From: Fistulifera solaris
Lineage: Eukaryota
DNA length: 64,000 nucleotides
Assembly (NCBI GenBank): GCA_030295235.1
Contig: AP026139.1
Span: 186,001-250,000, forward strand
Direction: 5' to 3'
Shown here: positions 1 to 64,000 of the stretch, piece by piece
Position numbering within the stretch: the first letter of the stretch is position 1
Layout: every line of letters starts with the position of its first letter
Made by a program: the position numbers and the translations under genes
Notes under the pieces: generated by a model
What the model was told of the DNA's origin: nothing
The model's input: the letters and a program-made list of their open reading frames with translations, nothing else
Databases searched by the model: none

Positions 1-3000
1 GGAAGCCATCGGATGCGACAGGTTCACCCGTTTCAGTGCATAGAGAAGAGCGTGGGCCATGCCATTATCAAGCATCACTCTGATAGTCTCCAAGCTGAGA
101 GAAGCCGAGCCCTCTAAATTTCTTCCATTGCTTCGAGGGGCAGCGAAGCCAAGACACAACTCTCCCCACGCTTGCAACGCGGACAGTTCGCTAGTAGCAC
201 ACGTTGTGCTTCCTAATGTTTTGGTTGGCGGCATCGGACCATGCCCTAGTCGCCCACCGCTGAGGCAAAAGACTAAATCGGCTACTACACGTTTGCGCCC
301 TTCGCCAGGACGTGCCACAAGAGCGGCCAAAACGCGCGAAGCAGTCTGGGAAATCTTAAGCACGCGGAACGCGCGAGCTTTCTTCTCTTTAATTAAGGGT
401 GATTCGACTTTGTCGTCTTTCTTGCGATTCCATAATTCGTGATCATTCCGAATAGCCCATCGGTCTTGAGGCAGCAACTTATGAAGAATGAAAGAGACGA
501 AGGATTTTGATGGGACGAGACAACCATCGAGCGCATGGACGAGCTGGACGGCAATTTTTTTGGAACGGTTTAATTTGTAATTGTAAACAACTGATACGCA
601 TGTAGGAATGGCCAAAATCAAGTCAGCCAGTATTTGCAAAAGATCCGCAGCCCAAAGGAAAGTAGTATTTTCATTTTTTGAAAATAGCGTCGACTCGTCG
701 ACTGCCATTTCTATTACCGAGTCGATAACAAGGCAGACAATGCAAGAAGTAGGCGTGTCTTTTGAAACGTGAACCTGCTTGTGATCCGATTTTTCTTTTT
801 GAGGAGTCTTTTTTGAGACTGAGTTTCGTTTCGATGACTTGGCGGGAAGCATTTTTATTTTCGAGGGCGATGACTCTTTGTTTGAATGGATATCAGTTCC
901 AACGACAAGTTCTTCCTTGTCGGCCTTCTCCGCGGCTGCAAGTGAATCCACTCTGCTTCGTCTGGTCTTTCCCTCTATCATCCTTATTCGCACTGGTCCG
1001 CTTTCTCCTTGCTCATAATCGACCTCTACACAGAGAGCAAGCGCTTTCAAAAATAAATCGGGGTCTCTGTACAATAGCGGAGTAACGGTGTCGAGTAACG
1101 ATCTCAAAGAAAACGATTTCTGCCCTGTATTGCTTTTTCTTGCTCAGTTTCGCGATAGAGGCCCTTATTTCATTTTCCATTGTCATCTGCAAAGAAGTCT
1201 CGTCTTCCATCAATCGACGGAGAACCAACGTGACTAGTCCAGAATTTCCGGTAAAGCGGGCTTCTTGTGGCAAATTTAGGATGGCTTCAACGATTCCACA
1301 CCGAAGAAACTGAGCGGATATGTTAGAGAAATGACAGAGCCGGAGCAATAGGAGTAAGCCTGCTTGTGCTAATCCTGGAGATAGGGCGTTGTCTTGTGGG
1401 AAATCAACGAGAAGCCGTCTACAAATAGCGACGCAGGATTGTAGCAGCGAGCTAGGAAGAAGTGGGAAAAACACGGGAAGGGATGCTAGAGAAACTTTCC
1501 TCGTCGCACTACGTCCTTTATCGGCTTTCTCAGGATCGGCATCGCTCCGCTCATGATTGTTGCTGCTCGATGAATTTTGTGCGTCGCGTGAGCCTTCGTG
1601 TCCATTAATCAAAGAAAAAACAGCATCCGCAGTACATGAAAGTGCCGCGAGTCTGTCCGAATGATCCTTGTAGACACGATGGAAGTCGCTTTCTACTTCT
1701 GCACCGCCATCTTCACTTTGATCTTCAGTCAATACAGCACTTGGCTGTGCCATAATATCAAGTAGCAGCAAAGACGGGGTCATCCACGCGGGACTCGAAC
1801 GTACACTGGGGTCCCTCGATTCAAGATAAACCGATAAGCAAGCAACAAGGTCGGACACAATGTTAAATTTCAGAACTGACAGCCGTGTTCTAGGAAGTGC
1901 GCGGATGAAAAGTACTGTGGCGTGGCACAAAGACGCTACACAGCTTTCGTCATCCTTGTCGATTCTATGCGGACTCATATCAGTTCCTTCTTTCAAACTT
2001 ATCTTTCCACATAAGTCCCCAAAAACAGAATTCAAAACAAGATCACGTTTTTCAGGATACTTGTGACAGAAGTCCAGCAAAAAAGAAGTGACTACAACAG
2101 TAATAGCTTCTCCCTCACCGTCTCCTGTAGCTTTCCCGATGATGTCGACTGAGCTTCTGCTGCCGTGGAGAAGATTACACGCTACTTGAGGAATGTCATC
2201 AACCCACGATGTCAACGAATCGTTTATTCGTTCCCACTCCACATCCTTACAAGGTGGTTTCGATGTCGTTGTCTCTAAATCTAATTTGTCTAGAGACTCA
2301 GGGACGTCATCTTCGCTGGTCCTATCTCCCCGCTCAGCTTCTACCCTATCCGTTCGGTGAGAATCTGGAAGTGCTTGAGCAAGTTCTAATCTCTCGGCAC
2401 GACGTCGTTCGACTGTTCGCGGGCTAGGAGGAAAATTCGACAGCGCATATTCCATCGCTAAGTCGACTCTATTCGACCTGATGCTCTCAATTGCATCGAG
2501 TGCATGATCACGTGTAAAACCCATCTCCATTAAACGATTTATTGCCTCTTCACTCGCCTCAAAAATTTCTTCTTCTTCCGTTGCTGTTACTTCGTCGTTT
2601 CGCATGTGAACGATTTCAGAGCTAACACTTCTGCGGTTGCTGTGGGGTTGGTCCTGCTGATCCACAGGCGCGTTTTTCTTTGCCGCATCCTCAAGGCAGA
2701 TAAGAATATCTCCAACCAATCCCGTTAGGGGATGTGTAATGAATGATGGAGTCTGACATATTCGGTCGTCAAGCCAGCAGCCCTTCACGATAGTCGATAT
2801 GGAAAATTGCAAAAATCTGACCACAGATTCAGGTCGAAAGAAAGGACTTGAAACGCTACCTTCTGGCTGAAATCGATCGAGATCACCGACACGAATAAGT
2901 GTCGCTGCATCTTCCAATTCATACGACTCATGATAGAAGCACCAGGAGATGAAGACACAGGCGTGGATATCAATTTGCGGAGCAAAGTCAGGACAGGGGG

Positions 3001-6000
3001 GAAGCTAGCTGCCACGTTGCGGCTTACCAATCGTTTCTCTCCAGAGGGGTTCTCTTCAATTACTTTGCGCTTGACCGCAAAATCACTGAAACCATGATCA
3101 AAAACGAACCGAATTGCATCGAACATACTTAGTTGGGTATCGTCGTTGGTGGTCGAGCTGTCGCAAGAAGCGATCAGGTTTACAAGCAGTGGGAAATTTA
3201 TTGCCCTCCGCTCTCTTCTGTCCTCAAACAGGCAGGCATAAATGTGGTTGACAATGCAGCTAAAATACATCGCCACCCCACCAGAACTAATTTCCAATGT
3301 ACCGTCTTTATCCCGTACAAAATTTAGAACAGCTGGTAAAGATAGCGCCATGTTTACATTTTCGGCAAGGATCCCTGTCGTCCACGCTATGTGGGCTCCA
3401 ACTGTACCCTCATCAAAAGACACAGCTCTGACTTGCAAGGTTCGTATACCTTGGGTTACCAAGCGTGATAAAGAACTAAAAAGTTCAGCATATCCTGCTT
3501 GGCCTCTGGCAAGCACACCAACAGCCACTGTTTTGAGGTCCGGTACACCAGCTTCAACACGCCGTTGAGGCTCTGTCAAAGCTTTTTCTTTGTCGTCGCA
3601 TTCACCATCGAATGAAGAATCGGAGTCCCAAATGCTCAATACCTCTGCTATGGGCTCACGCCCATGGCCACGGGTCATCTCTGACACCCAACCCCGAATT
3701 GTGCGGTACCTCATAATCCCAGAAGAATTTATACACCGATCATAAGCAACTACAACTTCTCCCATTTCCAAATTACCGACATTCGCACAAGAATCGATCT
3801 CCATGCCGTCCCGTAGAACAGCTCCCTCTGGACAAACTATTCGCAGCTTATACCGCCTTGACTTGACGCGTCGCGTCAAACGTTGCACTTCATTTGTCTC
3901 AAACCATTCTTCGGTCCTGACTCGACACACTTCGAATAATGCCAAGCGGTGAAACTCGGCGAGCCGTGAGAGAACGTTCTCAAAGTAAGAGGATGATATT
4001 TCCTTTTTCCACTCCCTTTCCGACCGACTCCATCCGGTCATATCTTGGCTCCTTTGCGAAGCAGCCTTTATTGCCATTGCAACGATATTTGTAATCCACT
4101 GAATCTGCGCAACGTGGCGTAGATAATTCGAAAGATGTCTTGCTTGATCCAATGGAAGAGGCTCCTTGCCAACCAAATACGGTTCTTGGGGGAATGATTC
4201 AATTGCAGAACACCCAAGATCTGACGAAAGGGTTTGTCGACATCGGTTGAAATCGTCGAGATAAGATTTTGCTACCGCGCCAATCTTTCGAACGAGCTTT
4301 AACGTATCATAGCGGACGTACAGGCTTTTCAAGGTTACTGACAACGCTTCTTCCAGTTTAGAGTGATGCAAAGTTCCTAAAGACGGCGAACTCATACCAG
4401 ATACGTGGGATAACAATTGCAATCCACATGGCATCGACGCCGGAAATATCTTGAGTAATGCATCTAATCCACCGGCTTCGACAAAAGCTTCACAATGATC
4501 TTCGTTGTGTAGAATTTGCTCCAACAACTGCGAAAAATTCATTACATATTGAATAAGACATGTTCGCATTTCTTCTACATTTTTCTCCTCATGACGAAAC
4601 GCATCTTCTAAGACTCTTAGCTCGTCTGCGTACATAACAACTTCATTCATTGCTTCAGTTATCGCCTGCAAAATTTGAGGGCGAAGACGATCTACGTGCC
4701 GCATAACTTCATCGAGGCCGGTTCCAATCACAGCAGTCATTTCATTTAGAAGACACCGACTTCTAGGCATAGCATACGCAGGATGATAAAAAACGCGAAG
4801 CAGCGCTGGAAAAGGGTTTTTGCTCTTCACCGCCTTAGCACCATCTTCTGTTAGTGAAAGCGCCGCAAGGACATTTGGTATTGCCATGATCAGCTCAGAC
4901 ACAGCTGGTATTGATGGGTCACCGCTCTCCGTCGTCCTCACGATCATACTGATGTAAGCATCAGCTAGCCCCGATTTATGAACATGGTTGACACAGTGAG
5001 GGTCACTGTTTAATACTTCTGTGAGCATTGCTGAGACCAAAGCGACAAGATTGCCGCCAAAAACGTCTACATTATCCAGAATAGCAATAAGAGCCTTCTT
5101 CAGAGCAGGTTTCCTTATTTCAGCACCGCCAGGTAGCGTAGTGCCTGACATGGCGGCAGACGTTGATTCTGGCTGAAACACAACGTTAAGGCAAGTCAAC
5201 AAAGTGAACAACAAGACTTGCTGCGAATAGCGAATCCGAATTGGGGTTTCGACTTGAACCATCTCAGCATTTCCATCCGGGTCGACATAAGATATGATTG
5301 GTACACCAATGAACTCAATCTCTCGAGAAAGGACTTTCATCACAACGTCTAGACCACTGAGCTCATGAAATGTCAACAGAGCATTACCATGCGTGACGAA
5401 TGCTCCTTCCAGTAGCTGCACAGCCTGGGAAATGACGTAACGCAGCATACACAAAATGCGGACGTCATTTTCCACACCAAGTTCCTTCAAGGTATGAACT
5501 GGATCCACCGATACCGTCGTAAGCAAGGTTGGAATAATACCACAGTCCACTAGCGCCGTAGTGCCAGCCGGGGTTGCAACTACAGCGGATGTCAAGGTAA
5601 GGATGTTGTCAATCAAGGCTAAGGCCTGCTCTACTTGGACCTTTCGTGGAACACTGCTTGAAGTGAGAGCTGATGCTTCCAGAAACGCCACGCCGATTTC
5701 CAGTGACTCGTTTTCGGGCGGGCTTGTCAGAGGGACATCCGTTGTATGTAGACAGGAGAGCGAATACCGAATCAAAGTCGGTAAAACACCCAGATACTGT
5801 CCCTTCCCAACACCTAACTCAATCAAAACAGATGACAATCGAGTTGTCCCCGTCAACGCACCGTTCGTTAAACCGTCTCTTCGTAAAACGAGAGCGGTCA
5901 GTGCTTCGACTGCCAACAGTCGAACCTTGTAGGGAATCACGTTCTGCAGTAAGTTTTCCACCGTTGGATGGGCGGCAACATGTGCTCCACTCACTGTAGG

Positions 6001-7097
6001 TCGTATTAAGTCGACCACTTCCGCACATAATTCGGGTTGGGCAGAAAAGTAATTCGTAATGGCGTCTTGTGACGGATGCGAGTGCAGCATAATGATCAAC
6101 GCTCGGAGACGACGTTCAACAGCCTTGATTCGACTGTCTCGACAATGAAATGACTTCGCCAAACGAATATCTGAAAGCAGGGCAAATTGACGCTCCTTTG
6201 GAACTTGCGGACACGAAAAGAGGAGTTCCGCGGTGGATTTGACACTGGTGACTTTCCGCCGTTTGTTACTCTCGTCAAACTGTCGATCCACCAATATATC
6301 CTTCCCCGTCAAAATAATTTCCTGCAGATCGGGATCATAATATTTAAAATGCACTTCCCCAGCTTCCGGTGGCAACCTTTCCTGTTCGTCCGTGAGAACC
6401 GTCGTCTCCAAACCGAGTCCCAGCGCTCGTGTACCCCAACCGCGCGCACATGCCACCACCCGATGGAGGGGGAAGTTGATGCAACGACGTGGCGTGCACT
6501 GAAGGTTCCGGTGCTTGCTGTTTGTGCAACGCCGGAGGCAATGCGAGCGCTTGTAAGGCCGCCAATGCCCCATCGACAATGTCTTCCGAAGAGGCCGCCA
6601 ACAACTCCAACAAAATCGAAGTCGATTGATAGACCGATTTACCCGTCGCATTGCGGAGTATCGTTTCCGTAAAAGATAAGAGTACCTGGAGATAAGACAA
6701 GACTTCCTTGGGTACATTCTGAGTATCTTCCACGTTTTTGGCGTATTCACGCTTCGGATCCTCCGACGGAACTAGGAGAATCGATCGACTATGTTTGACC
6801 AGAATTGATTCCAAAGCAGCATCAATCACATTCAATTGATGAATCCAGCAATGTAAATCAATCTATTAAGAATTGAATGAGTACCGAATTCGTTCTCACG
6901 AGGATACCTTTCAAAAAACGTACCTGCTGTTCGAACGATCGCTGATGCACAGGTTGCAATTCATTCACCAATTTTTCCAAGGAACCCTCCGCAAGAGGTA
7001 AGTTGATAGCCTGCAATTCATCAAAGACATTTTGAAAGACATCATCGTCTAGATTTTGAGCCGAATAGCCAGTTCCACTAGCTAAGATAGTAGGCAT
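1..7097 (-). CDS. HUWE1: HUWE1/Tom1/UPL1-type HECT E3 ubiquitin ligase, N-terminal part (ARM-like DUF908/DUF913 region plus UBA); runs off the left edge
   Basis: ATG at 7097. A GT-AG intron at 6863-6923 joins ...SFEQQ to IDLHCWIHQLNVIDAAL, which resembles the HUWE1 N-terminal motif. Fragments 6344-6835, 2785-6750 and 1013-2917 continue the protein (IPNVLAALSL, GTGLDEVMRH, UBA-like EEAINRLMEMGFTRDHALDAI...AMEY). Several 1-nt frameshifts. The HECT domain is not in the window. Confidence 0.85.
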
Positions 7098-7659
7098 TTT
7101 GTAGGAAAAGGCCGCAGCAGGGATGTGTAAAACAGAATGATACCCTTAAGGTTTGTCAAAACGTTTCCGCTTGGTCCGTAAAAGAGAAATAGATGGGTAA
7201 TTAAGCAATTCAAGGATGTAAGCAAATCAACAAATCGTTTTCACACTTCCATCGAATCACATCGATGATAATGAAATAAATAATTTCCATCGTCTACCTG
7301 GTACCTACGAACACCCCCTCCAATCCAAGAAGTCGTTCTTCGTAGGATGCACGTTAAGTTTAGTACCGGCGGAGGTATTGGGAGAGCGAACGACGGCAAG
7401 GCATAGTATCCGTTATTGTCATTCATGCACTGAGAGGCAGGAAGTGAGCGGATGTTTTACGAATACAAACAATAAGTACCGGTACGAGCGAGAAATATGG
7501 CCAAGATTGTCCGCTCACTAATCTCGATCCTTGATGCAGATGCAATGCGGAATGCTGAAGTACTTCAACGATGCTTTATTGTTTATTGATCAATGACATC
7601 CCTTTGAATCCGCATAACATCTATTATTACTTCATAACAACTCGTATAATTACACAACC

Positions 7660-8310
7660 ATGCCCCGACGCGATAAGAAGGAGAAAAGCAACGCCGAAAG
7701 CTTGCAACAACTCGAGAACTCGCTGTCGCAAGCGCAAGCCACCGTCGAACGGAGTCAAGCCAGCATTGCCCGATTGCATTACGAATGGCGATCTCATTTG
7801 CAACGAATCGGTGTCATGATTATATTTATTTCATTCTATCAAATGTACACTCCCGCCAAAACTTGCTACGAGGAATTGAACGAATGGAACGGTTTGTCAA
7901 ACACGCCGATCGCTTTGGTGATTTTGGCCGATTCGGTCGTATTTCTGTTGGGTAGCCTTGTAGCGATCCTGCTGGTTCGATTCACACGGTCACATCATCA
8001 CAATTTGAAGGATCTCAACTATATGCTCGCCAGCGCGATCGTACCCGTCCTACTCGGACTTTGGTTCCTGCAGAAACAACAGCCTACGTATGAAGGCGTC
8101 CCCGATTGCCTCGCTACCAGTCTATTGTATCAGCCAAACGGGACCGCGAAAGGAACCGTCAGACGCAATCTTCCGATTGTATTAGTATTTCATGTCATCG
8201 TGTCGGCGTCTTACTTCTTCATGTCCCATCAGCGTGCCAAGCAATCACGGAATTTGGAAGCGATTGTGCAGCTTCGTCAAGAACTGGAATTGAGTAAGAA
8301 GAAGCGATGA
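7660..8310 (+). CDS. Hypothetical multi-pass membrane protein (216 aa)
   Basis: Clean ATG-to-TGA ORF with about 4 hydrophobic segments and charged, coiled-coil-like termini. Divergent from the E3 ligase gene. Confidence 0.7.
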   Translation: MPRRDKKEKSNAESLQQLENSLSQAQATVERSQASIARLHYEWRSHLQRIGVMIIFISFYQMYTPAKTCYEELNEWNGLSNTPIALVILADSVVFLLGSLVAILLVRFTRSHHHNLKDLNYMLASAIVPVLLGLWFLQKQQPTYEGVPDCLATSLLYQPNGTAKGTVRRNLPIVLVFHVIVSASYFFMSHQRAKQSRNLEAIVQLRQELELSKKKR

Positions 8311-8588
8311 GGGCTGGTGTGAACGACGTGCCTTTGAGTTAAAGCTTAAAGGAAATTGTTACTTGCTGTGTTTGCTTTGAAATTAGCTATGAAAAACTAC
8401 AGGCTAATGTGTGGGTGGAATGTCGCCACAACTGCATTTCAGTCATGAACAACCATTCATACACGGGAAAGGGACGTCTAGCTAGAGGCACTAGGAATGC
8501 ATCATTCATTCAATTCGTGCGTTTTCCTTTCAATGCGATAACGTATTAGCAAACAAGGAGTCTGTGAAGGGTTCACTACTAATTTATT

Positions 8589-9542
8589 CTAAAAGGGAAC
8601 ACCCGCATGCTTCTCAATCACATAAGCACAGTTCTGCGAAACCTTGTCCCAGTTGACCAAATTCCAAAAGTTGGAAACGTATTCCGGTCGACGGTTCTGA
8701 TATTTGAGGTAATAGGCGTGTTCCCACACATCCAAACCGAGAATGGGGAACATGATTTCATCTGCGGCACCCTTCATGAGAGGGTTGTCTTGGTTGGGCG
8801 TTCCTACCAACTTCAGTGCATCACCGGCTTGATTGACGCAGATCCACACCCAACCACTGCCAAACAAGGCACCGGGCGCCGCGCGTGCTTCAAATTGCGC
8901 CTTCATCTCGTCCAAACTACCGAAGGACTTGTTGATCAGAGAGAGCAATTGCTCACTGGGCTTGGTTTTCGCAGCCTGATCAGCCGGAGCCAGTTCCTCC
9001 CAAAAGAAGGCGTGGTTGTAATGACCACCACCGTTGTTGCGTACGGCGGGTCCGGCCGCAATGGCATCCTCCATGAGATCCAAAATGGGTTTGGCCTCTT
9101 TTCCTTCCGTGGCCTTGTTGAGGTTCGCAACGTACGTAGCGTGATGCTTGTCGTGATGAATTTTCATGGTAGGAGCATCAATGTAAGGTTCTAGGGCTTC
9201 AAAGGCGTAGGGCAAATCCGGCAAATCGTACGCACGAGCGGATTGTGCGTTGGCGGCGGTGGCCAATCCAAAGACGGCGGCGGCTCCTTTCTGGAATATT
9301 TCACGACGAGAAGTCGCCGCTGAAGAGGGGATATCTGAGTATTGAAAGGAATGAATGGAGGACGAGCGACTGTGAGTCTCAATGGAGAATGAAGACAGCG
9401 ATTGCAGTTGCAGTGACTCCTCATCGTGACCAAATCGCCACGTCCGCTCTCTCTCGTTTCACGTACCCGATTTCATGCTCATAGACGACCATGCTGCCGC
9501 GGATCCGATGAGAGCCGTCGAAACTGTGAAAGAAAGCTTCAT
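8589..9542 (-). CDS. MnSOD: Mn-type superoxide dismutase, 2 exons (9467-9542, 8589-9334), with plastid/lumen-type presequence
   Basis: Fe/Mn-SOD motifs LPDLPY, HHDKHHATY, NNGGGHYNH, GSGWVW, NQDNP and DVWEHAYY; GGGH and QD are the Mn-type signature residues. Intron 9335-9466 (GTACGT...CTCAG) links an upstream ATG exon in frame. Confidence 0.95.
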
Positions 9543-9920
9543 TTTTATTCAAAACAGACTAATTAAAACTCAAATGCCTATTATTTACGGAGTATGATTC
9601 AGAGTCGAAACGACTGAAAATAGCCATCAAGAAAGATCGCAACCGATCGATAAGGAGATCTCCATCCTTTCTCAAAAAGGAAAAGGGCTACTTCTGTACT
9701 GCCTCCGTCGTCACAGTACTTTCTGGGAGATAGTCAGACCCGTTTCGTTGACAAACGTCACTCATTGGCTGACCGACGTCCGGTCGGCACGCATCATCAC
9801 CACTGCGACAAGTGAAAGCGCACCTTCTCCGAAGTTCCTCGTTTTGATGTGGCGCGAGCAGCTTTTTCTTTTTTCTCTGCCGATATTGAATTCGCTCTTT
9901 TATCCGTTTTCCTACATCTC

Positions 9921-10740
9921 ATGTCTTCAATCTCCAGAAGGATCGACATTCCTCGCATTATGATCCAATGGCAAGGCTTTCCTACTTGGGATCTCGAACA
10001 TGGTATAGTTCGAGCTTGGTGGTTCGATCCGTTCACGGCGACGCTGTCGTTTGCCGTTTTCATCAACTGGTATTGGTTTCATGAGCGACAATTGGGATTG
10101 TCGACGACACGCCAGTTCTCGGATTCACTCCGATTCGAATTGGGACCATTGTGGAGTTCGGGAATTGGCGTATTGGATCGGAATTTTGATATGGAAATGC
10201 TTTGTTCCTTCCGCGGCTTTGGAAGATGGTATTCCGCGCGATGCTCGAGAACTGCTGTATTTACTTTGCGAAATTGGGTCCGGTATTCTTCTGTACGATG
10301 CCATTTTCTTCGGATTGCATTGGGGCATGCACGCCATTCCTTGTTTCCGGAAGTTTCATCATCGTCATCACGCCGAGACACAAATTGAAGCACGCGATGT
10401 ACTGCGGCATTCACTGCTGGATGGAGGTTTACAGGTTCTGGTCAACATTTTGGTGCAAAGGCACACGCCTTGGGGCGTGGCGAAATCTCGATTGGCACGG
10501 TTGGGTCACAACGTGATAGTCGTTTGGATGCTGACCGAGTCGCATACATCTTCGCCGTATCCGTATCTATGGCGTCGATGGTTCGTGGGGGTACGCGAAC
10601 ATGTTCATCACCACACAGCGCAAGGAGATGATGCGAAGACAATGAATGGACGGTGTCATCGTTATCAGCAGTTCTTCGGGTATTTGGATGATCTGCGAAT
10701 ATGGCTAGGTCGGCGAGAGTGCAAGTCGTCAATCAAGTAA
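9921..10740 (+). CDS. Fatty acid hydroxylase / sterol desaturase superfamily membrane enzyme
   Basis: His boxes HWGMH, FHHRHH, ESH and HVHHH plus hydrophobic segments. One frameshift near 10170 joins ORFs 9849-10388 and 10051-10740. Start codon approximate. Confidence 0.75.
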
Positions 10741-10779
10741 AAAGAAAGATGTCATACGATAGTAAATGTACGATTATTC
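10306..10779 (+). repeat. 474-bp direct repeat, copy 1 (copy 2 at 25394-25867)
   Basis: Constant offset of 15088 nt. By eye identical except C10456 vs T25544. Confidence 0.95.
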
Positions 10780-10833
10780 GTTGTAATTTTTAAATGTATA
10801 CGACTGGGATTTACGAGTTGCCAGTCGGTAATT

Positions 10834-13800
10834 TCAAGGCCTGGGGTGTTTAAATATATTGGACGAACTCTTGTCGCCGCTCTTCCGATCAAACACATTC
10901 GGGGCGCCGCGCACAGATTGGCGCCCCAACACGACATTGCTCGAACGCTTATCCGGAGGATCATTCTGGCCCAAACGGATGGCTGAATACTTTCTTTCAC
11001 TGCATTGCCCGCATGACCAGCCACGATTGAGACGAAGTTGCGCAAAGAATGACGAAGTGCAAGTCGTCCGACAGGATCCAATTTTGGTTTTTTTGTGCAA
11101 GAAAAAGCGTTTAATCGTACCATTTCGCGTGCGACAAGCAAACTTAACTGCACAGACCCCGTTATCGTCGATGTCAGGAAATTTTTCGGGAGCTTTGGTT
11201 GGTGGTGACGATGGCTGGTCGGCTGGTTGCTCTGAGGGAGGCTGAGTGTCACCAACACCATCATCATCACCGTTGGAAGAGCCGGTGCATACAAAAATTT
11301 GTACAGTTTGACTCTAATGAACCATTGGCCGGGCCTTCATCGCATTCTTCACCAACGTCAACAATCGAATTTCCACACTCAGAAGCCACGCCATTAGTGT
11401 TACCTATTACCTCAGCGCCGACCTTTTCGTAGACGCCAAAATGACCAGCAAAGACTTTGATCGTATAACTCGTACCACCAGCCAATTGTCCGATCGTGCA
11501 TGAGTTGATTTGGACGTACTTTTTGGCAATCTTGTAGTAGAGGTCTGTGGCACCGGAAGGCTTGATGATGACATATGCAGCTCCTGTGCCTGTTCCCTCA
11601 TCCCCTTCCAACATACGAGATCTGTATGCATTCGTGCCTGGAGCGTCGTTCCACGCCACCGAAAGCGAATTATTCGTACTGGCGGTGATTCGCAGATTTG
11701 TGACAGGCAGCTGTATCACGTACGTAAGTAGGTAAGTTGGCGCAACACCAAAATCAAAAAGGTGAACGTAGTTCTGCTTTTCAATCACACCACCAGCAAA
11801 TATTCCGTCCATGCTGTTTGCCACGCATTTGACTGCGGGATGAGAATGTAATCCACGTCTGTCCGCGTCACTGACAGAAGCAAATAATCTGTTCCCACCA
11901 TCGGATCATCAAAACGTATATAGACCCAATCTTGGAGCAAATCTTGCTCTTCACTTGTGAGATTGTGGTGGACAAGCCGAGCTCTACCAATGACGGATGA
12001 TACCGGGTAGGTCCTTTCCCTTGTATCAGACATGAACACAGTATCCGGGTTATAAAAAGCATCTGCATTCTTGTTCACTAAGAAGTCATCAATGCCATCG
12101 TCAGTGTAGCCCAAGCCACCTGGCATTGCCGGGTGGTTTCCAACTACACGAACAAGATGCGTCAACTTCGTAGACGCTGGCGTTCTCGATCAAGGATAGT
12201 CGGCGTCGTCAATCGGCCCTTGGTACTGAAATAACGCCGAGAAATTAAAGAAACTACCCCTTAATGACGAGACAAGATCCCAGACCCCAACAACATTACT
12301 TTGGGCAGGAATCGTGCCGAAATCTATCTTCAGAGAATTGGACATGGGCTTGTTACCCAACCTGCTCCCAATAATTGTGAAGTCAACAAACAAACCTAAA
12401 AATAACAAGATCAGCGAGGGAAGCAATTGGCTCAAAGAAAACAAAAACGACGCAAACACTGACCCTTCTTATCCTCGATGATTTCCGGCTGGGCGGAAAC
12501 AATTTCAACTTTAAGTGCATCCCCATATCCAGCGGTTTTCTATCAGAAGACCAAGTTGATATGGGATAACAGGCTTCGACAGCAGTTGTGAAAGGATCGT
12601 CCGCATAAACAGGTCTGGAATGAAAGTATGTCAGGTGCAACTGTGGGTCAGGTCGCACCGTGATTGTGTCTGGAGACAAGTTCTGGATGTATTCGACTCC
12701 GTCAATAGAATACAAAAGAATACCACTTATGTCGTACTTGGTATCAAAAATTGGCGGCCTCGGTTAGTGGGAGCATTAGCCATGTTGCCTTGGCATTACT
12801 GTTAGGCTCAATTTTCCCGTGCCGTCGACAGTAGTAACACCGTCGAGTTCTGGCTGCCCTATGACAAAAAGATTGGTCGACTCTACAGTTGCATTTCCAA
12901 AGAGAGTCACTTTCAATGTCGCCGATACGTTGACAAGCCGGGAATGCCCCCCATTCGCTATTTCTAGCCGCTTCAAACCCAGTTCTTGTTAAAGTCAATT
13001 CTTTCTCGATTTGAACCCGAACCGTTGCACAGACTCCAGCCCGCTGTTTGGCTTCCTCAAACTGTTGGGCCTCGACGGCAGTCAGCCAAGCATCACTGAA
13101 TCCACTGAAGCTTTCTTGTTGGATCTTGGAACGTGCTTGGTTAAACTTTTGCATCAGATTTGACGCCGAGGTCAAGTCAAAGAAACCTGAAGTATAGTTC
13201 TGGGAGAGATCTTCTTTGCTGAAAATTTTGTTGTCCCAAAGCACAGAACTTCGGTTCCAGGTATCGGCGAACAGTGTTAAATCCAAATTGTTTGGAACGG
13301 CAATTCCAATAGACTGAAGCAACTCAAGCTCTCTAGACGAAATGGCCTTGCCTCCCTTGCTGTCATCCGCAATCGCATTCACGAGAATGGTCGAAAAGTC
13401 CTTTATCTGCGTCAAATTAGCCAAAGTGCCATCGACCAGGGCAACGGGATCGTCTGAAAGCGTCCCCGAATGGTAACAACGCAAGATCGGCAAAAGTTGC
13501 CAATCGGTCAGCTTGGATCAATAGGTTCTGCAAACCAGGGCTCCTCGCCAGATCATCACTAGTATAACAAGGTTCCTGGTCGAGCTGACATGCAACTACC
13601 TCAGACGCCAAAAGCATGAATCGAAGTGACTCCAAACCACGCCGGAGAGCGCATGGGAAAAAACTCTTGATTCGCCCAGACCCCAAGGCGCTGTCAACGC
13701 CCGTCTGTAGTGCAGACTTCGGTTGCAAGTAAAGTCGCTCGGCATTGTCGAGTGCCTGGAACATGACCTTCAAGTCACTGTCCGAGCATCTTGGGCAACC

Positions 13801-16800
13801 AGCCAATAAAGCGATGGGAAGGAACCATGAAGGTTGGCAAGTCAGTACTGGATGATCTAAGGGCGGCGACTTCCGGGACTGGGACCGCATCCACTCGCAA
13901 TACTCCGACCATCAATGTCGCCATGACCACAACGGCTACAGCCTCGAGATCCTCCACCACGTGACGGCCCCACAGAACTCGTCGGACTTGAATCCCCAGT
14001 GCCAGTGTCAAGAGCAAGTAGGCAGTCGCCCAAATTTGGAACTGGAAATGACGTGCAGAGCTTGATTGTTTCAATTCCACACTGGTATTCTGTACAGCTC
14101 CCTAGGTCTGAAGACCGGGAAATCTTGTTAGGTTCAGAAGGAGAACAAGTCTGGATCGTTAAAAAGGCACTTACCTATGTCTGGCTTGCAAATTAGGTTG
14201 CAGGGTCTGTGTACGCACACATCCTTCACGGACTTGCACGAAGCATATCCTGCGCCTTCAAAATTTTCGCAATTAAGATACTCCATATTTTTGCATGTTT
14301 TTCCGATAACATTGTACGGAATTTTCCCCAACAGCTGCCTGCAGATCTCACATGCAGTCGCTTGAATACAGTCGAGAGCAGCGTTCAAATTTCTGGACTC
14401 TTTGATTCGTTCCAACGGCAAAAGCTCCTCTCCATAAAGCCGGCGCCTCGGTAGACTAGCGTTTGCCGTTTCTATGACATCCAAAACGTCTGTACTGTTC
14501 GGTCCTGCATATAAGTATGTGTACAGAATGGAAGTGCTGAACTCGAACACACTCTCAATTCGTCCAAAGTCATCCAGCGAGACTAGGCTCTGCCCCATCA
14601 CGGGGTCAGATTCCTCCGCAACGATCATTTGCTGCCTTCTTTCATCTTCTGGAACAAAAAGAACGTTATTTCCGTGCCGGAGCTCCCCCGAATCCCACCG
14701 GTATATCGAATCGAACGATCTGTTCGATACGGACAGGGAAAACGACACTAGAATTTGCTGGCACTGTTCCAATATTTCGAACCCGTGTTGGATCTTCATC
14801 TTCGTTTGGAAGAATGAATCGGGCATTCTGAAAATACGCTGGCCAGCGATAAGTCAGGTCATGTGCCGCAATCAGACCATAGTTAGTTGCAGTCACCTGA
14901 ATCTCATCGACCAATCCTGAACGGATTCCCTCCCAGTCCAATATGACTGGATCCCATACTATGACAGGCCGGGGGGACGAATGTTTCGAAAGTAGCCTCA
15001 ACCTGGATAATATACTTGTCCAAAACGTCAACCTCTACAACGCTAAAAGTGTAGGACACGGGATCAGCTTGAAGAAACGCCTCAACAAGTTGACCCGGTG
15101 CTTCTAGGAAGATCTCTTTCCGAAAGGAGTTGTGACCGAGCTTCTCGCGCATAAATCTCATAGAAATCTTCAACTAGATCCGGGAATGTAAGCGTACCAT
15201 TGGGCCCTGAGCTTTCCGTGTAGGAAGTACCGACTGTGAGACTCCGTATGCGAACTGACACGTTTGCGAGATTTGGAGTATTTTCCGCAAAGTAGGTGGC
15301 TTCATCTTGAGTGACAATTGTAAGCGCAGCCAGACTCTCAGAGACCACTGTAACGCTGATAGGACAATTCAGCAAAAGTTAAATTTTCTTGAAAACCAAT
15401 GACACCTGAGAAGGTTGTTCCAACATCCATGTCTTCTGATGCCACAAAGGCCAATGATACAGTAGTGTTCTCGTCTCACGGCAAGACTTGGAATTGTCTC
15501 GTCTGAGACCAACCGCAGAATGGTCTGATTAGGCATGACCATGCTAATCGGACTACTTGCATAGCTTCCAATGTTCTTGAGTGTGACATCTCTGTACACT
15601 ACATCGCCTCCTTTCGCGGCGTGAATATCAATCCAACTTGGCTAAACTTGAAGTCTTGGTCTCCGGTCTCTTATGTCGAGATAGATGAATGCCGATTCGG
15701 TGATGCCTTCACTCGTTTGCACAGTAAAGTATAGCCGTCCTTGAAGCGCTTCGTCTGCAGTTGCTTCAAAAGAGAGGTCGACTGACGACGACAAGTTGTT
15801 TGTGCTATTAACACCCAAGGAACTTGTCAAAGACAAACTTTCGGCCTTGTCGAACGCAACAGATATTCCAGAGAATGAACCACCATGGAAAGAAATACGG
15901 AACGCATTTTCAGCCAGCACAGTCTCCCCGTGAAACCGGAAACGAGGTATGATGAAGGCGAGATGTCGACTCCCCTTATAAACAATTCACCTTGCACCGT
16001 CGAGTTTTCGTAACCAGAGTGCTCACCACCATAAACAAACATTCCAGCTTCAAAGCTGTACGGTTGGTAAAGAATTGAAATCGTGCCGTACGGGCTGGTT
16101 TTCAGACTAATTTTCCGACGAGTCCCATTGGGAGCTTCTCTGATCCACAACGTGGCAAGCTTACCGCCGACCAAGGCATTCGGAAGCAATCGCTCGTGTT
16201 TCCGACATCGAAACTCAGTCGAGGAGCAGGGCGCATCTTACTCACAGCATCGGTCGAGACCTTGACGTAGTAGGAAGGACTCACTTGAAGTAGACATAGA
16301 TGTAGTCGCTCGTTAGCTCATTGCGGGCTTGCACACGGACCGACTGAGTCCGAAGTTTAGCTTCCGGGCTCTGCCACGACAGCTTTCCAGTGGAGCTATC
16401 GATCACCATGCCTAGGGATGGAACTCCAATAATTGTCCACTCAACAGGCTCAGAACCCTTATCCAAGGAGAGAATCACATTAAAGGGCTCGCCTTCAACC
16501 AACGTGAACGGGGCAATAATATCTCTGATAAGTGGAGCCACAAGTTGTTCATCGCATGCTTCGCCTCGAAAGCCATAGTAACACTGACACCGACCGAAAC
16601 TACAAAAACCATTTTGACACTGTTCCTCAGGGCAGTTGCTGTAGAAAGTGAAGGGAATGGTGTTGTAAGAGTACTCATCATCCACAATCAGTCGCAAAGA
16701 AGAAAGAAGCAACCCAGAAGATGAGACCTGCACGCTCGGACTGATGCACCTGAGCGAAGCGCCGTCCAAAATGGCGTCCTACTGTCCCAGCGCCATAGAA

Positions 16801-19800
16801 GTAACATTTCTTCGTGCTGTTGGTGTCACCAAAGTTAACACCATCTATTTGGATTGTAATTCCACCTTCGTCAATAGCGTCGTTTGGTGCAACCAATTCG
16901 ATGTAGGGCAACGAAAGACATGCCGGTCCGAAGTACCCCGGTGAGCACTGGCGACACAGGTCCCCTGCAAAGTTGTGAGGGCACTCACAGCAAGCTTTGC
17001 TGCCGCACGCACTGCAGCTGCCACCGTTGTAACAAATAGGGCATTTAACACATTTCTCTCCAATCTGCTTGTAGTTTGGAACACATTCATCGCAGCACTC
17101 TCCTGTATACCCCACAGAACAGGAGCAAACATTTGGCAAAGCGCAGAAACCATTGCCGTTGCACGAGTTGCACACGTTGCATTTAGCCACCGAGCATGAT
17201 TCGCCAAGCCAATCGTCATCGCAGCTGCATACATCAAAATCTAAACACGGACCATGACCATTGCAGAATCCAATGCTCTGGCATGTTGGTGTTCCACAAG
17301 CCGGTCCACCCCATCCTTCTTCACAGATGCAGTAGTCAGGAAAAACACAAAGCGCCTTGATTCGAACAATTAAGATCACATACAGAGTATAGTTCGGAAG
17401 GGAGAAATGGAACTATAGTGATTTGCGGAGACGTGGGTCTTCATCGTCGTCGTGGATGCGATTGTCAATTAGAGCCTCTGAGAGATCGGTTGGCAAAGCA
17501 AAGCGATTGTTGGTTGCATTGACCACCATGTCAGCAGGAAAGGCTCCACTGAAGCCAAAAGTTGTTATTTCCAATCGTGACGAGGGATAGTCATCAAAGT
17601 CATTGCCTTCGATATTCCATGTCGACAGTCCATTCGAGGCCAAAGAAAGGACAGCCCTTTCACCTGACGTTGAAAGCTTGGCTTGATTCTTTCTGAAAAT
17701 GTTACCATGAATTCTAGCATATGGTTGGTGATTCTTATATAAGGCTAAACGAACGATATTGTCCCCTTCATTGCTCTCGACAAGGTTACCTTCAAAAGCA
17801 ATTGATCTGAAAGAATATAGGTTTACAATGTTACAACTGGGGCAGGAGTTTGACAGGAACCGGCTAGGCAAAAAAAGAGGCAGAGAACGTTAGAAGCAGC
17901 CAAGGATGGGAACAGAGTCAGCCAAGTACACGCACCATAATGATACTGATACTTTTTCATTTTGAGATGAACTGGTAACAAACAAAGCCGAACGGAGATC
18001 AAAAAAATTAACTCCAGCAATGTTGATGCCAAGGTTCGACCCCCATCAATTCTCAATCCGTTGTTGTTGGAGTTGGAAATTGAGCTGCAGAGTAAGAGAC
18101 GAGGCAGTCCACGTGAGTTGGTACATGGACTGTCCATACAATTTAGTCCCACTTTAAAAGCACGAGTGCATTTACCTGTCAGAGATATTGAAAAATTGCT
18201 TCCGCCCTTAGAGTAAATCTGTGTCCCGGTTGGATCTGCTTCAAAATTCGCCACAAAATCGCGAACCTGAAATCTTTACACTTTCGCCTTTGTTTACCGA
18301 AAGTCCTTCTTGTGCTGAGAAGGTGATGTTTGTGTCTTGGATTACCACAGACTGCGCATTGAAAGAGGAGTCAACATAGACTCCACGGCGTTTGCTCCTC
18401 TCAATCACTGAATCACGAATGAGAAAATCACCGGGAGCATCGTGGCGTAGACACCGTCGGAGCCCGATCCCTGATCAACCCATTATTAATCATCACTCCC
18501 ACACGTTCAAGGTAAACAGCAGCTGGCATAGAAGCATATCCGCCATTGACAAGGATGAAGTGCCTCAGAACAGACCCATCGGTATATTCGCTTCCTGCGA
18601 TGTCACTACCTTCCGCACCAGGACTGAACCAGATCCCACCCCATTCGCTCGATGATGGAATTTCGGAATCACCGTACTCATTCAAAAGTCGATCTGTAGA
18701 AGACAGGAGAACTGGATGGGTAGTATTGCCCAGGACACGAAACTCTCCTTCAATGATACGAATGATCACTGACGGAGCGAAGAGAATCCTGACTCCAGCT
18801 TCAAAAATAAGGACAGCATCCGGATGCTGAAGAATGATTGAGCGAGGTCGTAGTACAAGCCAGCTTCTACCAAAATGGTGACTGCTTGAAGACCGTCCCA
18901 CTGATCGTTCGTCCCACCGTATCCACGATTGAACCCATAGGAGGCGAATTAATTTTGGCTCAAGGTTTCATCCACATAAATCCCTGAATAAAAAATAGAA
19001 GCAAGTGTAGCTTGACTCAAGCTGTCAAATGTCTTTTCTTTTAACTCCTCAAAGCTTGTTGTGCCCCAATAGTTGGAACCTATCGTATATATACCACCAT
19101 CAACATCTTGGAACTTCGCCGACACACTAACGAAGAACTTCAAGGCCGCTCCGTTTGTAAGGATGTTCTCCGTCAATACAAGAGAAGTATCTGTATATCC
19201 TCGGGAGGAAAATCGCACTGTATCCAGAGCAGTTATCAAAACGATTGAATGACGCTTAGGCGTCTTCGGAGTCGACGCTCAATAAGCCGTGAGGGCGACT
19301 CCACATTAACACTCGAAATTAGGTTTCCAGTCACATTTAAAGTGGATACTCGAAGTCTGAGGCAATCTAGACGACAAGAAAAAGAATCAAAGGTGTTGTT
19401 GCGAAGTACAAGCGGCGACTGGTGACATCGACAGCGTGAATTTGTAGTGGCACCACTCTAGCGATGCGGTTACCAATCATTTTGAAACTACCAGTACCTC
19501 CTTGATTCACATAGATAAGGGAGTTCGGGTTTCCCTTGAAGTTAATCAAGTTGTCGTGCAATTCAACCAAAAGAGAGCCTCTATAGTGGCCATGCGCATA
19601 GAATACGTGATAATAAAGATTCGGGACCTCAAATCTGCAACCTTTCATCGTCAAAGGACCCACATTATAACCAGCGTGCAGCGGATACCCGTAATAAATC
19701 CCCGGTAGCAAAGTCGCATCGAACACCACTGCTTCCACAAGAGACGTTCCCGAATTATCGAGGTCAAGCCCTCTCATATACTGATACTTCGGTCGCATTT

Positions 19801-22800
19801 CGACCTTCGTGACAACTAGATTCACAGCGTCTTGACTGTAGACAAACGATCTCCCCTTAAGCTCGACATAAAGCCATTCTTAACAGTGACGTTCCCACTC
19901 CCCTGCATATGGATAATTGCTGGACCATGAGGTTTTGATGTGTCAACGAAATTAAAGCCATCAAGAGAGAAACTTTTATCTGCCGCGAAGGAATAGATGG
20001 AGCCCACCTCCGCTGCAATTAAGCATAGTGATATTGCGAAAAAACGCAGCTTGTTTGATCAATATTGGGCTCGCTGTACCTGATAAGTTAACATGTTCTA
20101 GAAAAACACTGCCTGCCATAGAAGCCGCCGATACCGCCCCATCGGCTCCCAGATGCCTTGAAGAACACTGGTTTCTCCGGTAACCCTTTTGCCAAAAGCG
20201 AACCCTTATCCACCAACAGACTTGATCCCGGATCCATCCAGATCAACACACCTGGTTCTAACACAAGTTTTCCATCAATCAGAAGCGACCCTTGTGACGT
20301 ATAATTACCCTCAGATAGAGTTAAGTTCACATCGTGTTCCAGGCGACCGCTCAAAACGTTTCCGTTCGAAGAAACGGGATCGTTGCATTGACTGCTTCTC
20401 CCGATGCATTGGGTGTCAGCAAGTATGGACTGAAGATAAGTTCGGGAGTACCGAGTCTCGTCAAGCCCATCAAAAATACAGCAATCACCTCCAAAGGATC
20501 AGTAGAGCCCCAGTAAGACATGGAAGCATCAATCTCGGGCGTTTCTGATGCTGACTCCAACACTTTAACATAGTATTGTGCCGTGTCATTTCGGAAGGCG
20601 TTGTAAAGATGTTACCGGATAAAGTTGTTTCTCCTGACGGCCACTGCCGAATCACAATCAGGGCAGGGTTTGTCGTAGATGTTGCTCTAAGATTCTCCGC
20701 AAAGACGCCTTGAATGTTGGTTGCACTATAGTCAGTTCTGTACGAAACGTCCATCACGCTTTGGGCAGAAATGTTGCTGAAAACATTCCCGACGCTTCAA
20801 GACCGAAGGGACTTTTAGCATCATAGGAAAGGCGCATCGCAGCCCCATAGAGAATATCCCAGTTGTGAAGTTGGTTGTTTTGGACATATATTTGGTCACA
20901 GTTCTCACAATCTAGATTGAGAGCGTGGGAAGTAGTGCGAACCACGTTATCTCCGTTAAAAACGTTGCCCTTCACCGAGGCAGAGCAGCCGTTGGTGCAA
21001 TCCAGGTTCAAACCACCATTCGTCCCTAAGAAGCTGTTGTTTAAAATCTCATAGTAGATGGACTGGTGCAAGCCGTTGAGGTGGATGGCGTGAATTTGTT
21101 GTTCCCTCAAAATAAGAATCAACCACGTTCACACTTTTGACGTATTGACCCGTGTATACCCCCTTGCCGCCCTAAAACAGCAATTGTCGAAAGCGATACA
21201 GCTGAACGTCTATCAATTTGGATGGCTTGACCCCCACAGGCTTCAAAATTGCTCGAATAGACACTGAAATCGTTGCCCTCAATGTTCCAGGAGTTCAATC
21301 CCCGGGAAACAATGCAATCGCTCTGAGTGCCGTCGACTCGGATCGAATTTAACCCCAACGCACCTGAACCAGTATGCTCAATGCCAACAATAAGCCATCA
21401 ATATTAAAGTGCGAACAATTCATTGGAATTGCCGACTTGAACAGCAAACCCCTCCACCAAGTGCCATCCAGGGGCCGGGAGAAAGATAGGAGAATCCTCC
21501 ATGCCCGAGGCAACAAGGCTACCGTGTACCACAATACCGTGAGGAAGCAAAATTTATTATTGTGTCTGGACTCAACTCTAGAGTGGCATTGTTGAGCACA
21601 ATGAGCGACAAGCTGCAATTGTACTCTGAAGACGGCAAAACAAAGGTACCGTTCCAAACTACACCGCCAACCGAACCGTCTGGAAGGATCGGACCTGGTA
21701 GCTGCACATCAATAAGCGGGCCGTTGACAAGGGGATTTAATAGTATCGTCTTGAGCATGAGGACAGCGTGAATGGACGTTTTCAGTCCGTCCTTCACCGT
21801 GGTGCGGAGACCCTGCAAATCATCCTGGAATACACCCCAGTAGTTTGCTGGAAGGTTGACCATGTCGCTCGTCGTGAAGCCACTGGCAAGAGTTTGGAGA
21901 TTGACGGAGACTGAAGCAGTCGTGTTGATAAACAGATTCTGCTGAAAGGACGAGAATGGGTAGGTATTCAATCGCAGCAGCTCGACAGCAACACTGTTGA
22001 CTACTGCATTCTCTTCAAACACGGTCGTCCTGGTCAAATAGTTGCCATTACCTTCAAGATAAATCAAGACACTACCAGCAGTACACTGGCTGACAATATT
22101 TCCACGAGCCTCAAAGAAATGTCCGTGTTAAGCCGACAAGTGCAGCATTGCGTAGCTTGTCGACGACGAAGTCGCCCACGGTGTTGTTGTAGATGACTAG
22201 GTCGCCGGCTTGACACCCCGTGCCTTGAACCCAGATCCCACCAGATAAACTTTTGATAACCGGCGTTGTCGGAAACAGAGATATTAATGCATTGCGACTG
22301 GAAATCAAGATGCAACCGACCGTTGTAAAAGGTGTTACGACCGATGGCGCTCCTCGTAGCCGTCTTTGGACCATGCAAGTATTGAAAGGTGATTGAACTG
22401 GACGACGGCCGGGCAATCACTAGATTGTCAGTGAAGGAGAGCGGCTGATGGTTCACTCCAGACGAGCCAATGTATTGAGTATAAACCGCAGTTGCTTGGC
22501 CATTATTCGGTATTTCGACAGTGTTGCGAGTAAAACTAACTTCGGAAATATAGTAAAGAGACACTTGACCAAGAACGCGACAGTCTTGGACGGTCAGGGC
22601 GGAACAGCCCTCGCACTTGAACCGCATCAAATACTGTCGGCATAATATCAACGTTATCCATCAAGACAATGCCACTGTTCTGGTTCTCGCCCGGACATAA
22701 ATGCCTCCTCTTAAAACGAAAGTACTATTGACCGATTCTTTCATTATCTTCAAGTACTTTGCCACAAAGAACCCGCTAAGCTTTTCAACCTTAACAACAT

Positions 22801-24276
22801 GGCGTCCGGTGTTTGAGGAATAGCACTCAATCAAGTTGACTGCGTTGATGAATGGAGTCTTTCCGTGCGTTAAGTCCAAAGCATACTTGGAACTCGATCC
22901 TGCTCTTACAATATCCACGTACTGCATGATGCTTCCAGAGGCGTAGTTAAGGTCGCTGCCTCCTGCCTCTGAGAATACCGCAGCATTTGCAGAGGGCCAA
23001 AACTCAATACCTTGCCAATTGAAGGATGGATTTGCAGGCTTGAGCACTACAGCGGTTGTTGAAATCTCCAGAGATAAGCAGCGTACCACCAGAGTTGATG
23101 ATTCCAGAACTCGAGTCCTGAAAAATAACGTGAGTCCCAGGTTGAATCACAAGGGTCCCACTACTTTGAATGTCGACAACGCCAGTGATATTAACGGGGC
23201 TGTCATCAGCTTTCCAGGTTACAGGACTGTCTACCACATAAGGACCTTGGATCTCGAGAGCATCGGCCGTAAGAGTCGTCAGCAAAGAACATAGGTCGTC
23301 AGCGACCGATGGCGATTTCGTTCAGCGACTCTTTGTCTGCTTCTTCCACGTAAGATTTTTCTCATGTCTTTTTGGCTTCCGGAAGTAAAGAGATACAAGG
23401 CAGAGCGCCACCAAGACGCAAAAGACGATTTTTGTTTCAGTTTTTTCATGACAGAAGATTTCAACAAGTTTCTTCTTTTCGGTGCGGCTGTTTTTACGTT
23501 TTGAATTTCCATATCACAGCGGTATTCACATCCCTTAGGCGTCTTCATAAATTTTGTCGTGTGGCCTTGCCCCGCCTTCTTGGGATTGGGACAGTAGTCA
23601 GCAACGAGGGGTGGATCAAGAGAAACGACTGATGAATAAAAGCAAAGACGTAAATGAGTTTCGAGTGAAAAACTAAGGTTACCGAAAAACTAAACCCATC
23701 CGAGTAAATGGCCTCGGGCGCTGACCTTGTTGACTGAGTGAGCGTCGAAGACAATCGCATTTTGAACGGTAGAAACACAAAAGACGACTTCTGACGCAAC
23801 CAACCTACAGCCAATGGTTATCGACGGAACTTACTCTGCTTTTTGCCTTCAAAGTCAGCGCCTCTTTCCAGTGCAACCAACCTCACCAAGCCGATCCTCT
23901 TCTGAGATCGAAGAAAGCGAGCGATAACGTAAAGAAAGCGACACGAGACACGAGGAAGGAGAAGAAAGAATTATTATGAGAGCAGATGCAGTGGAATTAG
24001 TCAAGGGTTCGTCGTTCATATGCTGCCAGCTGCAAGCTATTTGGCGGTGGTCGTTACCATTATATAAACGAACAACTGCTGAAAGGGCCGTTACTCATAT
24101 ATAAACAAACAACAGCAAAAACGTACCGTGTTTTCTTCGACATGTGAGGGACGCAAAAAGATTGCTTTACCAGTCCGATGGGGGCCACAAGCTCCTTCTT
24201 GAACTTCGACGACGGGCGACATTGAGACAGACTGCACAAACATGATGCCAACGAGGAAGATAAAGGCCTCTTTCAT
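10834..24276 (-). CDS. Giant (~4,300 aa estimated) secreted multidomain protein: parallel beta-helix modules, EGF-like repeats, IPT/TIG and Ig-like folds, FN3, Cys-rich repeat; heavily frameshifted (gene or young pseudogene)
   Basis: Signal peptide MKEAFIFLVGIMFVQSVS at 24276. Exons 24127-24276 and 23835-23901, and the exon starting at 23628, splice in frame via GT-AG introns. A further intron at 12396-12463 restores EDKKG|LFVDF. A continuous chain of minus-strand fragments follows: about 4 modules of TLVIQPG..WQGIEF..NYWG type, EGF repeats (16281-17379), APNDAIDEGGITIQIDGVNFG (TIG-like), FN3-like LPVTNLRITASTNNSLSVAW, and CGNSIVDVGEECDEG. The 3' end is approximate. Confidence 0.8.
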
Positions 24277-25249
24277 CCTTGTCGTTGTTTCCGGTTTTGT
24301 TGTTTCTATCCTTCTTCTTTTTCTTCGTCTTCTGAACGTTTACGAGCAGATTACAGCTGGTTGCGGATAGCAATGGTTTGCAGGCTTTTAAATACGAAGC
24401 TCTGCCAATCCTTCTTTACCCTGGTAATCTTTCATCGCAAAAACAAAACCGCTTGTGCATAGAGTGGGTCGGCGGAGGACAAGGAACGGTGGTGCTTATT
24501 CGTACTGTTTGCAAGGTTTGCACCATTTTATTCGTTTTTTTACGATGTCGTATTCCGAATTTCTAAAAGTCATAGTGCCAATTTGAATGATTCATTTTTC
24601 ATTTCACCTGTTACCTGTTCATCATTCCAATTTGGCACAAATAAGTCCAAACCATAGCTTTCTGCCTATCTCTCGTTCTCTCACCGGTTACTACGTAGTA
24701 CTATTCGACACTCTGGTTGACCCTAAATTTATATTTATTGCAACATTGCCTACTTTTTTATCTGGAAAAGGAGAAGCCCTCTCGAGAGACTACAGTATAG
24801 AGTGGTCTAAGCAAATGAAGCTCAAATCTCACTTTATGGACAGAAAACATGAGACATGAGAGTAAATGGCAAAGACACCAAAAATTGCGCCGGCCAGTTG
24901 CCAGATCTCGCTGATCTCCCCCTCGCCACCATTTCATCGATGGAACAACCAACCAACCCATTGAAATGCAACAAAACGAGAACAAACACCCCTTACAAAC
25001 CAATAATGTTTTGCTTTTCATAAAACGTACATGGTCTAGAAGCTGATACTTGACCCGTCACAATGGTGCAAAAACTGCTGATGGCTGCAAATCCGTAGAT
25101 ACACGACCGGCAGAAAGAGTCGAATGCTAAATTACAATATGAGGCCAAAAATAGATCTTTTAACTCAATTTGCAACGAGTTCGTCGCTAATTTTTACCTG
25201 TTAGTCTTTCTGAGTTCCGTTCCTTTTGCTCGCTTGGTTTACTTTGGAC

Positions 25250-25867
25250 TATGACCAGCTATGGCAAGGCGTGTTGCCCATCCAATCGATACACATTAAA
25301 AACTGCACCGTCGAGAATGGCTAAGATCGGAAATGCTTTGTTCCTCCCGCGGTTGTGAAAAATGGTATTTCGAGCTGCGAAATTGGATCGGTATTCTTCG
25401 GATTGCATTGGGGCATGCACGCCATTCCTTGTTTCCGGAAGTTTCATCATCGTCATCACGCCGAGACACAAATTGAAGCACGCGATGTACTGCGGCATTC
25501 ACTGCTGGATGGAGGTTTACAGGTTCTGGTCAACATTTTGGTGTAAAGGCACACGCCTTGGGGCGTGGCGAAATCTCGATTGGCACGGTTGGGTCACAAC
25601 GTGATAGTCGTTTGGATGCTGACCGAGTCGCATACATCTTCGCCGTATCCGTATCTATGGCGTCGATGGTTCGTGGGGGTACGCGAACATGTTCATCACC
25701 ACACAGCGCAAGGAGATGATGCGAAGACAATGAATGGACGGTGTCATCGTTATCAGCAGTTCTTCGGGTATTTGGATGATCTGCGAATATGGCTAGGTCG
25801 GCGAGAGTGCAAGTCGTCAATCAAGTAAAAAGAAAGATGTCATACGATAGTAAATGTACGATTATTC
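25250..25867 (+). pseudogene. Truncated, decayed duplicate of the 9921-10740 hydroxylase gene
   Basis: The 5' part (25325-25393) matches 10176-10305 with substitutions and internal deletions. The 3' 474 bp are near-identical but carry a CAA>TAA stop at 25544. Confidence 0.85.
25394..25867 (+). repeat. 474-bp direct repeat, copy 2 (copy 1 at 10306-10779)
   Basis: Direct sequence comparison; identity ends at ...GTACGATTATTC in both copies. Confidence 0.95.
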
Positions 25868-26022
25868 TTTCTAAGTTATACGGAGTAGTGATCTGGGAAA
25901 TCATTACAAACGACTAAGCCAGAAGCAAATTGTTCTAAAAAAAGAATCGTCGTTTGTTCCGTTCAATCTACGCGCTGCAGAATGTACAAGAAAATGGGTT
26001 ATTTGGGTTGGAACAAAAATAA

Positions 26023-26517
26023 TCAAACTGAGTCGATGCATATGTTGGACAAAATTTCATCCAGACTCCGATTCGAGACTTTCAACTCGTCGATTTTCCG
26101 CCGGAATGCAGGGTCGCTTTGATAGAAATGACCCGATTGCATGAATGATCTTTCCAGTGTTAATGAAGCCGACGGCAAAGATCGATGCGTATCGGACAAA
26201 TCCTTGAATATAGATCGACACCGTACTAGTCGGCGCTTATTTTGCATTTGTTGTTGAGACTGAAAGAGAGCAGTCTTCAAGTCAATGCAAGGAGCTCCAC
26301 TCGTGACAGAATCGTCGGAACTAAAACTCCATTCGATACTGGGGAAGTCTATTGTGTCTTGTACATTGCTTTCATCTTGTTTTCCGAAGGCGATTGAAGA
26401 TCCGGATTGCCGACGCTTCCTTTCCGATGAGGGCTGATCCCAACGTAATAAGGCCGCTTCTAAAGCCAACGTTGCTGGTTGGTTACTCGTGCTCCCAATA
26501 TTGCTATCTCCTCTCAT
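26023..26517 (-). CDS. Small Ser-rich hypothetical protein with FPxIxW and LVRxxS motifs
   Basis: Open frame with probable ATG at 26517 (MRGDSNIG). Shares two motifs with the 27520-27867 protein. Confidence 0.6.
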   Translation of the reverse strand: MRGDSNIGSTSNQPATLALEAALLRWDQPSSERKRRQSGSSIAFGKQDESNVQDTIDFPSIEWSFSSDDSVTSGAPCIDLKTALFQSQQQMQNKRRLVRCRSIFKDLSDTHRSLPSASLTLERSFMQSGHFYQSDPAFRRKIDELKVSNRSLDEILSNICIDSV

Positions 26518-27519
26518 GACAGCTTGTTGTTTGCTAAATGAAAAGAGAATTCCCAGTCGCCCGAACGCTTTATTGCAGCAATCCGATGCGATGAACGCAG
26601 TGCTACCGCTCTTTGGTCGCTCATCTCTCATTACCTTCCAACATCGATCTTGATGGATGAAAAGTGCGGCTTTCACCTCAATCCGAATGGTAACCTGACG
26701 TGTTGCGCATCGAATCGATTCTTTTAAGAAACTGCACCGTCAAGAATAATTTCGGTACTACACTCCAGATGACCACGCATGTCGAAGAATGTCGGCCGAA
26801 CACGAAGAAGAAATAGCTGGCAGCTGCAGGACTTGCGATCGTTGCCAACTGCCAACTCAGTTTTCCCTCTTAGGGTATCTTATTAAAACTCATAGGCAAA
26901 GTGCAGTACTTTGTAGTAGTAAGTAGAAAGTTGTCGAACGAAGAACAGTGTATGCAATAGGAAGTAGGGAAGAGATGCGTCTCCGACTTCCCGATGCCTC
27001 TCCGGCCTCCGGCGTATCGCGACATTGGGTTCTCAGCTACAATAAGGCTAGAACTTATTGAGGACGTAACGCATTTGAATATTTATTCCTAATTTCCTTT
27101 TGTATTCGTCGCTAGCTTGGTGGCTAGGGCGACCAAGACAAAATTGACAGCCGCACAGCCCACGATCGACCCAAGAGGAATATCTAAATTAACCTGAAAC
27201 TCAGATATTTCTAAACATCACTGCTACTCTTAAGTTTCTATTGTTTCCCACCTGCCTATAGTTTTACTCGCGACATCTCTAACTTTAGATGTTTCGTATC
27301 TGTTGTCGTTTATAGCCACATCAATGAAGCAGCTGCTTTCGCAGAAAGTCTAAATTGAAACAAGACTTTATACTGTATGAGTGTTGAGGCTATATGATAT
27401 CTACAATGTTTACAAGGTCGACCGCCAATTTTGTACAAGCGTCCTCGGTATTTACAAGAGAACCAGAACGGCGAAGTGATCCATAGCCTCTTTTCGATGA
27501 TTGTCATGAACGAAGTGAA

Positions 27520-27867
27520 TTAAACAACAGAGTAATGATGGGTCAATTTAGAAAGGTCTCTGTACATGGACTTCGAGCGTACCATTCCGGTGCGAGTCGT
27601 TTTTCTCCGCTTGCAAGGAGACACCATAAGTTCAAACGAAGACAGATCCGATGTGTAATCAGATTCGTCATCATCCCAAGAGATCTCGGGAAAATTACAA
27701 GCGGGCTTTGAGGGTTTGTACATCAGATCTATCGAATCCGATGACATGAACGCCTGGAACAAGCTAAAGCTATTGCTGTCGTTCTGCCTGTTTCTCAGCA
27801 ACCCCTTTACTGGCGTCCTGGACAGCGGCGTTGCACCATGATGTGCAAATGCTGTGGCGTGATCCAT
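27520..27867 (-). CDS. Small Ser-rich hypothetical protein with FPxIxW and MVRSKS motifs
   Basis: Open frame with probable ATG at 27867 (MDHATAF). Motifs FPEISWDDDES and MVRSKSMYRDLS. Confidence 0.6.
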   Translation of the reverse strand: MDHATAFAHHGATPLSRTPVKGLLRNRQNDSNSFSLFQAFMSSDSIDLMYKPSKPACNFPEISWDDDESDYTSDLSSFELMVSPCKRRKTTRTGMVRSKSMYRDLSKLTHHYSVV

Positions 27868-29052
27868 AGTGAGATGCAAGGTGAAATTTGGTGAAAGCTT
27901 AGATTTGTGTCTTGGGAAAAACAAAATCAATCTTGGACCAAACAAGAGCTGTTCTCTCTCGTTCTTTCCCTTGCTAAAGCTCGATGGATTCGTCGAAATT
28001 TGCGAGTAAGAAGGTGAGCAAGGAGCATGAGTGAAATGCGAATGAGAAGCACCTTGTTTGCTTTTTTTGAAACGTCAGCTCCGATTTCACGAAACCGAAG
28101 AGGGGCTTATTGAACGAAGATGAAGACATGTTCTACCGACTAAAGTTTTTCTTCCTTACTATTAAAAAATGACGAATGTTTTCTTGTTCTGCGTTCTCCG
28201 TAAAAAGTCAAAATTCTGTTTCGGTAAAATATATCTGCGACTTCAAGGTGCACAAGAAGGCGTAGAATAGTTTAATTCTGTAGAATTGTGTACCGAGTAC
28301 CGAGCAAACAAATCGGAACTCAGAACTCAGAACACTGAAGTTTTGTTGTTCTTTCGCGCAACACGAACTTTTCGCTTGGTACTCCTTTGCCTTAGCTTCA
28401 ACTTCAACCTACAATTACATTACGCATTACGCAGTAGCGCGTAGCGCATTGCGCATTGCGCAAGACGCAAAACAGGTACCAGTAAGCGGATAGCGGATTG
28501 CGGGTTGTGACTTTGTGACACGTTGTTGGTTGTTTGTACCGGGGAAGGACGTTAAAATTCTGCCTCCCAGTACAAGATTCTACGTAGCGTTCACGACGAG
28601 GCAGAATTTTAACGCCGTTTCCGGTACCGGTACCTGGTACCTTGTAGCTTGTAGATGTGTGAAAACGGGTGTGACTATGTAAAGGATTAATTTTACTAAA
28701 AGATTGGGTACGTACGGTACCGATGCGCACATGAGTGAGAAACGAGCTGCGATGGTCATGAATTGTTTGATCGCGCGAGAGAAAAGATTGAGAAAAGGGA
28801 GAAGCTTTCAAGGTCGTTTTGCAGTTAGCCATGCAATCTGGACTTGGCGTTACATCAGAGAGGATGGATCACTGCCGAAACCAATTGAGACGATCTTATT
28901 GAAGCACGAAAGCTAGAATAATCGATATTCTGTCAAATCGGGCTACCGGTCCTTCACAGGTACAGTCATCAAAATAGTTTGTAAATTAGAGATATGATAC
29001 TAGAACCATTCTTTCGGCCGTATTCTATTATTTATTCATTATTCCACACTAT

Positions 29053-30487
29053 TCATTGAGACGCTCGCGTCGGCGGTCGACGTAGCGCCGTGACTGCTAT
29101 CGATATGTCATCACGATAGCGTCCTTGCTTGGCTTGCTGCCAGGCTTGAGCGGCTGCGAATACTAAATGTTCACAAGCGGATATAGGATGCACACCCGTG
29201 GCCTCAAAAAGAGAGTGAGCCAGTATTTTGGCGATATCCCCTTCATCTAAGTAATCCATCATTCCATCTGTGGCACTGATAGCAAAGATATAAACATCAT
29301 CTTCCTCGTGCGATCCGACCCAACCGTCATTTTCGACTTGATATCCTTCCATTTCCGTCGCCACGATCGTCGGGATATCCAATACGTGCACAATTGGATC
29401 CGGTATGACACCCATCTTCCCCGCCGCCCAATCCCCAATCGAACGACTCATGGCCAAACCCGTCGGTGCCATCGTTTCCGGATCCTGATACACCACCCGA
29501 CTGGTACCCCGTATCGGAATATACACTTGACCTCCCGCCGCTTCGACGCGGGCTTTTTCTTCCGGCAAATTGGGTTTGTCTTCACGGGTCATGTACACAA
29601 TTTCACAGCGCATCGTCGAAGGACGATACGCCACAATGAAACTCCTTGAATCGCCCGCATTGGCCACGTATATTTTGGACCCTTGTCGGAGGACCACCGT
29701 GGCGGTGCAACGCCCCGATGGGTCGGCGGGTACGCGTTGATCCAGTTCAATGAACGTTTCGGACAACACGTTGGCCGTTTTTCCATAATATCCTCGGATG
29801 AGGAACAGTGGTCTAATGCGTTCCGCAATTTGGTCGCGAGTAACGGAGGTAGTTCGGTCGCAGCAAATTCCGACACCTGTTCTCCTCGCGGAGCATGACC
29901 ATCAAAGACTCCCATGAGTATTCGTTCTTGTTGAATGGCCGTATTCGACGAGGATGATTCTTTCGTGATATAGTAAGGTGATACAATGACGGCACGATCT
30001 TGATTGATTTGATCGGTGAGTTGGCCTCCTTTGTAGCCAATCAAGGTCAAAGTCACGGCATCGGTCGCGATGGATTCTTGCAAAACACCAACCGAATGTC
30101 GATCCGCATGGATTCGTTTCGTATCACGAATCTTTGCAAGGCCAATTTGACGGCATCATAATTATAATGCACATCGTGGGGCGTTTTGGGGCAGCCGTAA
30201 TAGGGACAGCGCGGATCGCGATTGGGTGGAGACGCGGCTTCCATCGAGGCGGTCGACGACATGGGCCGCGAACTCCATGCCGCAGCCGTTGTGAGTACAA
30301 TGAGAGGTGATATGAGTCGCATTTTGTTGTTGTTGTTATTGGTATTGTTGTTGTTGGTATTGCTAGTGTGGTTGTGACTCTGTTGGTGCGGAGAATTCGA
30401 TATTCGCAAGGCCAAGGCCGATCGTATCGAGCGTCGAGAATGGTAATATGGAAGATGTGATACTACGGAGCGACACTGTCGTAACAT
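29053..30487 (-). CDS. PP2C/PPM-family protein phosphatase (frameshifted), Arg/Ser-rich N-terminus resembling a mitochondrial presequence
   Basis: QINQDR, VFDGH, VANAGDSR, GLAMSRSIGD, SATDGMMD and DDIS are spread over ORFs 30053-30487, 29589-30083 and 29053-29769. Confidence 0.88.
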
Positions 30488-30895
30488 TGCGACAAATCTC
30501 GCTTTTGTTCCGTCCCCTTGACGAGAAGCAACAGCTGGAGGAGAAAAAAAATACTGAAAAAAAAACGAATGGTTCTCCGTCTTTGTAGGACACCGTCATG
30601 GTCGAAACGGAAGAAAACAAAAGCCGTTCCAAGCCACCGGCGACGAACCAAAAGCGAAGTTGCTGACACGTCGACACGTCGACACGTCACCCTTTCTTCT
30701 TTATGGCCTATACTAAGAAGGACGGACTCTCCGACTGGAGTACAAGTCATTCTCTCTGTGACATTCATCCAGCGAACTAGTAAAACGTTCGTTCAGTCAC
30801 GAGTTCCCAGTGTCGACGATGGCGATCTCGGAAGGAACTCCACAGGTTTCACAACACTACCTGGTAGGTACAAGGTTAGTAAGAAATAAAAGATC

Positions 30896-32082
30896 ATGTT
30901 CCCTTCTTCTTGTCATTACTTGGCGTTCTTCTTTTCCTCAGCGGTGTATCATGTCGTAACGAATCATCATCATCTCCCTCGTATTTACTTCTTCCACGAG
31001 ATTTGGCGTTTGATTCGACGACACGCCTTGCGCTCCAAAGTCTCCGTCAATCTCCCAACACGTCCTTTCTGTACTTGCAATCGTTATTTCCTCATCATTC
31101 TCTGTCCCAGAAGCAACCATACTGGAATCACACCGATTACGGAACATTGACATTGGTGGGAAACAAAGGAGGACATGTGTTGGAACAAATCAATCAAGAT
31201 CGGTCCTTGGTTTGGCTTTCCGAAACAAACATTCTATCCGGTGTCATGGATGGACACGGAACGGCCGGTCATTTCGTGGCGGAATACGTGCGACACGATT
31301 TGTTGCGGCGACTTTGGAATAAAACGAACGATATTGAACCATGGTTGCACGAGGTGTTTCTACAAACCGATCAAGCGATACCGGATGAACTGGCACATCA
31401 TGGTGGATGTACCTGTTCTTTGGTCTACCAAAGCGGTGAGCAAATCTATTTCGCCAATACCGGTGACTCGCAATCCTTCTTGGCGGCCGCCTATGGAGAC
31501 AACGAAATGCATGTGCAAATCATGTATGAAACGCGTTTGGATAAACCTGGTCATCCCGACGAGGCCCAACGGTTGCAGCATGCCGGGGCCCACGTGACTG
31601 GGGCAACCGAAGAAGACGATGCTCGTGTGTGGGCGACCGATCCGGCCACGGGACACACCAGTGGTTTGGCCATGAGTCGCGTCTTGGGAGATCGACACCA
31701 TACAGCGGTGATTGCGGATCCTTCCATTCAAGTCATTGATTTGAAGGCCATGAAAGAAAAGGTAATACAAGATTACAATTTGTATCGAACACAACAATGT
31801 CAACAAGTAACAATCCACGCGGATGGTTCCAGCGATCCTTGTCCTCTGGCGGAGAAACCGGAGGCGGTGCACTTTTTCGTGGTTTCGGCAACCGATGGTG
31901 TCATGGATTTCCTGGAACCTTTAGAAATAGCACAAACTATGGCTGGTTATTTGTATGGAAACCAAGGGCATCCTTATTTGGGTATGGAAGATCTTTTGTG
32001 GCGATCGACACATCTGTGGCAACAACACGGCCAATACCGAGATGATATGGCCATTGCTTATGCGAAAACAGCGCAAGTATAG
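30896..32082 (+). CDS. PP2C/PPM-family protein phosphatase with signal-peptide-like N-terminus
   Basis: QINQDR, VMDGHG, ANTGDS, GLAMSRVLGD, SATDGVMD and DDMAI. The ATG at 30896 needs a 1-nt correction to join the long frame. Confidence 0.9.
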
Positions 32083-32663
32083 TCAATATTATTTGTTTCG
32101 CGAAGTCAATGCCGATGCCGATGCCGATGCCGATGCTTTCCTTTTGAAGTACAAAATTAAAGTAGGTATGCATCGGTGTTGTTGATAGATTTATTATACG
32201 AATGGAAAGGCGCCATTTGCTTCCGAAACGTGAAAAATGACTATGATGCAAATAGTAGGCAACCTTTTGCGCGACTCACCTGATTGTCAGTCCCGCTTTT
32301 TGTTGAGACAATTCACTTCAATGCAATAAAACAGAACAAGAACCTTTTTCAACCCATGGATGCCCGAGCTCTCCCATTATGAAAGGTGTTGTTGATCGGT
32401 GGATGTTCTCGACGATTTGAGAGGGTTGATTTGCTTTACTGGCTGACGCAACCATCGATGATTTTACAATATTGCAAATAGTAGGCGACGCTCGTCCTCG
32501 AGACTCAACTGACTTTCAGTCCCAACCATTGTTGCGCGTTTTTATGCGACACGGTAAATACTCCGGAGTAATCTGCATGTCCACTCGTATTATCTTGATG
32601 ATGATTCAATCCTTCGTGCGCTTTCATTTCTTTTTATATAAATAACAAAATAATAATATCACA

Positions 32664-33419
32664 ATGGGAGGAGACGGCGGAGTGATTGCATCTAATCGAC
32701 GCTACATGCGCGGCGCCGGAACGGCCGAACACAAAGAACACCGCGACGAAGCGCTCGAACGCGAAGAGATGGCGAGGACGATGCAAGTGTGTGCGGCATC
32801 AAGTCAACCGTTGCAATTTTCGAGAAACACCATTGTGACGTGTCCTTATGGAAATTTGTATCACAAAGAAGCTGCCGTGGAGGCATTGTTGCGTCGGAAA
32901 CAAGAAGACGCGGTTCTCGGAGATCACATTCGTGGTTTGAAGGATTTGCACGAAGTTCGTTTTCATATCATGACATCGACGGATGGTGCGATTCTTCCGA
33001 CATGTCCGATTACGGGACGAGAATTGAATGGAAACATACCCGCCGTAGCTTTGATTCCGGGAAGGCCGGGACAGTGCAATGTTGTCAGTGAACGGGGCAT
33101 GCAAGAAATGGGAGACGATTTTGTCATCGAATACGGACCAGTGGAAGATAAAATACGATTGGCTCCGCCCTTGGATATCCTCGCAGAAATCAAAGCGAAA
33201 TTAGAAGAGAAAAGGGCCAAGAAATCCAAGAAAAAGCGGAAAGAGCAAAGCCATGAGGCAGACCGCCTTTCCAAGAAATCAGCCACGAATGTGACGGCTG
33301 TTGCTCGAGATAAAGTGAATGATGCTTTCCGCGAAAATACTGTTTTCTCAAGTCTCTTTTCTCGAGATGGTGTGGCAGTCTCAGATAAAGACAAGAAGGA
33401 TAACTTGTTTGCCCGATGA
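32664..33419 (+). CDS. RTF2: Replication termination factor 2 (Rtf2 RING-like) homolog
   Basis: N-terminal MGGDGG, GNLYHKEAAVEALL, HIRGLKDL, CPITGRELNG, a Lys-rich region, and the C-terminal SLF...NLF pattern typical of Rtf2. Confidence 0.85.
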   Translation: MGGDGGVIASNRRYMRGAGTAEHKEHRDEALEREEMARTMQVCAASSQPLQFSRNTIVTCPYGNLYHKEAAVEALLRRKQEDAVLGDHIRGLKDLHEVRFHIMTSTDGAILPTCPITGRELNGNIPAVALIPGRPGQCNVVSERGMQEMGDDFVIEYGPVEDKIRLAPPLDILAEIKAKLEEKRAKKSKKKRKEQSHEADRLSKKSATNVTAVARDKVNDAFRENTVFSSLFSRDGVAVSDKDKKDNLFAR

Positions 33420-33836
33420 GGGAAGTTGTTTTTCATTTGTGCTATGCGTCGAAGCGATCGTGCTAGGAGTCGATAAAGTTCATTTGTCGAGGCAGGCAGT
33501 AGGAACTATCCCCATGTTTGATGATGAAATTGAGTTGAGCTAAAGTTGGTCGAAACTGCTCGAGAGAGCGACGCTCATGATGTTCTGGATATTGTGGCAT
33601 TCACTAAGGTTACAAGTTACGAAACGATGCTTTGCGGATAATAGTGAATGAATTTATTCCCGAGTAAATCGGGCTAGACCGGACGAGATTCACACTTGTG
33701 CAACGAAGAAGAATCTTCGAGAGGAAAAACGTCTTTGCAGAATCGCACGCCGACATTGCCCCCGATACATCACTATTACGTAATTATGGAAAGAGTTGCC
33801 AAAGATTCTTTTGCGACAGATTCATTGCAACTTCCT

Positions 33837-35557
33837 ATGACTTTACAATCGAACGAAAATTGGCTGTTGATTTTTTATTTCTCGCGTTTGACAACACCAT
33901 CTTTTCTCCACAACGATGGTTCTTTCAACATCAACAAATCGTCGTGTCGATCGCATCGCTTTTGGTTCCTGCAATCGCCAAGATCGACAGAACAATTTTT
34001 GGCCCATCATTGAAGCCAGAAAGCCCGTGGCGTTTATCTGGGGCGGAGATGCCATCTACGCCGGTAAGTCCAAGCGACACTTTTCCTCTTAATGTGGGGA
34101 ACAAACCAGGATCTGTTTTACTCATGGATGAACGGCGTACTTTCAACAGATTACAAAGCACCAACCGATTGGTCGTCTTTCCCACCAACGAAACAACACA
34201 TATGCGGGACCCCTGCTCGCCTCGAAGAATTGTATCAAAAACAACTATCCAATCCCGGTTATCAGCATCTTATAGAAAGTAACGTGACCATATTTGGGGC
34301 ATTCGATGATCACGATTACGGATGTGACAATGGTGACGCTACATACGCCTATCGCAGAGAGAGCGCCGTGGCGTTTGTCAACTTTTGGGCGAGCCTTACG
34401 AATCCGCAATGTCCCGTCGTGCCCGAGCGGGAGCTGGCGTGTATGGAGTCAAGTTGTTTGATTTTGCGCGACCCTCTGGGAAAACGGAAGTCCACGAGGT
34501 CGAAGCAGGAATTGATCCAGATGTGATGTATTTGGCGGGCGAAATTCCTTTTGACACCTATTCGAACCAATCTGTAGCAGTGTTCGTGTTAGACATTCGA
34601 TCTCACAAGACTCCTTGGAAGACTGGATCAGCGGCGTACCTTCCCGACTATGAAGGTGATTTTTTGGGTGAACAACAATGGCAATGGCTGGAAGCGGCGC
34701 TTCGACGATCACAAGCATCGGTCAACGTGATTCTTAGTGGTGTACAAGTCCATTCCAACAAGTTTCCCGACGGAAATATCGCCGAGGCTTGGGGAAAGTA
34801 TCCGAAAGCACAGCAACGCTTGTTTAATGCTTTATTACAGGAGGGAGTTCAGGCTCCTGTCCTTGTAAGTGGTGACGTGCATATGACACAACTTTCAAAG
34901 AAAGATTGTGCGCGAAGGGACAGTGTAGATCGTCACATTTCGTTGAGACCTTTGATTGAAATGACGACGAGTGGCATGACACATTCGTGGGGTACAGTCC
35001 CAAGTCGTCCTCTTGACGAACCAGACTACCAGTCGAGTCTGTTTGTTCGTTACAAAGCCCAAGTAGGCAGTCTGTTGATGCACGCTTTGCACAACCTTTG
35101 TTCTTGGAAGGATGTGATGACTTTTCCCAATTCAAAAGGAAAGGATGAATTTCAATATAGCTTGGAAAAGAACGTTGGGGAATTGGAGTTTGATTGGGAC
35201 GATAGAACAATCATCATGCGGACACTGGGAGAAGACAGTGTTCCGCTCGTCCAAGCCAAACTTGAAATGGACACATTATCGGGTCACACTTCGACGCGAA
35301 ATTCGTTTCTATCCAAGAAAGATTTTATTGAAGAGACAAAAGCCATGCATCCTTCTATTCATAGCGATTGGGTCTGCATCAATTACCGAGGCCGCGAGAA
35401 CAATCTAGCGAATATGGCTGGACATGTCGCGACGGGCTTTGTGTTGGTGACCCTTACTCCCCTTCCATGCATTGTCCCCTTCTTTTGCATTATATTAGCG
35501 TTGTTCTATCGGGGACCCTCCCGATATAGAAGGCAATCGAAGTTACTGATTCAGTGA
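33837..35557 (+). CDS. phoD: PhoD-like alkaline phosphatase / phosphodiesterase with C-terminal transmembrane helix
   Basis: RIAFGSCN, FIWGGDAIYAD (split by intron 34064-34149), FDDHDYG, LDIRS, LGEQQWQWLE and SGDVH. One frameshift near 34385. The start is approximate because of indels in the N-terminal hydrophobic region. Confidence 0.88.
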
Positions 35558-35672
35558 TGTCCTAGTGAAAGAATCGTGATCTTTCGCTTAGTTGCTAGTT
35601 CTAGCAGCCGCATCCCATTTTTTATTACTTAACAAACGGTTAACCTTCCACTGATTATATTTCTTCTGCCGT

Positions 35673-36907
35673 TTAGAAACCTTGCCAAATCTCATCATAC
35701 TCGGGCAACCCCATGGTACGACTCCAGGGACAACCATCATCGACGGATTCATAGACGCCCTTCAACACAATAGGGGCAGTCGCGCGTAGTTCCTTCGTTG
35801 GATCGGATGCTGGCACTTTTGCAAAAGAGTCTTGGCCCAGGATACCTCCAAAGGAAAGGGACGCGCGGCTCCTGTCCCACCCTCTCGTACGCGAATGTCT
35901 TTCCAAAACGCCAACATGAGCGTGACGCGGCGTCCGGCAGCCGTGCCTTTGCCGGGGACCACACCGTGCAAGACCTTCCCATCCATGACCAACAATTGAT
36001 TCGATTTTGCGGGACACAACCACGCGGTTTCGGCCAAAGCGCGACTTGAAACACGTTGTTGTGTCACGACGGAAGGTCCTCCACACGGAGCATCGAGATA
36101 CAATATACAGGTAATGATGGGGTGCTTGACGACTCCACCACAGCCTTCATTATCGGTATCAAAATGGAATTGATGTCCACTCGCGTGCGGTCGATTGTGT
36201 GCCCACAATTCGACCGCTGTCGCTTGTTGAATTGATGACTTGAGTCGGGCACTCGTCGACTGCAACGAACGCAAGAGATTCCCGAGACAGGTTGTCTCGT
36301 CGATCGCATTATCCAGAGGGACGATAAAACTATAGTACGGACTGGGTGGTTCGACGCTGTAGTTGTGATGCACCCAGTAGTCTGCCCCGGGATCCATAAA
36401 CGCGTCTCGGAGAATTTTCAGTGTCAAAGAGTCTAAATACTCGTCGTAAATCTGACATGGTGGATTCTGGGGGCTTTCGAGCGGCGATGATGTTGGGTAG
36501 TCGAGAATGGAATGGGCCAGACGACACTTGTATCCCAGTGCTTTTAAGACAGCATCAGCTTGTTTGATTCTACCCGATTGAATATAGAGCATTGCCAAGC
36601 GTTCGCCTGCGGTAATTATTGTATCATTTGAGAGATCCTTCACGTCGTTGGCTTCCCAAATTCCTCGATACGAATCTTCCACTTCTTGTAAATTGCAGTT
36701 GTCGCTCAGCCATCTAGAACGAGCATCACAGCAGACGGCTTCTTGTTTCGTTAAAGAATTTCTTTGAACCTGTTGCATGGATTTGTTTCGAACTAGGTAA
36801 AGAAAGGTATCCACCGTAAAGACAAGAAAGAGCGGAAAAATTGTGGCTCTCGCGATCTTGGCGATTGGTGAACGTGACGCGATGCGCGAGACTCTGTCTC
36901 AAATCAT
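35673..36907 (-). CDS. 2OG-Fe(II) oxygenase-like protein
   Basis: ELWAH..HQFHFD (HxD), CILYL, LHGV and RVTLMLAFW. A frameshift near 35800 leads into ...LPEYDEIWQGF. Start uncertain. Confidence 0.65.
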
Positions 36908-37566
36908 GACTGAGTCCAGTCGTGACGAAATCCGCTACATTTTATGACTAGAGAAAAGTAGTAGCAAGTCTATTCTATTCTCTACGGAGTATTACGCATT
37001 TTTTTATCGTAGCTGACAGTTCAAACGTCGTTCTTTTGGTGAAGCCACCATGAAAACTAGTGCTACGGACGAATAGTAAATGAACATGGGCTTCCACTTG
37101 ACGTTTCCTTCGTGGCCCACCTTTTTGCATTATAGCTTCAGAATCTCCCTGCCTCATCTGAATACAAAGTAGTCGTGTGACTTTCCTTGATGGTCATTCC
37201 GAAAATTTGTTTTGCAGATTCTGCTCCAAGGCCGCTTTTCCCAGTCGAATTCAGAGCCTCGCTTAATGGCAATTTCGATTCTTGACTACGCACTCGTGAC
37301 GAAAGAGCGGCTCATAGATATAGCGGAACGAAGTTCTAGATCTACATTAAGGGATAGAGTAAATTATCGCCACGACACTGCTCGGTGCTCGGTGCGCGGT
37401 GGAACCCACCAGATGTTCTCGTCGTCGGAACGAGCTTTTTTCTTTTTTCGAGAGTGAACACAAATGCCATGACAAAGAGAGTATGCAATCCCATTTCTGT
37501 GACCTCTTTCATCCCATTTTTCCCTTTCTTTGCTTTAATCCCTTTCAATACTCGATCCTATTCTGC

Positions 37567-40500
37567 ATGGGTCGTATTCGGCACCCGATCTTTCTCATGA
37601 TACTTACATTTCTCGCACGGAGTAGTACTCGATCGCTCGTGTTGGTCAATGCCTGGAGTGAATCTTTGCATACAACAAGGAAAGCGTACGCTTCATTCGA
37701 ACCACTTTATTTCGCGAATACTCGGCCCGGTCGTCGTCGTCGAAGCTTGTCAATATCTGCGGTGGATCTGGCCGATGACGAAGAAAGCACAGCGGAATCA
37801 TTTGCGACAGATGCTTTTCAAGTCCAGGCGCCCTTTCCACCGGCGGGAGATCAACCGGCAGCGATACAGGCTTTGATCGAGCGTATTCAGAAAGGAGATC
37901 GGTTTGCCTTATTGCGTGGCTGCACCGGCACGGGAAAGACTTTGGTAATGAGTCATGTGATTGCCGGCACACAAAAGCCAACACTCGTCCTGTGTCACAA
38001 CAAGACTTTAGCCGCGCAATTGGCGCGAGAATTGCGCGCTTTTCTCGGACCTGTGGTCGAACTGTTTGTGAGTTATTACAATCATTACCGGCCCGAGTTT
38101 TATCGAGAAACGACGGGGACCTACATGGCGAAAAAATCGTCGGTCAATCCGGATTTGGATGTGCTACGCCACCGAGCTACTCGCGCCCTCGCGTCGCGAA
38201 GGAACGTTGTTGTGGTAGCGTCGGTGAGTTGCTTGTTTGGTTTGGGGCTACCCAAGGAATACTTGGATGCATGTGTACACTACAAGACCCATGACACTTT
38301 TGATTGGGATGAGTTCTTAGAGAAGTTGACTCGATTGCAGTACCGAATGGCGGAGGACGATGAAAGTTTTGAAAGAGGAAAATATCAGATATTACACGAT
38401 GATAGCACAGACTCGAAAGTGATAACCTTATGGCCTCCTTACGAGAAATTTCCCATGCAGCTTGATGTTACTCCAGTGGCGACTAATTCGACGCAATTTT
38501 CTGTTCAAAGTATCCGTCAAGGTAATCAAGGCGGATTTCAAGCCATCACCGAATGCAAACTATTTCCCGCCAGTCACCATGTTACTCAAGATATGGAAGC
38601 GGCTTGTTTGTCTATTGAAGAGGAATTACAGGAAAGGATCAATTATTTTAATGACATGGGGAACACAGACGCGCGCAATCGCTTGCAAGTCTCTGTATTG
38701 AGGGATTTAGATCAACTTCGTACTTGGCACAGTTGCAAGGGCATTGAGAACTACAGTCGCCATTTAGCGGGTCGAGCCGCTGGCTTACCTCCCGACACTC
38801 TCTTAGATTACATGAGACTACTCAATGGGGATGATTGGCTACTCATGATGGACGAAAGCCACGTAACACTACCTCAACTGAGCAGTATGTTTCGAGGCGA
38901 TCAGTCTAGAAAGCGTCAATTAGTCAAACATGGATTTCGGTTGCCATCTGCAATGGACAACCGTCCACTGAATGAACTCGAATTCTGGGACCGTGCCAGT
39001 CAAACAGTTTTTGTTTCGGCGACTCCGTCACCCCGTGAGCTTGCACTAACAAACAGCGACCCAATAGATATGATCATCCGACCCACGTTTGTTTGTGACC
39101 CTAATATCGAGGTTCGACCGTCTGATGGAAAGCACATTGATGATTTGATCGAGGAGATAAAAGCTCGCGCAAAGAAAAAAGAGGGAAGTCTCGTTATCAC
39201 CCTGACAAAACGCGACGCAGAAGATTTGGCTAGTCACCTGGAAGAATGTGGCGTGAAGAGTGCGTACTTGCATTCAGGTCTTAAAACGCTGGAGCGTTCG
39301 AATGCTTTGCGAGCTCTGCAAGTGCGAGAAATTGATTGTATAGTTGGTATTAATTGTTTGCGTGAGGGACTCGATTTGCCGCAGGTCTCGCTAGTAGCGG
39401 TTCTTAATGCCGACTGTGAAGGATTCCTGCGTTCGGAATCGGCATTGCTTCAAGTTGTCGGACGAGCGGCTCGAAATATTCATGGAATGGCGATCTTTTA
39501 TGCAAACCGAGTGACAGATAGCATGAAACGGTGTATGGATCTGACAGTGCATCGACGACAATTGCAGCTTGATTACAATAAGAAGAACGGGTGTTCTACG
39601 AGATCAACGACAGGATCTTCGGCGCTGTCCTTTTTGATTTACTCAAGGATCAGATAGAGTTTGAAAAAGGGCTGATGGCAGAAGCGTTTAAAGCCGTTCA
39701 ACTTTCAAGTTTTACTCCGGAGCCTCTACAAGTTATTTCTGCAGAGAAAGGAAGAAGTCAGATTGTGACGGACCACATTCCGAATACACCCGGCGTTTAC
39801 TTCTGGAAAGACGCCGAAGGATCGATACTATATATTGGGAAGGGTGTCAATCTTCGCAGTCGTGTTAAATCATATATTTCGACGAGTGCCAAACACAGCC
39901 CTCGTATCAAGGAAATGGTTCGGCGCGCCAAGTCGGTCGACGTTGTCTTGACAGCCAGTGAGCGCGACGCATTACTTCTCGAATCAAATTACATCAAGCA
40001 CCACCAGCCCCCTTTTAATGTTCTTTTGAAAGATGATGAACATTATCCATACATTTGTGCGAGTGTGGGAGACTCAATTCCGAGTCTCACCGTTGTGCCA
40101 TACCGCCAGCCAGAACATGTCAGTGGATCATCGCGTTACCGATACTTTGGCCCGTATACGAGCTTCCAAGAAATTAATGCCATCCTTGATGACATAGAGC
40201 GAGTGTATGATTTGAGAGTGAAATCATTTATGACTCGCCAGGGATCTTTGTCGAAAGAAGCATACAATGAGCTCTTTGACAAAGCTCTGGAAGAGATCTT
40301 CGGCGATTCAAGAGGGTTTTCTCACAATCTGCGAATGAGACGTCGCCAATACGAAGAAGCGGGACTGTTATTCGATTCAGAGAGTAATGCATGCAGGGAT
40401 GTTGTAACCGTCCAGCTTCTACCAGATGATGAAGCCTTGGTGAGTGTGATGCAGCTTCGGAATGGGATCATGGCTGGAAGGTATAGATATACCTGTCAAG

Positions 40501-41402
40501 TCCCCGCTGGTCTCGGGGAGGATGATCTAGGCTCTGTCCTTCAGACTGTTTTGACCGAAAGACATTATCCATCAGGAAGTGAACACTCAACAAAATGGTT
40601 TCCCGACAATGTTTTACTTTCTCGTCCTTCATTAGACGTAAAAGTTTTGAAAGAGAGTATTCGAGAAGGGCGTTCACGGATTGAACCGAATAGAAAAGGA
40701 AGGATTCAAGTCAGGACAGCGGCAACACGTGGTACGCAGAAGGAAATTGATGACAGAACTTTAGAGTTTGCAACAAAGAACATGAATCAGGACGTACTTA
40801 ACCATGCCAACAAATACACCATTCCTTTTCATGGAGATGTGGCGTCCACGGAGTTGGCTGATCTATTGGCCCTAGAAAATCCTCCGTCGCGCATCGAGTG
40901 CTACGATATTAGCCATACGCAGGGAGAGAATGCCATTGCTTCGAGGGTCGTGTTTGAGAATGGCGAGCCGCAGCCTCACTTATATCGACAGTTTGTAATC
41001 CGATCTGTCGTTGGTATCGATGATTATGCAAGTATAGAAGAAGTTTTGGAGCGACGTTTTCGGCGGGCATTTAATGCAAATACGGATTTGGAGGGAGACG
41101 ACTCATGGGCCGTTCCGGATTTGGTGGTGATTGATGGAGGTAAAGGGCAGTTAAATGCAGCTTTGAAAGGAATTTTGAAAGCAACTGAATCACCGGAAGG
41201 CCAATGCGATATTCGATCACTAGTCGCCATATGCGCTCTGGCGAAAGATAAGGAGGAAGTATTTGTGCCTGGTCGGAGTGATCCAGTTAATGATCATCCC
41301 GACTCGCGCGCTCTGCTTTTGTTGAGAGCCCTCCGTGATGAAAGCCACCGTTTTGCATTAAAGGCGCATCGAAAGAGACGGTCGGTTTTGAAAAATGTAT
41401 AG
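37567..41402 (+). CDS. uvrB-uvrC: UvrB (37567-~39635) plus UvrC (~39630-41402) excinuclease, probably a single fusion protein with plastid-type presequence
   Basis: UvrB: PAGDQP, GCTGTGKT, HNKTLAAQL, FVSYY beta-hairpin, GIENYSRH, DESH, GFRLPSAMDNRPL, VSATP, LREGLDLPQVSLV, QVVGRAARN. UvrC: GIY-YIG PGVYFWKD..LYIGK..LRSRVKSY, YFGPY, RIECYDISH, DDYA, PDLVVIDGGKGQL, LRDESHRFA. The two frames overlap at a T run (39631-39635). Confidence 0.92.
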
Positions 41403-41575
41403 TACAATATTCAAACAACTTATTGAACCCATTGATTAATAGGATATCATCTCTTTATTAAGAGACTTCAATGTCGCTGTACATCCGCTACCCAAGACAG
41501 GCTAGAAGTAGAGGGCCTTGGGTTTTCCGACGAAGTCTCAAGGGCGGAGACGACCGAAGTTCTAATATCATATGA

Positions 41576-43009
41576 TCATTCGTAAAGTGACGACCCTTCC
41601 GCCTCTAATTGCTTTCCAATATTCACAAAATCCACAATCTGATTCGGATCCGACGCCCCCACGATAATTTTATCAATTCGCTTTTCTTTCCACACATGTC
41701 GTAAGGCAAACTCTTGTAATCGCATATCTTCTGGGACAGGATACTTGGGAGAATCCCCACCACTATTTTCTCCATGGATCAAAAGATGTCGCACATTTTT
41801 GGCAATCGAATACTTGACCGCCAAATTGAACGCCCCAAAGAATGCCTCCAAAACTTTGGCGGTATCTTCGTCGTAGGACTCAAACGTGTCGTGTATCAGA
41901 GGGATAACTTGCTGCAGCAAGAATTCTTCGTGCGCCGCAAAGGATCGCACTTGATCGAGGCCCGCATCCACATCGTGCAACAGGCTCTGCATGAGCTTAC
42001 ACCCGTCCAGCGTTTCTCGTTGATCGGTATCGAGCTCGATTCCTTGCGACTTGAGTTCCAAAATTTCTTCCGCATCGAAATGTGCCATGGCGGCCTTGAG
42101 TGCGACTTGATAAGCCTCCGGAAGTCCCGTCATTTGATGCGTCCATTGCAGTGGATCGTTCTTGTTCATGGTGGCGGGTAGTGGATAATCTCGCAACACA
42201 AACGGATGTGATGTGGAAGTTCCCCGATCCGGGTAACACGATAGCGGACGCATGGCATAATATTGAATGTGCGCTGGCGCATCTTTCTTGCTATTCAGAA
42301 AATCGGAACTTTCCAAAAGGTTGAAAGGGAATTGTACGACACGGAAATCCGGTGTTTCTTGTTGCAAAGCGGGTGCAACATGATGCTGCCAGGACAAATG
42401 CAAGGGATGTGTAGCGGGCAAACTGAATCCATTGCTAACAATCCCGTACGAATGCAAAGGACTTTCACGAACGAACTTTTGCAGTTCTTTGAATGATTCT
42501 GACAATTGATGAGCCAGTGTCTCATCCTTCTGGTCTTGTAGATTGTGATTCTTTTGGACTTCGGGATTGTGCAGCAGAACGACCAATTCGAGATGGTCCG
42601 GGTATTGTTCCGCCAGTTTCATCAACGGAGACTGCGTTAGAGCATAATCCAAGTAATTGGGTCCTATATTGTGTAACACTCTATTCGTTTCGACAACAAC
42701 GTCGCCCGGGAAGAACGCGCCGTGAATTTCCTCGGTCCCCGTTTCGGCCGCCGCGACTTGTCGATATCCGACTCGCACGAGACATTGAATCTTGCGGGGC
42801 ATTTCCTTTTCGAGAATTTGTGCCAAAGCCGCATCGCCTTCTTCTGTTCCCGCTTCTATACAAGAGAGACCTTGTTGAAGAGCGGTTTGAACGAGGAGCG
42901 GATGCTGCGACGAACGCCATTTCGACCCGCCCAAGCCGAGGCGGTCAATTGCCACTGTCGATAGACATCGTTTGCTTGTAATTCTCCTCAATAGCGTACA
43001 AGAAATCAT
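41576..43009 (-). CDS. Aldo/keto-reductase-like TIM-barrel protein with mitochondrial-presequence-like N-terminus
   Basis: Intact 477-aa ORF. RLGLGG, VLLHNPE, YGIVSN, VQFPFNLLE and IIVGASDPNQI resemble AKR core elements. Confidence 0.6.
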   Translation of the reverse strand: MISCTLLRRITSKRCLSTVAIDRLGLGGSKWRSSQHPLLVQTALQQGLSCIEAGTEEGDAALAQILEKEMPRKIQCLVRVGYRQVAAAETGTEEIHGAFFPGDVVVETNRVLHNIGPNYLDYALTQSPLMKLAEQYPDHLELVVLLHNPEVQKNHNLQDQKDETLAHQLSESFKELQKFVRESPLHSYGIVSNGFSLPATHPLHLSWQHHVAPALQQETPDFRVVQFPFNLLESSDFLNSKKDAPAHIQYYAMRPLSCYPDRGTSTSHPFVLRDYPLPATMNKNDPLQWTHQMTGLPEAYQVALKAAMAHFDAEEILELKSQGIELDTDQRETLDGCKLMQSLLHDVDAGLDQVRSFAAHEEFLLQQVIPLIHDTFESYDEDTAKVLEAFFGAFNLAVKYSIAKNVRHLLIHGENSGGDSPKYPVPEDMRLQEFALRHVWKEKRIDKIIVGASDPNQIVDFVNIGKQLEAEGSSLYE

Positions 43010-43597
43010 GCTCTTACTTGATGTTTGTTAAATATGAATGGTAAAAAGGTTCGTGAAGAGGCGGGCGATGCCTTTTGTGATAAATGAATGATGATAGATA
43101 TCATCATTCGTTTCATGGTCGATGTGTTATTTTTTTTTTTCGCAAGATTTCGCTCGATCCTCCTTTCGAATTGCTTCTACGAGCGAAGGACAGAACGCAA
43201 CGGAAATCTGACCTGGTGCGACGTGACCACGAACTCTAAGTATATTAAATGTTCGAATTTTGAACGGACGAACGGACGAACGGACGACGAAACGTTTCGT
43301 GTATCTCTTTCCAATGTACAAAGCTCACTTGGATCGAGTACTTTCCAGCGAATATATCAGTTCCGAACTTCCACCTATGGCCCTTTACTACTGTTTTTTG
43401 TTAGAATGATGTCAGCGAAGAACTGAACGGTATCTTCGAAAAGCTGACGTATTCAATGTTGTTTCTCCCCCTCGCACGCGGCGCGCCACCGCAAAACACC
43501 AAAAAAAAACTTTCTCGCTAACCGGCTGCTGTTGCAGGTTTGTTTGCAACAAAACCAAAAGGCCCGTATTGTGGAAAAGAGACATTCGACAACCAGC

Positions 43598-45167
43598 ATG
43601 ATTCGAACAATCCTCAATCTCCTGCTCTTCTTGCATCTCTTGGTGCAGGGAGAGGCCTATGCGTATGGCTATGGCGGCACGTCGATGTGGGACAAAATGC
43701 CGGTCATGACTTCGGACGCCTCAGAGCCCGCCCACCGGTCGTATAATTTGGCTCGAAATGGCGGGTATGGGTACATGGGCTACGATGGATGGGGTGGTGG
43801 ATACGGAATGAATCGTTATTCGCCCTACATGAGTTACGGGTAAGTTGGAAAGCGCCTTGCGTGTCGCAATTCAGACGCCTCACTGATTCCGCTTGCTTCT
43901 TCTTCTTTATAGAGGTTACAACGACTATTACGGAGGATACGGTCGTGGCTATTCGTCTTACGGGTACGGAGGATATTCGCCTTATTACAATAGGTAAGAG
44001 AGGAAGTCATAGTGCCGTCTTTGAAAGTACAGTGTTTCGTTCGTGAAGTTTCTTGTGGAGATTTCTGCATGAGCGAAACACTTAACTCCTCATTCGTGAA
44101 TCATCGTCTTGGCCTTTCATAAATTCTCACTTGTTCGGTTGCTTTAGGGGATACAACGATTACTACGGAGGATACGGGCGTGGATACGGATACGGAGGTT
44201 ATTCTCCTTATTATAATAGGTAAGTGAATTTTGTTTTTGTTGTTGGTAGGAGAGCCCGTCGGTTGTCCGTGAATGATATCACTTTCACTTCACGTGTATA
44301 AGAAAATGTTTTATTGCATCTGTTTTTCAAATATCTCATGTTGTCGTCTTCTCCGCTTTCCTTTTCAGTGGTTACTCTTCGTACGGATACGGAGGTTATT
44401 CCCCTTCTTACAAGTAAGAGCTTTGGAGTTGCTATCAGTTGTGTTGACGTGAAGATTTTCCTGCAGGCTTGCGGGGTGTCGTGTTGGTCCGGTTTTTGAA
44501 AAAGTGTCGGCTGTGTGACAGTCTCATCGTCTCATTCTTTTGTCTCATTCTTTCGTTTCTTTCTTTTAGCTCGTACGGCTATGGATCTGGGTAAGGACGT
44601 CTTTCGCTCATTTCGTAGGAATGCCTGCTAGAGCTTGTGTCTCATTCTTTCCGTCTCTTAATTCAGCAGATACGGCGGATACGGCGGATATGGTGGATAT
44701 GGCGGATACGGAGGATACGGCGGATACGGCCTCAGCTCGTACTACCGCCCGTACGAGTCGGATAAAATCGCTCGCGTGAGTCGCTGGACTGGCTCGGATG
44801 CGCGATATGGATACGACAGCTACCCTCGTTCGTACGGATATGGCTATGGAAATGGTTATGGCTACGGCGGTGGCTATGGCTATGGCTATGGCAATGGCTA
44901 TTACAATAAGTAAGAAGATAAAGTTGGTCTTGGGATGATTTTGCCATCTTTTGCCTCATTGTTGTGTTTGTCTCTTCCAGCTATTATGGCGGCCGCTATG
45001 GTTCTGGTTATTACAATAACGGATACTACAATCCTTACAACAGTTACTACAACCGTGACCCGTACGCGATGAACCGAGGATACATGAACTGGGGCTCGTC
45101 GTGGAGATCGCCTTTGTCTCCGGACGATATCACGTCTCGAAAGTCCTACTTTGACTGGCAGGCGTAA
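43598..45167 (+). CDS. Secreted Tyr/Gly-rich protein, 7 exons (43598-43839, 43913-43993, 44148-44219, 44369-44413, 44570-44590, 44667-44909, 44981-45167), 296 aa
   Basis: Signal peptide MIRTILNLLLFLHLLVQGEA. Six GTAAG...YAG introns with pyrimidine tracts give one open spliced frame of 891 nt of YGG/YGY repeats ending WRSPLSPDDITSRKSYFDWQA. Confidence 0.85.
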
Positions 45168-45924
45168 GCTTCCGTACCAGATACTATATTCTTGAATGTT
45201 TTCCATTACTATTTTAAAACGATTAACCATGTGTTGTACTGTTAAGGTAGGTCTAGAGATTAGGCCTGGGATCTTGCTTAGATTGCGGTCTTTGTTCGTG
45301 CGGAACTCTTGTTAGTTTTGCAACCGAGCGCCAACGCTTTCCATAGAGGGTTGGGCGTTAGACCCAAAGATATCAAAGCTCAGACGATGAGAAAGAATAA
45401 CGCTTACGAGATAGGTGGATCCAAGCAACGAGAAATCAATCGAATTAGGAGCATTAGCGATGAAACCAGATGGTCGTCCGTTTTGGTTGGTGGCGTTATC
45501 TCCTCGCTCCTCGCTCATTCGTCCATTGGCTGTTCTGCGGTTTTTCGCCCGAAGACGGTCAGTACTGCCAACGTCATACACGTTGATGGACGACAGCTGA
45601 CCACTTTTTCACCTCTGATAGAGTAGTGTATAATTTCTGGATGACGTGGGTTTGCGCGCCCGTCGAGCACACGAACTGCAACCTTCGACGACCACGTCGT
45701 GGCAAAAAGTCTTGGGGGGTGGACAAAACCCAACTTTTATGCGCGCGCAAAGGGTACGCACTTTCTTCGTTCCATTATTTTGTTTTGACACCTATCGCAT
45801 TGTAGTGTCCTTCATCACGTTGTTTCTTCCAGTTCTCTCTATCTTCGACCAAGAATTTCTCTACTTTTCCTTCTCTCGCAGTATTGACGCTTCCTCTCTC
45901 TAAAAAACAGCAAACAGCAAGACA

Positions 45925-47010
45925 ATGATGCTTCAAAAGACACTCTTACTGCTACTCGTAGCGAACGTCTCGGGTTACACCGCGAGTAGCTACGCTTCTT
46001 CGGGCCGTGAATGGACGACCGAAACCGGTTTTCAGCCCAATTACGCCGGGCATTACGGCGGTAACTACGCCCCGGGACCCTGGCAAGGTTCGTTCTCTCG
46101 CTCGCTCGACACCGCCGACGGCTTTCAGCAAGGAAAATCGTCGCGCTGGACGGGCTCGTCTCCGACGGCCTCGTATTCGCCTTACGTGCAGCCGATGTGG
46201 AACAACAACGGCTACTATCCGTCCACCGAATACGGCTATGACAATATGTATCCAGGCCAAGGTTATCAAAGATCGAACAACAACGGCTATCGATTCTATG
46301 ACGATAACAATTACTCGTCGCGGTCCCCGTACAGCCAGCCCTACCGCAATGGCAACTATGGGTACGGTGTTTCGAGTCAGTACTCGAATGCAAGTTATCG
46401 CAACAATGGGTATGCGAACCAGGCGTACGGCTATGGCTACGAAAATCGTCGTTCCGATCAAATTAACAGCAAGAAAGTCGACCGCTGGACCGGGTCTTCC
46501 CCCAGCACTAGCAACAGTCGTTATCTGTATGATTATGGAGGCCGTTATTACAACATTGATAACGCCTACGAAGATTCGTACTACAATGGTGCAGAAATGC
46601 CCTATTATTCCCAAGACGGATATGGTCGTCGGGCTGACAACTATCGGTACGGAAACTACCAGGGTTACAAGCCATCTTCCATGGATGGACGAGAACCCTA
46701 CAACCAATGGACTTCTGGATCTTCAAGAAACTATGGTAATCGCAACTACGATCGATACCAGACATCCTACAATGATCGAGGTTACTACCGCAATGGAGCC
46801 TACGACAACCGTGATGCCTACTACGACAATAACTATGGACGCTATGGTTTCGATCGCAGTGCCTATCGTGCCAATGAACAGATGAACTCGTATCAGAACT
46901 CGATTTATGGTTCTGGGCGTCAACAAGGACAATCATGGAAATCGCCTTTGTCTCCCGATGACATGGCTTCGCGAAAATCTTCCGACGATTGGTCGTCGGC
47001 GTCACGTTAA
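45925..47010 (+). CDS. Secreted Tyr/Asn/Gly/Ser-rich protein, intronless paralog of the upstream gene (361 aa)
   Basis: Signal peptide MMLQKTLLLLLVANVSG, RWTGSS twice, and C-terminal WKSPLSPDDMASRKSSDDW. Confidence 0.85.
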   Translation: MMLQKTLLLLLVANVSGYTASSYASSGREWTTETGFQPNYAGHYGGNYAPGPWQGSFSRSLDTADGFQQGKSSRWTGSSPTASYSPYVQPMWNNNGYYPSTEYGYDNMYPGQGYQRSNNNGYRFYDDNNYSSRSPYSQPYRNGNYGYGVSSQYSNASYRNNGYANQAYGYGYENRRSDQINSKKVDRWTGSSPSTSNSRYLYDYGGRYYNIDNAYEDSYYNGAEMPYYSQDGYGRRADNYRYGNYQGYKPSSMDGREPYNQWTSGSSRNYGNRNYDRYQTSYNDRGYYRNGAYDNRDAYYDNNYGRYGFDRSAYRANEQMNSYQNSIYGSGRQQGQSWKSPLSPDDMASRKSSDDWSSASR

Positions 47011-47799
47011 GAAAATTACGTTTTCATGACCAGCTTTTTGTGCACTCTGCAAGGCAATCAAGATTAATATTACGATATTGTGTGTAAATCTAATTAAATA
47101 GGACTTCTTGATATATTAGTTTCCTTGGCTGCTCTCAAAACATAGCTTTTAGTCGATACTAAAAGCATAGCATGTACGGTTATTCACTTTGGATAACTTT
47201 TCTCTAGTAGGGGAGTTATCTATAAGACTATGCGCTTCGGTCGGCATTCGTCTATCGTTGATTTTTGAGTTTCAGGAATATGCAACGAACATAGCTACAG
47301 CTTCAAACAGAATTAGCTTTGTTCTTTGGATGACCCCTTTCTGCCCTACCAACGAATTGGATGACGTCGTTGATGCAAAAGTATGACGTGGTCGATGCAT
47401 AAATTGCTGACGTGGTTGATGCAGTTTTGAAGTTTTGGATGACACATGTCACATGTGACATGCGGGATTCGAGACGCGAGACACGCGAACACCACGGACA
47501 ATGAATGGACGGGCGGATGACGGACGATTTATGAGTCATCCTGCCTGCTGCTGCCTGGGTCATGGTGTGTCTCTAGTCACGAATAATGAGTGAAAAATAA
47601 AATGTTCGGCATTTTGCTAGTCTATGATAAGGTTCTAATCGAGCAAGCGCGGAAAACGAATATTCTTTGCGATCAACAAGAGTGATATAATGATCATACA
47701 AGCTTACGCGAGTCACATTTATGCTGTTACGAATAATATTACACACTGTTCATGCGGCGCACTGGGAAAACGTTGCAGGACAGCGCCTTCGCAACACAT

Positions 47800-50700
47800 T
47801 TAGAAGCCCTCAAAAAGGGCCATATGTTTATCGCTGAGAGGGGGGCCCTTGTCCAACGTCTTGTCGGTCACACCACTCCAATCATCAAAGTTTGAAGTGT
47901 CGAACAGACTCTTGATCGTGGGAATCCATGGAGCTTGTATTGCTCGCTCCCTCATTCTGACCGTGCTGAGATCACCGAACCACCTATGACTTAAAATGTC
48001 TTTTTTCTCCGCGAGCCAAGGACCCAAGACGGTTCGATGGAGACTTTTCCAGTAACCTTGAAATGAAATCAACCGCCTCCGAAGATCGTCCTTCCAATTC
48101 GGGAAAGTCTTCTTCAACGATCAGACGATAAAGTTCGAACTGTTCAATTCCGTCCTCATAAAAGGACTAAAGCCCATGACCATTTCGTAGCTCAATACCC
48201 CCAGTGCCCAGTGGTCGACAGGCCAACTATGGCCTTGCGATATCACAATTTCAGGCGCAAGGTAGGCCGGGGTGCCACAAAGAGTGAATGTTTGATCCAA
48301 GACTTTCTTGGTGAAGCCGAAGTCAATCAGCTTGGGAAAGCCAAACCTGTCGAGCATAACGTTTTCAGGTTTGAGATCGCGGTATACATATTTTTTTTTG
48401 ATGCAGATGCGCAAGGGCATCAGCAATTCCCAGCAAATAAAAGCGCGCTCTATCCTCATGTATCTTGATCCGACCGTCATCATTGTTGAGAATCGAGAAT
48501 AGCTCTCCGCCCGGCACAAAATCCAAAAGCATATAGACAAAAGCAGCGTCTTGAAAGGTTTGGAAAAGATCAATGATGAAGGGATGGTTCACATTCAAAA
48601 GAACATCCTTCTCGCGCTTGCAAACCTCGACCTCTCCTTCGGTAATAAGATGGTACTTCGATTGGATCTTTAACACGTAAGGTTGCTGCTTTTTAGCCTC
48701 CTTGTCAACGACTAACCAAACCTGTCCGAATTCGCCTTCTCCCAAACAAACCCGTCTTTCCAAGTTTTCAAGCTTGACATTGACATTCAGGCTTGCCTTT
48801 GGCGAATATAGTTGAAGATTATCGTTGTCAAAGGCATCGGAAGATGCTTTTGTTTTCTTAGCCTTTTGTCATCTTTCGATGAACGTGTTTTCGAAATTTT
48901 ACTTCCTTCAGCTATCACATCAACATGGGCTTTTGTCGACTTCGGAGAAGATATTGGACACTCTACAGCGTTAGTATCGTTTGCAACAACGATTTGATCA
49001 CCAAAAAAAGCATAATAATCTTTCACCGGTAAAACACCGCATGTGCAATCGGATTCTGCAGTTACTTTGGTCAAAGACCTCCCTTTGAGTGCCTTGCTAT
49101 CCCTTGCTGACTGGAATAAGTTTTCCCCAAAGTGTGCCCCTTCTGAAATTAGAAGTAAATTTCGCCCTTCAGTTTCATAAACCTTACCAGATCGTACGAA
49201 ATAAATTGCGGCGTCTACGTATTGATCGACTTCAATGATCGTGTCGCCTTTTGAAAATTCGACGTTCTTTATCAAGCGAGTCAAGCCCACAATCTCGTGG
49301 TGTTTCAAAGGTTTTCCAGGTTTACGTTCAAATGACCTCACGGAATGAAGAGTTCTAGAATGCATAGGAACCAAACTGGAACCCATTGCTTGGTCCTTCA
49401 ATTCTCTGGATACAACATAGGCTTTTCCGTGAGTCAAAGCGACAACATTTGCCTTCATGATTGGTTCTTCGGCGAGTACTGCATGTTTTCCAAAGTAGTC
49501 ACCAGGGCCCATAATTTTGTTGTCCTTACTTAAACGGCCAACCTTTACGTCTCGGCACTCAACACTTCCTTCTGCGATCAAGAAAAACTTGTCACCAATA
49601 TTGTCTTGTTTCGCTAGAGTTTCGCCTTTTTGAATTTGATGAGGGTGAGAAGATTGGACAGCTTGTGCAGCTGCTCTGTCGACGCATTTTCTAAGAAGTC
49701 GAGCTTTTCTAGTAAGGCGCGCTTGTGTACGGTACTCCTAGTCGCCTCGTCTTGAAGCAAATGCCTGAAGGTCGTTTGGTCGAATCGGTACAAGACGGAA
49801 TCGGTAGTAGCCGTTGCAGATGCGAGACGACGTGAGTTGTGCAGCAATGCTTCCTCACCGAAGGAATCACCAGTTGTTGCAACATCGTGCCTTTCACCAT
49901 CAATGATAATGTCACACTGCCCATCAGCAACGACATAGAAGTACTTGTCCTCATCACCTTGAGAGAATAACTGGGTCCCCGCTGGAACGTTAACCTTTTC
50001 AAACGCAGCTGTGAGTGACTTAATTGTCTTCTCGGGTAAATTTTCGAAGACAAATCTCTTCTTGATTGCATTCTTCAGCAGTCTATCCTCTTGATCCGTT
50101 TTTGGGTGTTGAGGAGCTCTAAAATTTGTTGGCAGCTTGGTTGGTACCTGATAGACGTTACCAGCCTGACGTATCACAGGTACGCCGTCTCTTCCACCTT
50201 GGTCCTCAAAACGAGCAATTCTGGCAATAAACGAGGCTTTCTCTTTTCTCTTTCGAGGAGATAGCAGCGGACCTGTCATCTTTTGGGTTGTATAGGGCTT
50301 AAGTCAGGTTCGACGATTTTTGTTTCTGCGCGCTTTTTTCTTTTCCTTTTTCTCCTTCTTGTCCTTCTCTTTCTTACTGCTGTTAGACTTTTTTGGGGAA
50401 GACTGGGGAGACTCGAACTCAGCAAATGGTGGCACTGGAATTGCTGCCTTGCTCAAGGGGGACTTTATTCGTACGGTCTCATCATTGTTCATTGAGGATT
50501 CGTCGTCGTCGTAGAGCTCTTCATCTGCTTCAGGAATAACTTCCGGATGCTTATCCGCATTGAACACCTCGCGTATAGGACCGTCTTCATTGGAAAAGCT
50601 TTCTGATCCTTCTTGGCCTGATTCAACGAATAGGCCTCTATTGCACTGCACAGGCAGGGAGAATCGATGTCGCTCCTTGGTGGGCGAAGTGGGTTCGGAA

Positions 50701-52704
50701 GAAGCAGAATCTGAATGATTGCTATTGTCAAGAGGTCGTATAACCGCCGGGCCATTCTGCTTGATTTGATTTTCATACGTGTTGCGGGCTATTCTCACAG
50801 GGCTTATGAGGTCTTTGTTACGAGGAGGGGTAAGAGATTGCTCTTCCTTTCTTTTATTCTCAAATACGCTCCGAGCCATCATAACAGGACTGGCAATTTC
50901 ATTGGGAGGAGGGGGTGGAGGAGAAGGTTGTTGTTCAACTGCAGATTCACTATCAACATCGCCTGTTTCAAAGAGCTCTGGTTGCAAAACTTGGGGTTCT
51001 GCTTCTTCGTCTGCTTCAGGCGACGCTTTGTGTGCTGGTCGGTCTTCTGGCTCTAGTGCTGCCATGTCTCGTCGGATATCTTCGTGCGTCACGGGTGGTT
51101 TCGGGAACTCTAGCTTTGCAGCATTATTGGCAACTTTGCTCAAAAAGCGCTCGGCAACCGTACCGCGTTTCGCACTCACCGGACCGCGATAATGACCGGG
51201 TTCAACCACAGCTGATCTCTGAGCTTTGACATCAGTAGCATATGCACTATTACTTTCGGCATCCGTCGCCTGAATAATAGCAGGAAACGCCGGTTGCCTA
51301 ACTTGTGCAGCGGGCTGCACTGAAGCAGCCGCCTCTTTCCCCCAACGCCGTGTTGTTCCTGTAAGGCTGATGGGTGGGGGTGCTTTCTGGGTCGCATCAC
51401 TGACCGAATTTATCGACGGAAAGTTTACTTGAGCCCGTCCAGCCGGTCGGCTTCCCGAAAATTTGTTCCTCAATTCGGAAAAGGATGTTGCTGAATTGTC
51501 TAACGAGTTTTTCGACTTTTCGTTTTCTTGCAAGGACACTTCTGAAGGATCCAACCCGTCCATAGAAATCGAAGTATTCGACGCATGCAATCCTCCTTTG
51601 TCTGATTTCTGTTCCATAGAAATCGAAGTATTCGACGCATGCAATCCTCCTTTGTCTGATTTCTGCTCCATAGAAATCGAAGTATTCGACGCATGCAATC
51701 CTCCTTTGTCTGATTTCTGTTCCATAGAAATCGAAGTATTCGACGCATGCAATCCTCCTTTGTCTGATTTCTGTTCCATAGAAATCGAAGTATTCGACGC
51801 ATGCAATCCTCCTTTGTCTGATTTCTGCTCCATAGAAATCGAAGTATTCGACGCATGCAATCCTCCTTTGTCGGATTTCAGTTCCATTGAAGGAACATCA
51901 TTCTCCTCGGCGGAAAGGATTTCATTCTCTATACTATGTGTGCTTGTTACAGCTAGTAGAGGCGTATCGACGTCTTCATTCAATTCAGTCACTTCATCGT
52001 CGTCACCTCTTCGTTCGATCACTTCATCATTGACTTCCATCCTATTCTCGTCGTCAACGACATCGTCGTGTAGTTCCACCGTCGCTTCAATTTTCTTCTC
52101 TTTCACTTTGTCCTTGGATTTCTTTTTTCTCCTTTTTCACTTTCGCCGATTTGTTGGATTTTAACGATCGAGGTACATCGTCACCCCTCTTTTTGGGTGA
52201 TTTTTGGTGGTTGGTGAGTTTCTTGGGCGACATTAGGGGTGATGAAGACGTTATTGGCGGATGAGGATTCAGGAGCATATTCAAGTTGGCATCGTTCTGT
52301 TTCTTCGCATTATCAATATCAAAGACTTCTCGACATGCGTCCATCGTCAAAACCGCGCATACACAAGCATCGTCGGCCGCTGTTACAGAGTACGGTGAAA
52401 TCACCATGGCAGAATCGTTGCCTTCGGAAGCTTTCAACAATTCTTCACCAAAGTTGCACCCACTCGGCAGTTTAATCGGCGCCATACCATCTCGTCCCAG
52501 CCATACGCTTCCCGTAATGACCAAGTAAAGGGCCGCCTTGGTTTCTTCATGAAGCTCGGTTATAATCTCGTCTCTATTGTAGGGGCGCACATCGATCTTA
52601 CTGACCAACTCTTTGTATTGCGTATTCGTCAGTTTGCTCTCACGAAAGACATTTATACATTTTAGATCGTAATAAAGTGAATTGTAGTCGTCGAGCGCTG
52701 GCAT
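47800..52704 (-). CDS. cGMP/cAMP-dependent (PKG-like) AGC protein kinase with about 4 cNMP-binding-like domains and a long disordered insert (frameshifted)
   Basis: Kinase motifs GEGEFGQV, YRDLKPEN, DFG, TLCGTPAYLAPE and an AGC tail APWIP..DTSNFD. cNMP-like segments FGEEALL..RLASA, YFGKHAVL, HFGENLF and NFGEELL lie in consecutive minus-strand ORFs. The single-gene model is inferred across about 6 frameshifts. Confidence 0.8.
51560..51887. repeat. Coding tandem repeat, 6 x 54 bp (peptide SDKGGLHASNTSISMEQK on the minus strand)
   Basis: Unit CATAGAAATCGAAGTATTCGACGCATGCAATCCTCCTTTGTCTGATTTCTGYTC starts at 51561, 51615, 51669, 51723, 51777 and 51831, with no spacers. Confidence 0.97.
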
Positions 52705-53478
52705 GTTGCTAATGCACTACAGTTTTTGATGATTCTAAAGATTAGATGAAAGATAAAGCTCATCAATTAGCTCTTCACTGGAAACAAACAAAAGAAAAGG
52801 AGAAAGCAAGACGGGGCGGAGTAATTAGGAGACTTCTTTGGCTTCTCCTGACCACGACAGACGAATGCGGTATCACTTTTGCCTGCACATTTTGGTTCCA
52901 TAGACTTCGCGCAAGATTTCGATACAATTTGGAGGACACTCGTGAAAGACGGGACTATTCACAAGTCACAATGACCGTCAAATGCCGAAGCAGAAAATGA
53001 GCAGGTCACGAGCGAAGTCACCCAGTCACAATTTCGAGAGAAACACGTCGTAGTCGGAACACGCAGTAAACGTTTTTTCGGGAATCATCTAAGGTTACCT
53101 GGTACCGGTACTGCTTACAAATTGAAGCTAAAGCAAAACAAACTTACCAGCACAATATCCCTTTCCACTCGTCGATCACAAACACGTCATTGAATCCGAT
53201 ATCAGAACTACAGCGGAGCTGGAGGAAAAAAAACACTTGTGAAAAGATCGCCTCCTCATCGTTTACTGGTAGAAGAATTGCTTTTACGCACGTTCCCTGG
53301 CTCATTCAGGTAAGATCTAAATAGAATTCTTGATAAAATATCCACACCAATATGGGTAGATCAACACCGATGAATGCACATTTCAAAATGTTTTTATGTT
53401 TTTTCAACGTATGATTCGATTGGAGTCGCTACACACGTCACGTCCGGTTCCACCGGCGCCGCATAGTGCTTTTTCTAT

Positions 53479-54530
53479 TTATAACATTATTTCATGTCGA
53501 CGCCCTTGAGATTTCGAGCGCTCGTTTCTTGGTGCTTCCTCATCAACACGCGTTTTTCGAGATGGTCTTCTCCGTGGTGATCCGGCCATCAGTCGTTCCG
53601 TCGTTTGTGCAGGAGCGCTCTTGACGGAACGAGTTTCGTTCGATCCGTGGGGAACGCTTTTTTGTGCCTCCAATACATTTGCGAGAGACTTTGGGTCGGT
53701 TCTCTTTTGGGTTTGGCCATTCGGATCCTAATTTTTCCCGTCGCATTGGTTTCCACCATTCCGTGTTCGATGGCCTTGCGAAGAGCATCATCGGCACGAA
53801 TGCCGGCGGCGACTTTTTCACAACTTTTCGTCGTGGTGACTTGTTCGGTACTTCCTCGGCGAATGTGGCTTTCGTTTCACTGGATGTGGTAGCAGTGTCG
53901 TCGGATGTTGTCAAATTGTCTTTTTCGGCCGATGTATGTAGCATGCGAGCCAAGACGACGTCTAAATTCTTGGTATCGTTTATGTCTCCTCGATGATGTG
54001 ACGTTTCGCCAACTTTTTTTTTCTACTCAAAGACCGGATTTTCTCTCGTGACTTGTGACTCGTTGGAGTATGGATCGCAGACGACGACTCGTGATCCGGT
54101 CCTGTTGTACTCTTCTTATGCGCACTAGCGGTTCGACGCCGTGGAGTTTCGGATCCCTCCTTGACGCGATTTTCTCTCGGCGTTTCTCTCACTTGGATAG
54201 GTCGCGTACCTTTTTCATTGGATGGGTACTTTCGTGGAGTTGTGGGAAAATCCAACGTTGAATCAAAGGGTTCCCAAGCGGCAGCACTGGCTAGCACGTC
54301 TTCTGCCGTGCTGCTTGGTTTGCTGCGGGTAGTATACCGACTGCGTCCACGGGTATTATTATCATTGCTGCGACCGCGGTTATTTGGTCGATGTGACTTT
54401 TCGGAGTAATCCTGATTTTGAAATAACAATAATGATAACAGTGGGTCATCCATACTGTTGGTCGTTCTAAAATCGTCCGGAAACGGATGTTCCGATTCTT
54501 CCGGCCACTCGGTCGCGGCCAACTCTTTGG

Positions 54531-54576
<46 letters not shown>

Positions 54577-54864
54577 TTCGACCACCGCCGTATAAGCAAA
54601 GTCTTCAAATTCCGCCGCCGCAAAGATATCCGAAAGATGACTGTCGTGAAACGCGGCTGTTGTCATATTATTATTATTATTATCTGCCAGTGATAACGTG
54701 TTTGATTTGGTTTGCTGATTGAGTTCCGCGACCAGAGTATTCAAGTCCTCGAGGGGAACATCCCCATTTTGAATCAATCCCTGCAACGTTTGGAAGAGTG
54801 TTTCTCGTTCGTCTTTTGCCAATCTCTTGGAAGTAGTAGCAGTAGTAGTAGCCATTGGCATCAT
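53479..54864 (-). CDS. Hypothetical low-complexity/disordered protein with poly-Asp tract (frameshifted)
   Basis: ORF 53980-54864 plus compositionally similar downstream ORFs 53543-53953 and 53479-53673. The 3' end is uncertain. Confidence 0.55.
54531..54576. repeat. (CAT)~15 microsatellite encoding poly-Asp on the minus strand
   Basis: Directly visible. Confidence 0.95.
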
Positions 54865-55882
54865 GGTGAGGTTTGATAATCAAGTACGGTTATCTTTTGA
54901 TGGAGTGATTGACCAAAGGTTTTTGTACGTTTTTCCCAGTTTGGGGGAGTGTGTGAAGAGAGGAATGAAATAATAAAATAAATTAAAATGATGACATGGC
55001 ATTCATTTTGCGCCGGGACAAACCGTGATGAGAGTTCTCCTTTTTTTGGTTATTTAGTTTCGAGCGGGGCGGGGATCTGGGAAGCATTCGGAAAAAAGTC
55101 GGAACAGTCACTAATTGTACTAATAGTGCCGAGAGGATTCTGTGAACGGTACTCCATATTGCGGTTGTTTTTCGGACGCTTCCTCAATCGAATATTGATT
55201 ATGTACTCCGGTATTAAATAAACAGTAGTTAGGTGGTATAATTGCTTCATTACTTAGTATATTTCCAATTCGCTGTTTGTTCACGTTTCCGGGCACACTT
55301 CAATATGATTCCTTCAAGACTACAGTATAATATCTCCCAACTCCCAACTCCCAATGGTAGCCTTGTCTGGTCGTAATGTCGAAGCGGCCTTATGGCACCA
55401 TCGTCTTCAATCAGAATATTGCCCGTAGCTTTGTGCGCGCCCGAATGGATGGTCTATAGAGTATAGAGTACTGAGAGTTGAGAGCATTACTATGAGAACA
55501 TCATCTAACGGTGCGTTTAACGCTCAAGGCCCTTTGAAGTGCGAAGCTCCCGAAAGAGGAGGAGTGAGTCGTCGTCCGAACGAGCCCCACATTAGTATCG
55601 TATAGGTACTCAAAGGATATCTTCCACGTTTCATGTTTCATGCTCCAGACACGACAAAGGACACGATCCGGAAAAACTGTTGTGCCTCGAAACGAAAAAT
55701 GAAATGCTTCTATTATTCTTCGTATCGAGTCCTTTTTGATTATTCTTATTGTGTTTGAGATGCAATATATTCACTAAAACGTACTTCAAAGGCGATATTA
55801 TTTGATTCAATCAATAAATACTCCGTAATAATAAAGAAGAAAGCACTTCAACATGACACGTTGCATCCCCCCAATCGACCCT

Positions 55883-57275
55883 ATGCCATCGGTTCTTCTT
55901 CCTCTTCTTCTTCATCATCCTCATGGCGTGTTCACACGCTTACATCAGCCTACCATGGAAACCCGAACAATATCCTCATCCAGATCTCGATACTCGGGTT
56001 TGTCGTACGGAATATCATCGTTTCTGTGATCCGGATCAAGTATTGATCGAGTCGGAAATTCAGAGCATCGAACAGTATTTACGAAACGATCGGCGTCTCG
56101 AATGTCCAGACAACAACAACAACAACAACAACAACAACCTGTACGAAGTGCAGTTTGGTGTCGCGATTGTGAAACAAGTGAGTTCTTCGAAAGAAAAGAT
56201 GCTCTAGAGTTGGTGTTACGATAAAGACTCCTCACAACAATTATTTCCTCTTGTGTTTTGTAAAAAAAAACAGATGGAAATGAGCGGTTCGTCCGAAATG
56301 AAAGCTGCCGAAGCCTTTGCCCGTACCATTCATGACAGTTGGGGCCTTGGGCAACATACGCCTTGTGGGGATACGGGAGCTTTGTTGTTTTTGAGTGAAC
56401 ACGACCGAATTCTGTATATTTCACGGGGCAGTGCCTTGGATACATACTTGACGAGTGTGCGTATTCAAAAATTGTGTCCGCCATGCGTCCCTTTTGCGGA
56501 AACAACAATTCGGACTCGCCATTTTGGAAGGTTTACGACAAATGGATTACTGGATGGAACACGGACCCGCCAGAGAAGACGAGAACAACCATGGTTGGGC
56601 GCCAATCGTGATTGTCGTTGTCTTTGTGGCCGTCTTTGTCGGCGTGGTGGTTTATGCCGCGCAGGAACAGAAACGAGAACGCGATCAATATGCCCGGGTA
56701 CAATATCATTTGAGTGAAATGGATCAACAACAAGCGCAAGCCAAGCAGGGACATTATCACACCACATCTTGTCCCATTTGTTTGGATGATTTTCAAAAAC
56801 GTACACGCATCCTATGATTGGTTCGGATGGTCTACCCGTGCGATTGCTACGGTGCGGCCACGTCTTTGATGAAAGTTGCTGGAGTGACTGGACTGCGACA
56901 CGAGTCAGTATAACGTGTCCGATTTGTCGAGAGCCCGTGAGTTGTCGTCATAGTCATATTCTTCCGGATGACACGGAACGACCAGAATTGTTGCGCATGC
57001 GCGATCGGTGGGAAGACGAACTCCGTCAACGCCGGTACCGCGAGGAACGCAATTTCCGACTCCATCGACTGCAATCCCGTTATCCACGACACATTCGTCC
57101 TTCCTTGTTAAATGCTTGGACGTCGGCGCAGTACAGTGGCCTGTTGGCGCAAGATCCCGCCTTTGTGCGACTGGATCCGCGGCGTCTGCGGGACACAACC
57201 AACACCACGACGAGTAGTCATTCCAGTGGATTTGGGGGCGGTCGCAGTAGTGGTGGTGGAGGTGGCACTTGGTAA
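55883..57275 (+). CDS. Signal peptide + TPM (MOLO-1/TLP18.3-like) domain + TM helix + RING-H2-like finger + Gly-rich tail
   Basis: YPHPD...C...FCDPDQVL, FARTIHDSWGLG, GALLFLSEHDRILYISRG, TM segment WAPIVIVVVFVAVFVGVVVYAA, CPICLDDF...CGHVFDESCW...CPICR and FGGGRSSGGGGGTW. Intron 56178-56273; about 3 frameshifts. Confidence 0.8.
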
Positions 57276-57686
57276 AATAATAATGAAGAGTGTTCATGAT
57301 AAAAATAATGGAATGTATTATTTGTAATGAAGATGTGGGTAATGAACGTCGCGTCTCATGAATAGTCTATTACGGAGTATCCAGGAAATGCCAGTACGTT
57401 TTCGCTTGGACTCCGATCATTACCACGACGACAACATTCTTTCGATTTTTTCTTGTCATTTTCCCGGGACTGAAACATCGTTGTTTCAGCATAAGCCTGA
57501 ACTCTACATGAATGTGACAAATCAAACGTGATGATTCGTCCGTTAGTCGCCCGTGTTTACCACGGTGCCGATTTTCATTGCCATTGAAAAGAAGAACAAC
57601 ATACATACATCATTATTTTAGCTTTATTGGCAAGTTGATTATTTCGTCTTGCGCTATACAAAGTCCTCAGCCCTTTCAGGCTTAGG

Positions 57687-60600
57687 ATGGAACTCCCCAC
57701 AGTCCCAAGATTTCTGCCCGACTTGCGCACAGCGCTAGCCACTCTTTACCAAACCAATACACCGTCGAAAGAGGCTCATGATTATTGTCTATTTGTGCAA
57801 AGCCGAAATGCTCGACGCAAAATTCGTAGTTGGCAGCAACAACAGAAAGATCAACCTTCCGATGCGCTTCCTTCCGCAGACTTTGTCGTGGGTTCATCAT
57901 GGTTGGCCTGTCTCATGCTTTTGCTACAAAATAATAATGTATCGCACACGGAACGCTTGTTTTGTGCACAATCGCTCTTACATAGAATACGTCGTGTTCC
58001 GATTGCGGAAGCTGTGGATTGGGAGTTTGAGAATTCTGCCACAGCCTTACAACCGGTGCCTTCTGCCGCTATTTTGTTAGAGGCCTATCGAGATTGGATG
58101 AGACGGATCCACCCAGCCATGGCTCAGTGCCTGGAAGAGTATCACTCGGTGGAATGTCCGGAGCGTGTGAAAGGAGAATTGACTATGCTGACAATTGCTT
58201 CCATACTGCAGCACGAAGTATCCCACATCAATACGACTGATCCTTTGTGTGCGACCCTTGCGTCCATTCTCGCGACCACGGCTTTGCGTCTTCGATTTAT
58301 GGGCACTCCTTCGACTCCTTTAATTGTTTGTATACAACATGCTTTTGCTGGAGTTACGCAAAAGCCAATTCATTTGGCTTTTTCTTAACTCTCATGGCTA
58401 TACCAGAGACTGTGTTCACTAATTCAGCTGGAAATAAACTATCAATCGACCCTAAATGTATCCAAACAATTGCCTACGAGTTGCGGACGGTAGAGTTGCC
58501 GTTGCTATTTCAGTGCTTACCATCTGACGAACTGTGGGTGCTGCGTCTCGGAGAAGCATGGGCACGTTATATACCATTGCCGGAAGACTTTATTCGACGA
58601 ACGGCTTCCATCATGGAGAAATATTGGAACACGAAGGTATCTTTCAAGTACTGGCTAGCTATCATGGAAAGTGCAGTGTTAACGGTGGATGAGATAGTGG
58701 CGCAAAACTTGGGACTCACCGATGGCCAGTGTCAGCAAGCGATGAAAAACGAAGCTCAAGTAGAGCGAAGAAGAAGAAGCAGGCGAAGATTGAGGAAGAC
58801 TCGACCGAAGAAATGTATTCGTACGCCAAATGGGATACTCGCCACCGAGGAGCAATTGCGTGCGCAATGGTATCCGTGGCTTGGAACTCATTTAACGCTA
58901 TGGTGAAAGTCGTACTGTCGGAACAAAATCACCATCAAGTGGATGGAGAGGGTCCAGTTGGCTGTCTAGCAGCTTGTGCGAATGCCTGTTTACCGTTTAT
59001 TCTGCTACACCGGGAGACTCCGCATGGTGCTGAATTATTTCATGCTATCTCGGAATCGTTTCAAGAGCTCTGCAAACACCCAAATTCATCGGTGCGGGCT
59101 CTCGCATTAGAGCCACTACACAATCTACACGCTGCACTTTTGGAGTGCATAATAGCTCATGGGCCTCTGAGTGAACCGTTAGAATCCTTTGTTGTAGCGC
59201 ATATATCGAAGGTAAGTGACAAGACTGAAGCATTTACGGTAAAAACCCAAAGCGCTTACAACCGGCAAGTGTGTCATCAGCCTAGCAAGTGTATGCTCAT
59301 ATCCGGTGGATTATTTCGACGAGAAAGCAGCACCAAGCGACGAGGATGTGGAAATTCTGCGGAACGACATTCGTGACGTAGTTCGGACGGTTTCAGGGTC
59401 AGGAGAAAGTGGATCGACATCCGACTCAGCCAGCATACACGGGCCAATATCCACCACGCTAAAGATCCTATCCGAAATTCTCAAGTCATGTCACCAAGCA
59501 GTTGTAGTTGCCAAAGAGTCAGGTGACCTTCTCCCCGAAACCGCCATTCATACATTCTCGGCTTTTGCAAAGCCTTTGAATGCTGTTGCCAAATTTGTTT
59601 TACAAAAAGGAGGGGACGTCGACATTCAACCGATCTTAGAGTTCGCATTCACTTTTCTCTGTAGCATTTGCACCAATGTCGTTGAGTTGTTCCACGCGCA
59701 CACGAGACTTGAGGACATTCTGCCACGCTGCCGGACGGCTGCTATTGCTGCTGCGTCCCTGTCTCCCATGATATCATGCATGGCCATGATCAATATGCTA
59801 GACGGAAAATTGCTTTCCGCCATTTTTGACATGTCCATTGCTTCAATAGAGCACATACCTGAGTTGTTTGCGGAGTCGACACTGAAACATTCGCAGTATG
59901 ATATTCGTGGAACGATGCGCGGACCGGGAGGAGAAGACCATGTTGGGTGCCTTTCATTGATGCGATTAGTACAAGAGAGCGAAAGGTTGACGAGCATCAT
60001 AATTGCTGTACATGGTGAAACATTTGTCCCCCGACTATGTCACCTTCACCAGCAATTAAAGGCAATCGAAAGTGAGAGAGGGGTTAATGTTTTGTATGGT
60101 AAGGGAGTTACACCTGCATCTCGGCGTATCCTGCTGAATATACTTTCCGACATCGAAGTTACCTCGAAAGGACAAGCGGGGGCCGCGTCGGTGCTCGAGG
60201 ACCTTTTCCATCATGCCGTTAGTTCCATTGCCAAGTGTAACAATGACATGTTGTTTGAAGAAGGAACGATATTTCAAATAGCTGAACACACCTTCGACCT
60301 TGTCGCTTTCTCTCCGGCCATCCTGGTCAATCTTTTTGTCGATAGCAAATCATCTTTGAACGATTTGGCGACATCGTGTCTTGAATGTCTGACAAAGACG
60401 TGCATGACTGGGTACAAGCAACTCTCTTCGTCGGAACCACCATCTGCTAGTATCATGCAGGTAAGTCGCGTTTGTCCGCACCCTTTTTCTTGGAACATAC
60501 GGTCCTAACATCTGCTTAACGGACTCTCCTCATCGTTTCTATTTCAAAAGTGGAACAGACTTCGAGCGGCTCTTTTCCAGCTTTTTCGGGTTGTTTCGAA

Positions 60601-61639
60601 AGTTGACGGGTCTCCACGACTTGGAGAAATGATCCGAGCTTGCGCTCTCGCTGAGCTTGAAGCAGCCCACAGACAGTGTGAACTGGGAAACGAGTCAGGA
60701 AGTTCCCTTTTCTTGGACGAAGTGATCTCAGAAGATTCAATACCGGCAGGGATATTTCTCCATGTTGTTGGAGAAGCCCTCGTCGTAAATGGTGTTATAA
60801 ATCCTGCTTGCATGTTTGTTCTGATGGAATGTCGACAAGCATGTCTGAGTGTCGTTGCTCATCCTTGCTCCGACCCTTTGTCCTTTGTCGATCCTCGGCC
60901 TGCTCTATTAGAAGCGTGGTTATTTTCATTGCTGGAGCTCACAAATGCTCGCGAGCAGGTTGACGAATCGATGTTGATTGAGGCGTTTGTGGCATCAATA
61001 AATTTCGTCTTCATGTCTAGTTTGGGCAAGACCGAAGATGAGCGTCGCCGCGATCCCGGAATGAGTATGGATGGACCACACAGTCTGATGATGGTAATGT
61101 TTATTGTTAAATTCCTCGAGTTAGGTCCCCATATATTAAAGACCGCTGCCGAGAGACTTGTGAATGTTATTCCCATCAACCCCTCTTCGAGCTCCGGACT
61201 CTCCGAGGCTTTGCTCTTCAATCAAGGCATGGCTATAATTGGTGCCGGGCTATTCCGTGCTGCCGAAGGAGCTTTACCACCTTGGGTTGTAGAAATGTGT
61301 CCGGAAATATACAGCAGCCTTTACGCAGCCTTGGGAAGAAATGTAAACGATTTTATACTCTTGTTCCGATGGTCAATGGAGATCCGACTGCTACCTGACG
61401 TTCCTCGTTTCGGAGGAGTTTCTCCTGGTTGCTTGCTTTCTGGTCATGCTTTCGAAAAGTTAAACGACAAGACGAAGCATGACTTCTTAAAGCAAGCGTC
61501 GGAGCTAGCCGCCAAGGACAATGTGACCAGCTGGAGACGAATGAAGGTCTTGATCAAGCAGATTAGTGGTGGCAAGAAGAAGGACACGGACTTTGGATAA
61601 AAACCATCGCTCACGCGCTGGGAGTTCCTGCGGGTATAG
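57687..61639 (+). CDS. Large HEAT/ARM alpha-solenoid protein, importin-beta/transportin-like N-terminus
   Basis: Helical Leu/Ala-rich frames; ALATLY...EAHDY...SWLAC..LL...ERLFCAQSL resembles IBN_N. In-frame introns 59212-59269 and 60461-60550, frameshifts near 58380 and 58740. First stop at 61600, next at 61639. Confidence 0.6.
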
Positions 61640-61706
61640 AATTGGGTGATAAGCTAGGCAGATTTTATGGTCAAATACTCGCTGCCGGAATAAATCATCC
61701 TATAGT

Positions 61707-62255
61707 TTATTTGAAGAAAGTAGTAGGGCGAACAGTGCTGAATGTTCGGTCGCTCAATGCCTTTTGTCCACGCTTTCCAGATGCCACACGATGAACGAGA
61801 GGGAATTTGGCGTTCTTGGCATACTGCATAGGGTTCGCGCGTTTCAAGCTGCCGGCACCAACAATTCCAGTTCGGATGATCTGAATGGAGCGAGGACGAG
61901 TGCGGTGTCGACCAGCCATCTCATCGTACAGTTGGCTGACAGCACCCGTCAAGGTAACATCACGGAATTCACGGTACATGTTGTGAGTGCCCGAGTTGGA
62001 AGAATAACGCAACCAGATGGCATAATTATTGACGATGCGTGAGTTCTTTTCGAAAATTTCTACACAGTCCAAGATTTCACCGGTGGTTTTCTTCATCTTG
62101 TGAAACTGGTGCATGTAGTACCAGAATTTCGACTTGGCGATGACGGGGTTAGTAGCAAACACAATCATACGGTACGCTTCTGGGTTGGGGTGCTCTTCCG
62201 AGGGGGCTTTGCGGCCCACCACCTGGAATTGGCGCATCTTTCCGGCGACTGTCAT
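61707..62255 (-). CDS. RPL18A: 60S ribosomal protein L18a (eL20)
   Basis: QFQVVGRKAP, FATNPVIAKSKFWY, KMKKTTGEI, NYAIWLRYSS.SGTHNMYREFRD, MAGRHR, KFPL and RPTTF. Confidence 0.97.
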   Translation of the reverse strand: MTVAGKMRQFQVVGRKAPSEEHPNPEAYRMIVFATNPVIAKSKFWYYMHQFHKMKKTTGEILDCVEIFEKNSRIVNNYAIWLRYSSNSGTHNMYREFRDVTLTGAVSQLYDEMAGRHRTRPRSIQIIRTGIVGAGSLKRANPMQYAKNAKFPLVHRVASGKRGQKALSDRTFSTVRPTTFFK

Positions 62256-62264
62256 TTTAAATTA

Positions 62265-62557
62265 CTATAGAATAAACGATAAAACGAAGAGTGAGATTAA
62301 TTAAAGCAAAGAAAATCGAAACAAGCGTCACCTCATTGTCTTTTAACTCGTCCCCGAAAATCGCACTCCGTATCTTCCTGCAATTGCTCCGGCGCATGTA
62401 AATTGTTTGCGTTACTCTATTACCATCAATCGTTTCTCTTTCCTAGCACGTTCATTTTCTTACCTTCGTTTTTATTGTTTGATTTTTGATTGCCAAGGGA
62501 TTTCCAGCAACACTGCCAACACCACGATGGAGGTGTGTTAGATGTTTCTTGGCAATC
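62265..62557 (-). promoter_or_regulatory. Probable 5'UTR intron of RPL18A (62265-62463) and upstream stem-loop (62488-62557)
   Basis: AAG|GTAAGA donor, CTCAC branch-like motif, pyrimidine tract and TAG acceptor 9 nt before the ATG. Perfect 10-bp inverted repeat GATTGCCAAG/CTTGGCAATC. Confidence 0.55.
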
Positions 62558-63130
62558 CAATTTCAAGTAACTCGGTAAAGACGGTAAAGTGCGTCTGTCC
62601 CGCTGTGTCAGGTATTCAGACACCTATTGGACGTCATCTTACTGGAACGAATTTTAGTCACGACTGACTGTGACAGCCAAAATTACGCCATCAAAAAATT
62701 GTCCAAAAAAAAGTCTAGGGAGATTCATTCGTTCGTGGCTTTCCGCAAGAGAAAAAATAGACCAAGCAAAGTCTCTACGAATGAAACTGATTATTCGAAT
62801 GAAAAATAATAAGATAAGGCTATTTGGAGGAGTTATTTTAGATCTTACTGAACAAGCGCGAGCCAATAGGCTAGAATGAAGTTTCTGTGAACCTCACCAT
62901 TTAGGATTCGATCGGTTCGAAACGACTTCTTTTTCTCGCATCAAAAAGAAGTGACAACATGAAATCACAGATAGAGAGATGTTTGTTCTTCCGTTTTGCA
63001 TCAAGCTGAATCACCTAAATGCCCCATTCGTTGATCGCAAACTGATGGGTAGAATTCTAGCTGAGGTGCGACAGGGCCAATGCGTCAATAAGCGTCTTTT
63101 AATTGTACGCCTCTATCGTCATTCAAATTT

Positions 63131-63801
63131 TTATTGTTTCTCAGCCACACTTTGTTCTTCTTTTCGATGAGAGGACGATTCGGGCTCTTCCTTCAAAGGA
63201 GCCAACACCACCTCTTCTTCCTTCGCCTTGGATGATTCTTTGCTCGATGAATCTACTTTTTCTTCTTTCTCTACAACGTCCGCATCCGATTCCCAGTCCT
63301 TGATAATCACCGACGGATCTTCCTCAATCTCTACAGTGACACCGCTTCGATTTTGTCCAAATATATGATCTTGCACTTGATCATGAATCTCGTGATGTTC
63401 GCGCTGTGCCGCTTGTTGTCTCGTTCCCAAAAACTTGCGCAACGGCATAATGTACTGTGGATCATGATCTGAATCGTCTACATCATCTTCGCGACTATCA
63501 TTTGCTACGGTGAGGGAGCCTTTGTTGGGTGGAGATGATGATTCTTCGTCCTTGCCCTGGACCACTAACCGGAGACTGTCTTGACCCCGCAATCCGGCGG
63601 GTCGAAAGGGCGGTCTGTCGGATTGTGAAGGGGTCAATACGACCGAGTTGTTCGGTAATGAGGAAGAAAACGCCATCATGAGCAAGCCGCAGGCCAGGAG
63701 AGTGTACGCGACTGGCCCGAGCCAGGGGAACGTTGCGCGACGTTGGGCGTTGGTGGCTTGCGAGAACTGAAGGGGTTTTCGGTGAACTTGTAATCCATCA
63801 T
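63131..63801 (-). CDS. Hypothetical acidic/Ser-rich disordered protein
   Basis: ATG at 63801 (MMDYKFTENPF) joins ORF 63131-63685 via a frameshift near 63690. Confidence 0.5.
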
Positions 63802-64000
63802 AGTTGTTACTTTTGAGATATGAGAAGTGATAATAATAATGAATATTGAGAGAGATGAAGCGAGATTCAATAACAAAATAATGATATTCTTATTCAATTG
63901 GGACAAGATCGGTGTGTGTGTGTTGTCGCTCGAGTGGACTTCTGCCCGCAGCGCGCTGACACGACCGCGAAGCTAAAAAGGTCTGTGGAACGACTCGCCT

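Follow-up and report, generated by a model that had tools for sequence, protein, structure and literature searches.

A nuclear gene of Fistulifera solaris for a fused, probably plastid-directed UvrB-UvrC protein

The locus and its reading frame

The window analysed here is a stretch of 64,000 nucleotides from Fistulifera solaris (contig AP026139.1, positions 186,001 to 250,000), and all positions below are counted from its first letter. Its plus strand carries a UvrB-like open reading frame (ORF; 37399..39657, 752 aa) and a UvrC-like one (39591..41402, 603 aa). A preliminary description of the locus, made from the letters and their translations, had taken this to be a eukaryotic nuclear gene, and the neighbours in the window are indeed eukaryotic, comprising genes for a HUWE1-like DUF908/DUF913/UBA protein, a PP2C, Rtf2, a cNMP-binding protein kinase and 60S L18A. 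That description had also seen no uvrA in the window, and a domain scan of the 71 stop-to-stop ORFs of at least 150 aa found elsewhere in the window likewise gave no UvrA, Mfd or UvrD domain. The features referred to in the text are the following.

37420..37596, plus strand: 5' leader with in-frame ATGs at 37483 and 37567 (ATG positions from the translated window)
37597..37809, plus strand: N-terminal presequence, with a short hydrophobic stretch, VNA-W (37645-37656) and then a Ser/Arg-rich part
37810..39606, plus strand: UvrB helicase core (bacterial UvrB HMM, alignment, Pfam, NCBIfam)
37927-37941, plus strand: Walker A motif GTGKT (column invariant in alignment A1)
38068-38088, plus strand: beta-hairpin VSYYNHY (alignment)
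38278..38577, plus strand: UvrB domain 2, strongly diverged and with insertions (PF17757 over residues 228-327)
38851-38862, plus strand: DExH motif DESH (column invariant in alignment A1)
39460-39477, plus strand: GRAARN of the helicase core
39574-39591, plus strand: YNKKNG, end of the UvrB core
39592..39788, plus strand: linker of 66 residues between the UvrB core and GIY-YIG (motif STTGSS.LS.FDLLKDQI, then a variable stretch)
39631..39635, plus strand: T5 homopolymer (T6 in run data), the one-base error that splits the ORF (seven contigs, 4/4 runs)
39789..40028, plus strand: UvrC GIY-YIG nuclease (PF01541, 30.5 bits against a cut-off of 22.6; alignment with 8 bacterial UvrCs)
40206..40379, plus strand: stretch in place of the bacterial Cys cluster and UVR domain (UvrC HMM 166-257 unmatched)
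40347-40364, plus strand: UVR remnant QYEEAG, one helix (alignment)
40425..41357, plus strand: RNase H-like domains including the 5'-incision nuclease (PF22920, 19.8 bits; PF08459, 148.8 bits)
41367..41402, plus strand: C-terminus HRKRRSVLKNV and TAG stop (UvrC HMM 561-623, of 623, unmatched)

The UvrC frame lies at minus 1 relative to the UvrB frame and does not open before 39582, a TAA standing just ahead of that point at 39579, while the UvrB-like ORF ends with a TAG at 39655-39657. At 39628-39636 the window reads TCCTTTTTG, and it was here that one added base had been proposed to join the two frames. In all seven contigs that cross the T run, which come from four of four public runs (X1-X4), an extra T is indeed placed behind 39630 at full depth, and the run contigs reveal that a second gene copy of ~91% identity carries this T as well. 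The junction is bridged by contigs of X2 (37471-39809), X3 (38659-41143) and X4 (39009-41243). With an X put at the T run, the UvrB and UvrC frames become the one continuous frame that had been foreseen, a single ORF of 1268 aa, and the strings quoted at the time (RRQLQLDYN, YDLRVKSF..., QYEEAG and HRKRRSVLKNV) are each found in the translations. The relative P0178, a 1269-aa single chain that is identical to the repaired ORF in 1139 of 1270 columns (89.7%, with 3 gap columns), is naturally in frame across the junction (...STTGSSALSFFDLLKEQIE...). The stop and the frameshift at 39631-39657 are an assembly homopolymer error, T5 for T6.

Two other explanations of the junction were considered and rejected. 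Many chance GT..AG pairs of length 3n+2 would keep the frame open if spliced as an intron, yet the contigs cross without a joint, and no intron-like joint was found between 37468 and 41243 in the contigs of X1-X4. A programmed frameshift or transcript slippage at the T run does not agree with an extra T at full depth in all four runs and in both divergent copies. That the frameshift is genuine in the strain, so that the locus is a pseudogene, encodes a truncated UvrB plus a separately started UvrC or relies on ribosome or polymerase slippage, is very hard to sustain: the assembled window does show T5 and an in-frame TAG at 39655, and an insertion at the RNA level is formally possible if the runs are RNA, but, besides the full-depth T of both copies, slippage on five T would fall short of 100%, no canonical slippery heptamer precedes the T run, the relative of 89% identity has an in-frame genomic model, and the other discrepancy in the stretch is likewise one of homopolymer length.

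This second indel, the sole other one relative to the runs, lies in the T run at 37436, where T6 (37436-37441) in the window reads T5 in the runs ('left out 1' in X1 and X4). The contigs of X1-X4 start at 37420-37486. Candidate starts in the window are 37483, 37567 and 37597, and the start of P0178, the nearest relative, corresponds to the ATG at 37597. The four runs belong to one study whose library type is unrecorded ('RNA?' being a guess), and the source of the assembly could be among them, so that they are not fully independent; going by the guessed type, they suggest that the gene is expressed.

Domains kept and lost in the UvrB and UvrC parts

The UvrB and UvrC domain matches are far beyond chance, and Pfam and NCBIfam matches on both ORFs bear out the earlier observation that UvrB motifs run into UvrC GIY-YIG and RNase H-like domains. 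In Pfam, the first ORF matches ResIII (1.3e-10), Helicase_C (1.2e-14) and UvrB PF12344 (1.6e-11), and its UvrB part matches NCBIfam uvrb at 4.1e-206, with a score under the equivalog cut-off (TIGR00631; 686.2 versus 750.1 bits). The SF2 helicase core is kept, Walker A and DExH motifs both being present, and residues S159, Y160, Y161, Y164, P166 and E167 of the beta-hairpin are invariant across 12 sequences. A bacterial UvrB HMM of 663 positions is matched over 2-585 and unmatched over 586-663. UVR (PF02151) gave no match at E<=5 at the UvrB C-terminus, a region that is gapped in the alignment, and the UvrB half thus ends, as had been noticed, without a C-terminal UVR domain.

Behind the UvrB core lies the linker, whose motif is common to P0178, Seminavis P0216 and Cyclotella P0230. 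The AF2 model of another relative, P0189, has helices at 605-617 and then pLDDT<50 at 616-646, and from this low confidence the linker is predicted to be a flexible tether. The same model matches UvrB crystal structures with a TM of up to 0.83 and structures of the UvrC C-terminal half with a TM of 0.61-0.87. A sequence search of solved chains returned only entries for UvrB, the UvrC GIY-YIG domain and the UvrC C-terminal half, and Foldseek, among the matches listed, only those for UvrB and the UvrC C-terminal half.

The second ORF matches GIY-YIG (4.7e-07), UvrC_RNaseH PF22920 (8.3e-04) and UvrC_RNaseH_dom PF08459 (1.6e-43) in Pfam, and its match to NCBIfam uvrC (1.8e-96; 324.1 bits) lies above the equivalog cut-off of 285.45 (TIGR00194). 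The GIY-YIG domain, which makes the 3' incision in bacterial UvrC, retains its Tyr, Tyr, Arg, Glu and Asn (in PGVY, LYIGKG, LRSRV, LLLESN and FNVLL), and in the RNase H-like part the Asp/Asp/Asp/His residues are retained in the aligned motifs IECYDISH (40893-40916), DDYAS (41019-41033), IDGGKGQ (41130-41150) and DESHRFA (41337-41357). The accessory modules of UvrC had been reported missing, and they are: the Cys cluster is gapped in 10/10 eukaryotic rows of the UvrC alignment and present in 8/8 bacterial rows; PF02151 finds no match in the UvrC half at E<=5, versus 39.2 bits for Microcoleus UvrC, and just QYEEAG aligns as a remnant; and HhH families find no match in either half at E<=5, in keeping with an HMM left unmatched at its C-terminal end. 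Judged from these profiles and alignments, the protein retains the helicase motifs and the sites of both nucleases, whereas it has lost the UVR domains, the Cys cluster and HhH.

An old and widespread family of fused proteins

Single algal proteins with both UvrB and UvrC domains, when sought in databases, turned up as 91 long relatives: in all 91, each of at least 1032 aa, PF00271 is listed along with PF01541 and/or PF08459. Those with a name come from Amphora, Epithemia, Mayamaea, Seminavis, two Nitzschia, Cyclotella, Thalassiosira, Cylindrotheca, Pseudo-nitzschia, two Bacillariaceae MAGs and Rhodosorus, to which a further search adds Stephanocyclus, and by these named members the family spans at least 11 diatoms and one red alga. 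A partial model of the cryptophyte Guillardia theta, which covers the UvrB part only, groups with the fused family. The fusion is therefore old and widespread, in diatoms and a red alga, and not a novelty of one organism. Neither UVR nor HhH was found in any of nine fused proteins in one scan or in three others at E<=5, which fits the earlier proposal that covalent fusion makes the docking modules dispensable.

A practical point is that database entries call the fused proteins nothing more than 'excinuclease ABC subunit B' or 'hypothetical protein'. The assembly, for its part, splits the gene by a homopolymer error. Our literature search, which did not extend to supplements, found no paper on a eukaryotic UvrB or UvrC or on a UvrB-UvrC fusion; supplements, e.g. 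that of PMC5462543 (conserved ochrophyte plastid proteins), may list the protein.

Decay of UvrB domain 2 and the mode of loading

Domain 2 of bacterial UvrB docks UvrA/Mfd and resembles Mfd. In the fusion it scores 16.2 bits with PF17757, below the cut-off of 22.9, while the UvrBs of Gloeomargarita and Pectinatus reach 115.9 and 120.7 bits, and no other part of the 47-sequence family alignment is less conserved. This decay hints, but only hints, that the protein could act without UvrA. A stronger version of the idea, which we regard as unlikely, is that the fused protein has ceased to be a UvrA-loaded excinuclease of the classical kind and that, alone or with another loader, it is a structure-specific helicase-nuclease acting on bubbles, flaps, stalled forks or R-loops of organelle DNA. 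The failure of the UvrB part at the equivalog cut-off would agree with this, as would the lack of a fused UvrA domain even in the longest member, P0262 (1774 aa), and the ability of bacterial UvrBC to cut Y and bubble substrates in vitro without UvrA. However, the fold signature of domain 2 (RG.Y, LWPP, R-I/V) is still recognisable and alignable, and the beta-hairpin aromatics, the ATPase motifs and the two nuclease sites show the conservation seen in UvrB and UvrC proteins that are proficient in repair.

A putative plastid-type presequence

The VNA-W motif of the presequence scores only when translation is taken to start at 37597, the first match from 37483 or 37567 being ILTF-LARS, and downstream of the motif S makes up 16%, R 14% and D+E 2% of the residues. 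With a crude home-made motif (a hydrophobic stretch plus small-x-small-F/W), 38 of 50 full-length N-termini of fused clusters were positive, whereas shuffled sequences gave 7.2 on average and 15 at most; the remaining 12 of 50 lack the motif. Plastid presequences of diatoms carry an ASAFAP motif (PMC4329603), and the N-terminus of the fusion appears to resemble such a bipartite plastid-targeting signal of diatoms. A protein bound for mitochondria, or for both organelles, instead of the plastid alone strikes us as quite improbable. The hydrophobic stretch is short and Arg/Ser-rich, the F/W motif is not universal in the family and dual targeting is known in diatoms (PMC4494062), all of which would suit such a destination, but the excess of plastid-type motifs over shuffled sequences, the cyanobacterial affinity of both halves (see below) and the red-type plastids borne by all the named organisms favour the plastid.

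Relationship to cyanobacterial UvrB and UvrC

Separate phylogenies of the two halves, a check that the preliminary description had put forward, place the eukaryotes in one group adjoining cyanobacteria. In the UvrB tree (36 rows) support is 100/100 for eukaryotes, 99/95 for other bacteria and 96/90 for cyanobacteria, and in the UvrC tree (35 rows), where Melainabacteria branch first among the other bacteria, the corresponding values are 100/100, 100/98 and 100/100; both trees are unrooted and were built without Proteobacteria, Bacteroidota and Chlamydiae. The eukaryotes stand beside, not inside, the sampled cyanobacteria in both trees, and their stem is long (0.48-0.88). Larger quick trees agree with both careful trees, and a quick tree with only 16 bacteria could not separate cyanobacteria from the rest as sister. 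Best-match rankings were set aside as evidence of origin and trees built instead: for the UvrC half the best named matches are to Melainabacteria and Nitrospinota, for the red-algal UvrC part, with matches restricted to at least 625 aa, they are cyanobacterial throughout, and bacterial match scores of the UvrB half are flat across phyla (544-566 bits).

Both halves are, by these trees, of cyanobacterial affinity. Since they group with cyanobacterial UvrB and UvrC, the gene most likely moved from the plastid ancestor to the nucleus, fused once and then spread with red-type plastids. Taken together, the old fusion, the cyanobacterial affinity and the putative plastid-type presequence would point to organelle repair derived from endosymbiotic gene transfer. 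That the gene is a bacterial contaminant, or that diatoms recently acquired it horizontally from a bacterium outside the cyanobacteria, is an explanation that the flat match scores would allow and that would suit genes otherwise prokaryotic (a table in PMC1564403 has 318 UvrC, none eukaryotic); it is scarcely credible for a protein that carries a presequence, is encoded among eukaryotic genes and falls, in both trees, into one eukaryotic group (100/100), with a red alga and a cryptophyte, beside cyanobacteria.

All testable parts of the preliminary description were confirmed. Three points go beyond it, namely the old and widespread fusion, the cyanobacterial affinity of both halves and the putative plastid-type presequence.

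A model for the fused protein and comparison with known systems

We consider it likely that 37597-41402 is one intronless nuclear gene for a ~1268-aa, plastid-targeted UvrB-UvrC protein of plastid-ancestor origin, in which a tether replaces UVR docking. In this order, its product would consist of a plastid-type presequence, a UvrB damage-verification helicase, the 66-residue linker and a UvrC dual nuclease. Once imported into the plastid, the protein would load on DNA with its UvrB part and check the lesion by the beta-hairpin, and the tethered UvrC part would cut on both sides, GIY-YIG on the 3' and the RNase H-like nuclease on the 5' side. Bacterial UvrC is recruited through a UVR-UVR coiled-coil, and a covalent tether standing in for this coiled-coil would explain the loss of both UVR domains. 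HhH of bacterial UvrC is needed for some 5' incisions, and dual incision by the fused protein is therefore not assured. A broader proposal, possible though on the doubtful side, is that in red-lineage algae (red algae, diatoms and probably cryptophytes) bacterial-type nucleotide excision repair (NER) of the plastid could be carried out by one imported polypeptide that verifies and cuts damage, with UvrA no longer needed. If true, NER would here be seen in an organelle for the first time, carried out by a natural minimal excinuclease.

Compared to the UvrB and UvrC of bacterial UvrABC, the fusion has the same helicase core, beta-hairpin, GIY-YIG and RNase H-like motifs, the UvrB half being ~46-48% identical to bacterial UvrB and the UvrC half 36-45% to bacterial UvrC. 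Unlike these two separate proteins, it is one polypeptide that is nuclear-encoded and bears a eukaryotic presequence, that has a decayed domain 2 and that lacks both UVR domains, the Cys cluster and HhH. Short bacterial UvrCs (from Gemmataceae, Planctomycetota, Magasanikbacteria and Parcubacteria) are likewise without HhH, ending at ~557-562 of the 623-position HMM, but in the alignment those of Gemmataceae and Magasanikbacteria, unlike the fusion, still have a Cys cluster and a UVR motif, and none of the four short bacterial UvrC ORFs (401-496 aa) is fused to UvrB.

For repair enzymology the fused protein offers a natural experiment, in which a tether would take over from the UVR coiled-coil while neither the Cys cluster nor HhH would be needed, and a single-chain UvrBC could aid structural work. 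Eukaryotic nuclear NER is multi-subunit and uses XPD/XPB helicases with XPG and XPF-ERCC1 nucleases. It follows the same logic, helicase verification and then dual incision, yet the two share no homology, and a multi-subunit nuclear machinery contrasts with a single, organelle-directed chain.

Cho and Cho-ExoIII, as presented in parts of PMC1564403, are likewise GIY-YIG nucleases derived from UvrC in which accessory domains were swapped or lost and which became fused to another repair enzyme. In Cho the 5' nuclease is gone and the Cys region remains, whereas the diatom fusion keeps both nucleases, has lost the Cys region and has UvrB as its partner; it matches the Cho model only weakly (60.8 bits versus a cut-off of 367). 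Passages of a review of plant organelle repair (PMC6981420) describe NER as seemingly absent from organelles and state that flowering plants encode no UvrA, UvrB or UvrC. Set beside these plants, a conserved, presequence-bearing UvrB-UvrC protein of cyanobacterial affinity in diatoms and a red alga would mean that a large share of the primary producers of the sea have retained, for the DNA of their organelles, a bacterial excision nuclease.

Two head-to-tail reading frames are one gene

The preliminary description had proposed a single-chain excinuclease in which UvrB helicase motifs run directly into UvrC nuclease domains, and Pfam and NCBIfam matches in the two long head-to-tail ORFs of this region bear this out:

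37399..39657, plus strand, UvrB-like ORF of 752 aa
39591..41402, plus strand, UvrC-like ORF of 603 aa

The first harbours ResIII, Helicase_C and PF12344 and the second GIY-YIG, PF22920 and PF08459 (1.6e-43) in a domain search, while the NCBIfam models that they match are uvrb (4.1e-206) and uvrC (1.8e-96), respectively; all sequence strings cited earlier were found in the window ORFs. UvrC is read in the UvrB frame minus one, a frame open only from 39582, and the UvrB frame is ended by a TAG at 39655-39657, thus the two overlap by ~73 bases, surrounding TCCTTTTTG at 39628-39636.

Adding one base at this position had been predicted to join the frames, and sequencing reads from one study confirm it. 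Five public runs are listed for the region; X1-X4, which contain 0.81-0.92 of its sampled words and stem from one organism (one run may be the assembly's own source), were aligned over 37300-41600, their library type being a guess. Every crossing contig (7 contigs, X1-X4) carries one extra T behind 39630, the depth with the extra T equals the total depth in 4/4 runs, and a second gene copy (~91% DNA identity) has the same extra T. The frameshift between the UvrB and UvrC frames is an assembly error. One other indel was found in the aligned region, again in T-run length:

37436-37441, T6 in the window, T5 in contigs of X1 and X4

Together with the run at 39631-39635, one-base indels occur twice within 4.3 kb, and the assembly may therefore contain many others. 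The junction is bridged by contigs 37471-39809, 38659-41143 and 39009-41243, and since no contig of X1-X4 has a joint inside the gene, an intron is ruled out there. Placing an X at the break yields a single ORF of 1268 aa (37597 to 41402). Aligned with the 1269-aa single-chain relative P0178, it is identical in 1139 of 1270 columns, and 3 columns hold gaps; P0178, from a genomic record, reads in frame straight through the junction. Coverage in X2-X4 ends near 37420-37471 and 41235-41444, which looks like transcript ends, short of proof of expression.

The second copy was seen at 39402-39809 and 41000-41571 in three of the four runs (X1, X2, X4), with 35 differences over 393 bases; directly past the stop codon, its X1 version leaves out 163 bases, from 41407 to 41571 (ends TA..CA). 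The copy may represent a homeologue or a diverged allele, and P0178 is possibly its product. Elsewhere in the window, overlapping same-strand ORF pairs in different frames belong to the same family and could reflect introns or more homopolymer frameshifts:

2788-6771 and 6347-6862, minus strand, DUF908
29056-30595, minus strand, a further such pair
48124-48588 and 48368-48868, minus strand, Pkinase
48790-49737 and 49617-50303, minus strand, cNMP_binding

A family of fused proteins in algae

Searched exhaustively with HMMER, the UvrC half has 20,676 relatives at E<=0.001. Nine of the 14 best that were scanned are fused UvrB-UvrC proteins or their fragments, all nine missing UVR (the UvrB-UvrC docking domain) and HhH, and UVR is present in the 5/5 bacterial-type ones. 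In all 91 matches of at least 1032 aa, Helicase_C is accompanied by GIY-YIG, the UvrC nuclease domain or both; those that carry a source name come from:

Amphora coffeaeformis, Epithemia clementina, Mayamaea pseudoterrestris, Seminavis robusta
Nitzschia sp. Nitz4, Nitzschia inconspicua, Cyclotella cryptica
Thalassiosira profunda, Cylindrotheca closterium, Pseudo-nitzschia multistriata
two Bacillariaceae MAGs, MMETSP transcripts
Rhodosorus marinus, a red alga

A UvrB-half search adds partial models from Guillardia theta (cryptophyte) and Stephanocyclus. Database labels of the fused proteins read 'excinuclease ABC subunit B', 'system protein B' or 'hypothetical protein'; this family is visible in databases but undescribed, and the window gene is a typical representative of it. 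P0263 (Rhodosorus marinus), P0111 and P0176 also lack UvrC HMM positions ~167-368, including the first RNase H-like domain (PF22920), and are therefore more reduced than the diatom form. P0262 (1774 aa) groups with Guillardia and contains long inserts of low complexity, and P0030 (1090 aa) sits on a very long branch (1.25-1.84), its tree position being unsure.

Catalytic residues are kept and docking modules lost

In alignments the UvrB part retains Walker A, the aromatic beta-hairpin, DESH and motif VI, and the UvrC part the GIY-YIG Tyr/Tyr/Arg/Glu/Asn and RNase H-like nuclease Asp/Asp/Asp/His positions. The UvrB part scores below its NCBIfam equivalog cut-off (686.2 vs 750.1), the UvrC part above (324.1 vs 285.45). 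The losses first read from the sequence all held: the C-terminal UVR of UvrB (HMM positions 586-663 unmatched, no PF02151 match at E<=5), the UvrC Cys cluster (missing in 10/10 eukaryotic vs found in 8/8 bacterial alignment rows), the UvrC UVR apart from a ..QYEEAG.. remnant, and the tandem HhH, not found in the window protein by HMM and domain searches.

The 66-residue linker starts with the diatom-conserved motif STTGSS.LS.FDLLKDQI. An AlphaFold model, the kind of check proposed earlier, was made for the 1196-aa relative P0189 (47-sequence alignment, pLDDT 82.7, pTM 0.60); it resembles the C-terminal halves of UvrC and, at TM up to 0.83, UvrB crystal structures. At the linker motif it has a short helix followed by ~30 residues with pLDDT below 50, and the linker is predicted to be a flexible tether. 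Neither full UvrC nor a UvrB-UvrC complex is among the structures listed by sequence or fold search.

In bacteria, UvrA loads UvrB at the lesion, which the UvrB hairpin verifies, and a UVR-UVR coiled-coil recruits UvrC, which cuts both sides. In the fused protein the nuclease is tethered to the helicase and would therefore be recruited without a coiled-coil, predicting the family-wide loss of both UVR domains that is seen; we infer that the tether replaces UVR-based recruitment. Domain 2 of UvrB, the UvrA-docking domain in bacteria, scores 16.2 bits in the window protein vs 115.9 and 120.7 in two bacterial UvrBs, a decay that hints at an absent or altered UvrA. UvrA was not found within the 64-kb window, as noted previously.

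Both halves share a cyanobacterial affinity

Separate phylogenies used UvrB and UvrC parts cut out by HMMs made from bacterial sequences. For UvrB, 35 of 80 loci from a genome scan were picked for phylum spread (all 7 cyanobacterial included) and 6 named proteins added, internal stops in 3 translated loci being read as X. UvrC sequences came from 30 of the same genomes, plus 5 named proteins, without L085 and L097 (longest ORF not UvrC) and L110 (fragment). Quick trees (UvrB 57 rows, UvrC 47) split eukaryotes, cyanobacteria and other prokaryotes by one branch each (supports 100, 95 and 99 for UvrB; 99, 100 and 97 for UvrC), and careful trees gave bootstrap/SH-aLRT values of 100/100, 96/90 and 99/95 for UvrB (36/57 rows) and 100/100, 100/100 and 100/98 for UvrC (35/47 rows), where Melainabacteria branch first among the other prokaryotes. 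Omitted from the careful UvrC tree were mostly long or redundant rows (P0030, P0262, P0291, P0231, P0238, P0004, L089, L091, L105, L107, L108, L109). With these separations in both trees, each half forms one eukaryotic group that is joined to cyanobacteria by a common branch; in these unrooted trees, whose kept loci include no Proteobacteria, Bacteroidota or Chlamydiae, eukaryotes adjoin the sampled cyanobacteria and are not nested inside. This is the pattern expected from one endosymbiotic transfer and one fusion.

In the UvrB alignment A1 (columns ~720-745), the linker start SS.LS.FDLL (window 39592-39653) aligns with a cyanobacterial motif, S/N..IL.FL..S, located after the UvrB helicase, where Firmicute UvrBs differ, a minor resemblance that agrees with the cyanobacterial affinity.

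A nuclear gene with a putative plastid signal

Flanking genes (HUWE1-like E3, PP2C, Rtf2, PhoD, cNMP-binding kinase, 60S L18A) are plainly eukaryotic and nuclear, in line with the nuclear location first proposed. Candidate start codons are:

37483, plus strand, in-frame ATG
37567, plus strand, in-frame ATG
37597, plus strand, in-frame ATG

Read from 37597, the N-terminus comprises a short hydrophobic segment, VNA|W and a Ser/Arg-rich stretch, in this order. A home-made motif, which is a rough substitute for trained prediction (a hydrophobic stretch followed by small-x-small-F/W within 60 residues), occurs in 38 of 50 fused clusters with full N-terminus vs a shuffled mean of 7.2 and maximum of 15 (200 shuffles), and Ser makes up 16%, Arg 14% and Asp+Glu 2% of the 30 residues past it. 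In this the family N-termini resemble bipartite diatom plastid signals of the ASAFAP type, a motif that the abstract of PMC4329603 names. In the red-algal member the hydrophobic start is missing, which is what a primary plastid would lead one to expect.

Relation to known UvrBC systems

The initial observation is thus confirmed, and its interpretation supported and extended. An excerpt of a 2006 GIY-YIG nuclease survey counts 318 UvrCs, none eukaryotic (PMC1564403), and a passage of a 2020 review states that NER seems missing from organelles and that flowering plants are without UvrA, UvrB and UvrC (PMC6981420). Full-text literature searches found no description of a eukaryotic UvrB/UvrC or UvrB-UvrC fusion. 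The fused protein makes organellar NER and UvrA-independent excision directly testable.

Short bacterial UvrCs (L106-L109 from Gemmataceae, Planctomycetota, Magasanikbacteria and Parcubacteria; ORFs of 401-496 aa) end at ~557-562 of the 623-position UvrC HMM and so lack HhH; in the alignment, those from Gemmataceae and Magasanikbacteria retain the Cys cluster and UVR. The algal protein is a variant of the UvrBC machinery that is single-chain, devoid of the docking modules, of cyanobacterial affinity and probably plastid-directed.

Follow-up and report, generated by a model that had tools for sequence, protein, structure and literature searches.

The locus at positions 43598 to 45167 of the window (the whole 64,000-nucleotide stretch of Fistulifera solaris DNA analysed here) is a real, expressed gene of seven exons. 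The explanation that we favour, with a probability of roughly 0.6, is that this gene grew by the copying of a coding unit, that it is constitutively spliced and encodes a secreted, disordered protein of structural or matrix type, and that together with an intronless gene downstream it forms a small, lineage-restricted family defined by two non-repetitive motifs. A sequence-only reading of the locus had missed what is most informative in it, namely the paralogue in tandem and the non-repetitive motifs that are conserved.

By the arithmetic of the joined frame, the seven exons form a single open frame across six GT..AG introns, all in phase 2 (Table 1), which bears out the coordinates and the phases proposed earlier. 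No ATG lies between the start at 43598 and the upstream in-frame stop at 43445; this start codon is placed from the open reading frame, and among the pieces listed RNA does not cover the opening 48 nt of coding sequence. Splicing was followed in X2, a public run with RNA-like contigs, and in X6, an independent freshwater metatranscriptome run; X1 is a DNA-like run.

Table 1. Exons and introns of the focal gene, and its tandem paralogue (positions in the window; joints and loose ends are those of contigs).
Feature	Position	Strand	Description
Exon 1	43598..43839	+	242 nt; holds the start codon, a hydrophobic N-terminus resembling a signal peptide and the first Tyr/Gly stretch, which ends in a ..YSPYMSYG unit
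Intron 1	43840..43912	+	73 nt, phase 2, GTAAGT..TAG; X2 and X6 loose ends at 43839, X2 at 43912
Exon 2	43913..43993	+	81 nt; repeat module GYNDYYGGYGRGYSSYGYGGYSPYYN
Intron 2	43994..44147	+	154 nt, phase 2; X2 joint 43990>44145, GT..AG, cut +3 = 43993|44148
Exon 3	44148..44219	+	72 nt; copy of exon 2
Intron 3	44220..44368	+	149 nt, phase 2; X2 joint 44217>44367, GT..AG, cut +2 = 44219|44369
Exon 4	44369..44413	+	45 nt; module copy, shortened
Intron 4	44414..44569	+	156 nt, phase 2; X2 joint 44413>44570, GT..AG
Exon 5	44570..44590	+	21-nt micro-exon, SYGYGS
Intron 5	44591..44669	+	79 nt as used in RNA (76 to the proximal AG), phase 2; ends in CAGCAG, 44664-44669
Exon 6	44670..44909	+	240 nt as used; (YGG)n run, conserved LSSYYRPYESDK.ARVSRWTGSDARYGYDSY core, (GYGY/GNG)n run
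Intron 6	44910..44980	+	71 nt, phase 2; X2 joint 44909>44981, GT..AG
Exon 7	44981..45167	+	187 nt including TAA; Tyr/Asn-rich stretch and conserved C-terminal motif W[KR]SPLSPDD..SRK..DW
Intronless tandem paralogue	45925..47010	+	361 aa, rich in Tyr, Asn, Gly, Ser and Arg; N-terminus hydrophobic; RWTGSSP twice; C-terminal motif as in exon 7

All six predicted junctions, those of the micro-exon included, are used in the RNA-like contigs of X2: introns 2, 3, 4 and 6 appear as exact GT..AG joints, and introns 1 and 5 as loose ends whose letters match the start of the following exon. At intron 1, an X2 contig covers 43702-43839 of exon 1 and its loose end reads the start of exon 2, and an X6 contig is identical to the window over 43646-43839 and then runs on into exon 2. 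Both junctions of the 21-nt exon are spanned, by a joint at 44570 followed by the 21 letters and a loose end at 44590 that reads exon 6 (two contigs). The junction of intron 5 is 44590|44670, as the distal AG was used in all three X2 contig ends (two at 44590 and one at 44669). The CAGCAG acceptor is present where it had been noticed, and the lengths first given for the internal exons (81, 72, 45, 21 and 243 nt, all multiples of three) hold for the first four, whereas exon 6 measures 240 nt in RNA. One X6 contig, which departs from the window at 14 letters over 44740-44909, likewise exits exon 6 at the intron 6 donor. In the DNA-like X1, introns and spacers are covered and no intron joint was found. 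Short low-complexity pieces of X5 and X6 at 44852-44901 were discarded as support: their loose ends run into unrelated sequence, and they were assigned to GGCTATGGC-type repeats of other organisms.

In X1 and X2, the window's own sequence is accompanied by a second, diverged copy. Its joints fall at the same places at intron 3 (3 letters between) and at intron 4 (7 letters between). In the focal exons, all 11 listed differences between this copy and the window are synonymous third-position changes, and so are 15 of the 17 listed for the paralogue; these counts cover the listed differences only, 46 further ones lying outside them. That almost all the listed differences are synonymous indicates purifying selection on the protein.

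The proposal that exons 2 to 4 are duplicates was confirmed at the nucleotide level. Of the 72 bases that exons 2 and 3 share, 63 are identical, and a single 9-nt indel separates the two exons; exon 4 agrees with the 3' part of exon 3 at 40 of its 45 positions. Growth by exon duplication reaches further than had been claimed, as exons 1 and 6 also end in the unit, with the same ...Y-(S/Y)-N/G codons immediately before GTAAG; exons 2, 3, 4 and 6 end near-identically in TAT/TCT-TAC/TAT-AA(T-AG/T-AA), followed by GTAAG. In the mechanism that we propose, one coding unit (...GYGGYSPYYN-R/S) would have been copied in tandem along with the intron after it, and only frame-keeping copies could have survived, which would give uniform phase-2 introns and exons of 3n length. 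The phase symmetry is best read as the footprint of this tandem duplication of an exon-plus-intron unit; having arisen from unit copying, it would be a by-product of growth and not a device for mixing isoforms. When the introns were compared with one another, no similarity above that of shuffled controls was detected, and the case for their co-duplication is consequently made from where they lie, from their phase, from the exon sequence on either side and from the closeness in length of introns 2 to 4 (154, 149 and 156 nt). Introner-type repeated introns were rejected, since the introns match only themselves in the window, bar pieces of 11-20 nt; fossil exon copies within introns were rejected as well, no intron match having fallen in an exon. 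The relative's protein P0014 reads uninterrupted across the intron 6 site and thus lacks intron 6, and it probably lacks intron 5, so that the six introns need not all share one origin. Symmetric-phase exons encoding disordered repeats, as described for the human genome (PMC3632108), are alike in having exons of one phase, a disordered product and the signature of modular growth by duplication; the present gene differs in its phase 2-2 exons, its 21-nt exon, its adjoining intronless paralogue and its setting in the compact genome of a microbial eukaryote. A search of the literature on diatom intron phase and exon duplication found no comparable algal gene among the papers listed.

The downstream paralogue is transcribed, X2 contigs covering 45862-46977 without a joint. 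It has in common with the focal gene the RWTGS motif and the C-terminal motif W[KR]SPLSPDD..SRK..DW; the shared motifs give pairwise E values of 1e-08 (the C-termini, with 16 of 24 residues identical) and 0.011, and in the six frames of the window both are confined to these two genes. Among 1211 candidates, five homologues of the paralogue were found at 55-93% identity, and the last 26 residues hardly vary among the six sequences of the paralogue family. P0014 is the sole orthologue fragment found: it is 75% identical to the exon 7 part, keeps both motifs and has a nearly identical exon 6 core. The focal protein, the paralogue and the relatives thus combine a hydrophobic N-terminus, Tyr-rich low complexity, RWTGS and the C-terminal motif. 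A family search of 1.84 billion representatives returned only the family's own cluster, and none of the pattern matches in metagenome contigs was confirmed (0 of 35 with the paralogue as query, 0 of 235 with its alignment). The protein Atlas gave no usable match to the paralogue; for the upstream neighbour, it offered only a lead to aldo/keto reductases. No Pfam family was reached at E up to 10 by the peptides of exons 1, 6 and 7, searched separately, and the paralogue, or at E up to 0.01 by the paralogue ORF. The exon 1 peptide was also compared with longer proteins, and none of 60 candidates scored.

The focal protein has about 295 residues. Its mature part is 26.5% Tyr and 25.5% Gly, together 52%, with Ser, Asn and Arg, and its computed pI is 8.75. 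It has no Cys and, in keeping with the description of a product with almost no Lys, only 3 Lys in 295 residues. Frustulins are defined by acidic Cys-rich domains, which a protein without Cys does not have; nor, with 3 Lys and no KXXK, does it show the Lys-rich stretches combined with Ser-rich sequence that mark biosilica proteins of cingulin or silaffin type. The protein is probably secreted, as suggested by its N-terminal hydropathy (Kyte-Doolittle mean of 2.36 at residues 4-16 vs at most -0.23 elsewhere). AlphaFold2, run on the paralogue alignment, gave a mean pLDDT of 35.3, which fits disorder and is weak evidence because the alignment holds only six sequences; from this model and from the composition, we infer that the focal protein is disordered.

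We propose that the protein enters the secretory pathway and that, without a fixed fold, it would serve the cell covering or secreted material as a structural or matrix component. A multitude of weak contacts, Tyr-Tyr and Tyr-Arg, could hold it together, with oxidative cross-linking of Tyr as a possible means of fixing it, and the conserved motifs may serve sorting, processing or anchoring. The role suggested earlier, that of a secreted Tyr/Gly-rich protein of structural, adhesive or phase-separating kind, fits the N-terminus, the composition and the very low-confidence model of the paralogue. By analogy with other secreted Gly/Tyr-rich proteins, we infer a structural role. Plant glycine-rich wall proteins, trematode eggshell precursors, coccidian oocyst wall proteins, mussel foot protein 3 and worm cement are alike in signal peptide and Gly/Tyr repeats, but have no sequence relation to the focal family, which has its own RWTGS and C-terminal motifs. 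Several of these secreted Gly/Tyr-rich proteins are hardened by dityrosine or DOPA chemistry, and a hydrophobic N-terminus with high Gly and Tyr, the composition of such proteins, is found here. Cingulins and silaffins have Lys clusters. The Eimeria oocyst-wall proteins are among the Gly/Tyr-rich proteins hardened by dityrosine or DOPA chemistry (PMC7366593). In a search of the literature on diatoms, none of the papers returned dealt with a Gly/Tyr-rich secreted dityrosine protein. As described in PMC4220933, cingulins and silaffins are alike in secretion, in low complexity and, for the Y-type cingulins, in Tyr richness, but they are Lys- and Ser-rich, in contrast to a protein almost without Lys and without KXXK. 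A further comparison is with AC3362, AC1077, AC714 and AC4076 of Amphora coffeaeformis, Tyr-rich cell-surface proteins which share a signal peptide, modular repeats and more than 10 mol% Tyr; AC1077 is in addition 23% Gly, AC3362 sits in the insoluble cell-wall matrix, and no homologues of these proteins are reported by standard BLAST (PMC4220933). In the Amphora proteins, compared here by description only, Lys provides almost all the positive charge and Pro-rich modules are common (PMC4220933), whereas in the focal protein the charge comes from Arg, with Lys at 3 of 295 residues.

The features on which the sequence-only reading had built its case for combinatorial isoforms have to be weighed against the RNA contigs. 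All internal exons are of 3n length between phase-2 introns, so that skipping any one of exons 2 to 6 is arithmetically possible in frame and keeps the conserved C-terminus, and the CAGCAG acceptor could add to the length variants of one structural protein. No support for such isoforms came from the RNA: none of the eight listed joints links non-adjacent exons (weak evidence, as these are contigs of one RNA-like run and contigs drop rare variants), at introns 3 and 4 the two diverged copies likewise join successive exons at these junctions, and the proximal AG (44666) was seen in none of the three X2 contig ends at intron 5, all of which took the distal AG, in contigs that would again drop rare variants. 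Module duplication alone predicts the symmetry, and we regard regulated combinatorial skipping as distinctly unlikely; the gene is best described as constitutively spliced, although minor isoforms could escape contigs. Nematodes have YGGYG antimicrobial peptides, and a predicted signal peptide followed by short Gly/Tyr modules, each ending near Arg or Asn, would suit a precursor cut into small Gly/Tyr-rich peptides of that kind. However, dibasic KR or RR sites are absent between the modules, the only RK being that of the conserved C-terminal motif, the modules vary in length, and conserved non-repeat motifs point to a function of the whole protein, which makes a peptide precursor extremely improbable. 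An underwater adhesive, secreted in trails, pads or stalks with its Tyr converted to DOPA as in mussel foot protein 3 or sandcastle-worm cement, is unlikely, although the hydrophobic N-terminus and the dominance of Gly, Tyr, Asn and Arg with some Trp speak for it, and the composition of mussel foot protein 3 resembles that of the focal protein. Against an adhesive, the sequence shows homology to none of the named families, and no tyrosinase or peroxidase neighbour was found among the 33 ORFs scanned; in addition, PMC4220933 cites another study, in which the diatom Amphora was found to lack Dopa, and the sole localised Tyr-rich Amphora candidate described there is in the wall and not in the adhesive.

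A different destination, import into a complex plastid, would make the focal protein and its paralogue sticker-and-spacer condensate scaffolds comparable to a pyrenoid linker, with the Trp motifs as stickers. Whichever of its two likely cleavage sites is used, the focal protein could have Tyr as the next residue, which counts against secretion, and all six sequences of the paralogue family share Tyr18; in algae with complex plastids, an aromatic residue after the signal cleavage site can mean plastid import. At 25% Tyr, however, a Tyr at +1 is likely by chance, and the residues that follow the signal peptide include Asp and Glu and have a net charge of about 0 in the focal protein and -2 in the paralogue, unlike transit peptides. 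Both proteins are predicted to be disordered and are aromatic-rich with conserved Trp-centred motifs, and PYCO1, the pyrenoid linker of Phaeodactylum, is alike in disorder, in Trp and Tyr-Asn-Pro aromatic stickers (KWSPR and GTGYNP, next to GYYNP in the focal protein) and in an N-terminal targeting sequence (PMC10288592). PYCO1 nevertheless has six repeats of about 80 residues, each with KWSPR, and a pI of 10 (PMC10288592), whereas the focal protein and the paralogue each carry one W[KR]SP, and the focal protein has other repeats, a pI of 8.75 and acidic residues just past the signal peptide. Similarly, W[KR]SPL fits the W, the R/K and the aliphatic residue at +4 of the Chlamydomonas motif [D/N]W[R/K]XX[L/I/V/A] (PMC7673724), but by our own count it scores 2 of 6 points in the published scheme, for the aliphatic residue only. 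Plastid import is therefore very doubtful. Yet more doubtful is its extension, in which the tandem genes would encode not wall proteins but plastid scaffolds whose invariant Trp motifs (RWTGS and W[KR]SPL) bind a partner such as Rubisco, whose Tyr/Gly repeats drive condensation and whose exon modules tune valency, possibly via skipping; if true, a plastid scaffold would be an independent invention of a pyrenoid-type linker.

The preferred reading, a secreted structural protein grown by unit copying, brings no new principle, as both repeat exons of symmetric phase and secreted proteins rich in Gly and Tyr are familiar. What the locus offers is a clean case, verified by RNA, of the way in which a structural protein of low complexity may grow by the copying of an exon-plus-intron unit, a process that would automatically give same-phase exons of 3n length, even one of 21 nt, next to a paralogue without introns in a compact genome. 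A small orphan family defined by conserved non-repetitive motifs also comes to light, and these motifs would provide handles for work on the cell covering or secretions of a microbial eukaryote, in their organic, non-Lys part.

The proposed exons of the Tyr/Gly-rich gene, joined by script after reading 43000-45800, form a single open frame that starts with the ATG at 43598 and closes with the TAA at 45165-45167, and no other ATG lies between the in-frame upstream stop (43445) and 43598. The six introns all start with GTAAG and have a pyrimidine-rich tract before their final AG; each carries a CTSAY branch-point-like word 18-59 nt 5' of the acceptor and interrupts the frame in phase 2, i.e., after the second base of a codon. 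As phase 2 combined with GTAAG places a TAA in frame, retention of any of the six introns (43840-44980) would end translation two codons in.

Coordinates of the Tyr/Gly-rich gene, its directly aligned splice joints in run X2 and its downstream paralogue
Feature	Position	Length (nt)	Remarks
Exon 1	43598-43839	242	
Exon 2	43913-43993	81	
Exon 3	44148-44219	72	
Exon 4	44369-44413	45	
Exon 5	44570-44590	21	
Exon 6	44667 or 44670-44909	243 or 240	
Exon 7	44981-45167	187	
Intron 2	43990>44145		GT..AG after a 3-base shift, 43993/44148
Intron 3	44217>44367		equals 44219/44369
Intron 4	44413>44570		
Intron 6	44909>44981		
Paralogue ORF	45925-47010		intronless, same strand; hydrophobic N-terminus, Tyr/Asn/Gly/Ser/Arg-rich

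Among public sequencing runs, a search matched four from one organism and two from freshwater metatranscriptomes; four of these six were compared with the locus. The kinds of runs X1 and X2 were assigned by an automatic guess together with a reading of their depth and joint patterns: X1, DNA-like, has depth in 30 of 30 bins, introns and spacers included, and no GT..AG joint; X2, RNA-like, covers the exons of the gene and the downstream ORF, contains joints that skip introns, and has no depth in the spacers 43300-43701 and 45310-45845. All six predicted junctions are used in X2 contigs, four as aligned joints and those of introns 1 and 5 as loose contig ends. For these two introns the adjoining pieces were too short for alignment; the loose ends nonetheless spell the next exon. 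At intron 1, the letters past 43839 are those of the start of exon 2 and the letters at 43912 those of the end of exon 1; at intron 5, two contigs continue past 44590 with the letters starting at 44670, and one contig has the end of exon 5 in front of its loose end at 44669. Exon 5, proposed as a 21-nt micro-exon, is therefore real, contigs bridging it on both sides. The CAGCAG (NAGNAG) acceptor of exon 6 is likewise present; however, the transcripts use its distal AG, so that the exon measures 240 nt and not the 243 nt first assigned. In X6, an independent run from a freshwater metatranscriptome, one contig is identical over 43646-43839 and then runs into exon 2, and another, with 14 other letters over 44740-44909, also leaves exon 6 at the donor at 44909. 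The six phase-2 introns and single frame of the sequence-only reading are thus backed by RNA. Its proposal that exons can be skipped in frame to give combinatorial isoforms, weighed here as regulated exon skipping, found no support: none of the eight listed joints, which come from contigs (a form of data that loses rare variants) of one RNA-like run of the organism, connects non-adjacent exons.

The exon pattern itself points to duplication. Exons 2 and 3 share 63 of 72 bases with one 9-nt indel, and 40 of the 45 bases of exon 4 match the 3' part of exon 3. The codons preceding the donors are alike in exon 2 (..TAT TAC AAT AG/GTAAGA), exon 3 (..TAT TAT AAT AG/GTAAGT), exon 4 (..TCT TAC AA/GTAAGA) and exon 6 (..TAT TAC AAT AA/GTAAGA), and a related unit, ..YSPYMSYG, ends exon 1. 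Growth by exon duplication, proposed for exons 2-4, is therefore supported and extends to the pre-donor codons of exons 1 and 6. Introns 2-4 are similar in length (154, 149 and 156 nt); their sequence similarity (0.52-0.55) does not exceed that of shuffled controls (0.51), and the introns of the gene are not repeated elsewhere within the window. The simplest account is that a unit consisting of a repeat exon and its 3' intron was duplicated in tandem, repeatedly, and long enough ago that the introns would have drifted while the exons were held by constraint. Under such unit duplication the shared phase did not arise independently six times, and the phase symmetry needs no selective explanation based on splicing. 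P0014, a relative's protein matching the gene, is uninterrupted from before the LSSYYRPYESDK core through the C-terminus, and its first residues resemble the translation of a pyrimidine tract that ends in CAG; being uninterrupted, its gene seems to be without intron 6 and probably without intron 5. These two introns may be younger, or may have been lost in that species.

In both X1 and X2, contigs over 43300-47300 represent two versions of the locus, the window's own and a second, diverged one (the variant has depth 17 of 27.4 at 43744-43780 in X1). Both versions are expressed; the diverged one may stem from another haplotype or from a homeologue. It is spliced at the same junctions for introns 3 and 4, and the joints in X2 whose pieces are separated by 3 and 7 letters represent the same splice with a few codons changed. 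At the listed places, beyond which lie 46 further differences, 11 of 11 exonic substitutions in the gene and 15 of 17 in the paralogue are synonymous, third-position changes. The listed length differences, three in the coding sequence of the gene (43795/43796, 44819 and 45082) and one in the paralogue (46039), are each of 3 nt. This pattern indicates purifying selection on the protein sequence, repeats included. The copies also differ by 98 nt in length directly 5' of the start codon (43499>43598).

With the distal acceptor the protein has ~295 residues. Its sole hydrophobic stretch is N-terminal (Kyte-Doolittle mean 2.36 over residues 4-16; at most -0.23 elsewhere). The mature part (~275 residues; pI 8.75) contains 26.5% Tyr, 25.5% Gly, 11.6% Ser, 6.9% Asn, 5.8% Arg, no Cys and, in keeping with the near absence of Lys noticed earlier, three Lys. 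Its exon peptides have no Pfam match. The paralogue, covered by X2 contigs over 45862-46977 without joints, has two RWTGSSP motifs and shares with the protein its C-terminus (16 of 24 residues, E 1e-08) and the RWTGS region (E 0.011); in six frames across the window, both motifs are confined to these two genes. Searches used single-exon peptides of the gene and the intronless paralogue. For the latter, 1211 candidates from 5.8 billion proteins included five homologues (55-93% identity). The six sequences share invariant long non-repetitive blocks, and a profile built from them, run against 1.84 billion representatives, matched no cluster but its own. Two scans of metagenome contigs, with the paralogue and with its alignment, confirmed none of their 35 and 235 pattern matches as a relative. 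The closest homologue, P0009 (93%), may be the product of the second version's paralogue. AlphaFold2 on the paralogue alignment predicted an N-terminal helix as the only element (mean pLDDT 35.3). The last exon of the gene matched one protein, P0014 (75% identity). The contigs of P0014 and of P0013, the most distant paralogue homologue, are both reported as 3140 bp, which suggests conservation of the tandem arrangement.

Upstream, the divergent neighbour is a 483-aa ORF (41576-43027, minus strand) with no Pfam family; by language-model features, the Atlas clusters closest to it are bacterial aldo/keto reductases (score 0.92), a lead only. Two long, overlapping plus-strand ORFs encode bacterial-type excision-repair domains: 37363-39657 (helicase C and UvrB, with an N-terminal extension bearing a hydrophobic stretch) and 39582-41402 (GIY-YIG and UvrC RNase H). 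They could be two neighbouring genes of this eukaryotic genome, or parts of a single gene that contains a frame change or an intron. At 1-6771, three long ORFs follow one another on the minus strand and carry DUF908, DUF913 and UBA domains; together they resemble a single, very large gene for a HUWE1-type ubiquitin ligase, interrupted by a few introns or frame changes. The window also holds two divergent PP2C phosphatase ORFs (29053-29901, minus; 30883-32082, plus), two adjacent ORFs with cyclic-nucleotide-binding domains (48787-50303, minus) and one with teneurin-type EGF repeats (16678-17412, minus), possibly a secreted or surface protein.

From its composition and N-terminus, the protein would enter the secretory pathway and serve as a disordered structural or matrix component, cohering through many Tyr-Tyr and Tyr-Arg contacts, possibly with oxidative Tyr cross-links; the RWTGS and C-terminal motifs would act in sorting, processing or anchoring. 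In a silica-proteome preprint (10.1101/2021.09.18.460806), H2O2-mediated cross-linking of Tyr-bearing proteins is proposed as a possible basis of such matrices. The nearest described cases are the Tyr-rich proteins of Amphora (PMC4220933), which are Lys-rich, unlike the protein studied here; one of them, AC3362, is located in an insoluble wall matrix and not in the adhesive.

For a DOPA adhesive, as suggested by the sequence-only reading, the evidence is the amino-acid composition. A plastid condensate scaffold was also considered, as a Tyr comes after the likely signal cleavage site and W[KR]SPL fits in part the Rubisco-binding motif of Chlamydomonas (PMC7673724), though it differs from the KWSPR of PYCO1 (PMC10288592); the single copy of W[KR]SPL and the acidic residues after the signal peptide speak against this reading. 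A peptide precursor finds no dibasic site between the modules. We regard the protein as belonging to a familiar kind, of which it is a lineage-restricted variant; it is encoded by a gene whose structure is tidy and explainable.
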